Part shown: one piece after another, positions 1-54,655 of the stretch
Numbering within the stretch: the stretch's first letter is position 1
Layout: each line of letters starts with the position of its first letter
DNA from: Bacteroidota bacterium
GTDB lineage: Bacteria; Bacteroidota; Ignavibacteria; UBA10030
DNA: 54,655 bases
Direction of reading: 5' to 3'
NCBI GenBank assembly: GCA_040901865.1
Contig: JBBDYD010000006.1
Span: 1 to 54,655 of the forward strand
The notes under the pieces: generated by a model
Told to the model about the DNA's origin: nothing
Databases searched by the model: none
What the model saw: only the letters and a program-made list of their open reading frames with translations
Made by a program: the position numbers and the translations under genes

Positions 1-1667
1 AATCTCGCGGGGGCTTTTACATCCGTCCGCCACGCAAACCCCGCTCTCACCGAGCCGCTTCCGTTTGAAAGCCCGATTCCCAGGTCGTTCTTAAAATCCG
101 AAAATTTTATCCCCTCGAATCCTTCTGTCCATCCGTGCTCCGGAGCTGCCGATCGCATAAAACCCGCATCTGCCATCACAATAAAATTCACATGGCTGAG
201 AATCCAACTCGGCCAGAAATCCAGATCCCCCAGGAAATCGCCGTTCACGATATATTCTGCGTTGAGGAGAATCATCCTATTGCCCTGTTCCGATTTGTAC
301 GGCCGCGCGTTAAGGGTCCCGAGTCCGCCCATCTCAAAATCCTTTTGCACAGGAACGCGTCCGCCGGATGTGCCGATCCGGAGACGCACATTGATATTGT
401 CGAGCTGTCCCAGCGGCTGGTAGCGGCGCACGTCTGCCATGAATGTGCTGAATGAAAAATTGCCCCCGAGGTTCTTGTCTGCGACTTCGGCAACGGCCTG
501 CATACTCCACCCTTCCTGGCCCCGGCTTGTGCTTTCAACGGTGCTGAAACCGGGCCGAACAACGACGGACCGCATTCTGCCTTCATTGACGGGGGGATTG
601 ACGCGAAATACCTTATTACCGCCAAAAATGGACCATTCAGTCCGCCTTTCGAGCGATGAGTAGCGATCAGCCGCATACTCGATGCGCAGCTGGGCGCGCG
701 TTTCGTTATCCTGAAAATAGTACGCCGTGTGCAGAGATAATCCTTCGCGTCCAAAGTAATCGTGATAATCCTCGTGGATAAAAACCGCCGCGGCCGTATT
801 CTCGTTCACTCCAATAATCCAGCTTTCCTTTGAATCCGTAAGACTGTGTCCCTGAATTCCGAATTCCAGGATGTGTCCTACGTCTGAATCCATGCTTGAA
901 AGACTGAATTGTCTATCCAGTCCCAGCGTGTAGCGCCACCGGTGCGATTTGAAACCCCATCCGACAAATCCGTACGGACTGATGGAACGGGATCCATCCC
1001 AGTAGTATTTCTTTTCGGATCCCAGTCCGAAGAAATGACCCTCCACGCGGTTAAACCGGTAGAGCACGTTGTCGAGATTTGTGATTTCGTCGGTCCAGGG
1101 TGCATAAAAGTGGTACCCGGAACGATTAAAGCGGCCACGGTCATAGCGATAACTGGTCGTTGACGCGCTCGTCCGATCCGAATATCCCTCGATGACTCCG
1201 TCCTCGTCTTTCTCAATTGTTCCGTTAATCACACGGGCGTTGCCGGTGATCTTTCCTCCATTTTTGACAAACAAGGTGCCGCCAACAACCAGCACATCGC
1301 CATCCACCGTCCCGTACACGGCGAGATCTCCCCCTTTCACCACGACGTTGGCCTGAATTGTATCATCTTCTTCAATTGTCTTGTCGCCGTCGAAGGTAAT
1401 ACTGCCGGTTGTTCTCCATTGATCAATGTCTTCATTTTCGCGATCGCGGTTCTTCCCGGCAGGAGGAATGGTGTCGGATGGGAATGGCTCTGTCTGTCCG
1501 GTCAGTTCGCGTTTGACGTTATCGATGAATCCATCAATCATCGAATCCAATCGTTTGCCGAACGAATCGTGCCGATCAGACGCTTGCTGGTCGGCCGTTC
1601 GGAGTTGCGAAGAAAGAAACGGAGTGGAGACAAGCAAGATTGCGAGGACGAATCCTGTACGAATCAT
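1..1667 (-). CDS. Outer-membrane beta-barrel protein (Omp85/BamA-TamA-like) with N-terminal bactofilin-like (polymer-forming) repeat region; runs off window start
   Basis: Not in ORF track (no stop in window). Manual translation of several segments, all in one frame: signal peptide MIRTGFVLAILLVSTPFLSSQ from ATG 1667, repeat TIQANVVVKGGDLAVYGTVDGDVLVVGGTLFVK, YRFNRVEGHFFGLG, and beta-strand-like FKNDLGIGLSNGSGSVRAGFAWRTD near position 1. Not every codon was checked. Confidence 0.75.
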   Translation of the reverse strand, partial: MIRTGFVLAILLVSTPFLSSQLRTADQQASDRHDSFGKRLDSMIDGFIDNVKRELTGQTEPFPSDTIPPAGKNRDRENEDIDQWRTTGSITFDGDKTIEEDDTIQANVVVKGGDLAVYGTVDGDVLVVGGTLFVKNGGKITGNARVINGTIEKDEDGVIEGYSDRTSASTTSYRYDRGRFNRSGYHFYAPWTDEITNLDNVLYRFNRVEGHFFGLGSEKKYYWDGSRSISPYGFVGWGFKSHRWRYTLGLDRQFSLSSMDSDVGHILEFGIQGHSLTDSKESWIIGVNENTAAAVFIHEDYHDYFGREGLSLHTAYYFQDNETRAQLRIEYAADRYSSLERRTEWSIFGGNKVFRVNPPVNEGRMRSVVVRPGFSTVESTSRGQEGWSMQAVAEVADKNLGGNFSFSTFMADVRRYQPLGQLDNINVRLRIGTSGGRVPVQKDFEMGGLGTLNARPYKSEQGNRMILLNAEYIVNGDFLGDLDFWPSWILSHVNFIVMADAGFMRSAAPEHGWTEGFEGIKFSDFKNDLGIGLSNGSGSVRAGFAWRTDVKAPAR

Positions 1668-1796
1668 AGAAGTCACCAAGTTGTTGATCTGATGAAAGTT
1701 ACGATTTCCTTCTGCTAAAAGTTTCGCTCCGGGGTGGGTGATTGGGCTTCAATGGAAGCCCCTTTTTTTGTATATTGGTTGGCCTTTTTTGCCGTT

Positions 1797-2525
1797 ATGA
1801 GACTCGCTATCAATATCGACCATGTGGCCACCCTGCGGAACGCCCGTGGCGGGGAAGAGCCCGATCCTGTCACGGTTGCCCATCTTGCAGAACTTGCCGG
1901 GGCGGAGGGAATTGTGTGTCATTTGCGGGAAGACCGCCGGCACATCAAGGACAGAGATCTGCAATTGCTGCGAACGACGATCAAGACGAAGCTGGACCTC
2001 GAGATGGGGGCGTCCGAAGAGATCATCGCGATCGCACTCGCCACTGTGCCTGATCTTGTGACGCTGGTTCCGGAGCGGCGACAGGAGCTTACAACAGAAG
2101 GCGGCCTCGATGTGTGTGCGCAAAAGGCAAAGCTGAAAGATGTGGTGACGGAGTTTCATAAGAAGAATATTCCGGTGAGCCTGTTTGTCGATCCTGTGGC
2201 GGAGCAGATTGAAGCATCGAAAGCCGTTGGGGCGGACATCATTGAAATCCACACGGGTGAATATGCAAATGCAAGATCGGAAAAGGCCGTCCAGGAGCAA
2301 TTAGTTGCGATTGAACGCGCGGCGAAACTCGCAAAGTCCTTCGGACTTGGCGTCAACGCCGGACACGGATTGAACTATGTGAACACACGCCCGGTCACCA
2401 CGATTCGGGAGATCGACGAGGTGAGCATCGGCCACGCCATTATCACCCGTGCGCTCTTTGTCGGAATGACGCAGGCCGTGAACGAGATGCTGGCCATCGT
2501 GACAACCCATCACCGCCAGGATTGA
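1797..2525 (+). CDS. pdxJ: Pyridoxine 5'-phosphate synthase
   Basis: NIDHVATLRNAR, HLREDRRHI, LVPERRQELTTEGGLD, NAGHGLNY, SIGHAII motifs; start trimmed to ATG 1797. Confidence 0.97.
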   Translation: MRLAINIDHVATLRNARGGEEPDPVTVAHLAELAGAEGIVCHLREDRRHIKDRDLQLLRTTIKTKLDLEMGASEEIIAIALATVPDLVTLVPERRQELTTEGGLDVCAQKAKLKDVVTEFHKKNIPVSLFVDPVAEQIEASKAVGADIIEIHTGEYANARSEKAVQEQLVAIERAAKLAKSFGLGVNAGHGLNYVNTRPVTTIREIDEVSIGHAIITRALFVGMTQAVNEMLAIVTTHHRQD

Positions 2526-2526
2526 A

Positions 2527-3798
2527 GTGGAGATCGCACCGGTCATAGTCTTTGTTGGCCTGTTGATCTTCATGGCCCATTTCTTTGTCGCGTTGTTCGA
2601 GAAGATCAGGGTCCCCGACGTGCTGTATCTTATTCTTATCGGACTGATTCTGGGTCCGATCCTGCGCATTGTTCGGCCGGAGGATTTCGGAAAAGTCGGG
2701 TATGTGTTCACCACCATCGCACTTGTCATCATTCTGTTTGAAGGTGGCCTGGATCTTGGAGTTGCACAGCTGAAAAAATCCTGGCGTGAGACAGTTTTTA
2801 TAACCATTCTCAGTTACTTCATTTCGGCGGGGCTGCTTACTGTCGCGATTTATTATCTAACCGACCTTGACCTTCATGCCTCATTGTTTGTCTCTGCGGT
2901 CCTTGCAGGTCCCGCCCCTTCTGTGATCATTCCGCTGGCGAGGAATCTCCGGCTGGGGGAATCCAGCAAGACGACGTTGACCCTGGAGTCGTCTTTGGGT
3001 GAGGCGCTTTGTATCGTTGTTGCGTTGGCGGTGCTCGAAGCGTACAAGGTCGAAGAGGTCCGTGTGGGACGCGTCATCGGCTCCCTCATCGCCTCGTTCC
3101 TGTTTGCCGTTGTTATCGGCGGTATCGGAGGATACGTTTGGTCCGTTTTGTTGAACAAGATGCGCCAGCTCCGGAACGCCATTATTACGACGCCGTCGTT
3201 TGCCTTTATTCTGTACGGTGTGGCGGATTTCCTGGGTTTCAGCGGCCCGATTGCCGTGCTGACCTTCGGCATTGTTCTGGGAAACATCCAAACGTTGAGC
3301 ATCCAATGGCTCGAGAAACGGCTGAACCTCACCCGGCTTGTTCACAACGAAACGGAGAAATTGTTCTTCGGAGAACTGGTCTTTGTCGTCAAGACATTTT
3401 TCTTCGTCTTCATCGGACTTTCGGTTGAGTTTTCCGATTACCGCTCGATGGCGTTAGCCGTTTCCCTGACGGGCATCCTCCTCTTTTCGCGCTTCGCGGC
3501 TATTCGACTCAGCGTGGACCGCACGACGCCGAAAAATGAAGCATTGCTCATGTCGGTGCTCGTGCCAAAGGGAACTGCGGCCGCCGTGCTCGCCGGTCTC
3601 CCGCTTCAGCTCGGCATTGCCGGAGGAGCTCTCATGCAGAATCTCTCGTATGGTGTTGTGACCTTCAGCATCCTCTTCACCGCAGCCCTGGTATTTCTCA
3701 TGGAACGGACAAATCTTGATCAGCCTCAGACGTGGCTTTTTTCCGGATTTGGAGACGCCGGCAAACAAGATCCCACCCCCCCGCAAAACGGATTGTAA
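2527..3798 (+). CDS. Cation:proton antiporter (CPA1/NhaP-like, no cytoplasmic tail)
   Basis: About 12 hydrophobic segments; ILFEGGL, LTLESSLGE, PKGTAAAVLA motifs. Confidence 0.85.
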   Translation: MEIAPVIVFVGLLIFMAHFFVALFEKIRVPDVLYLILIGLILGPILRIVRPEDFGKVGYVFTTIALVIILFEGGLDLGVAQLKKSWRETVFITILSYFISAGLLTVAIYYLTDLDLHASLFVSAVLAGPAPSVIIPLARNLRLGESSKTTLTLESSLGEALCIVVALAVLEAYKVEEVRVGRVIGSLIASFLFAVVIGGIGGYVWSVLLNKMRQLRNAIITTPSFAFILYGVADFLGFSGPIAVLTFGIVLGNIQTLSIQWLEKRLNLTRLVHNETEKLFFGELVFVVKTFFFVFIGLSVEFSDYRSMALAVSLTGILLFSRFAAIRLSVDRTTPKNEALLMSVLVPKGTAAAVLAGLPLQLGIAGGALMQNLSYGVVTFSILFTAALVFLMERTNLDQPQTWLFSGFGDAGKQDPTPPQNGL

Positions 3799-4219
3799 AG
3801 GCGGATTGCGTCTCGAACGTCGCGTTTGGATCGGAATGTTATCAAATCGTAGAGAGTGCTGATCGGCGCGAAGATTTTTTTGATCTATGAGAAGCCACAG
3901 TCGATTGGAATTCAGATTCAGTTTACACAACGCTTCACCCTCACTTGAACAGGAACAACCTGATTCCCTTGCATCTCTCGGCAAAAATCCTTTCTTACAG
4001 AGAGAAAAAATAGCGGAATAAGGGAGGAAAAAACCGGCGTTTCAGAGAAGAACCCTTCTGGGCGTCGAACCAGATACTGTGTTGTGTGTTTTTGTTGAGG
4101 GTTCATTCTCTCCGCGTCTTTTCTGATTTTCCCCCGACAATAAACGTCTCCCCGGCCCGCCGGGGTGAAGTCCGTAACCGTTGTGTTTCTTTAATTCGTG
4201 CAATCAGAGGAGCGTATCG

Positions 4220-5305
4220 TTGGAGTATCTCGATCAGGTATACTTCGGAAACTCTTTGAAAACATGGCTGATTGCCATCGGGATTGTTGCATTGTCGGTG
4301 GTCGCTGTGATGTTGATAAAGAGGCTTCTTGTCCGTTGGATCAAGCGGTTCGCCGAGGCATCGGCTCACGGCCTCAGGTACCTGTTCATCAACGTCATTG
4401 GAAGCACGAAGTTCTTACTTGTCCTGGTGATCTGCCTTTATGCAGGCACCTCCGCACTGACGATTCCCGCCGCAGCCGTCCGTTTCATAGAAATTGGCGC
4501 AATTATTGCGGCTTTTCTGCAATTCGGGCTCTGGGGAAACGCGATCATTACGTTTTGGATCGGCAGGATTGTCCAGGAAAAAATCCAGCGGGATGCAGCC
4601 GGAGCAACGACGTTGACCGCGCTTGGATTTCTTGCCCGTGTGGTTTTTTGGGCGGGGCTTTTGCTTTTTGCCCTGGATAATCTGGGGGTGAACATCACGG
4701 GCTTGGCTGCCGGCATTGGGATTGGCGGGATCGCGATCGCCCTGGCCGTGCAAAACATCCTCGGCGACCTGTTTGCCTCTCTCTCCATCGTTCTGGATAA
4801 ACCGTTCGTCATCGGTGATTTCATCATTGTGGACGAGTACCTGGGAACGGTGGAGCATATCGGGCTGAAAACGACGAGAGTAAGAAGTCTTTCGGGCGAG
4901 CAGCTCGTGTTTTCCAACACGGATTTGCTGAAGAGTCGGATTCGAAACTACAAAAGGATGTTCGAACGCAGGATTGAGTTCGAGGTGGGAATAACGTATC
5001 AGACACCTCTCGAGAAAGTCAAACAAGTCAGTGGAATGCTTCGGTCAATTATTGAACAACAACCGAAGGCGCGCTTTGACAGGGCGCACTTCAAACATTT
5101 CGGAGATTCTGCCCTCATGTACGAGGCGGTCTACTATGTGAACACACCCGAATACAATGATTACATGGACACGCAGGAGAGCATCAATCTTGCCATCATG
5201 CAACTGTTTGCCGAACAAGCCATTGAGTTTGCTTACCCGACGCGCACGCTGTTTGTTCAGGACGACATCAAGAAACCGGTTGACCAATCGCGAGAAACAA
5301 AATGA
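4220..5305 (+). CDS. Small-conductance mechanosensitive channel (MscS family)
   Basis: GIGGIAIALAVQNILGDLFAS, DKPFVIGDFI, GTVEHIGLKTTRVR; likely TTG start 4220 after GAGGAG. Confidence 0.93.
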   Translation: MEYLDQVYFGNSLKTWLIAIGIVALSVVAVMLIKRLLVRWIKRFAEASAHGLRYLFINVIGSTKFLLVLVICLYAGTSALTIPAAAVRFIEIGAIIAAFLQFGLWGNAIITFWIGRIVQEKIQRDAAGATTLTALGFLARVVFWAGLLLFALDNLGVNITGLAAGIGIGGIAIALAVQNILGDLFASLSIVLDKPFVIGDFIIVDEYLGTVEHIGLKTTRVRSLSGEQLVFSNTDLLKSRIRNYKRMFERRIEFEVGITYQTPLEKVKQVSGMLRSIIEQQPKARFDRAHFKHFGDSALMYEAVYYVNTPEYNDYMDTQESINLAIMQLFAEQAIEFAYPTRTLFVQDDIKKPVDQSRETK

Positions 5306-5940
5306 GCGAATTTCGTTTCTATTCGAAGCTTGACCTGACAATTCTTCTCGAGAAACATGCGACGGACGCCCAGCAGCTTCTGGAGGGCATTGAGTCTGTC
5401 CCCGAAGCATCGATCTATCACCATACGCACAGGTACCTTCTGCAGTATCATTACCTGACCCCCGTGCCCCCGAATGATTTCGCCAACTGGGCTCTTACGT
5501 CGCTCAACGACGATGTTCTCGGCGAGCAGCTTTCCAGCATCGATATCATGCAATCAGGAAGCATCCCGGAGCTGCGGGAACGTATTGCCGAGGTCGTGCG
5601 GTCGTACGTCAGAAAGCACCCGCGCAGCAAAAGGGAGTGTCCTCCCGGGGAAGAGTTCTATTTCATGGCAACGCAGACGGTAATTCTGCCGACGCCGATC
5701 GTTTCTCTTTCCCTCGAGGAATTCGCGATCCATATCGATAAGATCAGTCTCAACTCTTTATACTATCACATGTTTGACTCGCGGCTGCGTCTGGGCCGGG
5801 GGGAAAACGACTTCTCTGCCTGGTTTCGCGGCATCGGCAAACCGGAACTCGCTGACAAAGTCCGGAAACTGGACCCGTATCTCTCAACGCTCGAAGGACT
5901 GCGGGCACAAATAAAAGCCTTGGTGAAGAAATATGATTGA
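5302..5940 (+). CDS. DUF5752-family protein (OrfY-like partner of TreT)
   Basis: Two internal repeats SIYHH...NDFANW and SLYYH...NDFSAW; overlaps upstream stop and treT start. Confidence 0.8.
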   Translation: MSEFRFYSKLDLTILLEKHATDAQQLLEGIESVPEASIYHHTHRYLLQYHYLTPVPPNDFANWALTSLNDDVLGEQLSSIDIMQSGSIPELRERIAEVVRSYVRKHPRSKRECPPGEEFYFMATQTVILPTPIVSLSLEEFAIHIDKISLNSLYYHMFDSRLRLGRGENDFSAWFRGIGKPELADKVRKLDPYLSTLEGLRAQIKALVKKYD

Positions 5941-7150
5941 TCTGAAGGAATATGCTCCAATCGTCGGGGAGGCGACAATTTACGACCTCTTCTTGCTTGC
6001 GAAACGGCTCGAGGGAAAAAGCATTCAAAACATAAACTCCACGTCGGTGGGAGGAGGGGTAGCGGAGATTCTGTCGCGCATGCTCCCGCTCCTGAAGCAA
6101 TTGGGACTTGATGCGCGCTGGGATGTGATCAAAGGGAACGAGAAATTCTACGCTGTCACAAAGAAGTTCCACAACGGATTGCATGGGGTTCCGGTGGAAG
6201 TGACGGAGGAGGAATTCGATTGGTTTCTCGAAGTGAACAGGGCAAATGCCGAAGAGTTCAATTTCGCCGACATCGTTTTCGTCCATGACCCGCAGCCCAT
6301 CGCGTTGATTGAAAAACGACCTTCCATCGGAAAAAACTGGATCTGGAGATGTCATATCGATTCTTCTCAACCGGACAAAAAAATCTGGTCATTTCTCGAA
6401 CGATACATGCGAAAATACGATGCGACGGTCTTCTCAGCGCCGGCGTTTGCAGCGCCAATGCCCGTACGTCAGGTGTTGATTTCTCCGTCCATTGACCCCC
6501 TGAGCGAGAAAAACCGGGATCTGCCGGAGTCGACGGTGCAGGAAGTGTTCGAGCGCTTTGGCATCGATCGATCGCGCCCGGTGGTGACCCAGATCTCACG
6601 ATTTGATTTTCTCAAGGACCCGTTGGGGGTGATCAAAGCCTACAAGCTTGCAAAGAAAAGCCATGATATGCAGCTTGTCCTCGCCGGCGGCGGGGCGACC
6701 GATGACCCGGAAGGGCCTATCATCATGGAACAAGTGAAAGAAGAGGCGGACAAAGACAAGGACATTTTCGTACTCTTCCTGCCGCCGTCGAGCGATCTTG
6801 AAATCAATGCCCTGCAGCGCGGATCGACCATCGTTCTTCAGAAATCTCTGCGGGAGGGCTTTGGCCTTACGGTCGCGGAAGCCCTTTGGAAGGGAAGGCC
6901 GGTGATTGCCGGCGCCGTGGGCGGCATTCCCCTGCAGATCACCCATCAGTATTCAGGAATTCTGACGCACTCGGTCGAAGGGACGGCGCAATGGATCAAA
7001 CGCCTTCTCAACGAGCCGGATTTTGCCGCAACACTGGGAAAAAACGGACGCGAGCACATTCGGAATAATTATCTGATCACGCGGCACATCAAAGACTATC
7101 TTTTGCTCTTTCTCTCGCTGTATTACCGCGACGACGTGGTGCATTTCTGA
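5933..7150 (+). CDS. treT: Trehalose glycosyltransferring synthase (GT4)
   Basis: NSTSVGGGVAEIL, HDPQP, WRCHID, PSIDPLSEKN, SRFDFLKDPLGVI, QKSLREGFGLTVAEALWK. Confidence 0.88.
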   Translation: MIDLKEYAPIVGEATIYDLFLLAKRLEGKSIQNINSTSVGGGVAEILSRMLPLLKQLGLDARWDVIKGNEKFYAVTKKFHNGLHGVPVEVTEEEFDWFLEVNRANAEEFNFADIVFVHDPQPIALIEKRPSIGKNWIWRCHIDSSQPDKKIWSFLERYMRKYDATVFSAPAFAAPMPVRQVLISPSIDPLSEKNRDLPESTVQEVFERFGIDRSRPVVTQISRFDFLKDPLGVIKAYKLAKKSHDMQLVLAGGGATDDPEGPIIMEQVKEEADKDKDIFVLFLPPSSDLEINALQRGSTIVLQKSLREGFGLTVAEALWKGRPVIAGAVGGIPLQITHQYSGILTHSVEGTAQWIKRLLNEPDFAATLGKNGREHIRNNYLITRHIKDYLLLFLSLYYRDDVVHF

Positions 7151-9369
7151 TGAAGCGGTACAGAAAACTCATTCTGGTTTCCAATCGCCTGCCGTTCACG
7201 GCGAAGGAAAAAAACGGAGCGTTTCGCTATACACAGAGTGTCGGAGGCCTGACGACGGGCATGTCGGCGTTTCTGCAATCAAGCGGTGACGGGTCGCCGC
7301 TGTTTGACGATTATGTGTGGGTGGGCTGGCCCGGGGGCACCATAGGAAAAAATTCTCAGTCCGCATTGCGAAAGGAAGTGCTCGAGCGGTTCAAATCTCA
7401 TCCCGTTTTCCTCACGGTGCAGGAGATGGAGCTTTTTTATCTCGGATTCTGCAACGAAACAATTTGGCCGCTGTTCCATTATTTTCCCTCCCTCACAACC
7501 TACCGCGAAGATTTCTGGAACCAGTACCGCAAGGTCAACGAGACCTTTGCAGAAGCCGTTGCGGAGATCGCCGGGCCCGACGACATTGTATGGGTACATG
7601 ACTACCAGCTCATGCTGACCCCGGGACTCTTGAAGAAGAAAATTCCGCAGGTTCCGGTTGGATTTTTTCTCCACATCCCGTTCCCGTCCTTTGAGATCTT
7701 TCGGCTCATTCCGGGGGCATGGCGCAGGGAGATTCTTCAGGGCCTGATGGGTGCGGATCTTCTCGGATTTCACACCTATGAGTACACCGAGAACTATCTT
7801 CGGTGTGTCCTTCGGATTCTCGGAGAAGCTCACACCATGGGAAATATTCAAATGCGCGACCGGCTGGTCAAGGCAGGAACGTTTCCGATGGGGATCGATG
7901 TGGAGCGTTTCACAAGGGCCGCAGAGTCACCGGACATTCGGGCAGAGAGCCGGCAGCTTCGCGATTCCCTCTCCGTTGAAAAAATAATTCTCTCCGTCGA
8001 TCGACTCGATTATACTAAAGGGATCCTCAACAGGCTTGAAGCATACGAACATCTTCTGGAATCGCGCAAGGAACACCGGCGTGCAGTCGTTCTGGTGATG
8101 ATCGTGGTCCCTTCGAGGACCGGTGTCCGGCAATACGCGCGCATGAAGAAACAAATCGAAGAAACTGTCGGGCGGATCAACGGAAGATTCGGGACCGTCG
8201 GGTGGAGCCCCATCATCTATCAATATCGGGCTGTTCCGTTTCTTTCCCTCGTTGCGTACTATGCCGCCAGCGACATTGCTCTTGTGACGCCGCTGCGTGA
8301 TGGAATGAATCTCATCGCCAAGGAATACATTGCGTCCCGGGTGGATGAAACCGGGGTACTCATTCTGAGCGAAATGGCAGGCGCAGCCAAGGAACTGGGA
8401 GAGGCCCTGGTGATCAATCCGAACTACAAGGACGAGATCGCTGCGGCCATGCAAGAGGCGCTGACAATGCCCAAGGAGGAGCAGCAACGCCGAAACCGCG
8501 TGATGAGAGAGCGCATAACACGCTATAACGTCGTCCGATGGGCCAACGATTTCGTAGGGCAGCTTCAATCGATCCGGGGACTCCAACAGGCTTTGTCCGT
8601 GAAGATGCTTTCTTCCCACGCAAGAACCGGACTGCTGGAGCATTTCGCCCGGGCCCAACGGAAAGGGATTTATCTTGACTATGACGGCACGCTTTCACCC
8701 TTCGTCCGCCGTCCGGAAGATGCCGTTCCGTCTCAATCCATCATTAAAACATTGAAAACACTCGCGGCCAACGAAAGCACCATGGTGACCATCATCAGCG
8801 GGCGAAAGCGCGACTTTCTGGAAGAGTGGTTCAAGGAAATTCCGGTGAGACTGGTAGCCGAGCATGGTGTTTGGGTGAAGGAACCGGAACAAGAGTGGAC
8901 GCTCATGAAGCCTCTGAACACGGTCTGGAAGGAATCGGTCATGCCAATTCTTGAACAGCACGCGGAACGGCTTCCGGGCTCTTTTGTGGAAGAAAAGGAA
9001 TATTCGGTGGTGTGGCACTTTCGAGGTGCGGATCCGGAACACGGTGAATTGATGGCCGCAGAACTGATGGATACTCTCATAGTGTTCACGGCAAATGTCG
9101 AAGCGCAGGTTTTGCGCGGGAATAAGATCGTCGAAGTGCGGTCTCTGGGCGTGACAAAGGGGATCGTCGGTGAAGAGCTTATTCGACGAGCAAACCATGA
9201 TTTTGTGCTCTTTATCGGTGATGACTGGACAGACGAAGACCTCTTCAGGGTATTGCCGACAACCGCCTACTCCATCAAAGTCGGAATGGCAAAAACACAC
9301 GCCCGCTGGATGGTTCAGGGGGTGGAAGACGTACACGCCCTCCTTGGCATTCTGGCAGAGCATTCCTGA
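7150..9369 (+). CDS. Bifunctional trehalose-6-phosphate synthase/phosphatase (OtsA-OtsB fusion)
   Basis: [36 protein letters not shown] (GT20) followed by HAD motifs DYDGTL and GDDWTDED. Confidence 0.95.
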
Positions 9370-9443
9370 GAACTCCCACCGCTGGAAGGAATTGCATGTG
9401 GGGGAAGCATTGGATACTTTTAAGCAAAAAGAAAGGTAATACC

Positions 9444-9728
9444 ATGGACAAAAAAAAACTCATTGAAACCATGGAAGGGCATTTGCGCACCTTCGATCAG
9501 GAAATTCAGAAGCTGACCGCGAGGGCAGAAAAGGCCGGCACAGAAATGAAAGCCGACCTCAAGGCACAGCTGAAGAATCTTCGGGTCCAGCGTGATCAGA
9601 CACACAAAGATCTGGCAGCCCTCAAGGAAAAGGGTGAAGGGGCCTGGGAGAAACTCCGCGGTGGAATGGAAGCCGCATGGCGCGATCTTAAGCATGGCCT
9701 TGACAAGACCGTCGATCGATTCAAATAA
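9444..9728 (+). CDS. Small coiled-coil stress-type protein
   Basis: Charged helical 94 aa ending AWEKLRGGMEAAWRDLK; GAAAGG RBS before ATG 9444. Confidence 0.75.
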   Translation: MDKKKLIETMEGHLRTFDQEIQKLTARAEKAGTEMKADLKAQLKNLRVQRDQTHKDLAALKEKGEGAWEKLRGGMEAAWRDLKHGLDKTVDRFK

Positions 9729-9742
9729 GGCCGGGAGGTCGT

Positions 9743-10405
9743 ATGGAACAGATTCAGATCCTCATGTCATCCCTGAAACAGTTCTGGGAACAACTGGCCA
9801 CGACTCTTCCCAAGGTATTCCTTGCCCTTGTTCTTCTCACATTCGGCTGGATCCTGGCAAAGCTGGTCCGTAAGGCAACACTTCGTGTGCTCCGCCTTTT
9901 GCGCGTCGACGTTGTGGCGGAAAAATCCGGCATCGAGGATTTTCTCTTGCGGGGTGATATCAAATTCACCGCCGTGACGTTGCTCGCCAGCCTCGTCTAC
10001 TGGATTGTACTATTTACCGTCGTCCTCGCGGTCTTAAACAGCATGGGACTGGAAGTTGCTGCGCAGCTCTTCAACAGGATCATCCTTTACCTTCCGAACG
10101 TTGTTGTTGCCGTCATCGTGCTCATTTTCGGTGCCCAGTTTGCCCGGTTCGTGCAGGGAATCGCGTTTGCGTATTTAAGCAATATCGGGATCGGCGGAGC
10201 CGAGATCATGAGCTTGGTGGCCCAATATACGCTTCTGTTCTTCGTGGTTTCCGTCGCCCTCGAGCAACTGCAAATTGGCGGACAGATCCTCGTTTCCGGA
10301 TTTCAGATCGCGTTCGGTGCGCTGTGCCTTGCGTTAGCGCTCGCATTCGGGCTCGGCGGAAAGGACTGGGCCGCCGGGATCCTCCAACGGATGACCAGGA
10401 AATAG
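9743..10405 (+). CDS. Membrane protein with conserved TM-helix repeats (MscS-associated type)
   Basis: LPKVFLAL / YLPNVVVA repeats; C-terminal LALALAFGLGGKD. Confidence 0.8.
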   Translation: MEQIQILMSSLKQFWEQLATTLPKVFLALVLLTFGWILAKLVRKATLRVLRLLRVDVVAEKSGIEDFLLRGDIKFTAVTLLASLVYWIVLFTVVLAVLNSMGLEVAAQLFNRIILYLPNVVVAVIVLIFGAQFARFVQGIAFAYLSNIGIGGAEIMSLVAQYTLLFFVVSVALEQLQIGGQILVSGFQIAFGALCLALALAFGLGGKDWAAGILQRMTRK

Positions 10406-10417
10406 CCTCACGCCGGC

Positions 10418-11263
10418 ATGATCATTGACTGTCACACCCATATCAATAATTATCACGACGAAGGAAAAGAGTCGCTGCAAGAATGCCTTGCAAACCTTCA
10501 GCGTGAGATGCGATTGAACCGCGTGGACATGGCCATGGTGTTGACGTCTTATAAGCTTGTTCCGGGGAGGCCTTCAACGAGGGATGCCGTGATGGCGACC
10601 CGCGACCTCCGGAACATTTTCATTGTGGCCGGACTCAGCTATCTGAATTTTCGGGAAGATGATCTGGTGGAACTGCGGGAATACCTCAAAGAGGGTTGGG
10701 TCCGCGGGTTGAAGCTGTATCCGGGATATGAGCCTTTCTATCCCAATGATCCGAAGCTGCACAAAGCGTATGAGTTAGCTGCAGAATTCGGCGTGCCCAT
10801 GATGATCCATTCGGGGGATACCTATGACCCAAAGGGGCGTGTGCGGTTCGCCCATCCGCTTCACATCGATGACGTTGCGGTCGATTTTCCCGATGTGAAC
10901 ATCATTATTTGCCATATCGGGAATCCGTGGATACGAGACTGCATGGAAGTGGTGTACAAGAACAAAAATGTCTATACGGACATTTCTGGCCTTGTTCTGG
11001 GCGATTTTTCTGACCGGTTTGAAGCCTATATGCAGAAGCAACTGCAGGATATGCTGAGTTATGGGGTAGAGCCTGACAAAGTGTTGTATGGTACCGATTG
11101 GCCGATCTCATCGATGGACTCGTACGTCCGGTTCATGAGTGAATTGCCCCTTCCCGAAAAAGACAAAAAGAAGATCCTCTTTGAGAATTCCGTCCGGCTG
11201 TTTCACCTTCCTTCGACAATTCAGAAAACCAACGATTTCAACTTCCTCGGCTGGTTGAAGTAG
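10418..11263 (+). CDS. Amidohydrolase-2 family metallohydrolase
   Basis: IIDCHTH, GLKLYPGY, IHSG, CHIGNPW, YGTDWP. Confidence 0.9.
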   Translation: MIIDCHTHINNYHDEGKESLQECLANLQREMRLNRVDMAMVLTSYKLVPGRPSTRDAVMATRDLRNIFIVAGLSYLNFREDDLVELREYLKEGWVRGLKLYPGYEPFYPNDPKLHKAYELAAEFGVPMMIHSGDTYDPKGRVRFAHPLHIDDVAVDFPDVNIIICHIGNPWIRDCMEVVYKNKNVYTDISGLVLGDFSDRFEAYMQKQLQDMLSYGVEPDKVLYGTDWPISSMDSYVRFMSELPLPEKDKKKILFENSVRLFHLPSTIQKTNDFNFLGWLK

Positions 11264-11266
11264 ATT

Positions 11267-12484
11267 TCAAACATTCCGTGTCGTGAGTTTCTTCACGAGC
11301 GGCAGGGTTGCAAAAGAGACCAGGCCCATCAGAATAAACGCGCCCGGATACCCAATGGCAGGCTGCATCCTTCCCACCGCAAATGCAGACCAGGACTCGC
11401 AAAGGTTGGTTGCACCCATGTATGCGCTGAATTGGGTGGCGGCAAGAGACGGATGCGTCGCATCCATCATCATGGCATAACTGGATGAGACAAACAAACC
11501 GATGGAGAAGTACAGGAGTGTCATTCCGGCAACATGCCAGGCGGGGAGCCCGCCGTCCGCCACGATATCCAGAATACCGATCAGCAACACAGCACTTGCC
11601 ATGACGGTGAGAAAGACCCTTACCGATGCTGTTCGACCGATGCGATCTGCGTAGTACCCTCCGATCAAGGAACCGGCGATCATGGCGACAATGGCAGGAA
11701 CGAAAAAGAACCATCCCACATCACCGGTTGTCAATCCCCGATCGATCAGAAAAGGCCCCGCCACACTTCCGACGGCTTCATAGCCGGCGCCTGAGATCGC
11801 AGCAAACATAAGAACATACGCCGCCTGGCGTAAGCGTCCTACCTCCTGCAAGGTTTTGACAAGTGCCGGGAACGAAACAGGAGGCCGGTCGCTTGGATCT
11901 TGCGGCGAGGGTGTGCGTGCGAAAAGAAGTAAAAGCGATGATCCCCAAATCACTCCGAGCAAGAGCAGAACAATGCCGGAAAACCCCACCCAATCCATCG
12001 CAATCAACGCTCCGCCGCCGAGCAACGATCTGCCGGTGAGCATTCCGGCCTGCATCCAGCCGTTCAGAGAGCCGCGTTCCTCCGCATTCGCAGATCGGAT
12101 GCAGAGAGCGTCAATGGCGACATCCTGAGTTGCCGCGCTGATGGAATGGAGAGCAAGAAAACCGAATACCCATGAAAACTGATCATGGAGATCAAGGGCG
12201 AGAAGGGGGAGTAGAGTGATTCCCATCAGCAATTGGGAAGCGATGATCCAGCGCGAAAGTGGCCATCGGTGTTGCAGCACATCGATGGCCGGTGCCCAGA
12301 GGACTTTGAACGCCCAGGGAAGGACGAGAATGGAAGTGAGCGTCGTTATGTCAGCGACGGGAATACCCTGTGAGCGCAGAACAGAGGGAAGGGCCCACCA
12401 GAGGAAACCAATAGGTGCACCCTCACTCAAGTAGAGGACGGAGAAAAAGAACGCCCGTTTACGGCGTGAGGAGAAGAAATCCAA
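11267..12484 (-). CDS. MFS transporter, AmpG/RhtX-like
   Basis: LPWAFKVLWAPAID, AATQDVAIDA, ATQFSAYM; 12-TM pattern. Confidence 0.88.
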   Translation of the reverse strand: MDFFSSRRKRAFFFSVLYLSEGAPIGFLWWALPSVLRSQGIPVADITTLTSILVLPWAFKVLWAPAIDVLQHRWPLSRWIIASQLLMGITLLPLLALDLHDQFSWVFGFLALHSISAATQDVAIDALCIRSANAEERGSLNGWMQAGMLTGRSLLGGGALIAMDWVGFSGIVLLLLGVIWGSSLLLLFARTPSPQDPSDRPPVSFPALVKTLQEVGRLRQAAYVLMFAAISGAGYEAVGSVAGPFLIDRGLTTGDVGWFFFVPAIVAMIAGSLIGGYYADRIGRTASVRVFLTVMASAVLLIGILDIVADGGLPAWHVAGMTLLYFSIGLFVSSSYAMMMDATHPSLAATQFSAYMGATNLCESWSAFAVGRMQPAIGYPGAFILMGLVSFATLPLVKKLTTRNV

Positions 12485-13138
12485 TCACTTTGGCCTGAAA
12501 TGCGGATTGTGCCATTCAAGGAGGGTGGCATATCCTTGGGATTCCTTGTCCGAGGTCATATAGGCCGGCAAGAGCCGTTTCAGAGAGAATCCATTCGAGA
12601 ATTGCACGGTGAGAACCGGATCAAAAATGTCTTTCTGTATGACCTTGGCAATATATTCTTCGGCGGAAAGGGTTGCGGAATGTTCGGCATAACCGGGAAT
12701 GCGCCCACCCAGGATGATTTGTTTGAGATTTCGCTCGATGGCAAGCTGTTTTCTCGCGTCATAAAGTCTTCGCGCCAACCCTCGTCCCTGATACTCGGGA
12801 TCAACCATGATCTCAATTCCGTACAGGGTCTCACCATCCGGGTTATGGTTCCGTATGAACCCGGCATCGGCAATGTCCCGCCAGTTGTGCTTCTCGCCGT
12901 AGGAATCAAAATCAATAACCAGGCTGCTTGATGACCCGATGACCGCGGCCTGAAACTCAATGCACTGCTGGCCTTCCGGGAAAATCTCCAGTTGACTCTG
13001 GATTTGTTCCTTGACCCATGGTTTCATTCCGGGAAAACACTTCCCCTGGAGATTGACGAGATCATCATAATCGGTTATCCGGATCTGGCGCAGATGGATT
13101 GCTCCTTCGAAATGTCCTTTGTTCAACTGTTCTGACAT
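12485..13138 (-). CDS. GNAT family N-acetyltransferase
   Basis: LYGIEIMVDPEYQGRGLARRLY acetyl-CoA motif, GGRIPGY, DPVL; ATG 13138 after GGAGG. Confidence 0.88.
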   Translation of the reverse strand: MSEQLNKGHFEGAIHLRQIRITDYDDLVNLQGKCFPGMKPWVKEQIQSQLEIFPEGQQCIEFQAAVIGSSSSLVIDFDSYGEKHNWRDIADAGFIRNHNPDGETLYGIEIMVDPEYQGRGLARRLYDARKQLAIERNLKQIILGGRIPGYAEHSATLSAEEYIAKVIQKDIFDPVLTVQFSNGFSLKRLLPAYMTSDKESQGYATLLEWHNPHFRPK

Positions 13139-13266
13139 GGTGCCTCCCAAAAAAATATACCCTCCTCATGACTGACCTGCAAGGAAAAAGGGAAGGATGT
13201 TTAGTTTCTTTCCGAATTAAATTGTATTTTTCCCGCTGCCTTTCATTGCCAAACCGCTAATTCAAC

Positions 13267-14400
13267 ATGCACATGCACGAATTGCCAACTCCTGCACTTT
13301 TGATCGATCTGGACATCCTGGAACGCAACCTGTCCGGGATGCAGAAGAAGGCGGATCAACTCGGTGTTTCTCTTCGCCCCCACATCAAGACCCACAAGTC
13401 TCTCGAAATCGGAAAACGCCAGCGGGAACTTGGAGCAAAGGGAATAACGGTTTCGACATTTCATGAGGCGGAAGTGTTCGCGAACGCGGGATTTGACGAT
13501 ATCACCTGGGCATTCCCATTTCCCCCGGTCTACGCGCCAAAGTTTGCAGGCATTTCCGAAACCACCACCCTCCGGTTGATGATCGATAGCAAGGAGGCAA
13601 AGGGACATCTCGACAAGCTTGCACGAACATTGAACCGAAAGATCCATGTTTGGCTCAAAATCGACTGCGGCTACCATCGCGCAGGAGTCGATCCGAAATC
13701 TCCAGAGGCCGAAGGGCTTGTAAAGGCATTATCCGAATCCAAGGTGCTGGCATTCGACGGCATTCTCTCGCATTCCGGCCACTCGTATTACGCCAGACAG
13801 CGCGAGGAGATCGTTCCTTTTGCTCACGAAGAACGTGATACCATGACCGCGTTTGCAGAGCGCATGAGGAGCAAGGGCTATGTGATTCCCGCAATCAGTA
13901 TCGGTTCTACGCCAGTCATGTCGGTTATTGAGGATTTAAAAGGGATCAACGAAGTCCGGCCTGGTAATTACGCGTTCTATGATTATACTCAGGCGATGAT
14001 TGGAAGCTGTAGCGTGGGAGACTGTGCTCTCACCGTGCTGGCATCCGTGATTTCCCATCAACCCGGGTCGTCGCACTTTGTGACCGATGCCGGGGCCCTT
14101 GCACTCTCAAAGGATGCGGGTCCAACCCACGTCAAGAACCAGATGGGCATGGGGATCATTTTTGAAAATTACGAGAGAAAGCGTCTTGCGGCCCATTTGC
14201 AGTTAACAACGTTGTCGCAGGAGCATGGCAAGGTAACGGCCGCGGCCAGTCAGATGATCGAGGGCAAATATGTAGTCGGGGATCGTGTGCGGATTCTTGA
14301 ACATCATTCATGTCTGACGGCTGCAAATTTCGATCAGTATTACGTCGTCAGGGAAGAGGAAGTGGTGGAGGAATGGAAGATTTGGCGGGGGAGGGTCTAG
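13267..14400 (+). CDS. Fold-type III PLP enzyme (D-threonine aldolase / D-serine dehydratase family)
   Basis: TPALLID, LRPHIKTHK (PLP lysine), HRAGV, HSGHSY, EVRPGNY, SQEHG, HSCL. Confidence 0.9.
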   Translation: MHMHELPTPALLIDLDILERNLSGMQKKADQLGVSLRPHIKTHKSLEIGKRQRELGAKGITVSTFHEAEVFANAGFDDITWAFPFPPVYAPKFAGISETTTLRLMIDSKEAKGHLDKLARTLNRKIHVWLKIDCGYHRAGVDPKSPEAEGLVKALSESKVLAFDGILSHSGHSYYARQREEIVPFAHEERDTMTAFAERMRSKGYVIPAISIGSTPVMSVIEDLKGINEVRPGNYAFYDYTQAMIGSCSVGDCALTVLASVISHQPGSSHFVTDAGALALSKDAGPTHVKNQMGMGIIFENYERKRLAAHLQLTTLSQEHGKVTAAASQMIEGKYVVGDRVRILEHHSCLTAANFDQYYVVREEEVVEEWKIWRGRV

Positions 14401-14401
14401 T

Positions 14402-14436
14402 GATTGCGGATTTCGGATTGAGGATTGCGGACTGCG
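14402..14436. repeat. Intergenic tandem heptamer repeat, 5 imperfect units
   Basis: GATTGCG GATTTCG GATTGAG GATTGCG GACTGCG read directly. Confidence 0.8.
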
Positions 14437-14451
14437 AGCATCAGGGGATTG

Positions 14452-16464
14452 ATGGCTAAGACTTCAACATTGGAAACCACGGAAGTCCGCTTTGAAAGCA
14501 ACGGGCTTAGCAGGGACACACTGGTTGAGCTGTTCAGGGGGATGCTGTTGCCGAGAATGATCGAAGAGAAAATGCTTCTGCTGATCCGTCAGGGAAAGCT
14601 CAGCAAGTGGTTTTCCGGCGTGGGTCAGGAGGCGATCTCGGTCGGGGTTACGCACGCTCTTCGTGATTCAGACTATATCCTTCCGCTTCACCGCAATCTC
14701 GGCGTGTTTACATCCCGTACCATGCCTTTGCAGAAGCTGTTTGCACAATGGCAGGGAAAACGCTCGGGATTCACAAAGGCCAGGGACCGGTCGTTTCACT
14801 TTGGAGCGCCGGAATACAGAGTGATTGGCATGATTTCGCAACTTGGAGCTATGTTGGGGGTTGCAGACGGCCTTGCGCTCGCCAGCAACCTTGACGGTCG
14901 CGACGATATTGCGCTTGTGTTTTCGGGAGACGGCGGCACGAGCGAGGGAGATTTTCACGAGGCGGTGAATGTCGCAGCTGTCTGGGACCTGCCTGTTATT
15001 TTCCTGATCGAGAATAACGGATACGGCCTGTCCACGCCGTCTCATGAGCAATTCCGGTGCCGACAGATGATCGACAAAGCGATCGGGTATGGGATCGAGG
15101 GTATCAAGGTGGATGGGAATAACATCCTCGATGTCTACAGCACGACAAAACGCATCGCAGAACAGATGCGCCGCGACCGAAAGCCCGTGATTCTGGAAGC
15201 AATGACCTTTCGCCTGCGCGGTCATGAAGAGGCCTCCGGGGTCAAGTATGTTCCCCCTTCACTGATTGAAGAATGGAAAAAACGCGATCCGGTGATGAAT
15301 TTTGAGGAACATCTTCGCACTTCTGAAGTATTGACTGAAGCGGCGATCAAAACAATTCGAACAGAGTTCAAGGAAGCCATAGATGTTGCGTGGAACGCGG
15401 CACTGCTGGAACCGGATGTCACGGCCTCAGAAGAGGAGGAACTCCGCGATGTGTATGCGGCGGCACCGCAGGAACCTGGTACCCCACCGGCAGATCGCGG
15501 GCCGTCGAAGCGCTTTGTTGATGCAATAGCCGAAGGGCTCCGGCAGGGAATGGAATTTGATCCGAAGCTTGTCCTCATGGGCCAGGACATCGCCGAATAT
15601 GGTGGCGTGTTTAAAGTGACCGAAGGGTTTGTTCAGAAGTTCGGCAAAGAGCGGGTACGTAATACTCCGCTGTGCGAATCGGCGATCATCGCAACAGGGC
15701 TCGGTCTCTCTCTGGCCGGCCGTGCATCGATGGTGGAAATGCAATTCGCGGACTTTGTAAGCTGTGGGTTCAACCAGATTGTGAACAATCTGGCAAAGAC
15801 CCACTTTCGATGGGGTCATGGAGTGAACGTCACTGTCCGCATGCCTACCGGCGCGGGAGTCGGAGCCGGGCCGTTCCATTCACAAAGCACGGAGGCGTGG
15901 TTTACGCATATCCCCGGTTTGCGCGTAGTCTATCCGGCAACACCGTTTGATGCCAAGGGGTTGCTGACGGCTGCGCTTCGCGAGCCAAATCCTGTTTTGT
16001 TCTTTGAACACAAGCATCTTTACAGGAGCCTTGAAGGGCCGGTACCGGATGAGTATTATACGATTCCACTGGGTCAAGCAAGCGTGGTTCAGGAAGGGGC
16101 GGACATCACGCTGGTGACGTACGGATTGGGTGTGCACTGGGCACTGGAAGTCTCGAGGGAATTCAAAGAGAGCGGCATCGAAATCATCGACCTTCGGACC
16201 TTGCTCCCATGGGATCGCGAAACAGTGTTTGCTTCTGTTCGAAAAACAAACCGGTGCCTTGTTCTTCATGAAGATACGCTGGTCGGCGGGTTCGGCGGTG
16301 AAATTGGGTCATCGATCCAGGAGGAGTGCTTTCGTTTTCTCGATGCTCCGGTTATGCGGCTGGGATCCCTCGAAACACCGGTGCCGTTCAACACAGAGCT
16401 CGAAAAGCAGTTCCTTGCCAAGAGCAGACTGAACGGGAAACTTACCGAACTTCTTTCTTATTGA
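14452..16464 (+). CDS. 2-oxoacid (probably branched-chain) dehydrogenase E1, fused alpha+beta subunits
   Basis: GQEA, GDGGTSEG...NN TPP motif, RLRGH, YGGVFKVT, RNTPLCE, EMQFADF, GPFHSQ, FFEHK. Confidence 0.93.
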   Translation: MAKTSTLETTEVRFESNGLSRDTLVELFRGMLLPRMIEEKMLLLIRQGKLSKWFSGVGQEAISVGVTHALRDSDYILPLHRNLGVFTSRTMPLQKLFAQWQGKRSGFTKARDRSFHFGAPEYRVIGMISQLGAMLGVADGLALASNLDGRDDIALVFSGDGGTSEGDFHEAVNVAAVWDLPVIFLIENNGYGLSTPSHEQFRCRQMIDKAIGYGIEGIKVDGNNILDVYSTTKRIAEQMRRDRKPVILEAMTFRLRGHEEASGVKYVPPSLIEEWKKRDPVMNFEEHLRTSEVLTEAAIKTIRTEFKEAIDVAWNAALLEPDVTASEEEELRDVYAAAPQEPGTPPADRGPSKRFVDAIAEGLRQGMEFDPKLVLMGQDIAEYGGVFKVTEGFVQKFGKERVRNTPLCESAIIATGLGLSLAGRASMVEMQFADFVSCGFNQIVNNLAKTHFRWGHGVNVTVRMPTGAGVGAGPFHSQSTEAWFTHIPGLRVVYPATPFDAKGLLTAALREPNPVLFFEHKHLYRSLEGPVPDEYYTIPLGQASVVQEGADITLVTYGLGVHWALEVSREFKESGIEIIDLRTLLPWDRETVFASVRKTNRCLVLHEDTLVGGFGGEIGSSIQEECFRFLDAPVMRLGSLETPVPFNTELEKQFLAKSRLNGKLTELLSY

Positions 16465-16467
16465 GCA

Positions 16468-17244
16468 ATGACAATGCAAACCCTCAAAAACTCAGTGGTT
16501 TTGATTACCGGCGCGAGCAGCGGAATTGGGCGTTCCTGTTCCGTGAAATTTGCCGACGCCGGGGCTCGTCTGATCCTGGCGGCCCGACGGAAAGACCGGC
16601 TGGATGCTATCGCCCTCAACCTTGGGAAGAACACTGACGTGTTGACCCTGCAACTCGACGTCAGGGATCACCAGGCCGTTGGGAAAGTGTTGGGAGATCT
16701 TCCAAAGCAATGGCAGGGGGTCGATGTTCTCGTCAATAATGCAGGATTGAGCCGCGGGCTTGATAAGCTTCACGAAGGGAAGATTGATGATTGGGAGGAG
16801 ATGATTGATACAAACATAAAAGGCCTCCTCTATGTAAGCAGGGCGATTATCCCGGGGATGGTGAGCCGCGGGAAAGGGACGATTATTAACATCGGGTCCG
16901 TTGCCGGTCATGAGGTGTACCCGCGCGGCAATGTGTATAGTGCCACCAAGTTTGCCGTTGACGCGTTGACCAGGGGATTACGAATGGACCTCATGGACAC
17001 GCCGCTGCGCGTGTGTACTGTCGATCCCGGGCTTGTCGAAACGGAGTTCAGTATGGTGCGATTCAGGGGTGATGAGGAGAAGGCAAAGGTTGTCTATCAA
17101 AATTTAGAGCCGCTGAAGCCCGACGATGTTGCGGAGGCGGTGGTGTTTTGCGCAACCCGGCCGCCACATGTGCAGATTGCGGAGATGATCGTGTTGCCGA
17201 CGGCGCAGGCCTCAACGACCATGGTGCATAGGAAAACAAACTAG
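16468..17244 (+). CDS. NADP-dependent short-chain dehydrogenase (YdfG-like)
   Basis: TGASSGIG, NNAG, YSATK, DPGLVETEFS. Confidence 0.92.
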   Translation: MTMQTLKNSVVLITGASSGIGRSCSVKFADAGARLILAARRKDRLDAIALNLGKNTDVLTLQLDVRDHQAVGKVLGDLPKQWQGVDVLVNNAGLSRGLDKLHEGKIDDWEEMIDTNIKGLLYVSRAIIPGMVSRGKGTIINIGSVAGHEVYPRGNVYSATKFAVDALTRGLRMDLMDTPLRVCTVDPGLVETEFSMVRFRGDEEKAKVVYQNLEPLKPDDVAEAVVFCATRPPHVQIAEMIVLPTAQASTTMVHRKTN

Positions 17245-17302
17245 GGTGAAGTCCGATTTCTTCAGCTGAACTCACTGTGCAGAAATCGGGCATCATGCTG
17301 GC

Positions 17303-17674
17303 ATGTCCAAACTCTTTCTTGTCATAGGATCTCTTCTGGCACTGACCGGTGTGGCCGCGGGCGCTTTTGGAGCACACACTCTTCGCGACGTCCTGAGCAT
17401 TGAACGCCTCGAGGTGTTCCATACCGCTGTCCGGTACCAGATGTATCATGCTTTCGCCCTTTTTGTCGCCGGATGGGCTTTGGATAAGTATGAACGGCGT
17501 CAATTCGTCAAAGCCGGCTGGATGTTTCTGGCGGGGGTTGCACTCTTTTCGGGAAGCCTGTACATTCTAGTTGCCACCGAAGTCCGGTGGCTGGGTGCCG
17601 TGACGCCGGTGGGCGGAATGGCATTTTTGGCCGGTTGGTTCTTTCTTGCAAAGGGATTTTGGAAACTGCGATGA
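17303..17674 (+). CDS. DUF423 (YgdD/TMEM256) membrane protein
   Basis: GAFGAH, TAVRYQMYH, FSGSLY, TPVGG. Confidence 0.92.
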   Translation: MSKLFLVIGSLLALTGVAAGAFGAHTLRDVLSIERLEVFHTAVRYQMYHAFALFVAGWALDKYERRQFVKAGWMFLAGVALFSGSLYILVATEVRWLGAVTPVGGMAFLAGWFFLAKGFWKLR

Positions 17675-19167
17675 TCTTCAACGCCGATAGAAAACAAGAA
17701 CGACTCGAAAACGTGTTTGAACGCTTTCGCCGCAATATTGTGGGCCATAACCAGAAATTCCGCACACCCTACGGCGAACAGCGGATTCTCTACGCAGACT
17801 GGACGGCAAGCGGCCGGCTGTATCTTCCGATCGAGCGTGCCATGATGGAAACCTTCGGGCCGTTTGTCGGCAACACGCATTCCGAGTCTAACGTCACAGG
17901 CACCACAATGACTCAGGCGTATCACCGGGCAAACGCCATCATCAAGAAGCATGTAAACGCAAGCCCGGATGACGTGTTGCTGAACGTTGGGTTTGGCATG
18001 ACGGCCGCGATCAACAAGCTCCAGCGCATCTTGGGGCTGAAAATACCCGAGCGGTTCGAAAAGAAAATCGCACTCAAGGACAAAGACCGGCCGGTGGTGT
18101 TTGTCACGCACATGGAGCATCATTCGAATCAAACGACCTGGCAGGAGACCGTTGCCGACGTTGTAGTGATAAGGCAGACAGGCGAGGGATTGGTGGACCT
18201 TGATGACCTGCGCCAGCTTCTCAAGAAGCATAAAAGCCGCAAGCTGAAGATCGGCTCATTCTCGGCGTGTTCCAATGTTACCGGCATTGAATTGCCTGTG
18301 CACACATTGGCGCGAGTCATGCACGAGCACGGTGGTGTCTGCTTCGTCGATTATGCGGCATCTGCTCCGTACGTTCCCATCAACATGCATCCGGCGGACC
18401 CGAAGGAAAAACTAGACGCGATCATTTTCTCCCCGCACAAATTCCTCGGCGGCCCCGGATCTTCCGGCGTGCTTATTTTCGATTCGCATCTCTACCATCT
18501 CAAATCGCCAGATCAACCCGGCGGGGGAACAGTCCTTTGGACGAACCCGTGGGGGAAGCACCGGTTCAAGCCGGAGATAGAGGAACGCGAAGACGGAGGA
18601 ACACCTGGATTTCTTCAGGCCATTAAAGCCGCTCTCACCATTCAGCTCAAAGAGGAAATGGGCACGGAATTAATGAGAAAGCGGGAAGAAGAACTTGTGG
18701 CAAAAATCTTCGAGGGATTGACCGGTATTCCGGGTCTTATTGTCCTCGCCGACAATATCCGGAAACGGCTGGGGATGATTTCATTCTACTTCGAGCACAT
18801 CCACTACAACCTTATTGTGAGACTGCTGAACGATCGGTTTGGAATTCAAATGCGCGGAGGATGTTCATGTGCAGGAACGTATGGCCACTATCTTCTTCAC
18901 GTGGACAAGTACACATCAAAACGAATCACCGACAAGATCAATCACGGTGACATGTCGACAAAGCCCGGCTGGGTAAGAATGTCGATCCATCCCACCACCA
19001 CTGATGCCGAGGTTGTGACCATTATTGGAGCTCTGCGGGAGATTGGAAAGAAAGCAAAAGAATGGGAATCCGACTATCAGTATGATGCACGCCTGAACGA
19101 ATTCCGGCACAAGAATGACCTTCACACGATCGCAAGTCCCATCGACGGTTGGTTTGAACTGAAGTGA
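17671..19167 (+). CDS. Class-V PLP aminotransferase / cysteine desulfurase-like enzyme
   Basis: YADWTASGR, MEHHSN, SNVTG, SPHKFLGGPG, GGTP, RGGCSCAG; ATG 17671 overlaps upstream stop. Confidence 0.9.
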   Translation: MIFNADRKQERLENVFERFRRNIVGHNQKFRTPYGEQRILYADWTASGRLYLPIERAMMETFGPFVGNTHSESNVTGTTMTQAYHRANAIIKKHVNASPDDVLLNVGFGMTAAINKLQRILGLKIPERFEKKIALKDKDRPVVFVTHMEHHSNQTTWQETVADVVVIRQTGEGLVDLDDLRQLLKKHKSRKLKIGSFSACSNVTGIELPVHTLARVMHEHGGVCFVDYAASAPYVPINMHPADPKEKLDAIIFSPHKFLGGPGSSGVLIFDSHLYHLKSPDQPGGGTVLWTNPWGKHRFKPEIEEREDGGTPGFLQAIKAALTIQLKEEMGTELMRKREEELVAKIFEGLTGIPGLIVLADNIRKRLGMISFYFEHIHYNLIVRLLNDRFGIQMRGGCSCAGTYGHYLLHVDKYTSKRITDKINHGDMSTKPGWVRMSIHPTTTDAEVVTIIGALREIGKKAKEWESDYQYDARLNEFRHKNDLHTIASPIDGWFELK

Positions 19168-19192
19168 GCGCCCCCGCTGCTTGACGGCGGAA

Positions 19193-20275
19193 TTACGGAA
19201 GGGTTACCAACACCGTAGTGGTCTTTTCGTATTCGCTGTTGATCTCCATCGTTCCCCCATGAAGTTCCACCAGCCGCCGGGCGACCGTTAATCCAAGACC
19301 CTGCCCCTGCTGCTCGTATACCTGCCGTTCAAACTGCACAAACGCTCCGATCTGCGAGATCTGTTCCGCAGTGATTCCGCGCCCCTGGTCGGTCACAGAA
19401 AACAAGAACTTATCGTTGCGATTCTCCGATCGAACAAGAACATGAGTGCCGGTTTTTGAATACCGGAAGCCGTTGTCGACCAATTCTTCAACAATTTTCG
19501 AGAAATACTTCGGAGAAACCGATACACGCCCGGCGCTCAGGTGCAGGTACAGGTCGGCCGTTCGGCCAAAATCACTTGCCTTCTGAACAGCGATCTGCTC
19601 AATGGAGCGCTCCGCCTCGGGGGTTTCGGAATCGAACAGCTCCTTCTTGTGCATCTCTGCCTGGTGGAACTCCATTTGCGCATATAAAAGGTAGTTTTCC
19701 ACCAGCCGCTCGAGCCGCTTCGCGTTCCTGTGTATCCGCTCGGCCATTCGTCCGACCTCCAACGGTTCAAGGTTGTCAAATTGTTTTCGCATGATGTCGG
19801 AGTATCCCAGAATCCCGTTAAGCGGAGTGCGCATTTCGTGTGGAACGGTTATAGACATTGATGCACGAAGTTCGTCCAAACGCTTGGAGGCCTGCAGGGA
19901 GACTTTTTGATGCTTGTCGAGGCGTGTTTTGACGGCGGCGAGCAGCACTTCCGGCGCGAAGGGTTTCGGAATAAAATCATCAGCGCCCAGCTGCATGGAT
20001 TGTCGCATGACGCTCATTTCAGACATGCCAGTGATGAAAATGAGAGGAATGGTGGACGTCGCTTGATCATTCCGGATGGCGCTTAACATGCTGTAACCGT
20101 CGCCCCGCTCCATTTGAATATCGCTGAGAATCAGATCGGGAGCATGTTGCCGGGCCAATTCGAATCCCTCAGCCCCGTTTTCCGCACCGATCGCTTCATA
20201 TCCATGCGATTTCAGTATGGTCATGATCATCAACCGCTGCATTTTTTCATCCTCAACAACAAGAATTCTTGCCAT
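19193..20275 (-). CDS. Hybrid response regulator-histidine kinase (REC + HisKA + HATPase)
   Basis: VVEDE, SDIQM, KPF; HEMRTPLNG H-box; DNGFRY, DQGRG, GQGLGL. Confidence 0.93.
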   Translation of the reverse strand: MARILVVEDEKMQRLMIMTILKSHGYEAIGAENGAEGFELARQHAPDLILSDIQMERGDGYSMLSAIRNDQATSTIPLIFITGMSEMSVMRQSMQLGADDFIPKPFAPEVLLAAVKTRLDKHQKVSLQASKRLDELRASMSITVPHEMRTPLNGILGYSDIMRKQFDNLEPLEVGRMAERIHRNAKRLERLVENYLLYAQMEFHQAEMHKKELFDSETPEAERSIEQIAVQKASDFGRTADLYLHLSAGRVSVSPKYFSKIVEELVDNGFRYSKTGTHVLVRSENRNDKFLFSVTDQGRGITAEQISQIGAFVQFERQVYEQQGQGLGLTVARRLVELHGGTMEINSEYEKTTTVLVTLP

Positions 20276-20404
20276 CTCTTTTTTTCAACGAATAGTTCTG
20301 AATGAAACAAACAGGAATGAATACCTAATTAAGAAAGTTTTCCCGTAAAACAAAACTGAATCGGATGATGAATTATGTCATCACGTGGTGATGGAATCAT
20401 GTAG

Positions 20405-21061
20405 TCATGTGGTGCGAGCAGCGCGATGTCGATCAATCCAATATCCCCACGCAACAAACAGCCACATCGCAAGCCCCACATATCCCAGAGTGTCTGACTC
20501 CGGCGGAGGCGGACCAAAAAGATTCCCGAGATACACAAGAACGAGAAAAATGATCAATGCCCAAAAGCTCCATGAACCGGTGCGGTCTATTGGCTTGGTC
20601 GACTGCATGTAAAGCCAAACGCCTCCGAGAAATAATCCGATTTCAAGGATGAGTGTTCCCACAAGCGAGTTCCAGAGTCCAAATCCGACGACCGTTTCAT
20701 ATCCGGGCAAAAGGGGAAGGTCCGGCCGATGAGTGACAAGATCCAGAATCCAATGACTCAGTACGCCAATTCCGACAACCAACGCCGCCTTGCGGTCTTT
20801 CCGGAGGAAAAAATAGACACCGCCAAGCAGAATCGACCACACGACGACTCCGCCCAGACTGTGGGAATAGGGATAGTTGTAGAAATCGAGTGGCGTTACG
20901 ACGGTGTTTCCGGGATCAACGCGAACGTTCTCAATGCCCAGAATGAGAAACAGCGGCCAAAGAAGATCGATGAACGATGTGGAAAGGATCATGGTCCCGA
21001 GCGAAACACGCGGAGCCGCTTTCTTCGCCGCCAGCGCGACTGCAAAATGTCCTATGAACAT
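20405..21061 (-). CDS. Membrane-bound metal-dependent hydrolase-like protein
   Basis: MFIGH, DLLW, YSHSL, SHWILD..HRPD motifs plus TM segments. Confidence 0.8.
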   Translation of the reverse strand: MFIGHFAVALAAKKAAPRVSLGTMILSTSFIDLLWPLFLILGIENVRVDPGNTVVTPLDFYNYPYSHSLGGVVVWSILLGGVYFFLRKDRKAALVVGIGVLSHWILDLVTHRPDLPLLPGYETVVGFGLWNSLVGTLILEIGLFLGGVWLYMQSTKPIDRTGSWSFWALIIFLVLVYLGNLFGPPPPESDTLGYVGLAMWLFVAWGYWIDRHRAARTT

Positions 21062-21092
21062 GGATTGATCCTTTTCTGTGAAATTTGCAAGT

Positions 21093-22190
21093 CTACGGGA
21101 TATTCAATAGTGCGTCTTCGTTCCAGAACCCCCGAATGGCAGTTCTCAGTCTACGCATTTCTGCCGAGAATTTCCCGGGTTCTTCCCAGAATGGGAAATG
21201 GGCGGAATACTCGAACCAAACGAGTTCCTTTTTTGGAGCTCGAAGATTGCTGAAATATTCGGCAGCGAGAACCGAAGGTGTGTTGTAGTCGTGCCGCCCC
21301 AGGAAGAAATAGATCGGAATGGAAAACTCGACGAGTGTTTCCTCCAGGGGGTACATCGGCACATCTTCGCGCATACGCCTCGAAACCATTGACGCCCCTT
21401 TCGGAACATTCAAAATGTCGAACAGATCATACTCCGGCGCCCAGAGCCCCGTCATGAGGATCGGTCCGTATCCCCTTGCCGCCCGGATTTCTCCTCCGTA
21501 ACGAAATAAATCCTCTTCGGTAATTGCTTCCCCCCGTAAGAGTCTTTCCATGAGCTGTTGATCGCGATGGGCCTTTGCCATGTTATAAAGAAATCTCCGC
21601 TGAACCACGTACCGCCGCAGAGAATCCGCCGACAGTTGTCCCATTCCGACATACGCCGAATAGTATTCAGGATGTTCCTTGATTGCCAGCAAGCCCAGCA
21701 GGGTTCCCCAGGAATGCGCTAGAAGAACGAGCCGATTCTTGCCAAATCGTCGAAGCAAGCTGGTGGTGAGTTCATAGGTATCGTTCAGCGTTTGACGAAC
21801 GGTGAGGGAATCGGACTCAACTCCGGCGTTGTATGATTTTCCCGCTCCCCTGCGATCCCAGTGGACCACAACAAACTCACGCTCCAAATCCTGCTGAAAC
21901 GAGTGAGCCAGGAACATTGCCGGCATGCCGGGACCGCCGTGCAAAAAGAGGATAATCGGGTTCGTTGAATCGGCGCTTCGGATGAGAATGAATTGATCGA
22001 CTCCACCAAGAGAAACTGTCTCAAGAGCCGCGACGCTGCCGGAGAGACGATTTCCCTGTTCATCGAGAATTTCCGGCGTTGTGCCTCGGAAGACGATGAA
22101 CTCGAGTGTCACGGCGGCAATAAGCACCGAAACGACACCGGCACAGATCACGAATATCATTCGAACAACAGATCGGGTGTGTGGTTTCAT
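21093..22190 (-). CDS. Alpha/beta hydrolase (proline iminopeptidase-like) with N-terminal membrane anchor
   Basis: LHGGPG, WDRRGAGKS, AHSWG nucleophile elbow, GRHD, SAHFP; start uncertain (22190-22214). Confidence 0.88.
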   Translation of the reverse strand: MKPHTRSVVRMIFVICAGVVSVLIAAVTLEFIVFRGTTPEILDEQGNRLSGSVAALETVSLGGVDQFILIRSADSTNPIILFLHGGPGMPAMFLAHSFQQDLEREFVVVHWDRRGAGKSYNAGVESDSLTVRQTLNDTYELTTSLLRRFGKNRLVLLAHSWGTLLGLLAIKEHPEYYSAYVGMGQLSADSLRRYVVQRRFLYNMAKAHRDQQLMERLLRGEAITEEDLFRYGGEIRAARGYGPILMTGLWAPEYDLFDILNVPKGASMVSRRMREDVPMYPLEETLVEFSIPIYFFLGRHDYNTPSVLAAEYFSNLRAPKKELVWFEYSAHFPFWEEPGKFSAEMRRLRTAIRGFWNEDALLNIP

Positions 22191-22273
22191 CCTAGTCACG
22201 TCAAAATACTTCAAAAAACCCGAATCACCAAGCGTGTGCAGGAAAAACGACCGTGCACGTGTTTTATCGAAAA

Positions 22274-22295
22274 TGATTTGAGCCTGTGGGCGGTT
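22274..22295 (+). repeat. Left copy of 22-bp imperfect direct repeat flanking the defence island
   Basis: TGATTTGAGCCTGTGGGCGGTT; 20/22 identical to 33023-33044, first 15 bp exact. Confidence 0.7.
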
Positions 22296-22405
22296 ACGAG
22301 TATTTCTAGTTCATCATTTTGACAAACGAACCACGTCGGGTAGATGGGTTAATGCAGAAGGGGGAAGAAATGAAAGTAATAGAACCAATCGGCAGAAACG
22401 GTCGA

Positions 22406-23365
22406 TTATAGGCCTATTAAATTGATTCTGGAACCTCGTTCGTTCAAAACGGCCCGGTATTGCTCGCGATGGGGGGGACTGAGAAAGCTGGACTCAATGA
22501 ACTGTACGGCATTCGGCAGAGTTTCCCTGAAGGATTTCAAGGAATTCTGAAGAACAACGTCACTTATGTCAAGGGATTTCGCCAGGGCGAGGAAATCGTT
22601 CTTCCGGAGCTGGCGCTTCTTCCCATTCACTGTTAGTGCCATCTCATCGAGGTCTTCGGGTAGAGCGATCTTGGTTGGCACGAGGTCGTAGACGGGAGAG
22701 AGGCCGATAATACCATCCTTGGTGCTGAGAAGCGAAAAATTTTTCAGATGCATGTCTGCGTTTCCTGTGAGGAATGAGAACAGGGCAACATGGAAGAATT
22801 CAAGGAGATCAAAGCCTCTGTTTTCTGAGAAGCGTTTTATGATCTTTCCCGCCCGCTCCATGGAACCATTGTACTTGTGTTCGGTGAGTTTCTCGTCGAG
22901 TTGGCAAAAATCCTCCATGTGAAATTTTTCGCGATCGACGCGATCGACGCGTCGTGTAATGTAGGCGAGTTCACCGGACCTGAGCCGAATGAGGGAATGC
23001 GGAACCGTTCGTATTTTGAATAGCTCGGCAAGATGAAGCGTCACATCTTCAAGCTCCGGCAGGGAATCGTACTCTTCTGAGGGCGGCTTCAGAACGTACT
23101 GCCCCCACATTCCGACAATAGTTAGGCGATTTCTTTTTACGGCTTCGTGGAATGTCTCAACATCCATGGAAATCTTGGCTTGGACACCGGTGACGCTGAT
23201 GCTGCTTTGCACGATTTGCCCGGCAAGGGCGTACATTTCATTGAGTGCATAAGGAATTTCCGGGGGATCGGGAGTTCCGAAGAATTTCCGGCTGCACGCA
23301 GCGTGGAAATCCCGTCCAGCATCATCGAGCGGTTGGTAGCACGAGAGGCATCGCTTTTCGCTCAT
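22406..23365 (-). CDS. HipA-family Ser/Thr kinase toxin lacking the N-terminal subdomain (HipT-like)
   Basis: SVTGVQAK Gly-rich loop, YVLKP, HMEDFCQL, GNADMHLKNFS, SPVYDL. Confidence 0.92.
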   Translation of the reverse strand: MSEKRCLSCYQPLDDAGRDFHAACSRKFFGTPDPPEIPYALNEMYALAGQIVQSSISVTGVQAKISMDVETFHEAVKRNRLTIVGMWGQYVLKPPSEEYDSLPELEDVTLHLAELFKIRTVPHSLIRLRSGELAYITRRVDRVDREKFHMEDFCQLDEKLTEHKYNGSMERAGKIIKRFSENRGFDLLEFFHVALFSFLTGNADMHLKNFSLLSTKDGIIGLSPVYDLVPTKIALPEDLDEMALTVNGKKRQLRKNDFLALAKSLDISDVVLQNSLKSFRETLPNAVQFIESSFLSPPHREQYRAVLNERGSRINLIGL

Positions 23366-23697
23366 CTAGGCTCTCCCTCCTGTTCAGGCACGATGCTTAC
23401 GGCTCCGATGCAGTCCCTGCAGCATGCCAGAAGCAGTCCCATCCTGTCTCTCGGATTCAACTTCCAGGTCTTTTCCGCGATTTCCAAAAGCCATCCCTCT
23501 GGAATGAGACCATCGAAAAACGGGATCATGGTGTTGCTCGAGTATTCCTCTGAGCGAAGTGGAAGGGTAAGGCTTACCGGAACGGCTTCGGGGCTCTCCA
23601 GATACGATTTGTTGTACTGAAAGTGGTATCCTGCATCGTCTTCGAAAATCCGACCTGCCGCTTTCTCCTTGAACATCACAGTTGCAGATCTACTCAT
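23362..23697 (-). CDS. Stand-alone HipA N-terminal domain protein (HipS-like antitoxin)
   Basis: YHFQY...VSLTLP...PFFDGLIPEGW...DCIGAV; ATG 23697 overlaps the HTH gene end. Confidence 0.88.
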   Translation of the reverse strand: MSRSATVMFKEKAAGRIFEDDAGYHFQYNKSYLESPEAVPVSLTLPLRSEEYSSNTMIPFFDGLIPEGWLLEIAEKTWKLNPRDRMGLLLACCRDCIGAVSIVPEQEGEPR

Positions 23698-23908
23698 CGG
23701 CTTCCTCCGACGGTGATTTGACAGGCCCCAGTTCGTGCCCGAAGAGGGCAAGAACTTGATTGACCTTGTCCATCCGCAGGCTGTTCTTTCCCTGTTCTAG
23801 CTCTCGTACGAGTCGCAGTCCCACTCCAGATCGCTTTGCGAGGTCTTCTTGGGTCATCCCAAGGGCCTTCCGTCTGGTTTTCACGAATGATATCAGGTGG
23901 TTTTCCAT
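23690..23908 (-). CDS. XRE/HTH regulator (HipB-like)
   Basis: RRKALGMTQEDLAKRSGVGLRLVRELEQGK; first gene of the hip operon. Confidence 0.9.
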   Translation of the reverse strand: MENHLISFVKTRRKALGMTQEDLAKRSGVGLRLVRELEQGKNSLRMDKVNQVLALFGHELGPVKSPSEEADE

Positions 23909-23933
23909 CGCCTATGATCCTTTCGAGAACAAA

Positions 23934-24034
23934 TTATACCATTTCGGGTATAATGTCAATACCAAATATAAAGTTTATACCCCTATGGGTATAATTCATC
24001 TAAAATGGCCATGTGAATACCCTTTCGGGTATAG
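23934..24034. promoter_or_regulatory. Three palindromic operators (TTATACC-N6-GGTATAA) overlapping the hip promoter
   Basis: 23934-23953 TTATACCATTTCGGGTATAA; 23975-23994 TTATACCCCTATGGGTATAA; 24015-24034 GAATACCCTTTCGGGTATAG. On the minus strand TTGACA (23959-23954) precedes TATAATTTG, with operator 1 between them. Confidence 0.85.
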
Positions 24035-24074
24035 CACACGACAAACACACGATGGAAATTTTAATAGTGGAACA

Positions 24075-25097
24075 ATGATCCAACCCCTCAATGACGATAA
24101 TGATCTGGATGTTGATCTTGTCTGCAGGCTTGAGGGAAAGCAGGCGGAATGGACACAGGCAGACCTGAAATGGGTTGTGGGGAATCGGCTCAAACAGAAC
24201 CGGACAATCGAAAAACTCCTCGTTCTCCCTGATGGCCGGAGATGCTGGACGATCAAGTACTCGGAGTCTGCAAAATTCCATATGGATGTATTGCCAGCTA
24301 TTGTCAGTAGCGGATACCGCACTGTCCTGGAAAAAGCATTTGCTGCGCGGGACATCGTTGGAGTTGATTCCCTGGCAATCAGAATCACGGATAAGAAGGA
24401 GGCAAATTACAGGACGGCAACACGTCCCGAGGAATGGTTAAAGTGCAACCCATTCGGATATGCCATTTGGTTCGAGCAAACGGGGAGCCTGCTATTTGGG
24501 AAGTCATCGATCATAAGGGAGGGACTTCAACCGGTTCCTCTTTATCGCAAAGAAAAACTACCTCTTCAGAGGGTAGTCCAACTCCTCAAGCGCCACAGAG
24601 ATATGATGTTCAATGGCGAAGATGACAAACCGATTTCAATAATCATCACAACGCTGGCGGCACGCGCTTACCGCAAGGAAGCAAACATCATTGACGCGCT
24701 ACTGAATATCGTCCGCCAAATGCCTAATGAAATCGAGGAACGGTACTCGCCGAAACACGGCAGGAATATCAGATGGATTGTCAATCCTGTCAATCCCGAA
24801 GAAAATTTCGCAGACAAATGGCCGGATGAGCGCAAAAAGGAAGAAAATTTCTATCGCTGGATGCGACAGGTAGACTTGGACTTACAGAACGTCATACAAC
24901 AGAGGGGAATCCCCATGATTCAAGAATCATTGGAAAAACCGTTCGGTAAGGACACGGTGAGGAAGGCCATTGGCAGCTACGCAGAGAATCTCCGAATACT
25001 CAGGGAAAGCGGAGGAATGAGAATGGCTGCCGGAACGGGGGCCCTTGGAAGCGTCGGCCCAACAACTGTGAAGAAGCATACATTCCATGGTCGGTGA
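24075..25097 (+). CDS. cGAS/DncV-like nucleotidyltransferase (CD-NTase, CBASS), apparently 5'-truncated
   Basis: GTMIQP..DLDVDLVC, RRCWTIKY, FHMDVLPA, NPFGYAIWF, PLQRVVQLLKRHRD, PISIIITTL, NPVNPEENFADKW, C-terminus HTFHGR. The upstream in-frame extension overlaps the HTH gene and operators and does not look homologous. Confidence 0.88.
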   Translation: MIQPLNDDNDLDVDLVCRLEGKQAEWTQADLKWVVGNRLKQNRTIEKLLVLPDGRRCWTIKYSESAKFHMDVLPAIVSSGYRTVLEKAFAARDIVGVDSLAIRITDKKEANYRTATRPEEWLKCNPFGYAIWFEQTGSLLFGKSSIIREGLQPVPLYRKEKLPLQRVVQLLKRHRDMMFNGEDDKPISIIITTLAARAYRKEANIIDALLNIVRQMPNEIEERYSPKHGRNIRWIVNPVNPEENFADKWPDERKKEENFYRWMRQVDLDLQNVIQQRGIPMIQESLEKPFGKDTVRKAIGSYAENLRILRESGGMRMAAGTGALGSVGPTTVKKHTFHGR

Positions 25098-25527
25098 TCG
25101 AACGCATACTGTGAATTTTGCTCTTCAGGGCAATAGAATACGAACTCTGTTTCCAGCGTCAGATCTGGTTGTGAGCCCGTTCAAACTTGTTTGGAGGCAC
25201 AGCATCACGCCTTCCAGTCTGAGTGCCACCTACGATGTCGAACTCGTCTATGTTAGGGATGATCATCCGAAGGTGTATATAGTGAATTCAAAGTTAGCCC
25301 TTTATCCGGGTGAATTGACACTTCCACATGTCTACGATAGTGAAAGACAATGGCTCTGTCTATATCGCAAGGGAGGCGGCGAGTGGAAGAGCAATATGTT
25401 CTTAGCGGATACGGTTATACCGTGGATTTCTGAATGGTTACTTCATTACGAGTGTTGGCTTTGCACAGGTGAATGGTGGGGTGGGGGAGTGCATTACAGA
25501 TTGAAAAAGAAGGAAGAAACAGATTGA
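25087..25527 (+). CDS. Prokaryotic E2-fold (ubiquitin-conjugating-like) CBASS ancillary protein
   Basis: TYDVELVY..PKVYI..LPHVY..WLCLY..EW..LADTVIPWISEWLLHYE.WL.TGEW.GGG.H; overlaps CD-NTase stop. Confidence 0.8.
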   Translation: MVGDRTHTVNFALQGNRIRTLFPASDLVVSPFKLVWRHSITPSSLSATYDVELVYVRDDHPKVYIVNSKLALYPGELTLPHVYDSERQWLCLYRKGGGEWKSNMFLADTVIPWISEWLLHYECWLCTGEWWGGGVHYRLKKKEETD

Positions 25528-26870
25528 GCATAAGGCGAGAAAAGAGAACACCAACCGGAAATAGAGAGAAATCGAGAACTCCTCCGCACGGAACGAACGC
25601 CAGAAATCCTCTTTTTGGCCGCGTACCAACAGGGTGGTCAGTGAAGAAGTTCTCGGATGTGTTTCGATTTCTGGGATCAGAACCGATCCCCAGAGACCTA
25701 CTCACGAAAGCAGGGGAGGGGTCACAAACATACTGCATACACTATGGGGACATTCATGCGAAATATACGAAGGAGATCCTAGACTTCGAGGTGGAATCGC
25801 AACAAGTGCCCGTTTTGAGGTCTAATGATGTGCTTTCACAAAAGCCTGACTACTTGATGAACGGGGATCTTGTAATTGCAGACGCTTCTGAAGACTATCA
25901 GGGGATTGCAGAAGCAGTGGAACTAAGAAATCTCAAAGGCAGGAGGGTGGTGGGGGGATTGCACACAATAACAGCCCGAGATACTGGTGGAGATACCTTA
26001 CCTGGATACAGAACTTACGCTTTAAGACATCCAGCGGTCAGAAAAAGGATCATGAGGGCAGCAAACGGCCTTTCAGTGTTTGGAATTTCGAAATCAAACC
26101 TATCGAAGATTGACATCCTTCTCCCTCCCAGGTAAGAACAAAAGTATATTGCATTGAGGTTGGAGACTTGGGAGGAAGCGATAACAATATTGGAAAATCT
26201 CATTGTTGAAAAAGAACTCCGCCGAAAGGCCCTCATGCAGCAACTTCTCACCGGGAAAAAGAGGCTACGTGGATTCAACGAAGAATGGGAAAAGCGAAAT
26301 CTCAGGGAAGTTCTCATCCCGACATTTCGACCAACGAATAAGCCAAACTCAAGCTTTCTCGCCCTTGGAATAAGAAGTCATGGAAAAGGCACCTTCCTTA
26401 AGCGCGAATTTGATCCTTCAAAAATAGATATGGACACACTGTACAGGGTCAAGGAAAACGACCTTATAGTGAACATCACGTTTGCATGGGAGGGAGCTAT
26501 AGCAATCGTTAATGGGGAAGATGATGGTGCCCTGGTTTCCCATCGATTCCCGACATACACATTCAACAAGAAGGCAGGTGTAGTCGACTATTTCCGTTAC
26601 GTTATTTTGCAGCCGAGATTGAAATACGTGCTCGGTCTGATTTCACCTGGAGGAGCAGGAAGAAACAGGGTCCTCAGCAAGACGGGCTTCTTAAAGCTGA
26701 CACTTCAGATGCCTGATGTTAAGGAGCAAGCAGCCATTGCAGATATTCTAAGAGCTGCAGATCGAGAACTGGATCTACTCAGGAACAAACTTGATGCCGT
26801 CATGGAACAAAAGAAGGGCTTGTTGCAAAAGCTCCTCACCGGACAAATTCGAGTCAACAGGGTGGACTGA
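25524..26870 (+). pseudogene. hsdS: Type I R-M specificity subunit interrupted by one in-frame TAA (26133-26135)
   Basis: GRVPTGW, TRD1, [24 protein letters not shown]2, [22 protein letters not shown]; both track ORFs are in the same frame; TTG 25524 overlaps the E2 stop. Confidence 0.88.
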
Positions 26871-27883
26871 TGGCAAAGACATTCAACATCCTAACTATCG
26901 ACGGCGGCGGGATTAGAGGGGTCTTCCCTGCAAAATTCCTTGCCAATTTCGAAGAGAGGCTTGTTGAGTTGAAGTATCCCAAAACGCATATTTATGAGCA
27001 TTTTGATTTTATTTCCGGTACGTCGACGGGCGGTATTATTGCGATTGCACTTGCGCTGGGAATACCTGCCAAAGAGATTCACGGCCTATACATGGAACAT
27101 GCCGCCGCCATCTTTGGGAACCGCCAACCTTGGTGGAAACGAGTGAGCTACTCTAGGTATCAATCTGCTATCCTTGAAGAAAAAGTAAGACAAACATTCA
27201 AGAACCATTTCAATGGGGTCGATCCGCGTTTGAGGGACGTCAAGGTTCCTGTTTGCGTCCCAATATTTGATCTGCTCGAGGGAAAACCGTCTGTTTTGAA
27301 GTCTAAGTATCACGGGAGATTTAACAAGGACTATCACATTCCGGCTTATCAGGCAGCGTTGGCAACGTCTGCGGCCCCCACATTCTTTGATCCCTACTCA
27401 AATTCTTACGAAAGGATCGACTCACAGAGCATCGAATCCTTTTCGAACAAGGTTGATGGAGGGATTTTTGCAAACAATCCCACCCTCCTAGCTCTCATTG
27501 AAGTTCAGAAAGGGTTCGGCAAGCGGTTGAATCAATTAAGAATTCTCTCGATTGGAACAGGGTCAAGGAAATACAGCGATGCAAACACGCGAGAGAAATG
27601 GGGGTTTTCTTATTGGTTCGGTCGCAGGAGAATCATCGATCTCTTTATGCAGAGCCAGTCACAGCACACAAGCAGTCTTCTGAGCCTTCTTCAAAAAGGG
27701 ATTGATAGGTCGGAGCAGGAGAATTTCAAATATCTTAGAATAGACGCCGCCTTCGATTCCGATTTTGACGTCGCTCTTGATGAAACGGATCCAGATAAAC
27801 TGAGAGCGTTGTCAGAAAAAGCTTCATTGGAATTTCAGATGCACGGCAATGAAGTCGTCAACCTCTTTACTTCGAAGAAATAG
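26870..27883 (+). CDS. Patatin-like phospholipase, CapV-like candidate CBASS effector
   Basis: DGGGIRG, GTSTGG (catalytic Ser), ATSAAPTFF, DGGIFANNP (catalytic Asp), LSIGTG; TGATG coupling to hsdS. Confidence 0.88.
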   Translation: MAKTFNILTIDGGGIRGVFPAKFLANFEERLVELKYPKTHIYEHFDFISGTSTGGIIAIALALGIPAKEIHGLYMEHAAAIFGNRQPWWKRVSYSRYQSAILEEKVRQTFKNHFNGVDPRLRDVKVPVCVPIFDLLEGKPSVLKSKYHGRFNKDYHIPAYQAALATSAAPTFFDPYSNSYERIDSQSIESFSNKVDGGIFANNPTLLALIEVQKGFGKRLNQLRILSIGTGSRKYSDANTREKWGFSYWFGRRRIIDLFMQSQSQHTSSLLSLLQKGIDRSEQENFKYLRIDAAFDSDFDVALDETDPDKLRALSEKASLEFQMHGNEVVNLFTSKK

Positions 27884-30800
27884 TGCCGGCCATGGAAACT
27901 CCCTCTTTTCGAGAAGATCATATAAGTCAAATCCCTGCTCTTCAATTACTGCAGAATCTGGGCTACCAGTACCTCGATCCCGATGAAGCCCTGAAACTGC
28001 GCTATGGGAAAACGACGAACGTTTTGTTGGAGGGAGTTCTTCGCAAGCAACTCGAGAAAATTAATTCAATCCAATACAAAGGTAATGCGTTTGGGTTCTC
28101 CCCGCAAAACATTCAGGCAGGGATTGAGGCACTCAAGGACCTTCCTATGCAGGAAGGCTATATGGCGACCTGCGAACATGTTTACAATCTTCTGACGCTG
28201 GGGAAATCTCTAGAGCAAACCCTCGATGGAGACAAGAAAAGCTACACGCTCCAATATATAGACTGGGACGACCCGAAGAATAATGTTTTTCATGTGATCG
28301 AGGAATTCCCAGTAATGCGCGCTGGAAGTCGTGATCATTATCGACCTGACATCGTTGTTTTTGTCAACGGGATCCCATTCGCGATCATCGAATGCAAGCG
28401 GCCCGATCTAAAAGATCCGCTCAAACAAGCAATTTCACAACATCTTCGGAATCAACAGGAAGATGGGATTCGAAATCTATACGTCTATGCCCAGGTTGTC
28501 CTGAGCATAGCAACCAACCAAGCACTCTACGGAACCAATGGGACAGAAGAAGAATATTGGGCAAAGTGGGAAGAACGGATCGAAGATCCCAATGAACGAG
28601 AAAAATACTTTGATTGTCTTCTTCAATTGAAGAATCGTCCACTGGCGATTGAAGAGAAGGATGCCCTTTTTGCCGATCGATTTCGATATGTGCGGCGGCA
28701 CTTTGACGAGCTTGAGAAAACGAGGCTCACACGCACAAGCCAGGATGAGTACCTCTACGGCTTGCTCAGAACGGAGCGACTCATTGATTTGGTTCACAAT
28801 TTTGTTGTCTTCGAAGCCGGAGTCAAGAAAATCGCCAGATATCAACAGTTTTTTGTTCTTAAGAAGACGATGGATCGCATTCGGACTTTCGAGGGGGGGA
28901 AACGCAAGGGAGGAGTGATTTGGCATACGCAAGGGAGCGGGAAATCGTTAACTATGGTTATGCTTGCGCAAGCCATTGCCTTGGATAAGTCCATATTGAA
29001 TCCAAAAATCGTTCTGGTGACGGACCGCGTTGATCTCGATGAACAGATAACCGGAACATTCAAAAAGTGTCGCATTGACGTTCAGAACGCTGTCACCGGT
29101 AAAAACCTAATCGGACTCTTGGAAAGCAAGAGTGATGCAGTCATTACAACCATTATTAATAAGTTCGAAACTGCACTGAAGCACGCGCATAAGTCATTTG
29201 ATTCGCCGGAGATTTTCGTACTTGTCGATGAAGGGCACCGCACGCAATACGGGTCATTTAACATCCAGATGACAAAAGTGCTTCCCAATGCATGCTTTGT
29301 CGCAATGACTGGGACGCCTTTGATGAAGAAGGAGAAGAATACAGCTGCTCGGTTTGGAGGGATTATCGATACGTATACTGTCGATGTCGCCGTCAAGGAT
29401 AAGGCTGTAGTCCCGCTCCTATACGAAGGCAGGCACGCACTCCAAAAGGTCAACGAGAAACCGATCGACACATTTTTTCAAATGGTTTCTGAGCCGCTTA
29501 CTGAGTATCAGCGAGCGGATCTGAAAAAGAAATTCGCAAGGGCAGAGCCATTAAATGTTGCCGATCAGAAGATTTACGCAATAGCATGGGACTTGAGCAT
29601 TCACTTTCGCGATACCTGGCAAGGGACGGGGTTCAAGGGACAACTTGTTTGTCAAAGCAAGGACTCGGCGATCCGCTACAAGAACCATCTCGATGAAATT
29701 GGAATCGTTTCCACAGAGGTTCTCATATCTCCACCCGATGACCGGGAGGGGGAAGAAAGTGCTTATGGAAAGACCCCGGAGCGCGTAAAGTCATTCTGGG
29801 GTCGAATGATGCAGGAGCACGGCACTCCGAAAAAGTACGAGCAGAACATTATCAGTCGTTTCAAAAACCAGCCGAAGCCTGAAATTATCATCGTCGTTGA
29901 TAAGCTTCTAACAGGTTTTGACGCCCCCCTTAATACGGTCCTCTATTTGACAAGAAAACTACAGGAACACACTCTTTTACAAGCTATAGCAAGAGTTAAC
30001 CGAATCTATCCTGGAAAGGACTTCGGGTATATCATCGACTATTATGGCGTCCTGGCGGAGCTCGACGAAGCGCTTAAGAATTACTCGAGCTACGAGGATT
30101 ACGATGCAGCGGATCTCGCTGGGACGGTTACGAACATCCGAGAAGAGGTTAGGAAACTTCCCCAGCGCCAGTCTGAGGTCTGGGAAATATTCAAGACGAT
30201 CGAAAACAAGAAGGACGAAGAGGCCTTTGAGCGCCTCCTTCGTGATGAAGCACTGCGATCATCATTCTATGAAAGATTGTCGAGGTATTCCCGTTCACTC
30301 AGGCTTGCACTGTCAACTATTGAGTTTCACAAAGAAAATCCCGAAGCCACCATCAATAGGTACAAGCAAGAAATGGCTTTCTTCCTTGGCCTTCGATCTT
30401 CTGTTGCCCAACGTTATTCCGACGTGATCGACTATTCTGCATATGAAGAGCAGATTCAAAACCTTATCGATAAACACATTGAAACGGATTCAGTGAAGCC
30501 GATCACCCGCTTGGTAAATATCTTCGATACGGATGCCTTTGAACAAGAATTAGAGGAGACTGAAGGCGTTGGCGCACGGGCCGACAAAATTGCTTCCAGG
30601 ACGGCGCGCCATATCACCGAGAAGATGGAAGAAGACCCGGCTTTCTACAAGAAGTTCTCAGAAATGTTGAGAGAGGCAATCAGAGACTACGAAGAGCATC
30701 GATTGTCCGAGATTCAATACCTCAATAGAGCAAGGGAGATCATGGATGCAGTTCTGTCATATACAGACAAGGATCTCCCTGCTGAACTTGTCAACCAGGA

Positions 30801-31113
30801 GGTTGCGCGAGCCTTCTATGGAATATGTCGGTCCGAGCTTGAGCCAAAGATACAGGATGGAGCAGTCCTAAGGCAAACCAGCGTGTCGGCGGCCTTGGCC
30901 CTGGACGAAATAGCAAAGCGGCTTATCATGGACGATGGCAAACCTATCATCGATTGGCAGGACAGAGGTGATATTACAGGGAGGGTCCTTATTGAGATCG
31001 GTGACTTTCTTATCGATGAAGTGAAAGACAAGTATCATCTAGACATGTCATTCGACGAAATTGATCAGATTGCGGACAGGTGCCTTGAAGTGGCGAAGGT
31101 ACGTTACAAATGA
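27883..31113 (+). CDS. hsdR: Type I restriction endonuclease subunit R
   Basis: RPDIVVFVNGIP..IECK nuclease motif, WHTQGSGKS, VTDRVDL, DEGHR, MTGTP, KLLTGFDAP, LQAIARVNR. Confidence 0.96.
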   Translation: MPAMETPSFREDHISQIPALQLLQNLGYQYLDPDEALKLRYGKTTNVLLEGVLRKQLEKINSIQYKGNAFGFSPQNIQAGIEALKDLPMQEGYMATCEHVYNLLTLGKSLEQTLDGDKKSYTLQYIDWDDPKNNVFHVIEEFPVMRAGSRDHYRPDIVVFVNGIPFAIIECKRPDLKDPLKQAISQHLRNQQEDGIRNLYVYAQVVLSIATNQALYGTNGTEEEYWAKWEERIEDPNEREKYFDCLLQLKNRPLAIEEKDALFADRFRYVRRHFDELEKTRLTRTSQDEYLYGLLRTERLIDLVHNFVVFEAGVKKIARYQQFFVLKKTMDRIRTFEGGKRKGGVIWHTQGSGKSLTMVMLAQAIALDKSILNPKIVLVTDRVDLDEQITGTFKKCRIDVQNAVTGKNLIGLLESKSDAVITTIINKFETALKHAHKSFDSPEIFVLVDEGHRTQYGSFNIQMTKVLPNACFVAMTGTPLMKKEKNTAARFGGIIDTYTVDVAVKDKAVVPLLYEGRHALQKVNEKPIDTFFQMVSEPLTEYQRADLKKKFARAEPLNVADQKIYAIAWDLSIHFRDTWQGTGFKGQLVCQSKDSAIRYKNHLDEIGIVSTEVLISPPDDREGEESAYGKTPERVKSFWGRMMQEHGTPKKYEQNIISRFKNQPKPEIIIVVDKLLTGFDAPLNTVLYLTRKLQEHTLLQAIARVNRIYPGKDFGYIIDYYGVLAELDEALKNYSSYEDYDAADLAGTVTNIREEVRKLPQRQSEVWEIFKTIENKKDEEAFERLLRDEALRSSFYERLSRYSRSLRLALSTIEFHKENPEATINRYKQEMAFFLGLRSSVAQRYSDVIDYSAYEEQIQNLIDKHIETDSVKPITRLVNIFDTDAFEQELEETEGVGARADKIASRTARHITEKMEEDPAFYKKFSEMLREAIRDYEEHRLSEIQYLNRAREIMDAVLSYTDKDLPAELVNQEVARAFYGICRSELEPKIQDGAVLRQTSVSAALALDEIAKRLIMDDGKPIIDWQDRGDITGRVLIEIGDFLIDEVKDKYHLDMSFDEIDQIADRCLEVAKVRYK

Positions 31114-31808
31114 AAAAAAGGAGCATCGATTTTGGATCGAAGAGGATTGAATATTCCTTAATGTTCAATCATCGCAAAACTCTGGGGATTGCTGTCACCC
31201 CTGAAATGGAAGTCGTGGTAAAAGCACCATCGGGGGCCCCGATTGAGAAAATTGATTTTCTTGTAAGAAAACGGGCCGCGTGGATTTTAAGGCAAAAAGA
31301 CTTCTTTCTGGGCTTCTATCCCAAACAGCCGCAAAAGCGATTCATAGGAGGTGAAACACATTTATATTTGGGCAAGCAATATCGACTGAAGGTTCTGAGC
31401 GGAAGAACGGAGTCCGTGAAGTTGCGGGGGAAATACTTCGAGGTGACTTGCAGTAAAGCTCGGAGTGCAAAGGGGTTGATGAGTGAATGGTATTTGTTTC
31501 ATGCTGAATGGAAATTCCAGGAAATTGTTGAGGAATGCCTTTCCTATTTCAAGAAAGTGAATTTTGACTCGAAGGATGTCGAAATTCGTGAAATGTCGAA
31601 ACGGTGGGGAAGTTGCACGGCAAGAGGCAGGATCATTCTAAATCTTCAACTCATTAGGGCACCAAGAGGATGCATTGAATACGTGGTGATTCACGAGCTT
31701 TGCCACTTAACTCATAGGAATCACAACAAAAATTTCGTCGATCTTCAAACACGAATAATGCCCGATTGGGCAATCTGGAAAGACAGGCTCGAGAGACTTC
31801 TGGCCTGA
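31110..31808 (+). CDS. M48/YgjP-like (DUF45) zinc metallohydrolase
   Basis: RWGSC, IEYVVIHELCH..H.NH; ATGA overlap with hsdR; typical hsdR neighbour. Confidence 0.9.
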   Translation: MKKRSIDFGSKRIEYSLMFNHRKTLGIAVTPEMEVVVKAPSGAPIEKIDFLVRKRAAWILRQKDFFLGFYPKQPQKRFIGGETHLYLGKQYRLKVLSGRTESVKLRGKYFEVTCSKARSAKGLMSEWYLFHAEWKFQEIVEECLSYFKKVNFDSKDVEIREMSKRWGSCTARGRIILNLQLIRAPRGCIEYVVIHELCHLTHRNHNKNFVDLQTRIMPDWAIWKDRLERLLA

Positions 31809-31828
31809 AAAATCGAAAGGAAGAAATC

Positions 31829-32059
31829 ATGGGAAAGAACGTCCACGTAGTTAAGAGCGGCGATCGGTGGGCCGTCAAAGAAGAGGGACGCAAGACGCCT
31901 CTCTCAACGCATAAGTCACAGGAACTTGCCCGCCAGAATGCGGTTCCTTTGGCCAAGGAGAACAAATCCGAGGTGGTGATCCACGGGCGCGACGGGAAGA
32001 TTCGGGACAAGGATAGCTATGGGGATGACCCCAATCCCCCTAAAGATACAAAGCATTGA
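31829..32059 (+). CDS. DUF2188-family small protein
   Basis: HVVKSGDRWAVKEEG..TH.SQ..A...EVVIHGRDGKIRDKDSYG.DP.PP. Confidence 0.85.
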   Translation: MGKNVHVVKSGDRWAVKEEGRKTPLSTHKSQELARQNAVPLAKENKSEVVIHGRDGKIRDKDSYGDDPNPPKDTKH

Positions 32060-32964
32060 CAACCCCGCCCTCAGACAACTGGATGATACACCGGCGCAGC
32101 ATCAGTAAAGATTTGCAGGAGGCCGCTGCGTGGCTGAAAGCAATCAACATTGATTTTGAAAATTCACGATTTGCTCAATATGCGAATCATCTGAAACGCG
32201 CCGAAGGTGGACAACTTGATCAAAGTGGACATGACTCGGCAATCGAGGCATCTGACCTTTACATGATCTACCGTGGTCTTTCACGTCTCGATCACCCAAA
32301 TCTTCACCAAAAGCTGAAGATCTTTGTTGAGAGCGGCCCCCTTCATTCATCTCAAGAACGCCCCGGCGGGGCTACTGGCTTGGCCAGAAACACGGCTTTG
32401 GAACTACTCATTGCATCCCAGTTTGCTCTTGCCGGTTATGACCTCGATTTCAACACTACTTCTGATGTCGCTTTTCGAGACGGCAGAACCATGTTTCACG
32501 TGGAATGCAAACGGCCCTTCACATACAACGGAGTCAAAAAGAACATTGAGAGGGCTTACAGTCAGCTTCGTCACCGATACAGAGATTCAATTGGGTCAAC
32601 CGCGCGCGGGCTTGTTGTGCTTTCAATCGCTAAGTTCTCGAATCCCATGAACCAGACTCTGAGCATTTCTGATGATAGAGAGCTTGTTGCATTCATGAGC
32701 GGGCGATTTGAGGAATTCCTGAGAGCACATCAGAGATTGTTCTACAGAAACCATGACGAGAGAACCATGGCAGTTCTTGCTTACCTTCAGATCGCAGTTG
32801 CATATCAAGACAGAAAAGGCACAGGAATACACCGCCAATTTGCTGGAATGTACCTTAGCACGGTGAATCCAACTGACATAAAATACATGAACCCCGATCG
32901 GTTGTACTTTCATGAAATAGTGGAAAGAATTAATCGATCGAACAAAAACGCTCTGCGAAATTAG
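32056..32964 (+). CDS. Hypothetical protein, possible PD-(D/E)XK nuclease fold
   Basis: 302-aa ORF with TTG overlapping the DUF2188 stop; ELLIA..F...SDVAF...HVECKRP..AYSQL pattern. Confidence 0.6.
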   Translation: MTTPPSDNWMIHRRSISKDLQEAAAWLKAINIDFENSRFAQYANHLKRAEGGQLDQSGHDSAIEASDLYMIYRGLSRLDHPNLHQKLKIFVESGPLHSSQERPGGATGLARNTALELLIASQFALAGYDLDFNTTSDVAFRDGRTMFHVECKRPFTYNGVKKNIERAYSQLRHRYRDSIGSTARGLVVLSIAKFSNPMNQTLSISDDRELVAFMSGRFEEFLRAHQRLFYRNHDERTMAVLAYLQIAVAYQDRKGTGIHRQFAGMYLSTVNPTDIKYMNPDRLYFHEIVERINRSNKNALRN

Positions 32965-33022
32965 ACGCTTGATATTCTCTCCCCCACTTTCTCATATACC
33001 AGCAGTTTTTCTGACCGGAGCG

Positions 33023-33044
33023 TGATTTGAGCCTGTGAGTGGTT
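33023..33044 (+). repeat. Right copy of 22-bp imperfect direct repeat flanking the defence island
   Basis: TGATTTGAGCCTGTGAGTGGTT; matches 22274-22295 at 20/22. Confidence 0.7.
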
Positions 33045-33202
33045 TTGCCTATTTTCCTTTTCGCATTCTCATCAAAGAAGGGAATCATCCATGGGGCAGG
33101 CCATCTTCGTCCTTGTCATCATGCTGTTCGGAGGGGCAACGGTTCTTTCGCAGGACGGGGCGTGGATCGGAGGGCCGGGAATCGGATTCTTTGACGGGAA
33201 TA

Positions 33203-33230
33203 CAGAGGCCAGAGGTCAGACATCAGAAGT
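33203..33230. repeat. Tandem heptamer repeat, 4 imperfect units
   Basis: CAGAGGC CAGAGGT CAGACAT CAGAAGT. Confidence 0.65.
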
Positions 33231-33431
33231 CGGCTTGCCCCGAATGTTTTTTTCGGGGCTTGCCCCAACGAAGTCGGGGAGGTCGGAGGCAAGCGAATGG
33301 TTTAGCGGGATTGAAAAACGAAAACATCAAAAGACAAACGGAAATGAAACAGAAAAACGTAAAAGGGAATGTGTATTTTGCCTTTTATTCCGCCTTTAGC
33401 GGAATTGTGACATGCCTGAGTTGCAATCAGA

Positions 33432-33498
33432 CCCGGGATTTATCCCGGGGCGTAGAAGCGGCAATCCAATACAAACCCAAGAGCTCCGTAGGAGCGGC
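33432..33498. repeat. REP-like palindromic cluster
   Basis: CCCGGGA-TTTA-TCCCGGG hairpin (33432-33449); near-direct repeats CGTAGAAGCGGC (33451) and CGTAGGAGCGGC (33487). Confidence 0.5.
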
Positions 33499-33505
33499 CT
33501 AATCT

Positions 33506-34714
33506 ATGAGCAAATCCAACATCGATCCAAAGTCCCTCAGTCTTTCCACCCGTGCGATCCACGGGAACAAGCTGTATGCATACAAAGGCCCCGTATCGCT
33601 GCCGATCTACCAGACGACGAATTACCGGTTTGAGAATTCCGGGGACGCAGTTCGCTATGCGCAGGGAGATCCATCGGTCTATGTGTACACCCGCTATCAC
33701 AACCCCACGGTTCAGAATGTGGAAGAGAAGCTCGCCCTCATGGAAGGAGCAGAAGATGCCGCCCTGTTTGCAAGCGGCATGGCGGCCATCTCCACGGCAA
33801 TTCTTTCCGCTGCGTCATCGGGCGACGACATCATCAGCACGCCCGGGCTCTATGGCGGAACATACCGGTTCTTCCGGGACGAGCTACCCAAAACAGGAAT
33901 CACGGTGCGGTATGCAGATCCGGAGCGCCTGGAATCCATTGAAACCCTGGTCACGCCCCGGACCCGTATTGTCTACAGTGAATCTCCGACAAATCCGACT
34001 CTGGGAATCGTCGACATCGCGCAGTTGGTGAGTCATGTGAGGAAAGCCGAACAGAAAATCGGTCAACGCATCATCATCATGATGGATAATACGTTTGCGA
34101 CGATCTTGAATCAGGATCCGTTTTCCCTGGGTGTGGATGTGATCGTGGAAAGCGCCACGAAATACCTGGGTGGCCATAGTGATGTGATGGCGGGCGTCGT
34201 GCTGGGATCAAAAGATCTTCTTGGCTCGGTGCGTACAACGGCCAAGTACTACGGGGGCTGTGCAGACCCTTTTGCCGCGTACCTGTTGTTCCGTAGTCTG
34301 AAGACCTTTGAACTCCGTGTTGAACGTCAAAATGCAAACGCGCTTGAGTCACACCCGAACGTCGCGCGAACACTCTACCCCGGACTCCCGTCACATCCCG
34401 GATTCAAGATCGCGACGCAACAGATGAAGGGGTTCGGCGGAATGATAACGATTGACGTAAAGCCAAAGAAATCGGCGTCACCGGTTCTCGCCGCCGTTGC
34501 GGTGTGCGATCACCTCCGCATCGCCGTCAATGCCATGTCTTTGGGTGGCGTCGAAACGCTGGTGAGCATTCCGGTCTATTCATCCCACATCAATCTGACC
34601 GATGACGAATTAAGAAAACACAGGGTGACGAGCGGAATGATTCGGATTTCGGTCGGGATCGAGGGCGTGCAGGACCTTATTGCAGATTTCCGGCAGGCGC
34701 TTGAGTACGCATGA
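33506..34714 (+). CDS. Trans-sulfuration PLP enzyme (cystathionine gamma-synthase/lyase or methionine gamma-lyase family)
   Basis: PIYQTTNY, YTRYHNPT, FASGMAAI, ESPTNP, DNTFA, SATKYLGGHSD, SLGGVETL, RISVGIE. Confidence 0.93.
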   Translation: MSKSNIDPKSLSLSTRAIHGNKLYAYKGPVSLPIYQTTNYRFENSGDAVRYAQGDPSVYVYTRYHNPTVQNVEEKLALMEGAEDAALFASGMAAISTAILSAASSGDDIISTPGLYGGTYRFFRDELPKTGITVRYADPERLESIETLVTPRTRIVYSESPTNPTLGIVDIAQLVSHVRKAEQKIGQRIIIMMDNTFATILNQDPFSLGVDVIVESATKYLGGHSDVMAGVVLGSKDLLGSVRTTAKYYGGCADPFAAYLLFRSLKTFELRVERQNANALESHPNVARTLYPGLPSHPGFKIATQQMKGFGGMITIDVKPKKSASPVLAAVAVCDHLRIAVNAMSLGGVETLVSIPVYSSHINLTDDELRKHRVTSGMIRISVGIEGVQDLIADFRQALEYA

Positions 34715-34715
34715 A

Positions 34716-35282
34716 TTATCTAACAGGCGAAGCGAGAATCACAGAATAGGGTTGGGTTGAATCGCCCGCCCCGGTTGCTACCACGAATGATTCCGCTTTG
34801 AACGCGCCCCGATCGAAGATCAGCACTCTCCAAACTGCGGACGTGTCCCGTTCGCCGACCGTGAAGGGGCGAGCGAAAAGGGGTTTTTTGTTTTCGACAA
34901 TCCAGAGCTGATAGGGTTTGTCGGCGGGCGGCAAATGATCGATCTGAAGGGCGGCTTGATGTGTTTCGGTGTTCCAGAAGACTTTCCCGCGCGCAAGAGA
35001 ACTGTTTCCGGCAGCCATGAGGAGATGAAGCCGCACATTCGCTGATCCCACAATGTCCAGAACACCCGAAAGCGTTCGCATCCGGGCGCGGGCTTCCGCC
35101 AGATCGCCAGCCTGCCGATCGATTGTGCCGATCAGAGTTTCCGAGTATTGCCAGAAACCGATGAAAATGGCCAGAAGGGCAACAAGCGTCAGCGACCCCA
35201 TCCAGTTGCGGTAGGAGGATCGGCCCTGTTGACCCGTCCCATTCGTGCCTCTTTCGATCTTTTTCTTTGTTTTGCGTTTCAT
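34716..35282 (-). CDS. Anti-sigma factor RskA-like membrane protein
   Basis: Single TM, coiled segment, then HLPPADKPYQLWI resembling the RskA C-terminal domain. Confidence 0.6.
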   Translation of the reverse strand: MKRKTKKKIERGTNGTGQQGRSSYRNWMGSLTLVALLAIFIGFWQYSETLIGTIDRQAGDLAEARARMRTLSGVLDIVGSANVRLHLLMAAGNSSLARGKVFWNTETHQAALQIDHLPPADKPYQLWIVENKKPLFARPFTVGERDTSAVWRVLIFDRGAFKAESFVVATGAGDSTQPYSVILASPVR

Positions 35283-35369
35283 AAAAACGAACGACCGTTC
35301 AATCTAGTCAGTGATTGAGCGAAAATCAATTTGAATCAAGAAGCGAGAATCGTCCGCTTTATCCTCCCA

Positions 35370-35936
35370 ATGAACCTGCAACCGGAACGGATTGAAGAAT
35401 TCCTGAAGCGGCGACAACGCAGCGAACTGGATCGGCCTGATCTGGTGCATGCGGGTGTCTTGATTCTGCTCTTTCACAAGAATACCGAGCTTCATGTTCT
35501 TCTGACAAAGCGATCATCGGACGTCGAGCACCACAGGGGACAGATTTCTTTTCCCGGTGGGGCGGTGGATGATAATGACGCGGATATTATTGCCACCGCG
35601 GTGCGGGAGACGGAAGAAGAGATCGGAATCCCGGCTTCAGTCATCAACGTGCTCGGCCTGTTTGACGATACCTGGACTCCGTCCGGGTTCCGGATTACGC
35701 CGGTCATCGGATTCACGCATGCCCGACCCGAAGTTCGCCTCAATCCCATCGAGGTGGAAGAAGTTCTCGAGGTACCGCTGTCTTTTTTTCTTGATCCGCG
35801 GAACGAAAGGGTAAAGGAATTAACGCGTGGTGGAGCAACAGTGGACGTCTATTTCTACACGCATGGCACGAATGAAATCTGGGGGGCGACAGCGGCAATG
35901 CTTCGTTCACTGGTCCGTGCACTTGACGCCAGTTAA
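35370..35936 (+). CDS. Nudix CoA pyrophosphatase
   Basis: LLTKRS..H.GQISFPGG, AVRETEEEIG Nudix box, IWGATA; start uncertain (35331 or 35370). Confidence 0.92.
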   Translation: MNLQPERIEEFLKRRQRSELDRPDLVHAGVLILLFHKNTELHVLLTKRSSDVEHHRGQISFPGGAVDDNDADIIATAVRETEEEIGIPASVINVLGLFDDTWTPSGFRITPVIGFTHARPEVRLNPIEVEEVLEVPLSFFLDPRNERVKELTRGGATVDVYFYTHGTNEIWGATAAMLRSLVRALDAS

Positions 35937-35954
35937 AGCGGATAAAAAAAATCT

Positions 35955-35983
35955 TTGGAAATCAGCCGATTGTTTGCCATATT
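35955..35983 (+). promoter_or_regulatory. Putative sigma70-type promoter of rpsT
   Basis: TTGGAA-N17-CATATT 40 bp upstream of the ATG. Confidence 0.45.
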
Positions 35984-36023
35984 GAGGCAGTAGTAAGGTT
36001 GGAACGTCTAATAGGAGAATGGA

Positions 36024-36278
36024 ATGCCGCAACATAAGTCCGCAGTGAAGAGAGTCCGTCAGAACGCGCGCCGCGAGGTTCGCAACAAAGCGGATCTTTC
36101 ACGCATTAAGACCCTTATCAAGCATGTGCGATCTGCAACTGAGAAGAAGAACGCGGAAGCCGCATTGAAAACTGCGGTGAAATTTCTTGACCGCCTGGGG
36201 GCCAAGGGAATTATTCATCGGAATAAAGCCTCGAACCAGAAGTCAAAATTAACGCGATTTGTGCGGGCGATGAAGTAA
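36024..36278 (+). CDS. rpsT: 30S ribosomal protein S20
   Basis: HKSAVKRVRQ..RN...IKT...KGIIHRNKA..KS; AGGAG RBS. Confidence 0.97.
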   Translation: MPQHKSAVKRVRQNARREVRNKADLSRIKTLIKHVRSATEKKNAEAALKTAVKFLDRLGAKGIIHRNKASNQKSKLTRFVRAMK

Positions 36279-36304
36279 GTCCGTCTGCCTTCCAGAAAAC
36301 ACAG

Positions 36305-36334
36305 AACCCCGTCGTTGACGGGGTTTTTTCTTTT
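36305..36334 (+). terminator. Rho-independent terminator after rpsT
   Basis: AACCCCGTC-GTT-GACGGGGTT followed by T-run, between convergent genes. Confidence 0.88.
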
Positions 36335-36349
36335 GTACCTCTTGCCGCA

Positions 36350-37630
36350 TTACGTACCCGATTGCTGTTTCTTCAGTTCCTCAAGTTCAGAAATCCGGCT
36401 CTCATATTTTTCCCGGTCAGCCGGTTTGTTGATTGCCAGGGTCTTGTAAGCCTTGATGGCATCGTCATACCATCCCTGTTTGGCGTAAATTTCCGCAAGC
36501 GTGGGTGTGACAAATCCGGTTTCTGACGGTGTGTCAGCCTCGCTCGGAGTTGCGGAAGACCGGTCCGAAAGGTTGATAACCGGTGTAATTTTTCTAGCCT
36601 CTTTGAGTTTCTCCGCGATTTCTTCGATTTGATCTTTCGGCTCCGCGTCCGCGAAATTATCTTGTGATGTTTGCGCAAACGGGTCGTCGGCGGGTTCGGT
36701 CGAAGTCGACGATGATTCGATTGGTGTGGCCGGTTCTGCGGAATCGGCGTATTCGGTCAACGCTGCAAACGGGTCGGCGGAAACGGTTTCCTGCGAAGCG
36801 GGTTCTTCGGGTGTGACGGCTGGGGCGACCTCTTCAGAAAATGGGCCTTGATCAGGGGACGGCGGCACACCCTCACTCAGATATTCCTCGAGAGACATCG
36901 AGTTCTCAAGTCCGAACATCTCTCCGCGCTTCTGCTCGGCATAGGAAGCAAATGCTTCTGCAATCTGGGCCGAGGCCTCAGAAACCTGAGGGGCAGGTTC
37001 CGATGCAGCAAAGGTCTCCTGAACAGCCGAATCTGACGGGGGGGGTGTAAGCCCAAACGAGTCCGCTGTTTCGGCCGGGGCCTCCGAAGCTTGAAAAGTT
37101 TCCGCAGTCAATTCTTCAAATGATGGTGATTCTTCCTGCGGTTGTGTTTCAGCCTTGAGCGCCGGCTCTTCGACTGTCGGGTGCTCGGCTTCTTCGGTAA
37201 ACTGGGAAAGTAATTGATCGGCTTCCGCGATTGCGGGCTCGACTTTCTGAACAACCTCTGTTGTGATTGCCGACGCTTCCACGGTGGGTGTGGCCCTGCT
37301 CGTTTCGGTCAGGGATTCCTCGGGAGAAGGAGGAATCTGGGCAACCAACTGACCCACGGCCTCATTCAGCGGGAGCATTTGATGAACAAACTCGAACTCG
37401 CGCCGGGCTTCGGCCCGCATGTTCAGGGCAAGGAGTGTTTTTCCCTTAATCAGATGTCCTGTGGTGTAAAAGGGATAGTTGGCGAGTCCGGTGTCGCAGA
37501 CGGTCAGCGCATCCTGGGAGCGACCCGCTTCGAGATAGTAGCCCGCCAATTGGGCAAACAGAGGCGACCTGGGTTGGGCAGCTAGGTGTCTCTCGAGGGT
37601 CTGAATTCGTTGTGCGAGGGTTTCGATCAT
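36350..37630 (-). CDS. TPR protein with long acidic low-complexity linker
   Basis: N-terminal TPR-like helices (SPLFAQLA..Y), E/A/P/S-rich middle, C-terminal FVTPTLAEIYAKQG. Confidence 0.82.
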   Translation of the reverse strand: MIETLAQRIQTLERHLAAQPRSPLFAQLAGYYLEAGRSQDALTVCDTGLANYPFYTTGHLIKGKTLLALNMRAEARREFEFVHQMLPLNEAVGQLVAQIPPSPEESLTETSRATPTVEASAITTEVVQKVEPAIAEADQLLSQFTEEAEHPTVEEPALKAETQPQEESPSFEELTAETFQASEAPAETADSFGLTPPPSDSAVQETFAASEPAPQVSEASAQIAEAFASYAEQKRGEMFGLENSMSLEEYLSEGVPPSPDQGPFSEEVAPAVTPEEPASQETVSADPFAALTEYADSAEPATPIESSSTSTEPADDPFAQTSQDNFADAEPKDQIEEIAEKLKEARKITPVINLSDRSSATPSEADTPSETGFVTPTLAEIYAKQGWYDDAIKAYKTLAINKPADREKYESRISELEELKKQQSGT

Positions 37631-39144
37631 TCCGCCTTGTCAGTGAGCTTGCGGGCAAGCCAGGCATGTTTGATGGAGAGGGCCGAAACGAACGTGAATC
37701 CAGCGAAATAGAGCAACTGAAACGGCACGGCCGCAAGCTCCAGGTAGTATAATGAAGAAATTACGCCGAAGAAGCAATAGAATGCAAGAAGAACCTCGAC
37801 CGCGACGATCCAATCGATTTTTACAGGAACATATTTTTTCTCAAGCCAGGAATCGGACTTCCCTTCGATGTGGTATTTCGGAGTACGGATAAAATCACTC
37901 TTTCTCTTGAAGAGGCCCTCGAACACCGCCCTCGAATTGTTGACGGCAAACCCCATGCTTCCCGCCATAAACAACGGAAACAACATCAGCCGTCTTCGCC
38001 AGTCGGGATATACGCTCTTCTGCGACAGAAGATAAAACATGAAAGAGCCGATAAACGCGAGAACGAACACCGACATCAGGGAAAAATACAGTTCGTGTCC
38101 ACCGTGTTGCTTGATGAACATCAGCGGAACATTGAGAAGTCCGGCAAGGAGGATAAAGGGAAACACGATGTTGTTCGTCAGATGAAAGGTCGAATGGACC
38201 TTGACGCGGAATGGGATATCGGCCTTCCAGACCTGGGGAAGCAGCTTGCGCGCTGTCTCAATTGCTCCTTTGGTCCACCGGAATTGCTGGGTCTTCAGCG
38301 CATTGACTTCTGAGGGAAGCTCGGCAGGCGATGTGACATCGTTCAGATATTTGAATTTCCATCCGCGCAACTGCGCCCGGTAGCTGAGGTCAAGGTCCTC
38401 GGTGAGCGTGTCCGAATGCCAGTTCCCCGCGTCCAGGATCGCGGTCCTGCGCCATATGCCCCCAGTGCCATTGAAGTTGATAAAAAACCCCGCCTTGTTT
38501 CGAACGTCCTGTTCAATGACAAAGTGACCGTCCAGCGCCATCGCTTGTGTACGCGTCAGCAGGGAATACCCGCTGTTCAGGTGTTCCCACCGCGTCTGCA
38601 CCAGGCCGATGCGGGGGTCTTGATAAAAATACGGAATCGTCTTCTTGAGGAACTCCGGACGTGGAACAAAATCGGCATCAAAAATGGCCAGGAATTCGCC
38701 TTCAGCAGCCTGAAGTCCGGCCCGCAGGGCTCCTGCTTTGAATCCGGATCTGTCTGAGCGCATGACATGTTTGATATTGATCCCGCGCCCACGGTGGAGC
38801 CGAACGCTTTCCGCTGCGAGCGCTCGTGTCTCATCCGTCGAATCATCCAGCACCTGGATTTCCAATTTGTCTTTCGGGTAATCAAGTGCACAGACGGCGT
38901 CGATAAGCCGGTTGACAACGTAGAGCTCGTTGAAAATCGGAAGTTGGACAGTGACAAACGGGACCTCCCCCATCAACGGAGGGACGTCCTTCAGCTTCCG
39001 TTGTCTCAAATAGTGAAAAACCATCACAAATCCATGCGCCCCGAACATGAAGAGAATGAGCAGTGAAATAAAATAGAGAATCAGAACAGCATCGGAAAAC
39101 CAGGGGTTCTCCGCGAGTTCCTGTCTAAGCAACGCTATAAGCAT
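37627..39144 (-). CDS. GT2 membrane glycosyltransferase (cellulose-synthase-like)
   Basis: QLPIFNE, DDSTD, FKAGAL, FDADF, TED, QQFRW (D,D,D,QxxRW). Confidence 0.92.
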   Translation of the reverse strand: MLIALLRQELAENPWFSDAVLILYFISLLILFMFGAHGFVMVFHYLRQRKLKDVPPLMGEVPFVTVQLPIFNELYVVNRLIDAVCALDYPKDKLEIQVLDDSTDETRALAAESVRLHRGRGINIKHVMRSDRSGFKAGALRAGLQAAEGEFLAIFDADFVPRPEFLKKTIPYFYQDPRIGLVQTRWEHLNSGYSLLTRTQAMALDGHFVIEQDVRNKAGFFINFNGTGGIWRRTAILDAGNWHSDTLTEDLDLSYRAQLRGWKFKYLNDVTSPAELPSEVNALKTQQFRWTKGAIETARKLLPQVWKADIPFRVKVHSTFHLTNNIVFPFILLAGLLNVPLMFIKQHGGHELYFSLMSVFVLAFIGSFMFYLLSQKSVYPDWRRRLMLFPLFMAGSMGFAVNNSRAVFEGLFKRKSDFIRTPKYHIEGKSDSWLEKKYVPVKIDWIVAVEVLLAFYCFFGVISSLYYLELAAVPFQLLYFAGFTFVSALSIKHAWLARKLTDKAE

Positions 39145-39147
39145 ACA

Positions 39148-39657
39148 TTACCATCCTGCGACTGTTTCGTTGAGAATATCTTCTGTGAGTTTTCTGACGG
39201 CTTCCTGGACGCCTTCATTGCGTTTAGTCGGACCGGCACCTGATGGGAAGTCGCCCCACTGGCTAAAGTCCTTTTCCCAGATCGTCTTTCTGAGTTTGAC
39301 ATCGGTGAACACAACATGCGCCGTAACGGAAATGCGGCGTTCTGCAACCTGTTCGCCCGGCTTGACGACGGTGGGCGTTTCAGTCACCGCTATGACAACG
39401 GTTTCGAGAACGGCATCTGCGCCGACGCGCTCCGAGAGCGTCAGACTTCCATCGCTTGTGAAAATATCCACCAGCTGAAGCGTGAAGAGATCTTTGAGCG
39501 CGGGGTCTCCGTACCCGCTCTGGTCCTGGACAATCGGAATGGCGATCGTCTTTAGGTGGGGTGGGACCGTTCCACCGGAGAACGAATAACAGCCGCTTAT
39601 CAGACCTATCGAAAAGGCAAGGAGCAGCAACACCAAAGAGAAGGCAAGGCTACGCAT
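39148..39657 (-). CDS. LptE-like lipoprotein
   Basis: Lipobox ISGC followed by YSFSG, KTIAIP, C-terminal W; position after the sigma54 activator. Confidence 0.75.
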
Positions 39658-40783
39658 TCAATCCATACTCCTTGATCTTTCGGTACAGCGTCCGTTCGCT
39701 GATGTTCAGCTCCCGGGCCGCAAGACGGCGATTGCCTTCGTGCCGATCCAGCGCGCGTTGAATCATCTGCCGTTCCATTTGATCCAGGGAAACCGTTCCG
39801 TTGCCATTGGCCTGATCGGCCTGGGGAATGGGCTCACCGGGGTGCCGGGGTTGCTGTGTGACAAGATCCCGTAGTTCGAGGATATCTGCCTTCAGGTCGA
39901 GAAGCGCCCGATAGATAAGCTCACGCTCAGCCTGCTCGACTGTTCTGTTTGCGACCACGGGGAGGTTCCGCGATCCGCGGGTGTCAATACCTTCAGTGCC
40001 AAAGAGCTGTTTTCTCACGTGCTCAGCTCCGATTTGGTTTCCATTCTCCAAGACGATCAAGCTTTCAACGACATTTCGGAGTTCTCGCACATTTCCCGGC
40101 CAGTCGTAATCCAACATGGCCTGCCTGGCTTCTTCAGTAAAGCCCGCAAACGAAATGTTGTTCTTTTGAACAAACTCGCGGACGAACTGCTCCATGAGCA
40201 TGGGAATGTCTCCCCTGCGGTCCCGCAGGGGTGGAACCCAGAGGTTAACGGATCGTAGCCGGAAGTAGAGATCGGGCCTGAACCGCTTTTGCTGTACTTC
40301 GAATTCGAGATTCTTGTTGGTGGCGGCAATGACCCGCACGTCCGTCGTGCGCGGGACAGGCGATCCGACACGCGTGAATTCTCCGTTTTCAAGAACCCGG
40401 AGGAGCTTTACCTGGGTTGCGAGGGGTGTCTCGCCGATTTCATCGAGGAAGATCGTGCTGCCGTCGGCAATCTCAAAATACCCGCGTCGCGTGTCAATGG
40501 CGCTTGTGAAAGAGCCCTTTTCATGACCGAACAATTCGCTTTCGATAAGGCCTTCCGGAATGGCACCGCAATTGACGGTTATAAGCGGTTTTTTTGACCG
40601 CTTACTGGCGGCGTGAATGGCCCGAGCGATGATTTCCTTGCCAACACCGCTTTCACCCGTAACCAGCACGGTAATGTCCGCCGGGGCAACCTGCCGTATG
40701 ACGTCGACAATCTCGACTATCTCGGGCGACGACCCGACAATCCCGTGTTCTTTCTGAAACTCTTCCCGTGTCATTCCTTCCAT
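39650..40783 (-). CDS. Sigma-54-interacting AAA+ regulator with Fis HTH, no receiver domain
   Basis: [46 protein letters not shown]. Confidence 0.93.
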
Positions 40784-40789
40784 CGGCCC

Positions 40790-41494
40790 TCAACGCGACA
40801 CGACAATGGATTCAAGGCCGAATTTTCGGCGGATTTCTGCGGTAAACCGTTTGGCATCCTCGTACGTCTGGAATTCGCCGACCCAGACTTTGTGCAGTTT
40901 GCGGCTGTCGTTGACAATGGTAAAGATATTGGAAGAATAGTTTTCCTTTTCAAATTTTGCCTTCAGTTCTTCGGCATTTTGCAGGGTGGAGAACGCTCCC
41001 ACCTGGACGGTAAATGACGTCGGATATTTCTCTACCGACCCTGTCGGTTTCACGTCAGCCGGTGCGTCCTGCACCTGCGTTTTTGTCTCAGGAGGTTTTT
41101 CTGCCACGGCATAGGTTGAAAACGGGAATTCCTGCCTCAGTTGCTGGAGTTTCTGGTCGCCTGTTTTATATAAGCCGATGGAGTAGAAGTACTGATAGAG
41201 CTTGTACATTGCATCGTCGGCCCACTCGTTTTTCGGAAAGTTGTCAACAATGTTTTGATACAATTTGGCGGCTTCGCTCCCATCCGTCGTCAAAACGGCC
41301 TGGAGGTACAGCACGCCCGGATGGTTTTGATAATTGGTCATCAATGCGGGGAGCTCCGCCTTCACGGCGTCATCCTGACCGCGCTCTATCATTTCGAGCC
41401 GGCGCTGAACGTCCAACGGACCCTCCTGCGCCGAAACAAAGGTGATGAACAAGAGAATGCCTGCCATGGTTTTCATAGTCGTCTCCGTCTTCAT
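40790..41494 (-). CDS. Exported TPR + SPOR domain protein
   Basis: Signal peptide; helical repeat; FTVQVGAFS..NA..HKVWVG SPOR motif. Confidence 0.85.
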   Translation of the reverse strand: MKTETTMKTMAGILLFITFVSAQEGPLDVQRRLEMIERGQDDAVKAELPALMTNYQNHPGVLYLQAVLTTDGSEAAKLYQNIVDNFPKNEWADDAMYKLYQYFYSIGLYKTGDQKLQQLRQEFPFSTYAVAEKPPETKTQVQDAPADVKPTGSVEKYPTSFTVQVGAFSTLQNAEELKAKFEKENYSSNIFTIVNDSRKLHKVWVGEFQTYEDAKRFTAEIRRKFGLESIVVSR

Positions 41495-42840
41495 CCGTTG
41501 ACCGCGACCCGCTGTTCCGCCGAACGATGGACGATCGTGCCGAACAATGTTGCAGAATTTACCCGTTCAATGCGTACGCGCCGGTATTCGCCGGCCAGGA
41601 TCCCATGCTGGGCAAACACGACCATCCTGTTCGAATCCGTCCGGCCTACAAGATCGTCGATTGATTTCCTGCTCGGTCCCTCAACAAGCACTTCCTCTTC
41701 GGTGCCGATCAAGGTCTGGTTTCGGCGGAGGGAAATAGCACGCTGAAGTTCGATGATCTCGTTCAGCCGGTGAACCTTTGTTGCCTCCGCAACCGAATCA
41801 CCCATGTGCCAGGCCTTGGTGTTCGCCCGTGGGGAATACTTGAAAGTGAAAGCCCCGTCAAACTCCATTTCCTGGATCAAGTCCAATGTCATCCGGTGAT
41901 CAACGTCTGTTTCCGTGGGAAACCCGGCGATGATGTCGGTGGAGAGGCTGACATCGGGAATCGTCCGGCGGATTCGCCCAACCAGCGCCCGGTACTCGTC
42001 GGCGGTGTAGGTACGGTTCATCATTTGAAGTATGCGATCGGATCCGGACTGCACCGGTAAATGGACATAGTTGCAGATGTTCTTATGCGCAGCGATGGTC
42101 GCGATAAGTTTGTCGGACATGTCCTGCGGATGCGACGTTGTGAAACGGACGCGCAACGAGGAATCGAGTCGCGCGACGGCCGCCATCAAATCGGCAAAAT
42201 CAAATCCCCCCTCTTCATCGCGGTATGAATTCACGTTCTGACCAAGGAGTGTGACCTCTCTGAATCCCCGCTCGGCCAGGCCGGCGATTTCCTGCGTAAC
42301 GCTTCGGAGAGAACGGCTGCGCTCCCGGCCGCGGGTGAATGGCACGACACAGAACGTGCAAAACTTGTCGCATCCGCGCATCACGGATACCCACGCGGTG
42401 ATGCCATCGGTGCGAAGAGGAATGATGTCGTCGTAATTCTCGACACGCGAAAGGCGCACGGCAATTCCCTTTTCGCCCTGGATCGCGTGATCGACGAGTT
42501 CCGGAAGGCGCCGGTACTCATCAGGCCCCACAACAAGGTCGACGGCCGATTCTGACTGCAGCAAATCCTTCCGAAGCCGTTCTGCCATACAGCCAAGCAC
42601 TCCAACAACCACCCCGGGATTGGATTTCTTAAGATGTTTGAAATCCCCAATCCTGCCATAGATACGCTGTTCGGCATTCTCCCGGACGGCACAGGTATTG
42701 ACAAAAATGACATCCGCCTGCGACAGTTCTTCCGTCCGGGCATAGCCGGCGCTCTTCAGAATGCTCAGAACCACTTCGCTGTCCGCGACGTTCATCTGAC
42801 AACCGTATGTTTCCAAATACACTTTTCGTTGACTGGTCAT
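41491..42840 (-). CDS. miaB: tRNA-i6A37 methylthiotransferase
   Basis: TYGCQMN, NTCAVRE, GCMAE, CDKFCTFC radical-SAM motif, LLGQNVNSY, TRAM tail. Confidence 0.96.
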   Translation of the reverse strand: MTSQRKVYLETYGCQMNVADSEVVLSILKSAGYARTEELSQADVIFVNTCAVRENAEQRIYGRIGDFKHLKKSNPGVVVGVLGCMAERLRKDLLQSESAVDLVVGPDEYRRLPELVDHAIQGEKGIAVRLSRVENYDDIIPLRTDGITAWVSVMRGCDKFCTFCVVPFTRGRERSRSLRSVTQEIAGLAERGFREVTLLGQNVNSYRDEEGGFDFADLMAAVARLDSSLRVRFTTSHPQDMSDKLIATIAAHKNICNYVHLPVQSGSDRILQMMNRTYTADEYRALVGRIRRTIPDVSLSTDIIAGFPTETDVDHRMTLDLIQEMEFDGAFTFKYSPRANTKAWHMGDSVAEATKVHRLNEIIELQRAISLRRNQTLIGTEEEVLVEGPSRKSIDDLVGRTDSNRMVVFAQHGILAGEYRRVRIERVNSATLFGTIVHRSAEQRVAVNG

Positions 42841-42998
42841 ATCCTACTTGTCCAAGAGACTCAAATCTAACCAAACTATGACATTCTGTCAAATTTCGGC
42901 AATTTAATTAACTTCTTTTAATGTAACATGTTTTTACCGTTTTTTCTATCGCCAAGAGAACCTTCTGTTGACAAATCGGCAGAATCCCAGCCATTTCA

Positions 42999-43027
42999 TT
43001 GAATAGGTTCCTTTTGGGTAGTATATT
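42999..43027 (+). promoter_or_regulatory. Putative sigma70-type promoter of pta
   Basis: TTGAAT-N17-TATATT in an AT-rich divergent intergenic region. Confidence 0.5.
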
Positions 43028-43080
43028 GAAGCGTGGTGACAGAGAACTTTCTTTGATTTTCTTACAATAAAGGCAAACCG

Positions 43081-44061
43081 ATGCCGTCCATCATCGAAAC
43101 AATAAAAACGAAATCAAAATCACTCAAGAAGCATATCGTGTTGCCGGATGCGACGGACGAACGGGTTCTTCATGCGGCGCGTGCTTGCACAGACGCGGGA
43201 ATCGCAACGGTGTCGCTCATCGGGAAAGAGCCCGAGATTCGCGCACTTGCCGAGAAGCACAGCATCGCCCTGACAGGAATTCGCATCGTGGATCCGGAGC
43301 GATCCGAACGTTCGAGCGATTTCAGTCATGTGTACTTTAACCTTCGAAAAGCCAAGGGTGTGACGTTCGAGGATGCGCAAGCTGTCATGAAGCGTCCGTT
43401 GTTTTTTGGGGCGATGATGGTACGGGAGGGATTGGCAGATGGGAGCGTCGCGGGATCGCTTTCAACAACGGCAGACGTCCTCAGGGCCGGGATTCAGGTG
43501 ATCGGAGTGAAACCCGGCATCAGTGTTGTCTCGAGTTTCTTTCTGATGGTGTTTCCCTATACCGTGTACACCTTTGCAGACGGCGCCGTAGTGCCCGATC
43601 CGACAGCAGAGCAACTTGCCGATATCGCAATCGCCTCGGCCGAGAATCATCTAAAGCTGACAGGTGAAGAGCCGCGTGTGGCAATGCTTTCGTTTTCGAC
43701 CAAAGGAAGCGCCGAGCATCCGTTCGTGGAGAAGGTCAGGCAGGCGACAGCCATCGTTCGCAAAAAAGCCGCGACACTAATCGTCGATGGAGAACTGCAA
43801 TTGGATGCAGCCATTGTGCCGGGGGTTGCAGACCGCAAGGCGCCGGGAAGTCCGGTAGGCGGGCGCGCCAATGTCCTGGTGTTTCCGGATTTAAATGCAG
43901 GAAACATTGGATACAAACTGGCGCAGCGAATGGCGGGAGCGGAAGCTCTCGGCCCGATTGTCCAGGGACTGAATAAGCCGGCGTTCGATCTTTCGCGAGG
44001 AGCGAGCGTGTCGGACATCGTGACGGTGATTGCCATCAACGCAGTCATGGGGGCGTCCTAA
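43081..44061 (+). CDS. pta: Phosphate acetyltransferase
   Basis: [47 protein letters not shown]. Confidence 0.93.
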
Positions 44062-45213
44062 GTGAAAGTGCGTCACGCATTTCTTGACGTGTATCGCGGC
44101 CTTATCGTTCTCCTCATGATCGAAGGTCATGCTGTCCGTGAGTTCCTGCTGCCGTCCCTGCAAACTTCGGGCGGGTTCCGGATTCACGAATTCATCCACG
44201 GCGTCACCGGCCCGGGGTTCCTCTTTGGGGCTGGAATCACCTTTGGTATTTCCATACAACACCGGTGGGCAGAGTATCTTTCTCTTACTCCCACCCTCTT
44301 TCGCCGAATCCGCAGGATCATGCTCTTGATCCTCCTCGGTTATGCGCTGCATCTTCCATTTCTATCCCTGCAGAAGACGCTTTCGGCATCGACTCGGGAG
44401 CAATGGTTAAGTTTGTACGATGTTGACGTACTTCAGTGCATCGGATTCACCCTCCTGATCGCCCATCTGCTCATGTTCGTTGTCCGTCAGGAACGGTGGT
44501 TCCCCGCGACCCTGCTGCTCGCGATGCTAGGCGTTTTGTTTGCAACGCCGTTCGTATGGGAAACAGATCTTACGCACCTCCCGGTGGCAGTCTCGATGGC
44601 TTTGCAAGGTGCTTTGGGGTCAGTGTATCCGCTGTTTCCCTACTCCGCTTTCCTCTTCGCAGGGGCGTTTGCATCTTACGAATTTATGAAATTTGCCCAA
44701 ATAGGCCGTGAAGATGTCTTTGTGAAGCGCCTGGCCCTGGCCGGCCTTTTTCTTATTGTGAGCGGGACCGTTCTCCTGGCGGCTACCAAGGGATCTGAGT
44801 TGGGGGCTGAGTTCTGGAATGGCGATCCGATTATGGTACTCATAAAGCTCGGCTCCCTGTTTGTCCTCTTGAGCGGAGCATGGCTGTTTGAGAAGAACCT
44901 TCGTTCCTTATGGGATTCGGCGCCCATGCGATGGATCGTTCTGATAGGGGTCGAATCACTGTTTGTGTATGTTCTCCATCTCGTTCTTTTATATGGAAGC
45001 GTCATCAATGCCGACGTACATTTTTCCACACTGTGGAAGGGCCGGCTTGATTGGACCTCTGCATTGGCCATGAGCGTTGTATTCACCGGGATCCTTGCCC
45101 TGAGCGCCTGGGCCTGGAACAAGGTCAAAATAGGTCACCCCGAATTGTCTCGTTTGATCATGTTGTGGATGGTTATTGTCTTCGGATACGAGTTTCTAAC
45201 AAGGGCATATTGA
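44062..45213 (+). CDS. DUF1624/HGSNAT-like membrane acyltransferase
   Basis: LDVYRGLIVLLMIEGH, DVLQCIG, YPLFPY, SLFVYVLH. Confidence 0.78.
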   Translation: MKVRHAFLDVYRGLIVLLMIEGHAVREFLLPSLQTSGGFRIHEFIHGVTGPGFLFGAGITFGISIQHRWAEYLSLTPTLFRRIRRIMLLILLGYALHLPFLSLQKTLSASTREQWLSLYDVDVLQCIGFTLLIAHLLMFVVRQERWFPATLLLAMLGVLFATPFVWETDLTHLPVAVSMALQGALGSVYPLFPYSAFLFAGAFASYEFMKFAQIGREDVFVKRLALAGLFLIVSGTVLLAATKGSELGAEFWNGDPIMVLIKLGSLFVLLSGAWLFEKNLRSLWDSAPMRWIVLIGVESLFVYVLHLVLLYGSVINADVHFSTLWKGRLDWTSALAMSVVFTGILALSAWAWNKVKIGHPELSRLIMLWMVIVFGYEFLTRAY

Positions 45214-45282
45214 GTGGGTGGTTTTCTATTCTATGGTTGACTACTGCTCCTTGAAACCTTAAACCTTAAACCCAACCAACCC

Positions 45283-45786
45283 ATGGGAATCAAAATCTTC
45301 GTTACAGGCGGAACGTTCGACAAGGAGTATAACGAAATTGCCGGAAAACTCTTTTTCAAGGAAACGCACCTGCCTGAAATGCTGAAACTTGGGCGATGCA
45401 GGGTTCCGGTAAGTGTGCAAACTCTGATGCTGGTGGACAGTCTGGAGATGTCCGAAGAGGACCGGCAGTCGATTGTCGATCATTGCCGGGAAGCTGCGGA
45501 AGAACGGATTGTCATCACACACGGGACTGACACGATGGAACAGACCGCGCGGGCATTAGGGAAGGCAATCACGGACAAAACCATCGTGCTCACGGGCGCG
45601 ATGGTTCCGTACAAGTTCGGAAGCTCCGACGGTTTGTTCAATCTTGGCAGCGCAGTCACTTTCGTGCAAACCCTGCCCCGGGGCGTTTACATTGCAATGA
45701 ATGGCCGCTATTTTTCATGGGACAACGTCCACAAAAACTTGGAGGCGGGAGAATTCGAAGAAATTAAGCCCTCCCGCAAATCCTGA
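45283..45786 (+). CDS. Short (single-domain) L-asparaginase
   Basis: TGGTFDK, DS, THGTDTM, LTGAM, FNLG; only 167 aa. Confidence 0.88.
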   Translation: MGIKIFVTGGTFDKEYNEIAGKLFFKETHLPEMLKLGRCRVPVSVQTLMLVDSLEMSEEDRQSIVDHCREAAEERIVITHGTDTMEQTARALGKAITDKTIVLTGAMVPYKFGSSDGLFNLGSAVTFVQTLPRGVYIAMNGRYFSWDNVHKNLEAGEFEEIKPSRKS

Positions 45787-45846
45787 ATTCGGTTTGGAAC
45801 TCTTTTTTCTTTTTCCTACCATGCCACACCACGTCAAACGAACACT

Positions 45847-48318
45847 ATGAAGAAACAAAAGAAACGATCAAGCCGCCCCATACCCATTGTCAAAGCTCCA
45901 AATCACCCGACACTGGAGCCCGGCCGGCTGCGGTGGCAGTGCGACCCCATGTCTCTCAAGGTACAGAGCACGGATGACGTAAAACCCTTGCGGGAAATCA
46001 TCGGTCAGGAGCGTGCCCTCCGTGCACTTCGTGTCGGGCTTGAAATGAGTCACTTTGGCTACAACATTTTTGTGACGGGCCTTCCGGGTACCGGACGAAC
46101 GACGACCATCAAGCGGCTCCTGCAGGAATTCGAACATCGGAAGGTGGATCTGAAAGACCATTGCTATGTACATAACTTCAAGAACCCCGACATGCCGCTG
46201 GCGCTTTCCCTTCCAGCGGGACAGGGACGGTCCTTGCAAGGGGACATGGAATCGTTTATCAACGAGCTGACCGTCAATATCCCCGCCCTGTATGAAAGCC
46301 AACGGTATCAAGAAGCCCGCAAGGTCACGCTCCAGCATTTTCAGGACCGGCAAAAAACCGTTCTGCAGGATTTCGAGAAGAGAGTGAAGGAACAGGGCTT
46401 TGAGCTTGTCCAGGTGCAAGCGGGGAACATGATGAGGCCCGATGTAGTGCCCGTGGTGAACGGTCAGCCCTTGAACCTCGATCAGGCGGAAGCGCTCGTG
46501 CAAAAAGGCGAAATGGGAAAAGAGGAGTTTGAGAAGATGAAAGGCGGTCAGGCGGATCTGGAAAAACAGATGTCCACGGTTTTCCGCGAGCTGCGCAACA
46601 TCGAAAAGAAAGTTCAGCAATCCATGGTCGAGCTTGAGGAACGCCTTGTCATGCCCATCGTCGACGAGGGGATTGAGGTGCTCAAAGTGACGTACGACGA
46701 TGATAGGGTGCAGGCGTATCTCCAGGATGTGCGCGAAGACATACGGAAGAATCTCGACCGGTTCCGCGGGAAACAGGTACTCCCGACTCCACAAACCGAG
46801 GAAGTGGAAGAACAAGAGGAGGACGAATTCATCGAGTACAAAGTCAACGTGCTCGTTGATAACGCGCAAACGGACCATATTCCGATCGTGATCGAAACCA
46901 ATCCGAAATACAAGAATATCTTCGGCACGCTGGAGCGGGAGATGGAGCGGTCGGGCGTCTGGAAAACGGATTTCATGCACATCAAAGCGGGCTCGCTGTT
47001 GAGGGCTGACGGCGGCTATCTTGTGCTCAACGCGCTGGATACGCTCATCGAACCCTGGGCATGGCAAGACCTGAAGCGAACTCTGCGAACCGGCAAGATG
47101 GAGATCCACACATACGAGCCGGTGTTTAACTTCGCACCGACGGGCATGAAACCCGAAGCCATCGAGCTGAACGTTAAAGTGATTATGATTGGGGAGGCGG
47201 AACTGTACCATATGCTCTATGATCGGGACGAAGACTTTAAGAAAATCTTCAAGATCAGGGCGGATTTTGATTCCGAAATGCCCAAGGATCCCGGGAGCAT
47301 TCAGCAATACGTCCGGTTTCTCAAAATGGTGTGCGATGATGAAAAATTGCGGCCGATGGACGCCACGGCATTGGCGCAGATCATCGAATTCGGCGTCCGG
47401 CTCTCGGGCCGGCAAAAGAAAATCTCCACGCGCTTTAATATTATTGCCGACGTCGCCCGCGAAGCAAACTATTGGGCGGGGAAACAGAATGCGGGGGTGG
47501 TGACCGGAGAGCACGTGGAAAAGGCCATTGAAGAACGGGTGTTTCGGGTCCGGTTGGTCGAAGACAGGATCCAGGAGCTGATCAATGACGGAACATTCCT
47601 CTTTGATATGAAAGGGATGGCGATCGGACAGGTCAACGGCCTGACGGTATTCGATATGGGAGAGCATGCGTTCGGCAAACCTGCCAGAATCACTGCGCGG
47701 ACATCGCTTGGTCGTTCGGGGATCATCAACATCGAACGGGAGGCGGAACTCAGCGGGCCCACGCATAATAAAGGCGTGGCCATCCTGACCGGATATCTGC
47801 GAAGCAGATTTGCCCAGCACGTACCGCTTGTGATGGACGCCAGCATTACCTTCGAGCAATCATACGGAGGCGTGGACGGTGACAGCGCTTCTTCCACGGA
47901 AATTTACGCGGTTCTCTCCAGCCTTGCGCAAATTCCCATCCGACAGGACATTGCCGTCACCGGTTCCGTGAATCAAAAAGGAGAGATTCAGCCCATCGGC
48001 GGGGTCAATCTCAAAATTGAGGGATTTTTTGACTCTTGTAAATCGCGGGGGTTTACGGGAAGTCAAGGGGTCATGATTCCGTCAACGAATGCCCCGGAGT
48101 TGATGCTGAGAGAAGAAGTAGTGCAGGCGGTTGCAGACGGGAAGTTTCATATTTATGCCATTGATTCCGTGGAACAGGGGATCGAAATTCTGACAGGCGT
48201 GAAGGCAGGCGTTAGGGCAACGAGCAGCGGATTTGAGGCAGGCACAGTTTTCGGGCGGGCGGCAGATCAGCTGGCTGTTTATGCGCAACAGTGGCGTGAG
48301 TTTGAGGGGAGAAAGTAA
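45847..48318 (+). CDS. Lon-like protease (LonC type, S16 domain)
   Basis: IIGQERA, GSLLRADGGYL, GQVNGL, FEQSYGGVDGDSAS, TGSVNQKG..IGGVNLKIEGF. Confidence 0.9.
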   Translation: MKKQKKRSSRPIPIVKAPNHPTLEPGRLRWQCDPMSLKVQSTDDVKPLREIIGQERALRALRVGLEMSHFGYNIFVTGLPGTGRTTTIKRLLQEFEHRKVDLKDHCYVHNFKNPDMPLALSLPAGQGRSLQGDMESFINELTVNIPALYESQRYQEARKVTLQHFQDRQKTVLQDFEKRVKEQGFELVQVQAGNMMRPDVVPVVNGQPLNLDQAEALVQKGEMGKEEFEKMKGGQADLEKQMSTVFRELRNIEKKVQQSMVELEERLVMPIVDEGIEVLKVTYDDDRVQAYLQDVREDIRKNLDRFRGKQVLPTPQTEEVEEQEEDEFIEYKVNVLVDNAQTDHIPIVIETNPKYKNIFGTLEREMERSGVWKTDFMHIKAGSLLRADGGYLVLNALDTLIEPWAWQDLKRTLRTGKMEIHTYEPVFNFAPTGMKPEAIELNVKVIMIGEAELYHMLYDRDEDFKKIFKIRADFDSEMPKDPGSIQQYVRFLKMVCDDEKLRPMDATALAQIIEFGVRLSGRQKKISTRFNIIADVAREANYWAGKQNAGVVTGEHVEKAIEERVFRVRLVEDRIQELINDGTFLFDMKGMAIGQVNGLTVFDMGEHAFGKPARITARTSLGRSGIINIEREAELSGPTHNKGVAILTGYLRSRFAQHVPLVMDASITFEQSYGGVDGDSASSTEIYAVLSSLAQIPIRQDIAVTGSVNQKGEIQPIGGVNLKIEGFFDSCKSRGFTGSQGVMIPSTNAPELMLREEVVQAVADGKFHIYAIDSVEQGIEILTGVKAGVRATSSGFEAGTVFGRAADQLAVYAQQWREFEGRK

Positions 48319-50010
48319 TTACGGCAGAATTTCATTCCGCTTTTTCAGCGCTTTCACAGTCGAGGTGCGTATCCGGCGAAAACCCCGGTCGTTTCTCAAT
48401 AGAACAAGCGCAGCGAGTTGTTCTCCCGTGATGATGTGCGGCAGAATAACATGGTCCGCGCCCCCCTCGTAGAGCCTCAACGCGTCGTGAACAGAATTAG
48501 CGTAGACAATCACTTTTCCCTTCAGTTTCCTCACCTTTAAATACTTCAAAAGCGCCTCATTGCTTGTTCCGCGCAGGAAGTCGTCCGGAAGAGTGCAAAC
48601 GACCATGCTGGCGCGATGAATGCCGATCTCGTCCAGCGCGTCGAAATGGCTGATATCGACATACGATGCGTTGATGCCGCGGTCGCGGAGTCTCTGGAGA
48701 ACCTCGGGGTTGAAATCCAGTACATGCAGGAGCTCATGCTCTGATGGGAGGGCTTCAACGAGACCGCTTCCGATCCTGTGACATCCCAGAATAACAATCT
48801 CCCCCTCGCGGGTTTCATGAACATCCTCTTTTTGAAGATGGGAGCTTTTAATGCCGAAGGTCTCGATAATTACGACACCGATTCTCGCGAGGGTATGACT
48901 GCTCATCATCATGTACGTGGAAGCTGTCGACGTGATGACGAGGGTGAGCGCGATCAAGGAGACGGTTTCCGGCGAGATATGCTGGTACGCCAGCCCCAGG
49001 GATGCGATGACCAGCGAAAACTCGCTCGATTGAGAGAGCGAAAGTGATGAGAGAATGCCAACCCGGGTTCCCAGTTTCATGACGATACTAACCGGCAGGA
49101 TCGTCGCAATGCGGCTCATGATAATGAATCCCGAGAGAATGAATCCTGCAACGACCATGGCCACAGACGAAAGCCAGATCTGCATCCCGAGTGCAACAAA
49201 GAAGAGTGTTACAAAGAAATCACGCAACGAACGGATCTTGGCGATCACATCGTGGGAATACGGGAAGGTTGAAATGCTCACGCCGGCGATCAGGGCTCCC
49301 ATGGCGATGGAGAATCCTGCTTCGAGCGCCATCCAGCACATGATGAAGCACCAGGAAATCGATAGAACCAGCACCATCTCGGGATTACGGGCGACGCGCT
49401 GAAATGCAGCTGGCAGGGCAAAACGGCTTACGAGAAAGCTCACGAGCACCAGGCCCAGTCCATACAGAAAGGAAAGAACGACTGGACCAATGGAAGGGTC
49501 GTTAATGTTGCCCTGTACTGCAAGGACAAAGATCGCAAGGGCGTCCTGAACGAGCAAAATGCCAAGGGTGATGCGGCCGGGGAGCGTGTCGAGTTCGCCG
49601 CGGTCGCTGAGCATCTTGACGACGATCATTGTACTGCTGAATGAGAGAGCGATGCCGATATACATTGCATCAAGCCCTGAATATCCCATCCAGATCGCCA
49701 TGACATATCCGAACAGTGAGCACAGTACCACCTGTACGACCCCGATCACGGTGGAAGCCGCGCCGGACTGGACGAATTTCTTCACGTCGATTTCCAGTCC
49801 AACGATGAACAGGAGGAAGGCCAGGCCGAGTTCGGAAATGGCCGTGACATCTTCCTGACGCTCGATCAGTCCGAATCCGTAAGGACCGATGATCATCCCG
49901 GCGGCAATGTATCCAAGGATCGGTGGTTGTCGAAGAAATTGCGCCGCGTACGCGAGCACCGACGCCGCGACGATGGAAAGCCCGATGGCAAAGAGGATGG
50001 TTGAGTGCAT
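48319..50010 (-). CDS. CPA2/Kef-type cation:proton antiporter with RCK domain
   Basis: FLLFIVGLE, SSTMIVVK, LLVQD, LRDFFVTLFF, SEFS; C-terminal GCHRIG RCK. Confidence 0.9.
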   Translation of the reverse strand: MHSTILFAIGLSIVAASVLAYAAQFLRQPPILGYIAAGMIIGPYGFGLIERQEDVTAISELGLAFLLFIVGLEIDVKKFVQSGAASTVIGVVQVVLCSLFGYVMAIWMGYSGLDAMYIGIALSFSSTMIVVKMLSDRGELDTLPGRITLGILLVQDALAIFVLAVQGNINDPSIGPVVLSFLYGLGLVLVSFLVSRFALPAAFQRVARNPEMVLVLSISWCFIMCWMALEAGFSIAMGALIAGVSISTFPYSHDVIAKIRSLRDFFVTLFFVALGMQIWLSSVAMVVAGFILSGFIIMSRIATILPVSIVMKLGTRVGILSSLSLSQSSEFSLVIASLGLAYQHISPETVSLIALTLVITSTASTYMMMSSHTLARIGVVIIETFGIKSSHLQKEDVHETREGEIVILGCHRIGSGLVEALPSEHELLHVLDFNPEVLQRLRDRGINASYVDISHFDALDEIGIHRASMVVCTLPDDFLRGTSNEALLKYLKVRKLKGKVIVYANSVHDALRLYEGGADHVILPHIITGEQLAALVLLRNDRGFRRIRTSTVKALKKRNEILP

Positions 50011-50212
50011 TTGACGTTTGAACTCGAGCGTGAAGTCTACGAAATGTTCTTGCGACCTTCAATAACGGCTGATGACTGGATTTCGCGCGTTCCGTCAGCC
50101 CAAAGCTGGCATGGGACGCTTCTTTGCCGTATGTTAGCGCATACAGAGCATGCGGTTGGTTTTTATCGTGACTTTTCTCTAATTTGCTTGTGTTCACAAA
50201 CACATTCCTTCT

Positions 50213-51214
50213 GTGACATCCACCCCCAGAAAACTTCTCCAGATTTCCAGCGTGGTTGTCCTCATTCTTTGTTCCGGTGTTTTGGGATATCACATCATTG
50301 AGGGTTGGACATTTTTTGATGCCCTCTACATGACAGTGATCACCCTTGCGACAGTCGGGTACGGGGAGGTCCATTCCCTTTCCCAGGCCGGGCGTATTTT
50401 CACCGTGTTTTTGATCTTTGGGGGAATGGGTATCTTGCTGTACAGCGTTACCGAAATGACAGCATTCTTTGTTGAGGGGGAAATGACCGGGTATCTCAGG
50501 AGACGGAAAATGAAACAACGCATCACGAGGCTCTCAGATCACTTTATTCTTTGCGGCTGGGGATTGAAAGGGGAACACGTTTACGACGAACTAACCCGAA
50601 CGAGGCGTCACTGTGTTGTTGTGGAAATAGACCCTGCGAAGATTGAACGATTGCGCGATCGCAATGCCTACGTCGTCGAGGGAGATTCCACAAAGGATGA
50701 AGTCCTCATGGCTGCGGGCATCGCGAGGGCATCAGGATTGGTAACAACTCTACCGACAGACAAGGACAATTTGTTTGTTGTGATTACTGCGAGAGGAATG
50801 AATTCTTCCATGAGGATTGTGGCCAAAATTGATGACTTGAGCAGCAAAGAAAAATTCATCCGAAGCGGCGCGAATGCTGTTGTTTCGGGAAACTACATCG
50901 GAGGCCTCCGTCTCGCGTCTGAGCTGATCCGGCCCGATACAGTAAATTTCCTCGATACGATGCTCCGTGACAATTCGACTCTGAGGGTCGAAGATATCCA
51001 TGTCGGAGAACACTCGAAGTACGTGGACAAACCGATCGAGGAATGTTTGCCCCTCAACGATTCCAAAATCCTTCTGTTTTCCATAAAGCATGCTGGAGCG
51101 TTCAGTTTCAATCCGTCCAAAAAGACAAAAATAGAAAGAGGCGACACCCTTGTCGTAATCGGTTTTCCCGACCAGCTCTTGGCTCTTCGCTCATCGCTCG
51201 GTAACGCAGGTTAG
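50213..51214 (+). CDS. 2-TM potassium channel with RCK domains
   Basis: TVGYG selectivity filter, CGWG..G, EGD, TrkA-C tail. Confidence 0.92.
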   Translation: MTSTPRKLLQISSVVVLILCSGVLGYHIIEGWTFFDALYMTVITLATVGYGEVHSLSQAGRIFTVFLIFGGMGILLYSVTEMTAFFVEGEMTGYLRRRKMKQRITRLSDHFILCGWGLKGEHVYDELTRTRRHCVVVEIDPAKIERLRDRNAYVVEGDSTKDEVLMAAGIARASGLVTTLPTDKDNLFVVITARGMNSSMRIVAKIDDLSSKEKFIRSGANAVVSGNYIGGLRLASELIRPDTVNFLDTMLRDNSTLRVEDIHVGEHSKYVDKPIEECLPLNDSKILLFSIKHAGAFSFNPSKKTKIERGDTLVVIGFPDQLLALRSSLGNAG

Positions 51215-51464
51215 CACTTCCCATCAAAATGTCAAAGGCCCTCAATTTATTGTTACACTTCAACGGGCGCTGGGCCGAAGCTCATCACATCTTTCCCATC
51301 GATTCCGAAATCCGACATTGACCATGAGGAAGGACAGGTCATGGTCGGAAACGGCCGTGACGTCCTCCGAAATATTTTCCTCGATTTCGATCCTTCCAAC
51401 TCACCCGTTTGGTTTTATTCGCTCTTTTTCATAGCTTGAAACGCGAAATCTCCGCGCTGAAATC

Positions 51465-52940
51465 ATGATGGTCGGCATCGAATATATCCTCCTTGTCGGG
51501 TCAGTTCTTATCCTGATCAGCATCACTATTGGGAAGCTCTCCGATAATCTCGGAGTGCCCACCCTGCTCATTTTTATGGTGGTGGGCATGCTCGCCGGCT
51601 CTGAGGGCCCGGGTGGCATCGAATTTGACAATCCAGGACTTGCCAGCTCTATAGGGATCGTTGCCCTGGTGTTCATCTTGTTCGGGGGTGGCCTGGACAC
51701 ACGCTGGTCCGACGTGCGGGGAGTCCTTGCTCCCGCGATTGGTCTCTCAACCTTCGGTGTACTGGTCACAGCCCTTGCTGTGGGCGGGTTTGCATATTAC
51801 TTCCTTGGAATTCCCCTCGAGTATGGTTTCCTTCTCGGTGCCGTCATCTCTTCCACAGATGCCGCCGCCGTTTTTGCGGTCATGCGGTCGAAAAATGTCA
51901 GTCTCAAAGGAAAACTCAAACCCCTTCTCGAGCTGGAGTCCGGCAGTAACGACCCGACCGCCGTTTTCCTCACGGTTGGATTCCTTGAGATTATTCGCTT
52001 CCCGGAAACGACCTTAGTCAATCTCCTGAGCCTGTTCGTGCTCCAAATGGGTCTGGGAGGGCTCTTCGGCTACTTCCTTGGGAAGGCAATGGTCCTTCTG
52101 CTCAACCGCCTTCGTTTTTCTTATGAAGGGTTCTATCCGGTTTTTGCTCTGGCATTCGCCTGCCTTATCTATTCGAGCACCGCAGTCCTTCAGGGGAGCG
52201 GCTTTCTTGCGGTGTACATTGCGGGGATTGTACTGGGGAACAGCGAGTTCGTTCAGAAGAAAAGCCTCTTCCGGTTTTTTGACGGGCTGGCATGGCTTAG
52301 TCAAATCGGAATGTTCCTCACGCTGGGGTTGCAGGCATTTCCGTCCCATCTCCTTCCGGTTGTGAACACAGGATTGCTCGTTTCCGCGTTTCTGATGTTT
52401 GTCGCCCGTCCGTTCAGCGTATTTGTTGCGCTGGCTCTGACGAAATTCAACTGGCGGGAAAAACTTTTTATTTCCTGGGTGGGTTTACGAGGCTCTGTTC
52501 CAATCATTCTTGCAACATTTCCCCTTCTGGCCGGCATTCCCCAGGCAGATCTGCTCTTCAATCTCGTCTTCTTCATAGTTCTGACCTCCGCGTTGCTTCA
52601 GGGCTGGTCCATTCCGCTCGCCGCCCGCGCGCTCGGACTCGCGCGTCCTGCAGAACGGAAGAAATCACACCCATTGGAATTTGAACCGGTGGCGGGGAGC
52701 GACACGGATCTCGTTGACCTGACCGTCCCGTTTCAGTCCGAGGTCATCGGAAAATCCATTGTCGAACTGGGATTACCGCAGGACAGTCTGGTGGTGCTCA
52801 TTGGACGGGGAGAAACCTATATTGTGCCAAGCGGAGGCAGCGTGTTAGAACCCGGCGATACCCTGCTTGTTCTGGTGAACAAGACCAACCTACCGCAAAT
52901 CAGGGAAATCCTCGCACGACAAAAGAAGCCGGATCATTAG
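51465..52940 (+). CDS. cvrA: K+/H+ antiporter (NhaP2/CvrA family)
   Basis: GSEGPGGI, ILFGGGL, SSTDAAAVF, LELESGSNDP, WVGLRGSVPI, TrkA-C tail. Confidence 0.88.
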   Translation: MMVGIEYILLVGSVLILISITIGKLSDNLGVPTLLIFMVVGMLAGSEGPGGIEFDNPGLASSIGIVALVFILFGGGLDTRWSDVRGVLAPAIGLSTFGVLVTALAVGGFAYYFLGIPLEYGFLLGAVISSTDAAAVFAVMRSKNVSLKGKLKPLLELESGSNDPTAVFLTVGFLEIIRFPETTLVNLLSLFVLQMGLGGLFGYFLGKAMVLLLNRLRFSYEGFYPVFALAFACLIYSSTAVLQGSGFLAVYIAGIVLGNSEFVQKKSLFRFFDGLAWLSQIGMFLTLGLQAFPSHLLPVVNTGLLVSAFLMFVARPFSVFVALALTKFNWREKLFISWVGLRGSVPIILATFPLLAGIPQADLLFNLVFFIVLTSALLQGWSIPLAARALGLARPAERKKSHPLEFEPVAGSDTDLVDLTVPFQSEVIGKSIVELGLPQDSLVVLIGRGETYIVPSGGSVLEPGDTLLVLVNKTNLPQIREILARQKKPDH

Positions 52941-52951
52941 CTAGCAGCCGA

Positions 52952-53665
52952 TTGCCAACCGCCGTTCACCATACCGTTTACTTCAAGGATGCTCTCCAGC
53001 ATCTTTCTCTCGTTCTGGATAAAAGCGTGGACTTGATCCTCACCGACCCTCCGTACGGTCAGGATTATTCCACGGGACGACAAAAGAAAACCATACGCAA
53101 CACCACGAGAATAGCCAATGATGCAGGCGATCTTGATATTGCGAAACTAATGCACGAATTCGGCAGGGTGTCAAAGCCGGCAAGTCATTGTTATATCTTC
53201 ACGAGTTGGAAAACGGTCGACCTGTGGAAAAAAGAATTCGAACGGCATTTTGTTCTGAAAAACATTCTGATCTGGTCGAAGGACAACCATACGGCAGGCG
53301 ATCTTCACTGGAGTTATGCGCAGTCGTATGAAATGATTTTGTTCGGAATGAAAGGGCGAAAGAAGCTGCACGGAAGGAGGGATCGGGACAGTGTATACTA
53401 TCCCAAGATCAAGTCACATCAGCAGGCCCATTTACTCCAAAAGCCCGAACCGCTTATCGAGTATCTGATCGCAAAATCCTCTAATCCACACGATGTCGTG
53501 TTGGATCCTTTTGCGGGATCGGGAACCGTCGGGACCTGTTGTGCCAGGATGATTCGGAACAGCATCCAATTCGAAATCGACCGAAAGTACAGCAGATCGG
53601 TGCTTTCCCGGCTCCGAATGGCGGCGGAAGCATCTTCGGTGAAGCAGGTCATACTTGCCAAATAG
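52952..53665 (+). CDS. Orphan N4/N6 DNA methyltransferase, beta class
   Basis: ILTDPPY precedes QKP and VLDPFAGSGT; start codon uncertain. Confidence 0.85.
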   Translation: MPTAVHHTVYFKDALQHLSLVLDKSVDLILTDPPYGQDYSTGRQKKTIRNTTRIANDAGDLDIAKLMHEFGRVSKPASHCYIFTSWKTVDLWKKEFERHFVLKNILIWSKDNHTAGDLHWSYAQSYEMILFGMKGRKKLHGRRDRDSVYYPKIKSHQQAHLLQKPEPLIEYLIAKSSNPHDVVLDPFAGSGTVGTCCARMIRNSIQFEIDRKYSRSVLSRLRMAAEASSVKQVILAK

Positions 53666-53714
53666 AAAAGGCGGCCATGGGCCGCCTTTGGGTAACGTAC
53701 ATTCACACGCCCGA

Positions 53715-54089
53715 TTACATTTTCGTTTCGGCGATACTCCTGATCATCAGTCCGTTCACTCCGCCTTTTACACGCACATAGCCCTTCGCTTCGACATTCT
53801 TCCCGATGAAATCCATCAGCAGGTGGTTGGGGCTCTTTTTGTGGTCATCCGGCAGAAGGGAAACATAGAGTTTTCCGTCAGCAGTGAGAATTCCCAACGC
53901 TCCGCCGGCCTTTGCGCACGCGGTCGCGCAGGCCACGTGATCCGGCCCTTTGGCGTCACCGGCGAGATAACAGGCGACATCCACCACTTCGCCCGAAACC
54001 GTCATTTCCTTGGACATTTTCTTTTCCTGGGCGCTTGATATCCCAAAAGCGAATGCCAGAATCAGAAGCACCATCATGAAATATTTCAT
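53715..54089 (-). CDS. Secreted hypothetical protein with Cys/His motif
   Basis: Signal peptide; GEVVDVACY..HVACATACAKAG; AAGGAGG RBS. Confidence 0.8.
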   Translation of the reverse strand: MKYFMMVLLILAFAFGISSAQEKKMSKEMTVSGEVVDVACYLAGDAKGPDHVACATACAKAGGALGILTADGKLYVSLLPDDHKKSPNHLLMDFIGKNVEAKGYVRVKGGVNGLMIRSIAETKM

Positions 54090-54179
54090 ACGACCTCCTT
54101 TGAAAGATAGGACAACTATGATGAACCAAGACCGTATTACAAACCCCAGACGCGGCTTTCAGGTTCCCGCGCTATTACC

Positions 54180-54655
54180 TTACGGAACAGTCACTTCCTG
54201 GGCCCCCTTTTTCACCATCCTGTTTCGCTCGTTATGATCAAGCCAGCGCTTGCGAAGGCGAATGGACTTCGGCGTTACCTCGACATACTCGTTATCGCCA
54301 ATCCACTCGATGGCCTGTTCGAGTGACAGGATTCTTGGCGGTTCCAGGCGGACGGCTTCGTCCGAACCCGAGGCGCGCATGTTTGTGAGTTGTTTGGTCT
54401 TGCAGACGTTCACAACCATATCCTGATCACGGGAGTTTTCACCGACAATCATTCCGGCATAGACGCGGGTCCCCGGCTCCACGAAAAAGGTACTCCGCTC
54501 CGAGAGCTTCCACATGGCATAGGCTACCGCCGAGCCTTCTTCGAGAGCGACAATCGCTCCGCGCGTTCGATGGGTGAGCTCTCCTTTGTACGGTTCATAT
54601 CCGTGAAAATTGTGATGGAGAATTCCGGTGCCTTTGGTCTGCGTCATGAACTCCG
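54180..54655 (-). CDS. typA: Translational GTPase TypA/BipA, C-terminal part (runs off window end)
   Basis: VYAGMIVGENSR..VNVCKTKQLTNMRASGSD, EYVEVTPKSIRLRK. Confidence 0.96.
   Translation of the reverse strand, partial: EFMTQTKGTGILHHNFHGYEPYKGELTHRTRGAIVALEEGSAVAYAMWKLSERSTFFVEPGTRVYAGMIVGENSRDQDMVVNVCKTKQLTNMRASGSDEAVRLEPPRILSLEQAIEWIGDNEYVEVTPKSIRLRKRWLDHNERNRMVKKGAQEVTVP

Follow-up and report, generated by a model that had tools for sequence, protein, structure and literature searches.

CBASS genes interleaved with type I restriction-modification genes in a Bacteroidota genome: probable decay of a composite defence operon that recurs in metagenomes

Gene Content of the Locus

The window, a stretch of 54,655 nucleotides from a Bacteroidota bacterium (Ignavibacteria; UBA10030), carries on the forward strand between 24075 and 32964 genes coding for a CD-NTase, an E2 protein, the restriction-modification (R-M) specificity subunit HsdS, a patatin, HsdR, an M48 peptidase, a DUF2188 protein, and a 302-aa ORF, in that order (Table 1). 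The cyclase and E2 genes overlapped by 11 nt, the E2 stop overlapped a TTG of hsdS, and overlaps of 1 nt were identified at both hsdS/patatin and patatin/hsdR and of 4 nt at both hsdR/M48 and DUF2188/302-aa ORF. The DUF2188 start was most likely the ATG at 31829, 20 nt past the M48 stop. This agreed with the first-pass annotation regarding the single-strand gene order, the overlapping stop/start junctions, and the placement of hsdS between the cyclase-E2 pair and the likely effector. As the 1.35 kb hsdS separates E2 from the patatin, the CBASS genes are not contiguous. In the intact form of such loci, described below, co-transcription is probable because the genes are packed stop to start.

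Table 1. Features of the locus and of the adjoining toxin-antitoxin module (window coordinates).
Feature	Coordinates	Strand	Supporting match
HipT-like kinase toxin (HipA C-terminal domain)	22406..23365	-	Pfam HipA_C 3.8e-40
HipS-like protein (HipA N-terminal domain, separate gene)	23362..23751	-	Pfam Couple_hipA 2.8e-26
HipB-like HTH repressor	23690..23908	-	Pfam HTH_3 2.1e-09
Three palindromic sites TATACC-N6-GGTATA	23934..24035	.	spacing 41 and 40 bp
CD-NTase (cyc1), 5'-truncated	24051..25097 (ORF from ATG 24075)	+	PADLOC Cyclase PDLC00780 1.1e-108
CBASS E2 (Cap2-like, E2 only), apparently intact	25087..25527	+	PADLOC E2 8.3e-46
hsdS, two target-recognition domains (TRDs), interrupted	25524..26870	+	Pfam Methylase_S; PADLOC Specificity_I 1.2e-41
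CapV-type patatin phospholipase effector, apparently intact	26870..27883	+	Pfam Patatin 1.8e-23; PADLOC Effector Phospholipase 6.6e-95
hsdR, full length	27883..31113	+	Pfam HSDR_N, SWI2_SNF2, T1R_D3-like, T1RH-like_C; TIGR00348 8e-139
YgjP-like (M48-type) metallopeptidase	31110..31808	+	Pfam YgjP-like 1.2e-52
DUF2188 protein, PADLOC candidate PDC-S16	31829..32059	+	Pfam DUF2188 1.5e-18; PADLOC PDC-S16 2.3e-26
302-aa protein, uncharacterised family	32056..32964	+	Pfam HSDR_N E 0.0012, sub-threshold

State of the CBASS and R-M Genes

Homology of the window cyclase to its relatives began at ~24051-24054, upstream of the sole in-frame ATG, and ~60 conserved N-terminal residues were absent. The PADLOC Cyclase match covered profile positions 53-387 of 388, the BLASTP alignment with the cyclase of locus L014 (61% identity) started at L014 residue 60, and a search of the organism's own genome returned a match restricted to query residues 61-406. 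The GS motif, present in nine of nine aligned relatives, read GN in the window and lay upstream of the sole ATG, and the DxD motif and third Asp were retained. A complete CD-NTase catalytic core, comprising the N-terminal helices, GS motif, DxD motif, and third Asp, was absent from the window and present in L017, L019, L068, and L035. Alignment of the E2 protein displayed both the conserved LCLY cysteine, presumably the catalytic residue, and the C-terminal HYE.W..G.W.GGG block. The patatin, with intact GGGIRG, GTSTGG (GxSxG), and DGG motifs and a score of 265.7 bits against NCBIfam CBASS_lipase (cut-off 200), is a candidate signal-activated CapV effector.

The first-pass annotation described a type I R-M system, which requires amendment since the window lacks hsdM and its R-M complement is incomplete. 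A tblastn search of positions 20000-36000 identified no hsdM, the L017 HsdM query had no match in the 93%-complete assembly (leaving absence from the organism unproven), and a Pfam N6_Mtase search of the assembly gave just two weak partial matches on other contigs (34 and 21 bits). The 7% of the genome missing from the assembly could include an hsdM. In hsdS, two TRDs and the conserved central and C-terminal regions were all present, but in a frame split by an in-frame TAA at 26133-26135, immediately 5' of the conserved central "EQ", from which two half-subunits could result. TRD1 resembled that of L035 (41% identity) and the C-terminal half was 56% identical to L091. The hsdR gene was free of internal stops, had matches to its nuclease, helicase, and C-terminal domains, scored 464 bits against TIGR00348 (cut-off 284.55), and aligned along its entire length with those of L017 and L019 at 65-68% identity. 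In this R-M family the YgjP-like M48 peptidase invariably accompanies hsdR, following it in five of five loci with a visible hsdR 3' end (the window, L017, L019, L020, and L068). A nuclease had been proposed for the 302-aa ORF, which matched Pfam HSDR_N at 19.2 bits, below the cut-off of 25.1, and whose nearest Atlas clusters, with the automatic names DUF3644 and restriction endonuclease family, serve as leads only; a PD-(D/E)XK-like nuclease is possible.

The expected place of hsdM and the cyclase 5' end was occupied by a hipBST-like operon of three overlapping ORFs, which code for an HTH repressor, a separate protein matching the HipA N-terminal domain, and a kinase matching the HipA C-terminal domain. 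HipBST denotes three-component toxin-antitoxin systems, and the likeness, predicted from the genes, comprises the same three components, an overlapping operon, and palindromic sites upstream. These palindromes occupied the interval between the module and the truncated cyclase, with three matches to TATACC-N6-GGTATA versus 0.03 expected (three being reached in 0 of 100 shuffles), and are likely the operators of the module. The module adjoins the main finding as a neighbour on the opposite strand.

The interval ~21991-33505 was replaced by ~3 kb in a same-genus genome, and GC content was 0.470 in 24075-32964 versus 0.529 in the window outside this island. The broken genes and the 220-contig draft in which they lie might raise the suspicion that the arrangement arose in assembly or binning, or by a chance rearrangement unique to this genome. 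However, a contig from a second assembler (probable source run; depth 12.6) spanned 21500-33452 with 0 differences, the assembly being independent and the reads the same, so neither the break nor the stop codon is a binning artefact. Metagenome contigs that are unrelated to this one and come from other samples also had the same order, and an artefactual or chance origin is hardly credible.

Recurrence of the Split Order among Relatives

Out of 336 relatives, 80 metagenome loci were kept, and hsd genes of this family adjoined the cyclase in 12 of them, the window being an additional case. The order hsdM-cyc1-E2-hsdS-patatin-cyc2-X-hsdR-M48 was identified in L019, L068, and L071 and hsdM-SLFN-cyc1-E2-hsdS-Cap5-hsdR in L035, such that hsdS splits the cyclase-E2 pair from the effector in four further loci (patatin in the former three and Cap5 in the latter), all with intact genes. 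L014/L018, L021, and L056 displayed the same beginning before the contig ended, with the cyclase of L014 immediately after hsdM and no Cap5. Other arrangements included hsdM-Cap5-cyc1-E2-hsdS-other cargo-hsdR-M48 (L017 and L020) and hsdM-hsdS-cyc1-E2-patatin-cyc2 (L048 and L038). Among the seven loci, including the window, with cyc1-E2 first and both sides of hsdS visible, the effector followed hsdS in five and preceded the cyclase in two. The hsdM/cyc1 and hsdS/patatin junctions were 0-2 nt or overlapping. The hsdS-hsdR gap holds the patatin or, in relatives, Cap5, SoFic, SLFN-like, or DUF3800 genes. A second cyclase (cyc2) followed the patatin in six of seven relatives with a visible downstream region (L019, L068, L071, L048, L051, and G131; the exception was G417) and was absent after the window patatin. 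The suggestion that the arrangement might be a one-off is refuted by the four additional split loci, all with tight junctions.

Histories of the CBASS and R-M Genes

Compact settings with Cap5 or patatin are normal for this cyclase-E2 family: Cap5-cyc1(-E2) was identified in 60 of 80 metagenome loci and cyc1-E2-Cap5 in 4 of 80, and the same cyclase-E2-patatin set formed compact operons lacking hsd genes in L051, G131, and G417. The first-pass annotation would have been contradicted by closest homologues confined to separate CBASS and R-M loci; the compact homologues do exist, but embedded ones occur as well.

Comparison of L019 with L068 revealed amino-acid identities of 92% for HsdM, 91% for the HsdS C-half, 95% for HsdR, and 93% for M48 versus 60% for cyc1, 69% for E2, and 78% for the patatin, but 92% for cyc2. 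At the DNA level, hsdM was 85.5% identical, cyc1-E2 69.5%, hsdS-C to cyc2 84%, and hsdR 86%, and TRD1 was not alignable. In the tree, cyc1 of L019 and cyc1 of L068 belonged to different starred clades. The window cyclase grouped with L017 (87/70) and L020 inside a starred clade (99/98) that also included L014, and its E2 was closest to that of L017 (58%). Cyclases of the split-order loci were 54-64% identical, and a single clade of all R-M-embedded cyclases was not rejected (p-AU 0.141). The gene-tree congruence check proposed with the first-pass annotation came out against it: judged by sequence comparison, the CBASS parts do not share the history of the R-M backbone. The L019/L068 pattern fits an exchange of cassettes through recombination within conserved stretches of the hsd genes.

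Proposed Explanation and Alternatives

The window probably contains the decayed remains of a composite defence operon that recurs elsewhere, was assembled by recombination, and provided layered defence. The intact form found in metagenome loci is a one-family type I R-M operon (half-hsdS, hsdM, hsdS, hsdR, and M48 peptidase) with the CBASS cyclase and its E2 partner as cargo in the hsdM-hsdS gap. Cargo of the hsdS-hsdR gap is the CapV patatin, often followed by cyc2, or in one locus the Cap5 SAVED-HNH nuclease. From the known roles of these families, restriction of unmodified phage DNA would come first and, separately, the cyclase under control of E2 would produce a nucleotide signal during infection that switches on the phospholipase and kills the cell, with the two systems forming a layered yet physically uncoupled defence. 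The split order most likely derives from recombination among related R-M operons with conserved hsdM, hsdS-centre, and hsdR segments as homology arms. Since these arms lie in the hsd genes, cargo would move along with TRD exchange, as suggested by the mosaic pattern; the proposed route needs several steps, and no intermediate with duplicated parts was found.

With hsdM absent, the cyclase truncated, and hsdS interrupted, the copy in the window is expected to support neither restriction nor CBASS signalling, and on its gene content it cannot function as a hybrid system. The decay appears recent as the E2, CapV, HsdR, M48, DUF2188, and 302-aa frames are still open.

Alternatively, the window cyclase-E2 and patatin may be left-overs of two CBASS systems, namely Cap5-cyc1-E2 that lost Cap5 along with hsdM and patatin-cyc2 that lost its cyclase. 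The affinities of the window cyclase to L017 and L020, both with Cap5 directly 5' of the cyclase, and of its E2 to L017 are consistent with such an origin, as is the frequency of cyc2 after the patatin; patatin followed by cyclase is also the order of capV-dncV. However, G417 has cyc1-E2-patatin lacking cyc2 or Cap5, so these three genes can occur by themselves, L014 of the same clade has the cyclase after hsdM without Cap5, and no scar is visible in the window where the patatin stop and the hsdR start overlap. With the deciding region of the window deleted, a double origin is possible, though rather unlikely.

CBASS and the R-M complex might instead form an integrated hybrid in which cyclase-E2 monitors, or is regulated by, the R-M system and the phospholipase fires once phage inhibitors have blocked restriction, by analogy with PrrC in EcoprrI. 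The interleaved order in at least four diverged lineages (the window; L019/L021; L068/L071; L035) with two effector families, the co-expression of CBASS and R-M genes implied by the tight junctions, and the position of cyclase-E2 directly 5' of hsdS in 11 of 13 embedded loci whose context is known (the window plus 12 from metagenomes) argue for such coupling, as does the non-rejection of one clade of embedded cyclases. Against it stand the compact operons in which the same cyclase-E2-effector sets work without hsd genes, the loci in which the entire CBASS lies in one gap either upstream (L017 and L020) or downstream (L048 and L038) of hsdS, and the incongruent histories. Furthermore, the alignments displayed no insertions that distinguish embedded from free cyclases, E2s, or patatins, and the R-M-embedded TgvAB acts on its own according to PMC11411939. 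An integrated hybrid is improbable. It is similarly doubtful that the cyclase-E2/hsdS/effector order was itself selected and CBASS wired to HsdM-HsdS-HsdR, for instance with E2 or the cyclase sensing a stalled or inhibited complex before the phospholipase fires, as a cyclic-nucleotide version of the PrrC guard. In a weaker variant of this reading, the conserved hsd segments might constitute a dedicated vehicle that swaps defence cargo along with DNA-specificity domains.

Within the preferred reading of a recombined composite operon, a split order with two effector families kept through deep divergence could equally reflect selection for the order. One old capture with long retention is also possible because a single embedded clade was not rejected, and this would be as compatible with a functional link as with neutral hitch-hiking. 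The L019 type provides a concrete, clonable case for asking if co-embedded defences are merely co-expressed or communicate.

Comparison with Known Systems

PrrC in EcoprrI is a defence gene embedded in a type I R-M operon. A preprint that also names PrrC in EcoprrI reports embedded genes, many of them for defence, to be frequent in type I R-M systems (Payne et al., 2024; 10.1101/2024.01.29.577857). Further cases are TgvAB, embedded in a type I R-M operon of V. cholerae VPI-2 (PMC11411939), and DarTG2, embedded in the EPEC RptR island, with the hsdS-hsdR gap termed a potential recombination hotspot (PMC12255303). The window locus resembles these systems in carrying foreign defence genes between hsd genes in a common operon, here with a patatin in the hsdS-hsdR gap; its DUF2188 matches candidate PDC-S16 of the preprint and the DUF3800 of L020 its PDC-M04A. 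Likeness to the PrrC guard is confined to the effector position between hsdS and hsdR and is one of analogy. The terms "CBASS", "hsdS", "split", and "interleaved" have 0 occurrences in the preprint's main text (figures and supplements aside), which describes no known multi-gene system divided between two gaps. A literature search, with the preprint's figures and supplements, possibly listing embedded systems, outside its scope, returned no text describing CBASS split over both gaps.

Nesting of defence genes in type I R-M operons is therefore already known in the form of whole small systems in a single gap. PrrC, TgvAB, and DarTG2 are each a whole one- or two-gene system in one gap, whereas the signalling system described here has three or four genes and is split by hsdS: the first gap holds the sensor and regulator, the second the effector. 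Although the copy in the window is no more than an ordinary island in decay, this multi-gene system divided by a host R-M gene stays intact and tightly packed across diverged lineages. It suggests a mechanism of spread in which defence cargo is carried along when related R-M operons exchange specificity domains. Annotation rules demanding contiguous CBASS genes may overlook or mislabel such loci.

The combination of a CD-NTase, an E2-only Cap2 homologue, and an effector is classed as type II "short" CBASS. The loci studied here share these three families, with a CapV patatin or Cap5 SAVED-HNH as effector, and their free relatives are compact Cap5-cyc1-E2, cyc1-E2-Cap5, or cyc1-E2-patatin operons. 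Unlike this class, several relatives have a second CD-NTase after the patatin, and the window cyclase is truncated. In the window, L019, L068, L071, and L035, the CBASS operon is moreover interrupted by hsdS and flanked by hsdR and, except in the window, by hsdM.

Gene content and decay of the CBASS/R-M locus

The window is the entire contig C6 of a 3.0 Mb assembly (220 contigs, 93% complete). The first-pass annotation had described tightly packed CBASS genes interleaved with type I R-M genes on one strand, and since the stop/start overlaps that it gave for the junctions were correct on re-examination, this order and packing were upheld (genes in table). The window E2 (conserved Cys), patatin (GTSTGG and DGG), and hsdR were apparently intact. 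A scan of 22300-33700 gave 14 promoter-like and 10 terminator-like sites versus 13.7 and 11.5 in shuffled sequences and was thus uninformative on operon structure.

The R-M system of that annotation proved incomplete, and the window copy is a decayed remnant broken in three ways: hsdM is absent, the cyclase has lost its 5' end, and hsdS has an in-frame stop. No hsdM was found in 20000-36000 by tblastn with an HsdM of the same R-M family, the HsdM of a related metagenome locus (L017) had no match anywhere in the 93% complete assembly, and the Pfam N6_Mtase model gave two weak partial matches only, both on other contigs of the assembly. The PADLOC match of the window cyclase begins at profile position 53 of 388, its BLASTP alignment begins at residue 60 of the nearest relative, and with a full-length relative as query the match to the genome began at residue 61 of that relative, at 24051. 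Alignment with nine relatives displayed the conserved cyclase N-terminus of ~60 residues swapped for unrelated sequence, and the motif GSF (9/9 relatives) is GNF in the window, upstream of the sole ATG. An upstream start at TTG 23760 was rejected because this stretch is antisense to a hipB-like gene and its operators and lacks similarity to cyclase N-termini. The hsdS stop (TAA) lies right before the conserved central 'EQ'.

A second-assembler contig from the probable source run, built from the same data and so not independent, spans 21500-33452 with 0 differences, so both the break and the stop codon belong to the consensus of the reads. Among sequencing runs, that probable source sample was the single one listed as containing the sequence, and no RNA run was listed. 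An assembly artefact was excluded for practical purposes, as the order was seen in other metagenome loci and in this contig from the same reads. Lacking HsdM, the window can provide neither methylation nor a restriction complex, and a cyclase that has lost the GS motif along with its N-terminal region probably does not signal. The open frames of E2, patatin, hsdR, M48, DUF2188, and the 302-aa ORF point to recent decay.

Table. Features of the window locus and of related loci (L-numbers, loci on genome or metagenome contigs; cyc1, CD-NTase paired with E2; cyc2, second CD-NTase after patatin; X, cargo in the gene orders of the text)
Locus	Feature	Position	Strand	Match or context
Window	Island	~21991-33505		
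Window	Perfect 9-nt inverted repeat	23902-23910 and 24050-24058		TTTCCATCG / CGATGGAAA
Window	Three palindromes TATACC-N6-GGTATA	23934-24035		Spacing 41 and 40 bp
Window	CD-NTase	First gene of 24075-32964	+	PADLOC Cyclase 1.1e-108
Window	E2	Second gene of 24075-32964	+	8.3e-46
Window	hsdS	Third gene of 24075-32964	+	Methylase_S; Specificity_I 1.2e-41
Window	hsdS in-frame stop	26133-26135		
Window	CapV-type patatin	Fourth gene of 24075-32964	+	Pfam 1.8e-23; NCBIfam CBASS_lipase 265.7 bits (cut-off 200)
Window	hsdR, 1076 aa	Fifth gene of 24075-32964	+	TIGR00348 8e-139
Window	YgjP/M48-like peptidase	Sixth gene of 24075-32964	+	1.2e-52
Window	DUF2188	Start probably ATG 31829	+	PADLOC candidate PDC-S16
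Window	302-aa ORF	Last gene, to 32964	+	Uncharacterised family; Atlas clusters as leads only
Window	Repeated stretch, ~250 bp	33206-33457		Island right edge
L019	Half-hsdS, 185 aa, single domain	7696-8253		Methylase_S 1.4e-11
L019	SoFic	14717-15802		PADLOC 2.4e-120; cargo in R-M gap (X)
L068	SLFN/AlbA_2 + HATPase_c_4 protein	14632-16353		Cargo in R-M gap (X)
L035	SLFN/AlbA_2 + HATPase_c_4 protein	4594-6348		Cargo in R-M gap
L071	GGDEF protein + calcineurin-like phosphoesterase	5490-7015		Cargo in R-M gap (X)
L020	DUF3800 (PDC-M04A), phosphatase-like ORF, weak GIY-YIG-like ORF	4291-6300		Cargo in R-M gap
L068	hsdR, 1217 aa	16636-20289		
L051	cyc1-E2-patatin-cyc2	1634-5175		
L112 (genome G131)	cyc1-E2-patatin-cyc2	8673-12244	-	
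L048	cyc1-E2-patatin-cyc2	9785-13374		
L030	DUF2188 (PDC-S16-like)	8274-8525		Upstream of Cap5
L039	DUF2188 (PDC-S16-like)	8282-8533		Upstream of Cap5
L076	DUF2188 (PDC-S16-like)	8462-8677		Upstream of Cap5

The remnant lies in an island whose flanks are found on one contig of a same-genus genome with ~3 kb between them, and GC is 0.470 in 24075-32964 versus 0.529 in the window outside the island. A tRNA scan of the window found none and hence no tRNA-linked integration site. Directly upstream of the break, on the opposite strand, is a hipBST-like module (HTH, Couple_hipA, HipA_C). The palindromes upstream of its hipB-like gene (three matches versus 0.03 expected, the nearest ~15 bp from the break) are likely operators of this module, and transcription of what is left of the CBASS and R-M genes may now start divergently from this probably regulated region. 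The inverted repeat brackets the operator region: one arm sits at the start of the hipB-like gene, the second at the precise point where cyclase homology begins. It may be chance or a trace of the rearrangement. At its right edge the island carries a multi-copy repeat of ~250 bp, where assembly depth climbs from 12.6 to 59. Copies sharing 75-97% identity were present in the same-genus genome and on at least six further contigs of the window's own genome (C187, C147, C140, C39, C48, and C190).

Recurrence of the interleaved order

A scan of species-representative genomes gave three loci only, including the 3.5-kb contig L014 of a Bacteroidetes MAG, with the order hsdM(3' part)-cyclase-E2-hsdS and a cyclase of 61% identity. 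Scanning metagenomes with an alignment of two cyclase sequences identified 336 relatives; the 80 best were retained and mapped by tblastn with window and locus proteins, unnamed ORFs being assigned via Pfam and PADLOC. Among these best 80 of 336, Cap5(SAVED-HNH)-cyclase(-E2) without hsd genes of the window's R-M family accounted for 60, many of them near-identical gut contigs (a quick tree had 61 different rows among 83). The others comprised cyclase-E2-Cap5 (four loci), cyclase-E2-patatin-second cyclase (L051 only), contigs too short to classify (three), and loci with hsd genes adjoining the cyclase (12).

In these 12 loci, all listed genes were intact ORFs and junctions were 0-2 nt or overlapping. 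The order was (half-hsdS)-hsdM-cyc1-E2-hsdS-patatin-cyc2-X-hsdR-M48 in L019, L068, and L071, and hsdM-SLFN-cyc1-E2-hsdS-Cap5-hsdR in L035, with the same opening order up to the contig end in L018 (the L014 contig), L021, and L056. Another arrangement, hsdM-Cap5-cyc1-E2-hsdS-other cargo-hsdR-M48, was found in L017 and L020 and probably in L091, which shares an identical cyclase with the Cap5-bearing locus L075. In L048 and L038, hsdS stands ahead of cyc1-E2-patatin-cyc2. The interleaved order is thus real and recurrent, as the first-pass annotation had suggested checking, recurring with patatin in L019, L068, and L071 and with Cap5 in L035.

In a sample of 401 genomes from the window's phylum, the patatin query matched 17 at E <= 1e-30 (counting sample genome G000), and the two best relatives, in G131 and G417, were compact cyc1-E2-patatin(-cyc2) operons without hsd matches. 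The cyclase query matched eight of the 401 at E <= 1e-60, the contexts of G329, G233, G232, G419, and G316 being left out. The region 23300-33600 had no match in complete Escherichia coli genomes (megablast), viral contigs scanned with the cyclase alignment held no relative, and a tblastn search of plasmids with the L019 cyclase returned 33 records, all below 60% identity (31.7-40.3% among the 15 matches listed).

Additional genes accompanied the relatives. The four-gene CBASS with two different CD-NTases occurred both free and inside R-M operons, and the L019 cyc2 matches PADLOC Cyclase PDLC00774. The half-hsdS lies directly upstream of hsdM in L019 and has homologues in L017, L021, L035, L048, and L068 (six loci in all), so that the R-M operons of these loci encode half a specificity subunit in addition. 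DUF2188 is found ~60-100 bp upstream of Cap5 in L030, L039, and L076, three free loci of the Cap5-cyclase-E2 type, and may therefore be associated both with this CBASS family and with the R-M operon of the window. The L068 hsdR matched the window hsdR by tblastn in two pieces, with an inserted segment of ~435 nt extra in-frame between them.

Mosaic histories and origin of the split order

Pairwise identities of L019 and L068 show a mosaic. At the amino-acid level they were high for HsdM (92%), the HsdS C-terminal half (91%), cyc2 (92%), HsdR (95%), and M48 (93%), and low for cyc1 (60%), E2 (69%), and patatin (78%). DNA identity was 85.5% for hsdM, 69.5% for cyc1-E2, 84% from hsdS-C to cyc2, and 86% for hsdR, and the first target-recognition domain (TRD1) was not alignable. 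Fast evolution of CBASS genes as the cause of the low cyc1 identity was rejected because cyc1 identity reaches 91% for the pair L068/L071 and 95% for L019/L021, matching or exceeding their hsd genes. On the gene-tree congruence that the first-pass annotation had proposed to test, CBASS parts and R-M backbone have incongruent histories.

A careful tree of 30 cyclases, with G131 and G417 added and 55 of the 83 quick-tree rows left out (mostly near-identical Cap5-type loci), placed R-M-embedded cyclases in two groups. One, starred in the tree (99/98), comprised L014, L020, the window (with L017), L055, L019, and L021; the other (86/92) comprised L035, L056, L091 (with the free L073), L068/L071, and L048/L038. 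The AU test rejected a single clade for all patatin-linked cyclases (p-AU 4.7e-41) and did not reject one for all R-M-embedded cyclases (p-AU 0.141), p-values weakened by the naming of both groups once the first tree had been seen. Identities, tree, and AU tests together suggest that effectors were swapped repeatedly and that near-identical R-M backbones traded the cyclase-E2 block lying between hsdM and TRD1; a single old capture of CBASS into the window's R-M family is possible.

Recombination has long been known to reshuffle TRDs. The conserved segments of hsdM, central hsdS, and hsdR may serve as its homology arms with the intervening cargo travelling along, and selection need not be invoked for the split order. 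The hsdS-hsdR gap has been proposed as a potential recombination hotspot (PMC12255303). Intact relatives would be expressed as one or a few transcripts from hsdM onward, with restriction as the probable first defence line and CBASS as an independent abortive-infection back-up, in which infection would activate the E2-regulated cyclase and its nucleotide signal would activate the phospholipase or Cap5.

A coupling of CBASS to the type I R-M complex, such that it fires when restriction is blocked, gains a little from two recurring features: cyclase-E2 lies directly upstream of hsdS in 11 of the 13 embedded loci with known context, counting the window, and the effectors that follow hsdS come from two distinct families. 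However, free compact and embedded yet non-split CBASS forms exist and the parts have incongruent histories, making such a guard improbable. For the window only, the cyclase-E2 and patatin halves could be remnants of two systems, because the nearest relatives of its cyclase and E2 are those of L017 and L020, both with Cap5 upstream, and a second cyclase usually comes next after patatins; the compact G417 operon and L014 count against this origin, which we consider rather doubtful.

Comparison with known systems

Defence genes embedded in type I R-M operons are already established, and PrrC is one of them. It is named in the preprint of Payne et al. (10.1101/2024.01.29.577857), a 'guilt-by-embedding' survey of such genes, and TgvAB (PMC11411939) and DarTG2 (PMC12255303) are likewise embedded. 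Full-text literature searches found no type I R-M operon described as containing a CBASS or as dividing one, and 'CBASS' has 0 occurrences in the main text of the Payne preprint, whose figures and supplements may list it. The interest rests with the intact relatives as a clean experimental system rather than with the window copy. Like PrrC, TgvAB, and DarTG2, the architecture of the window and its relatives is defence cargo inside a type I R-M operon.
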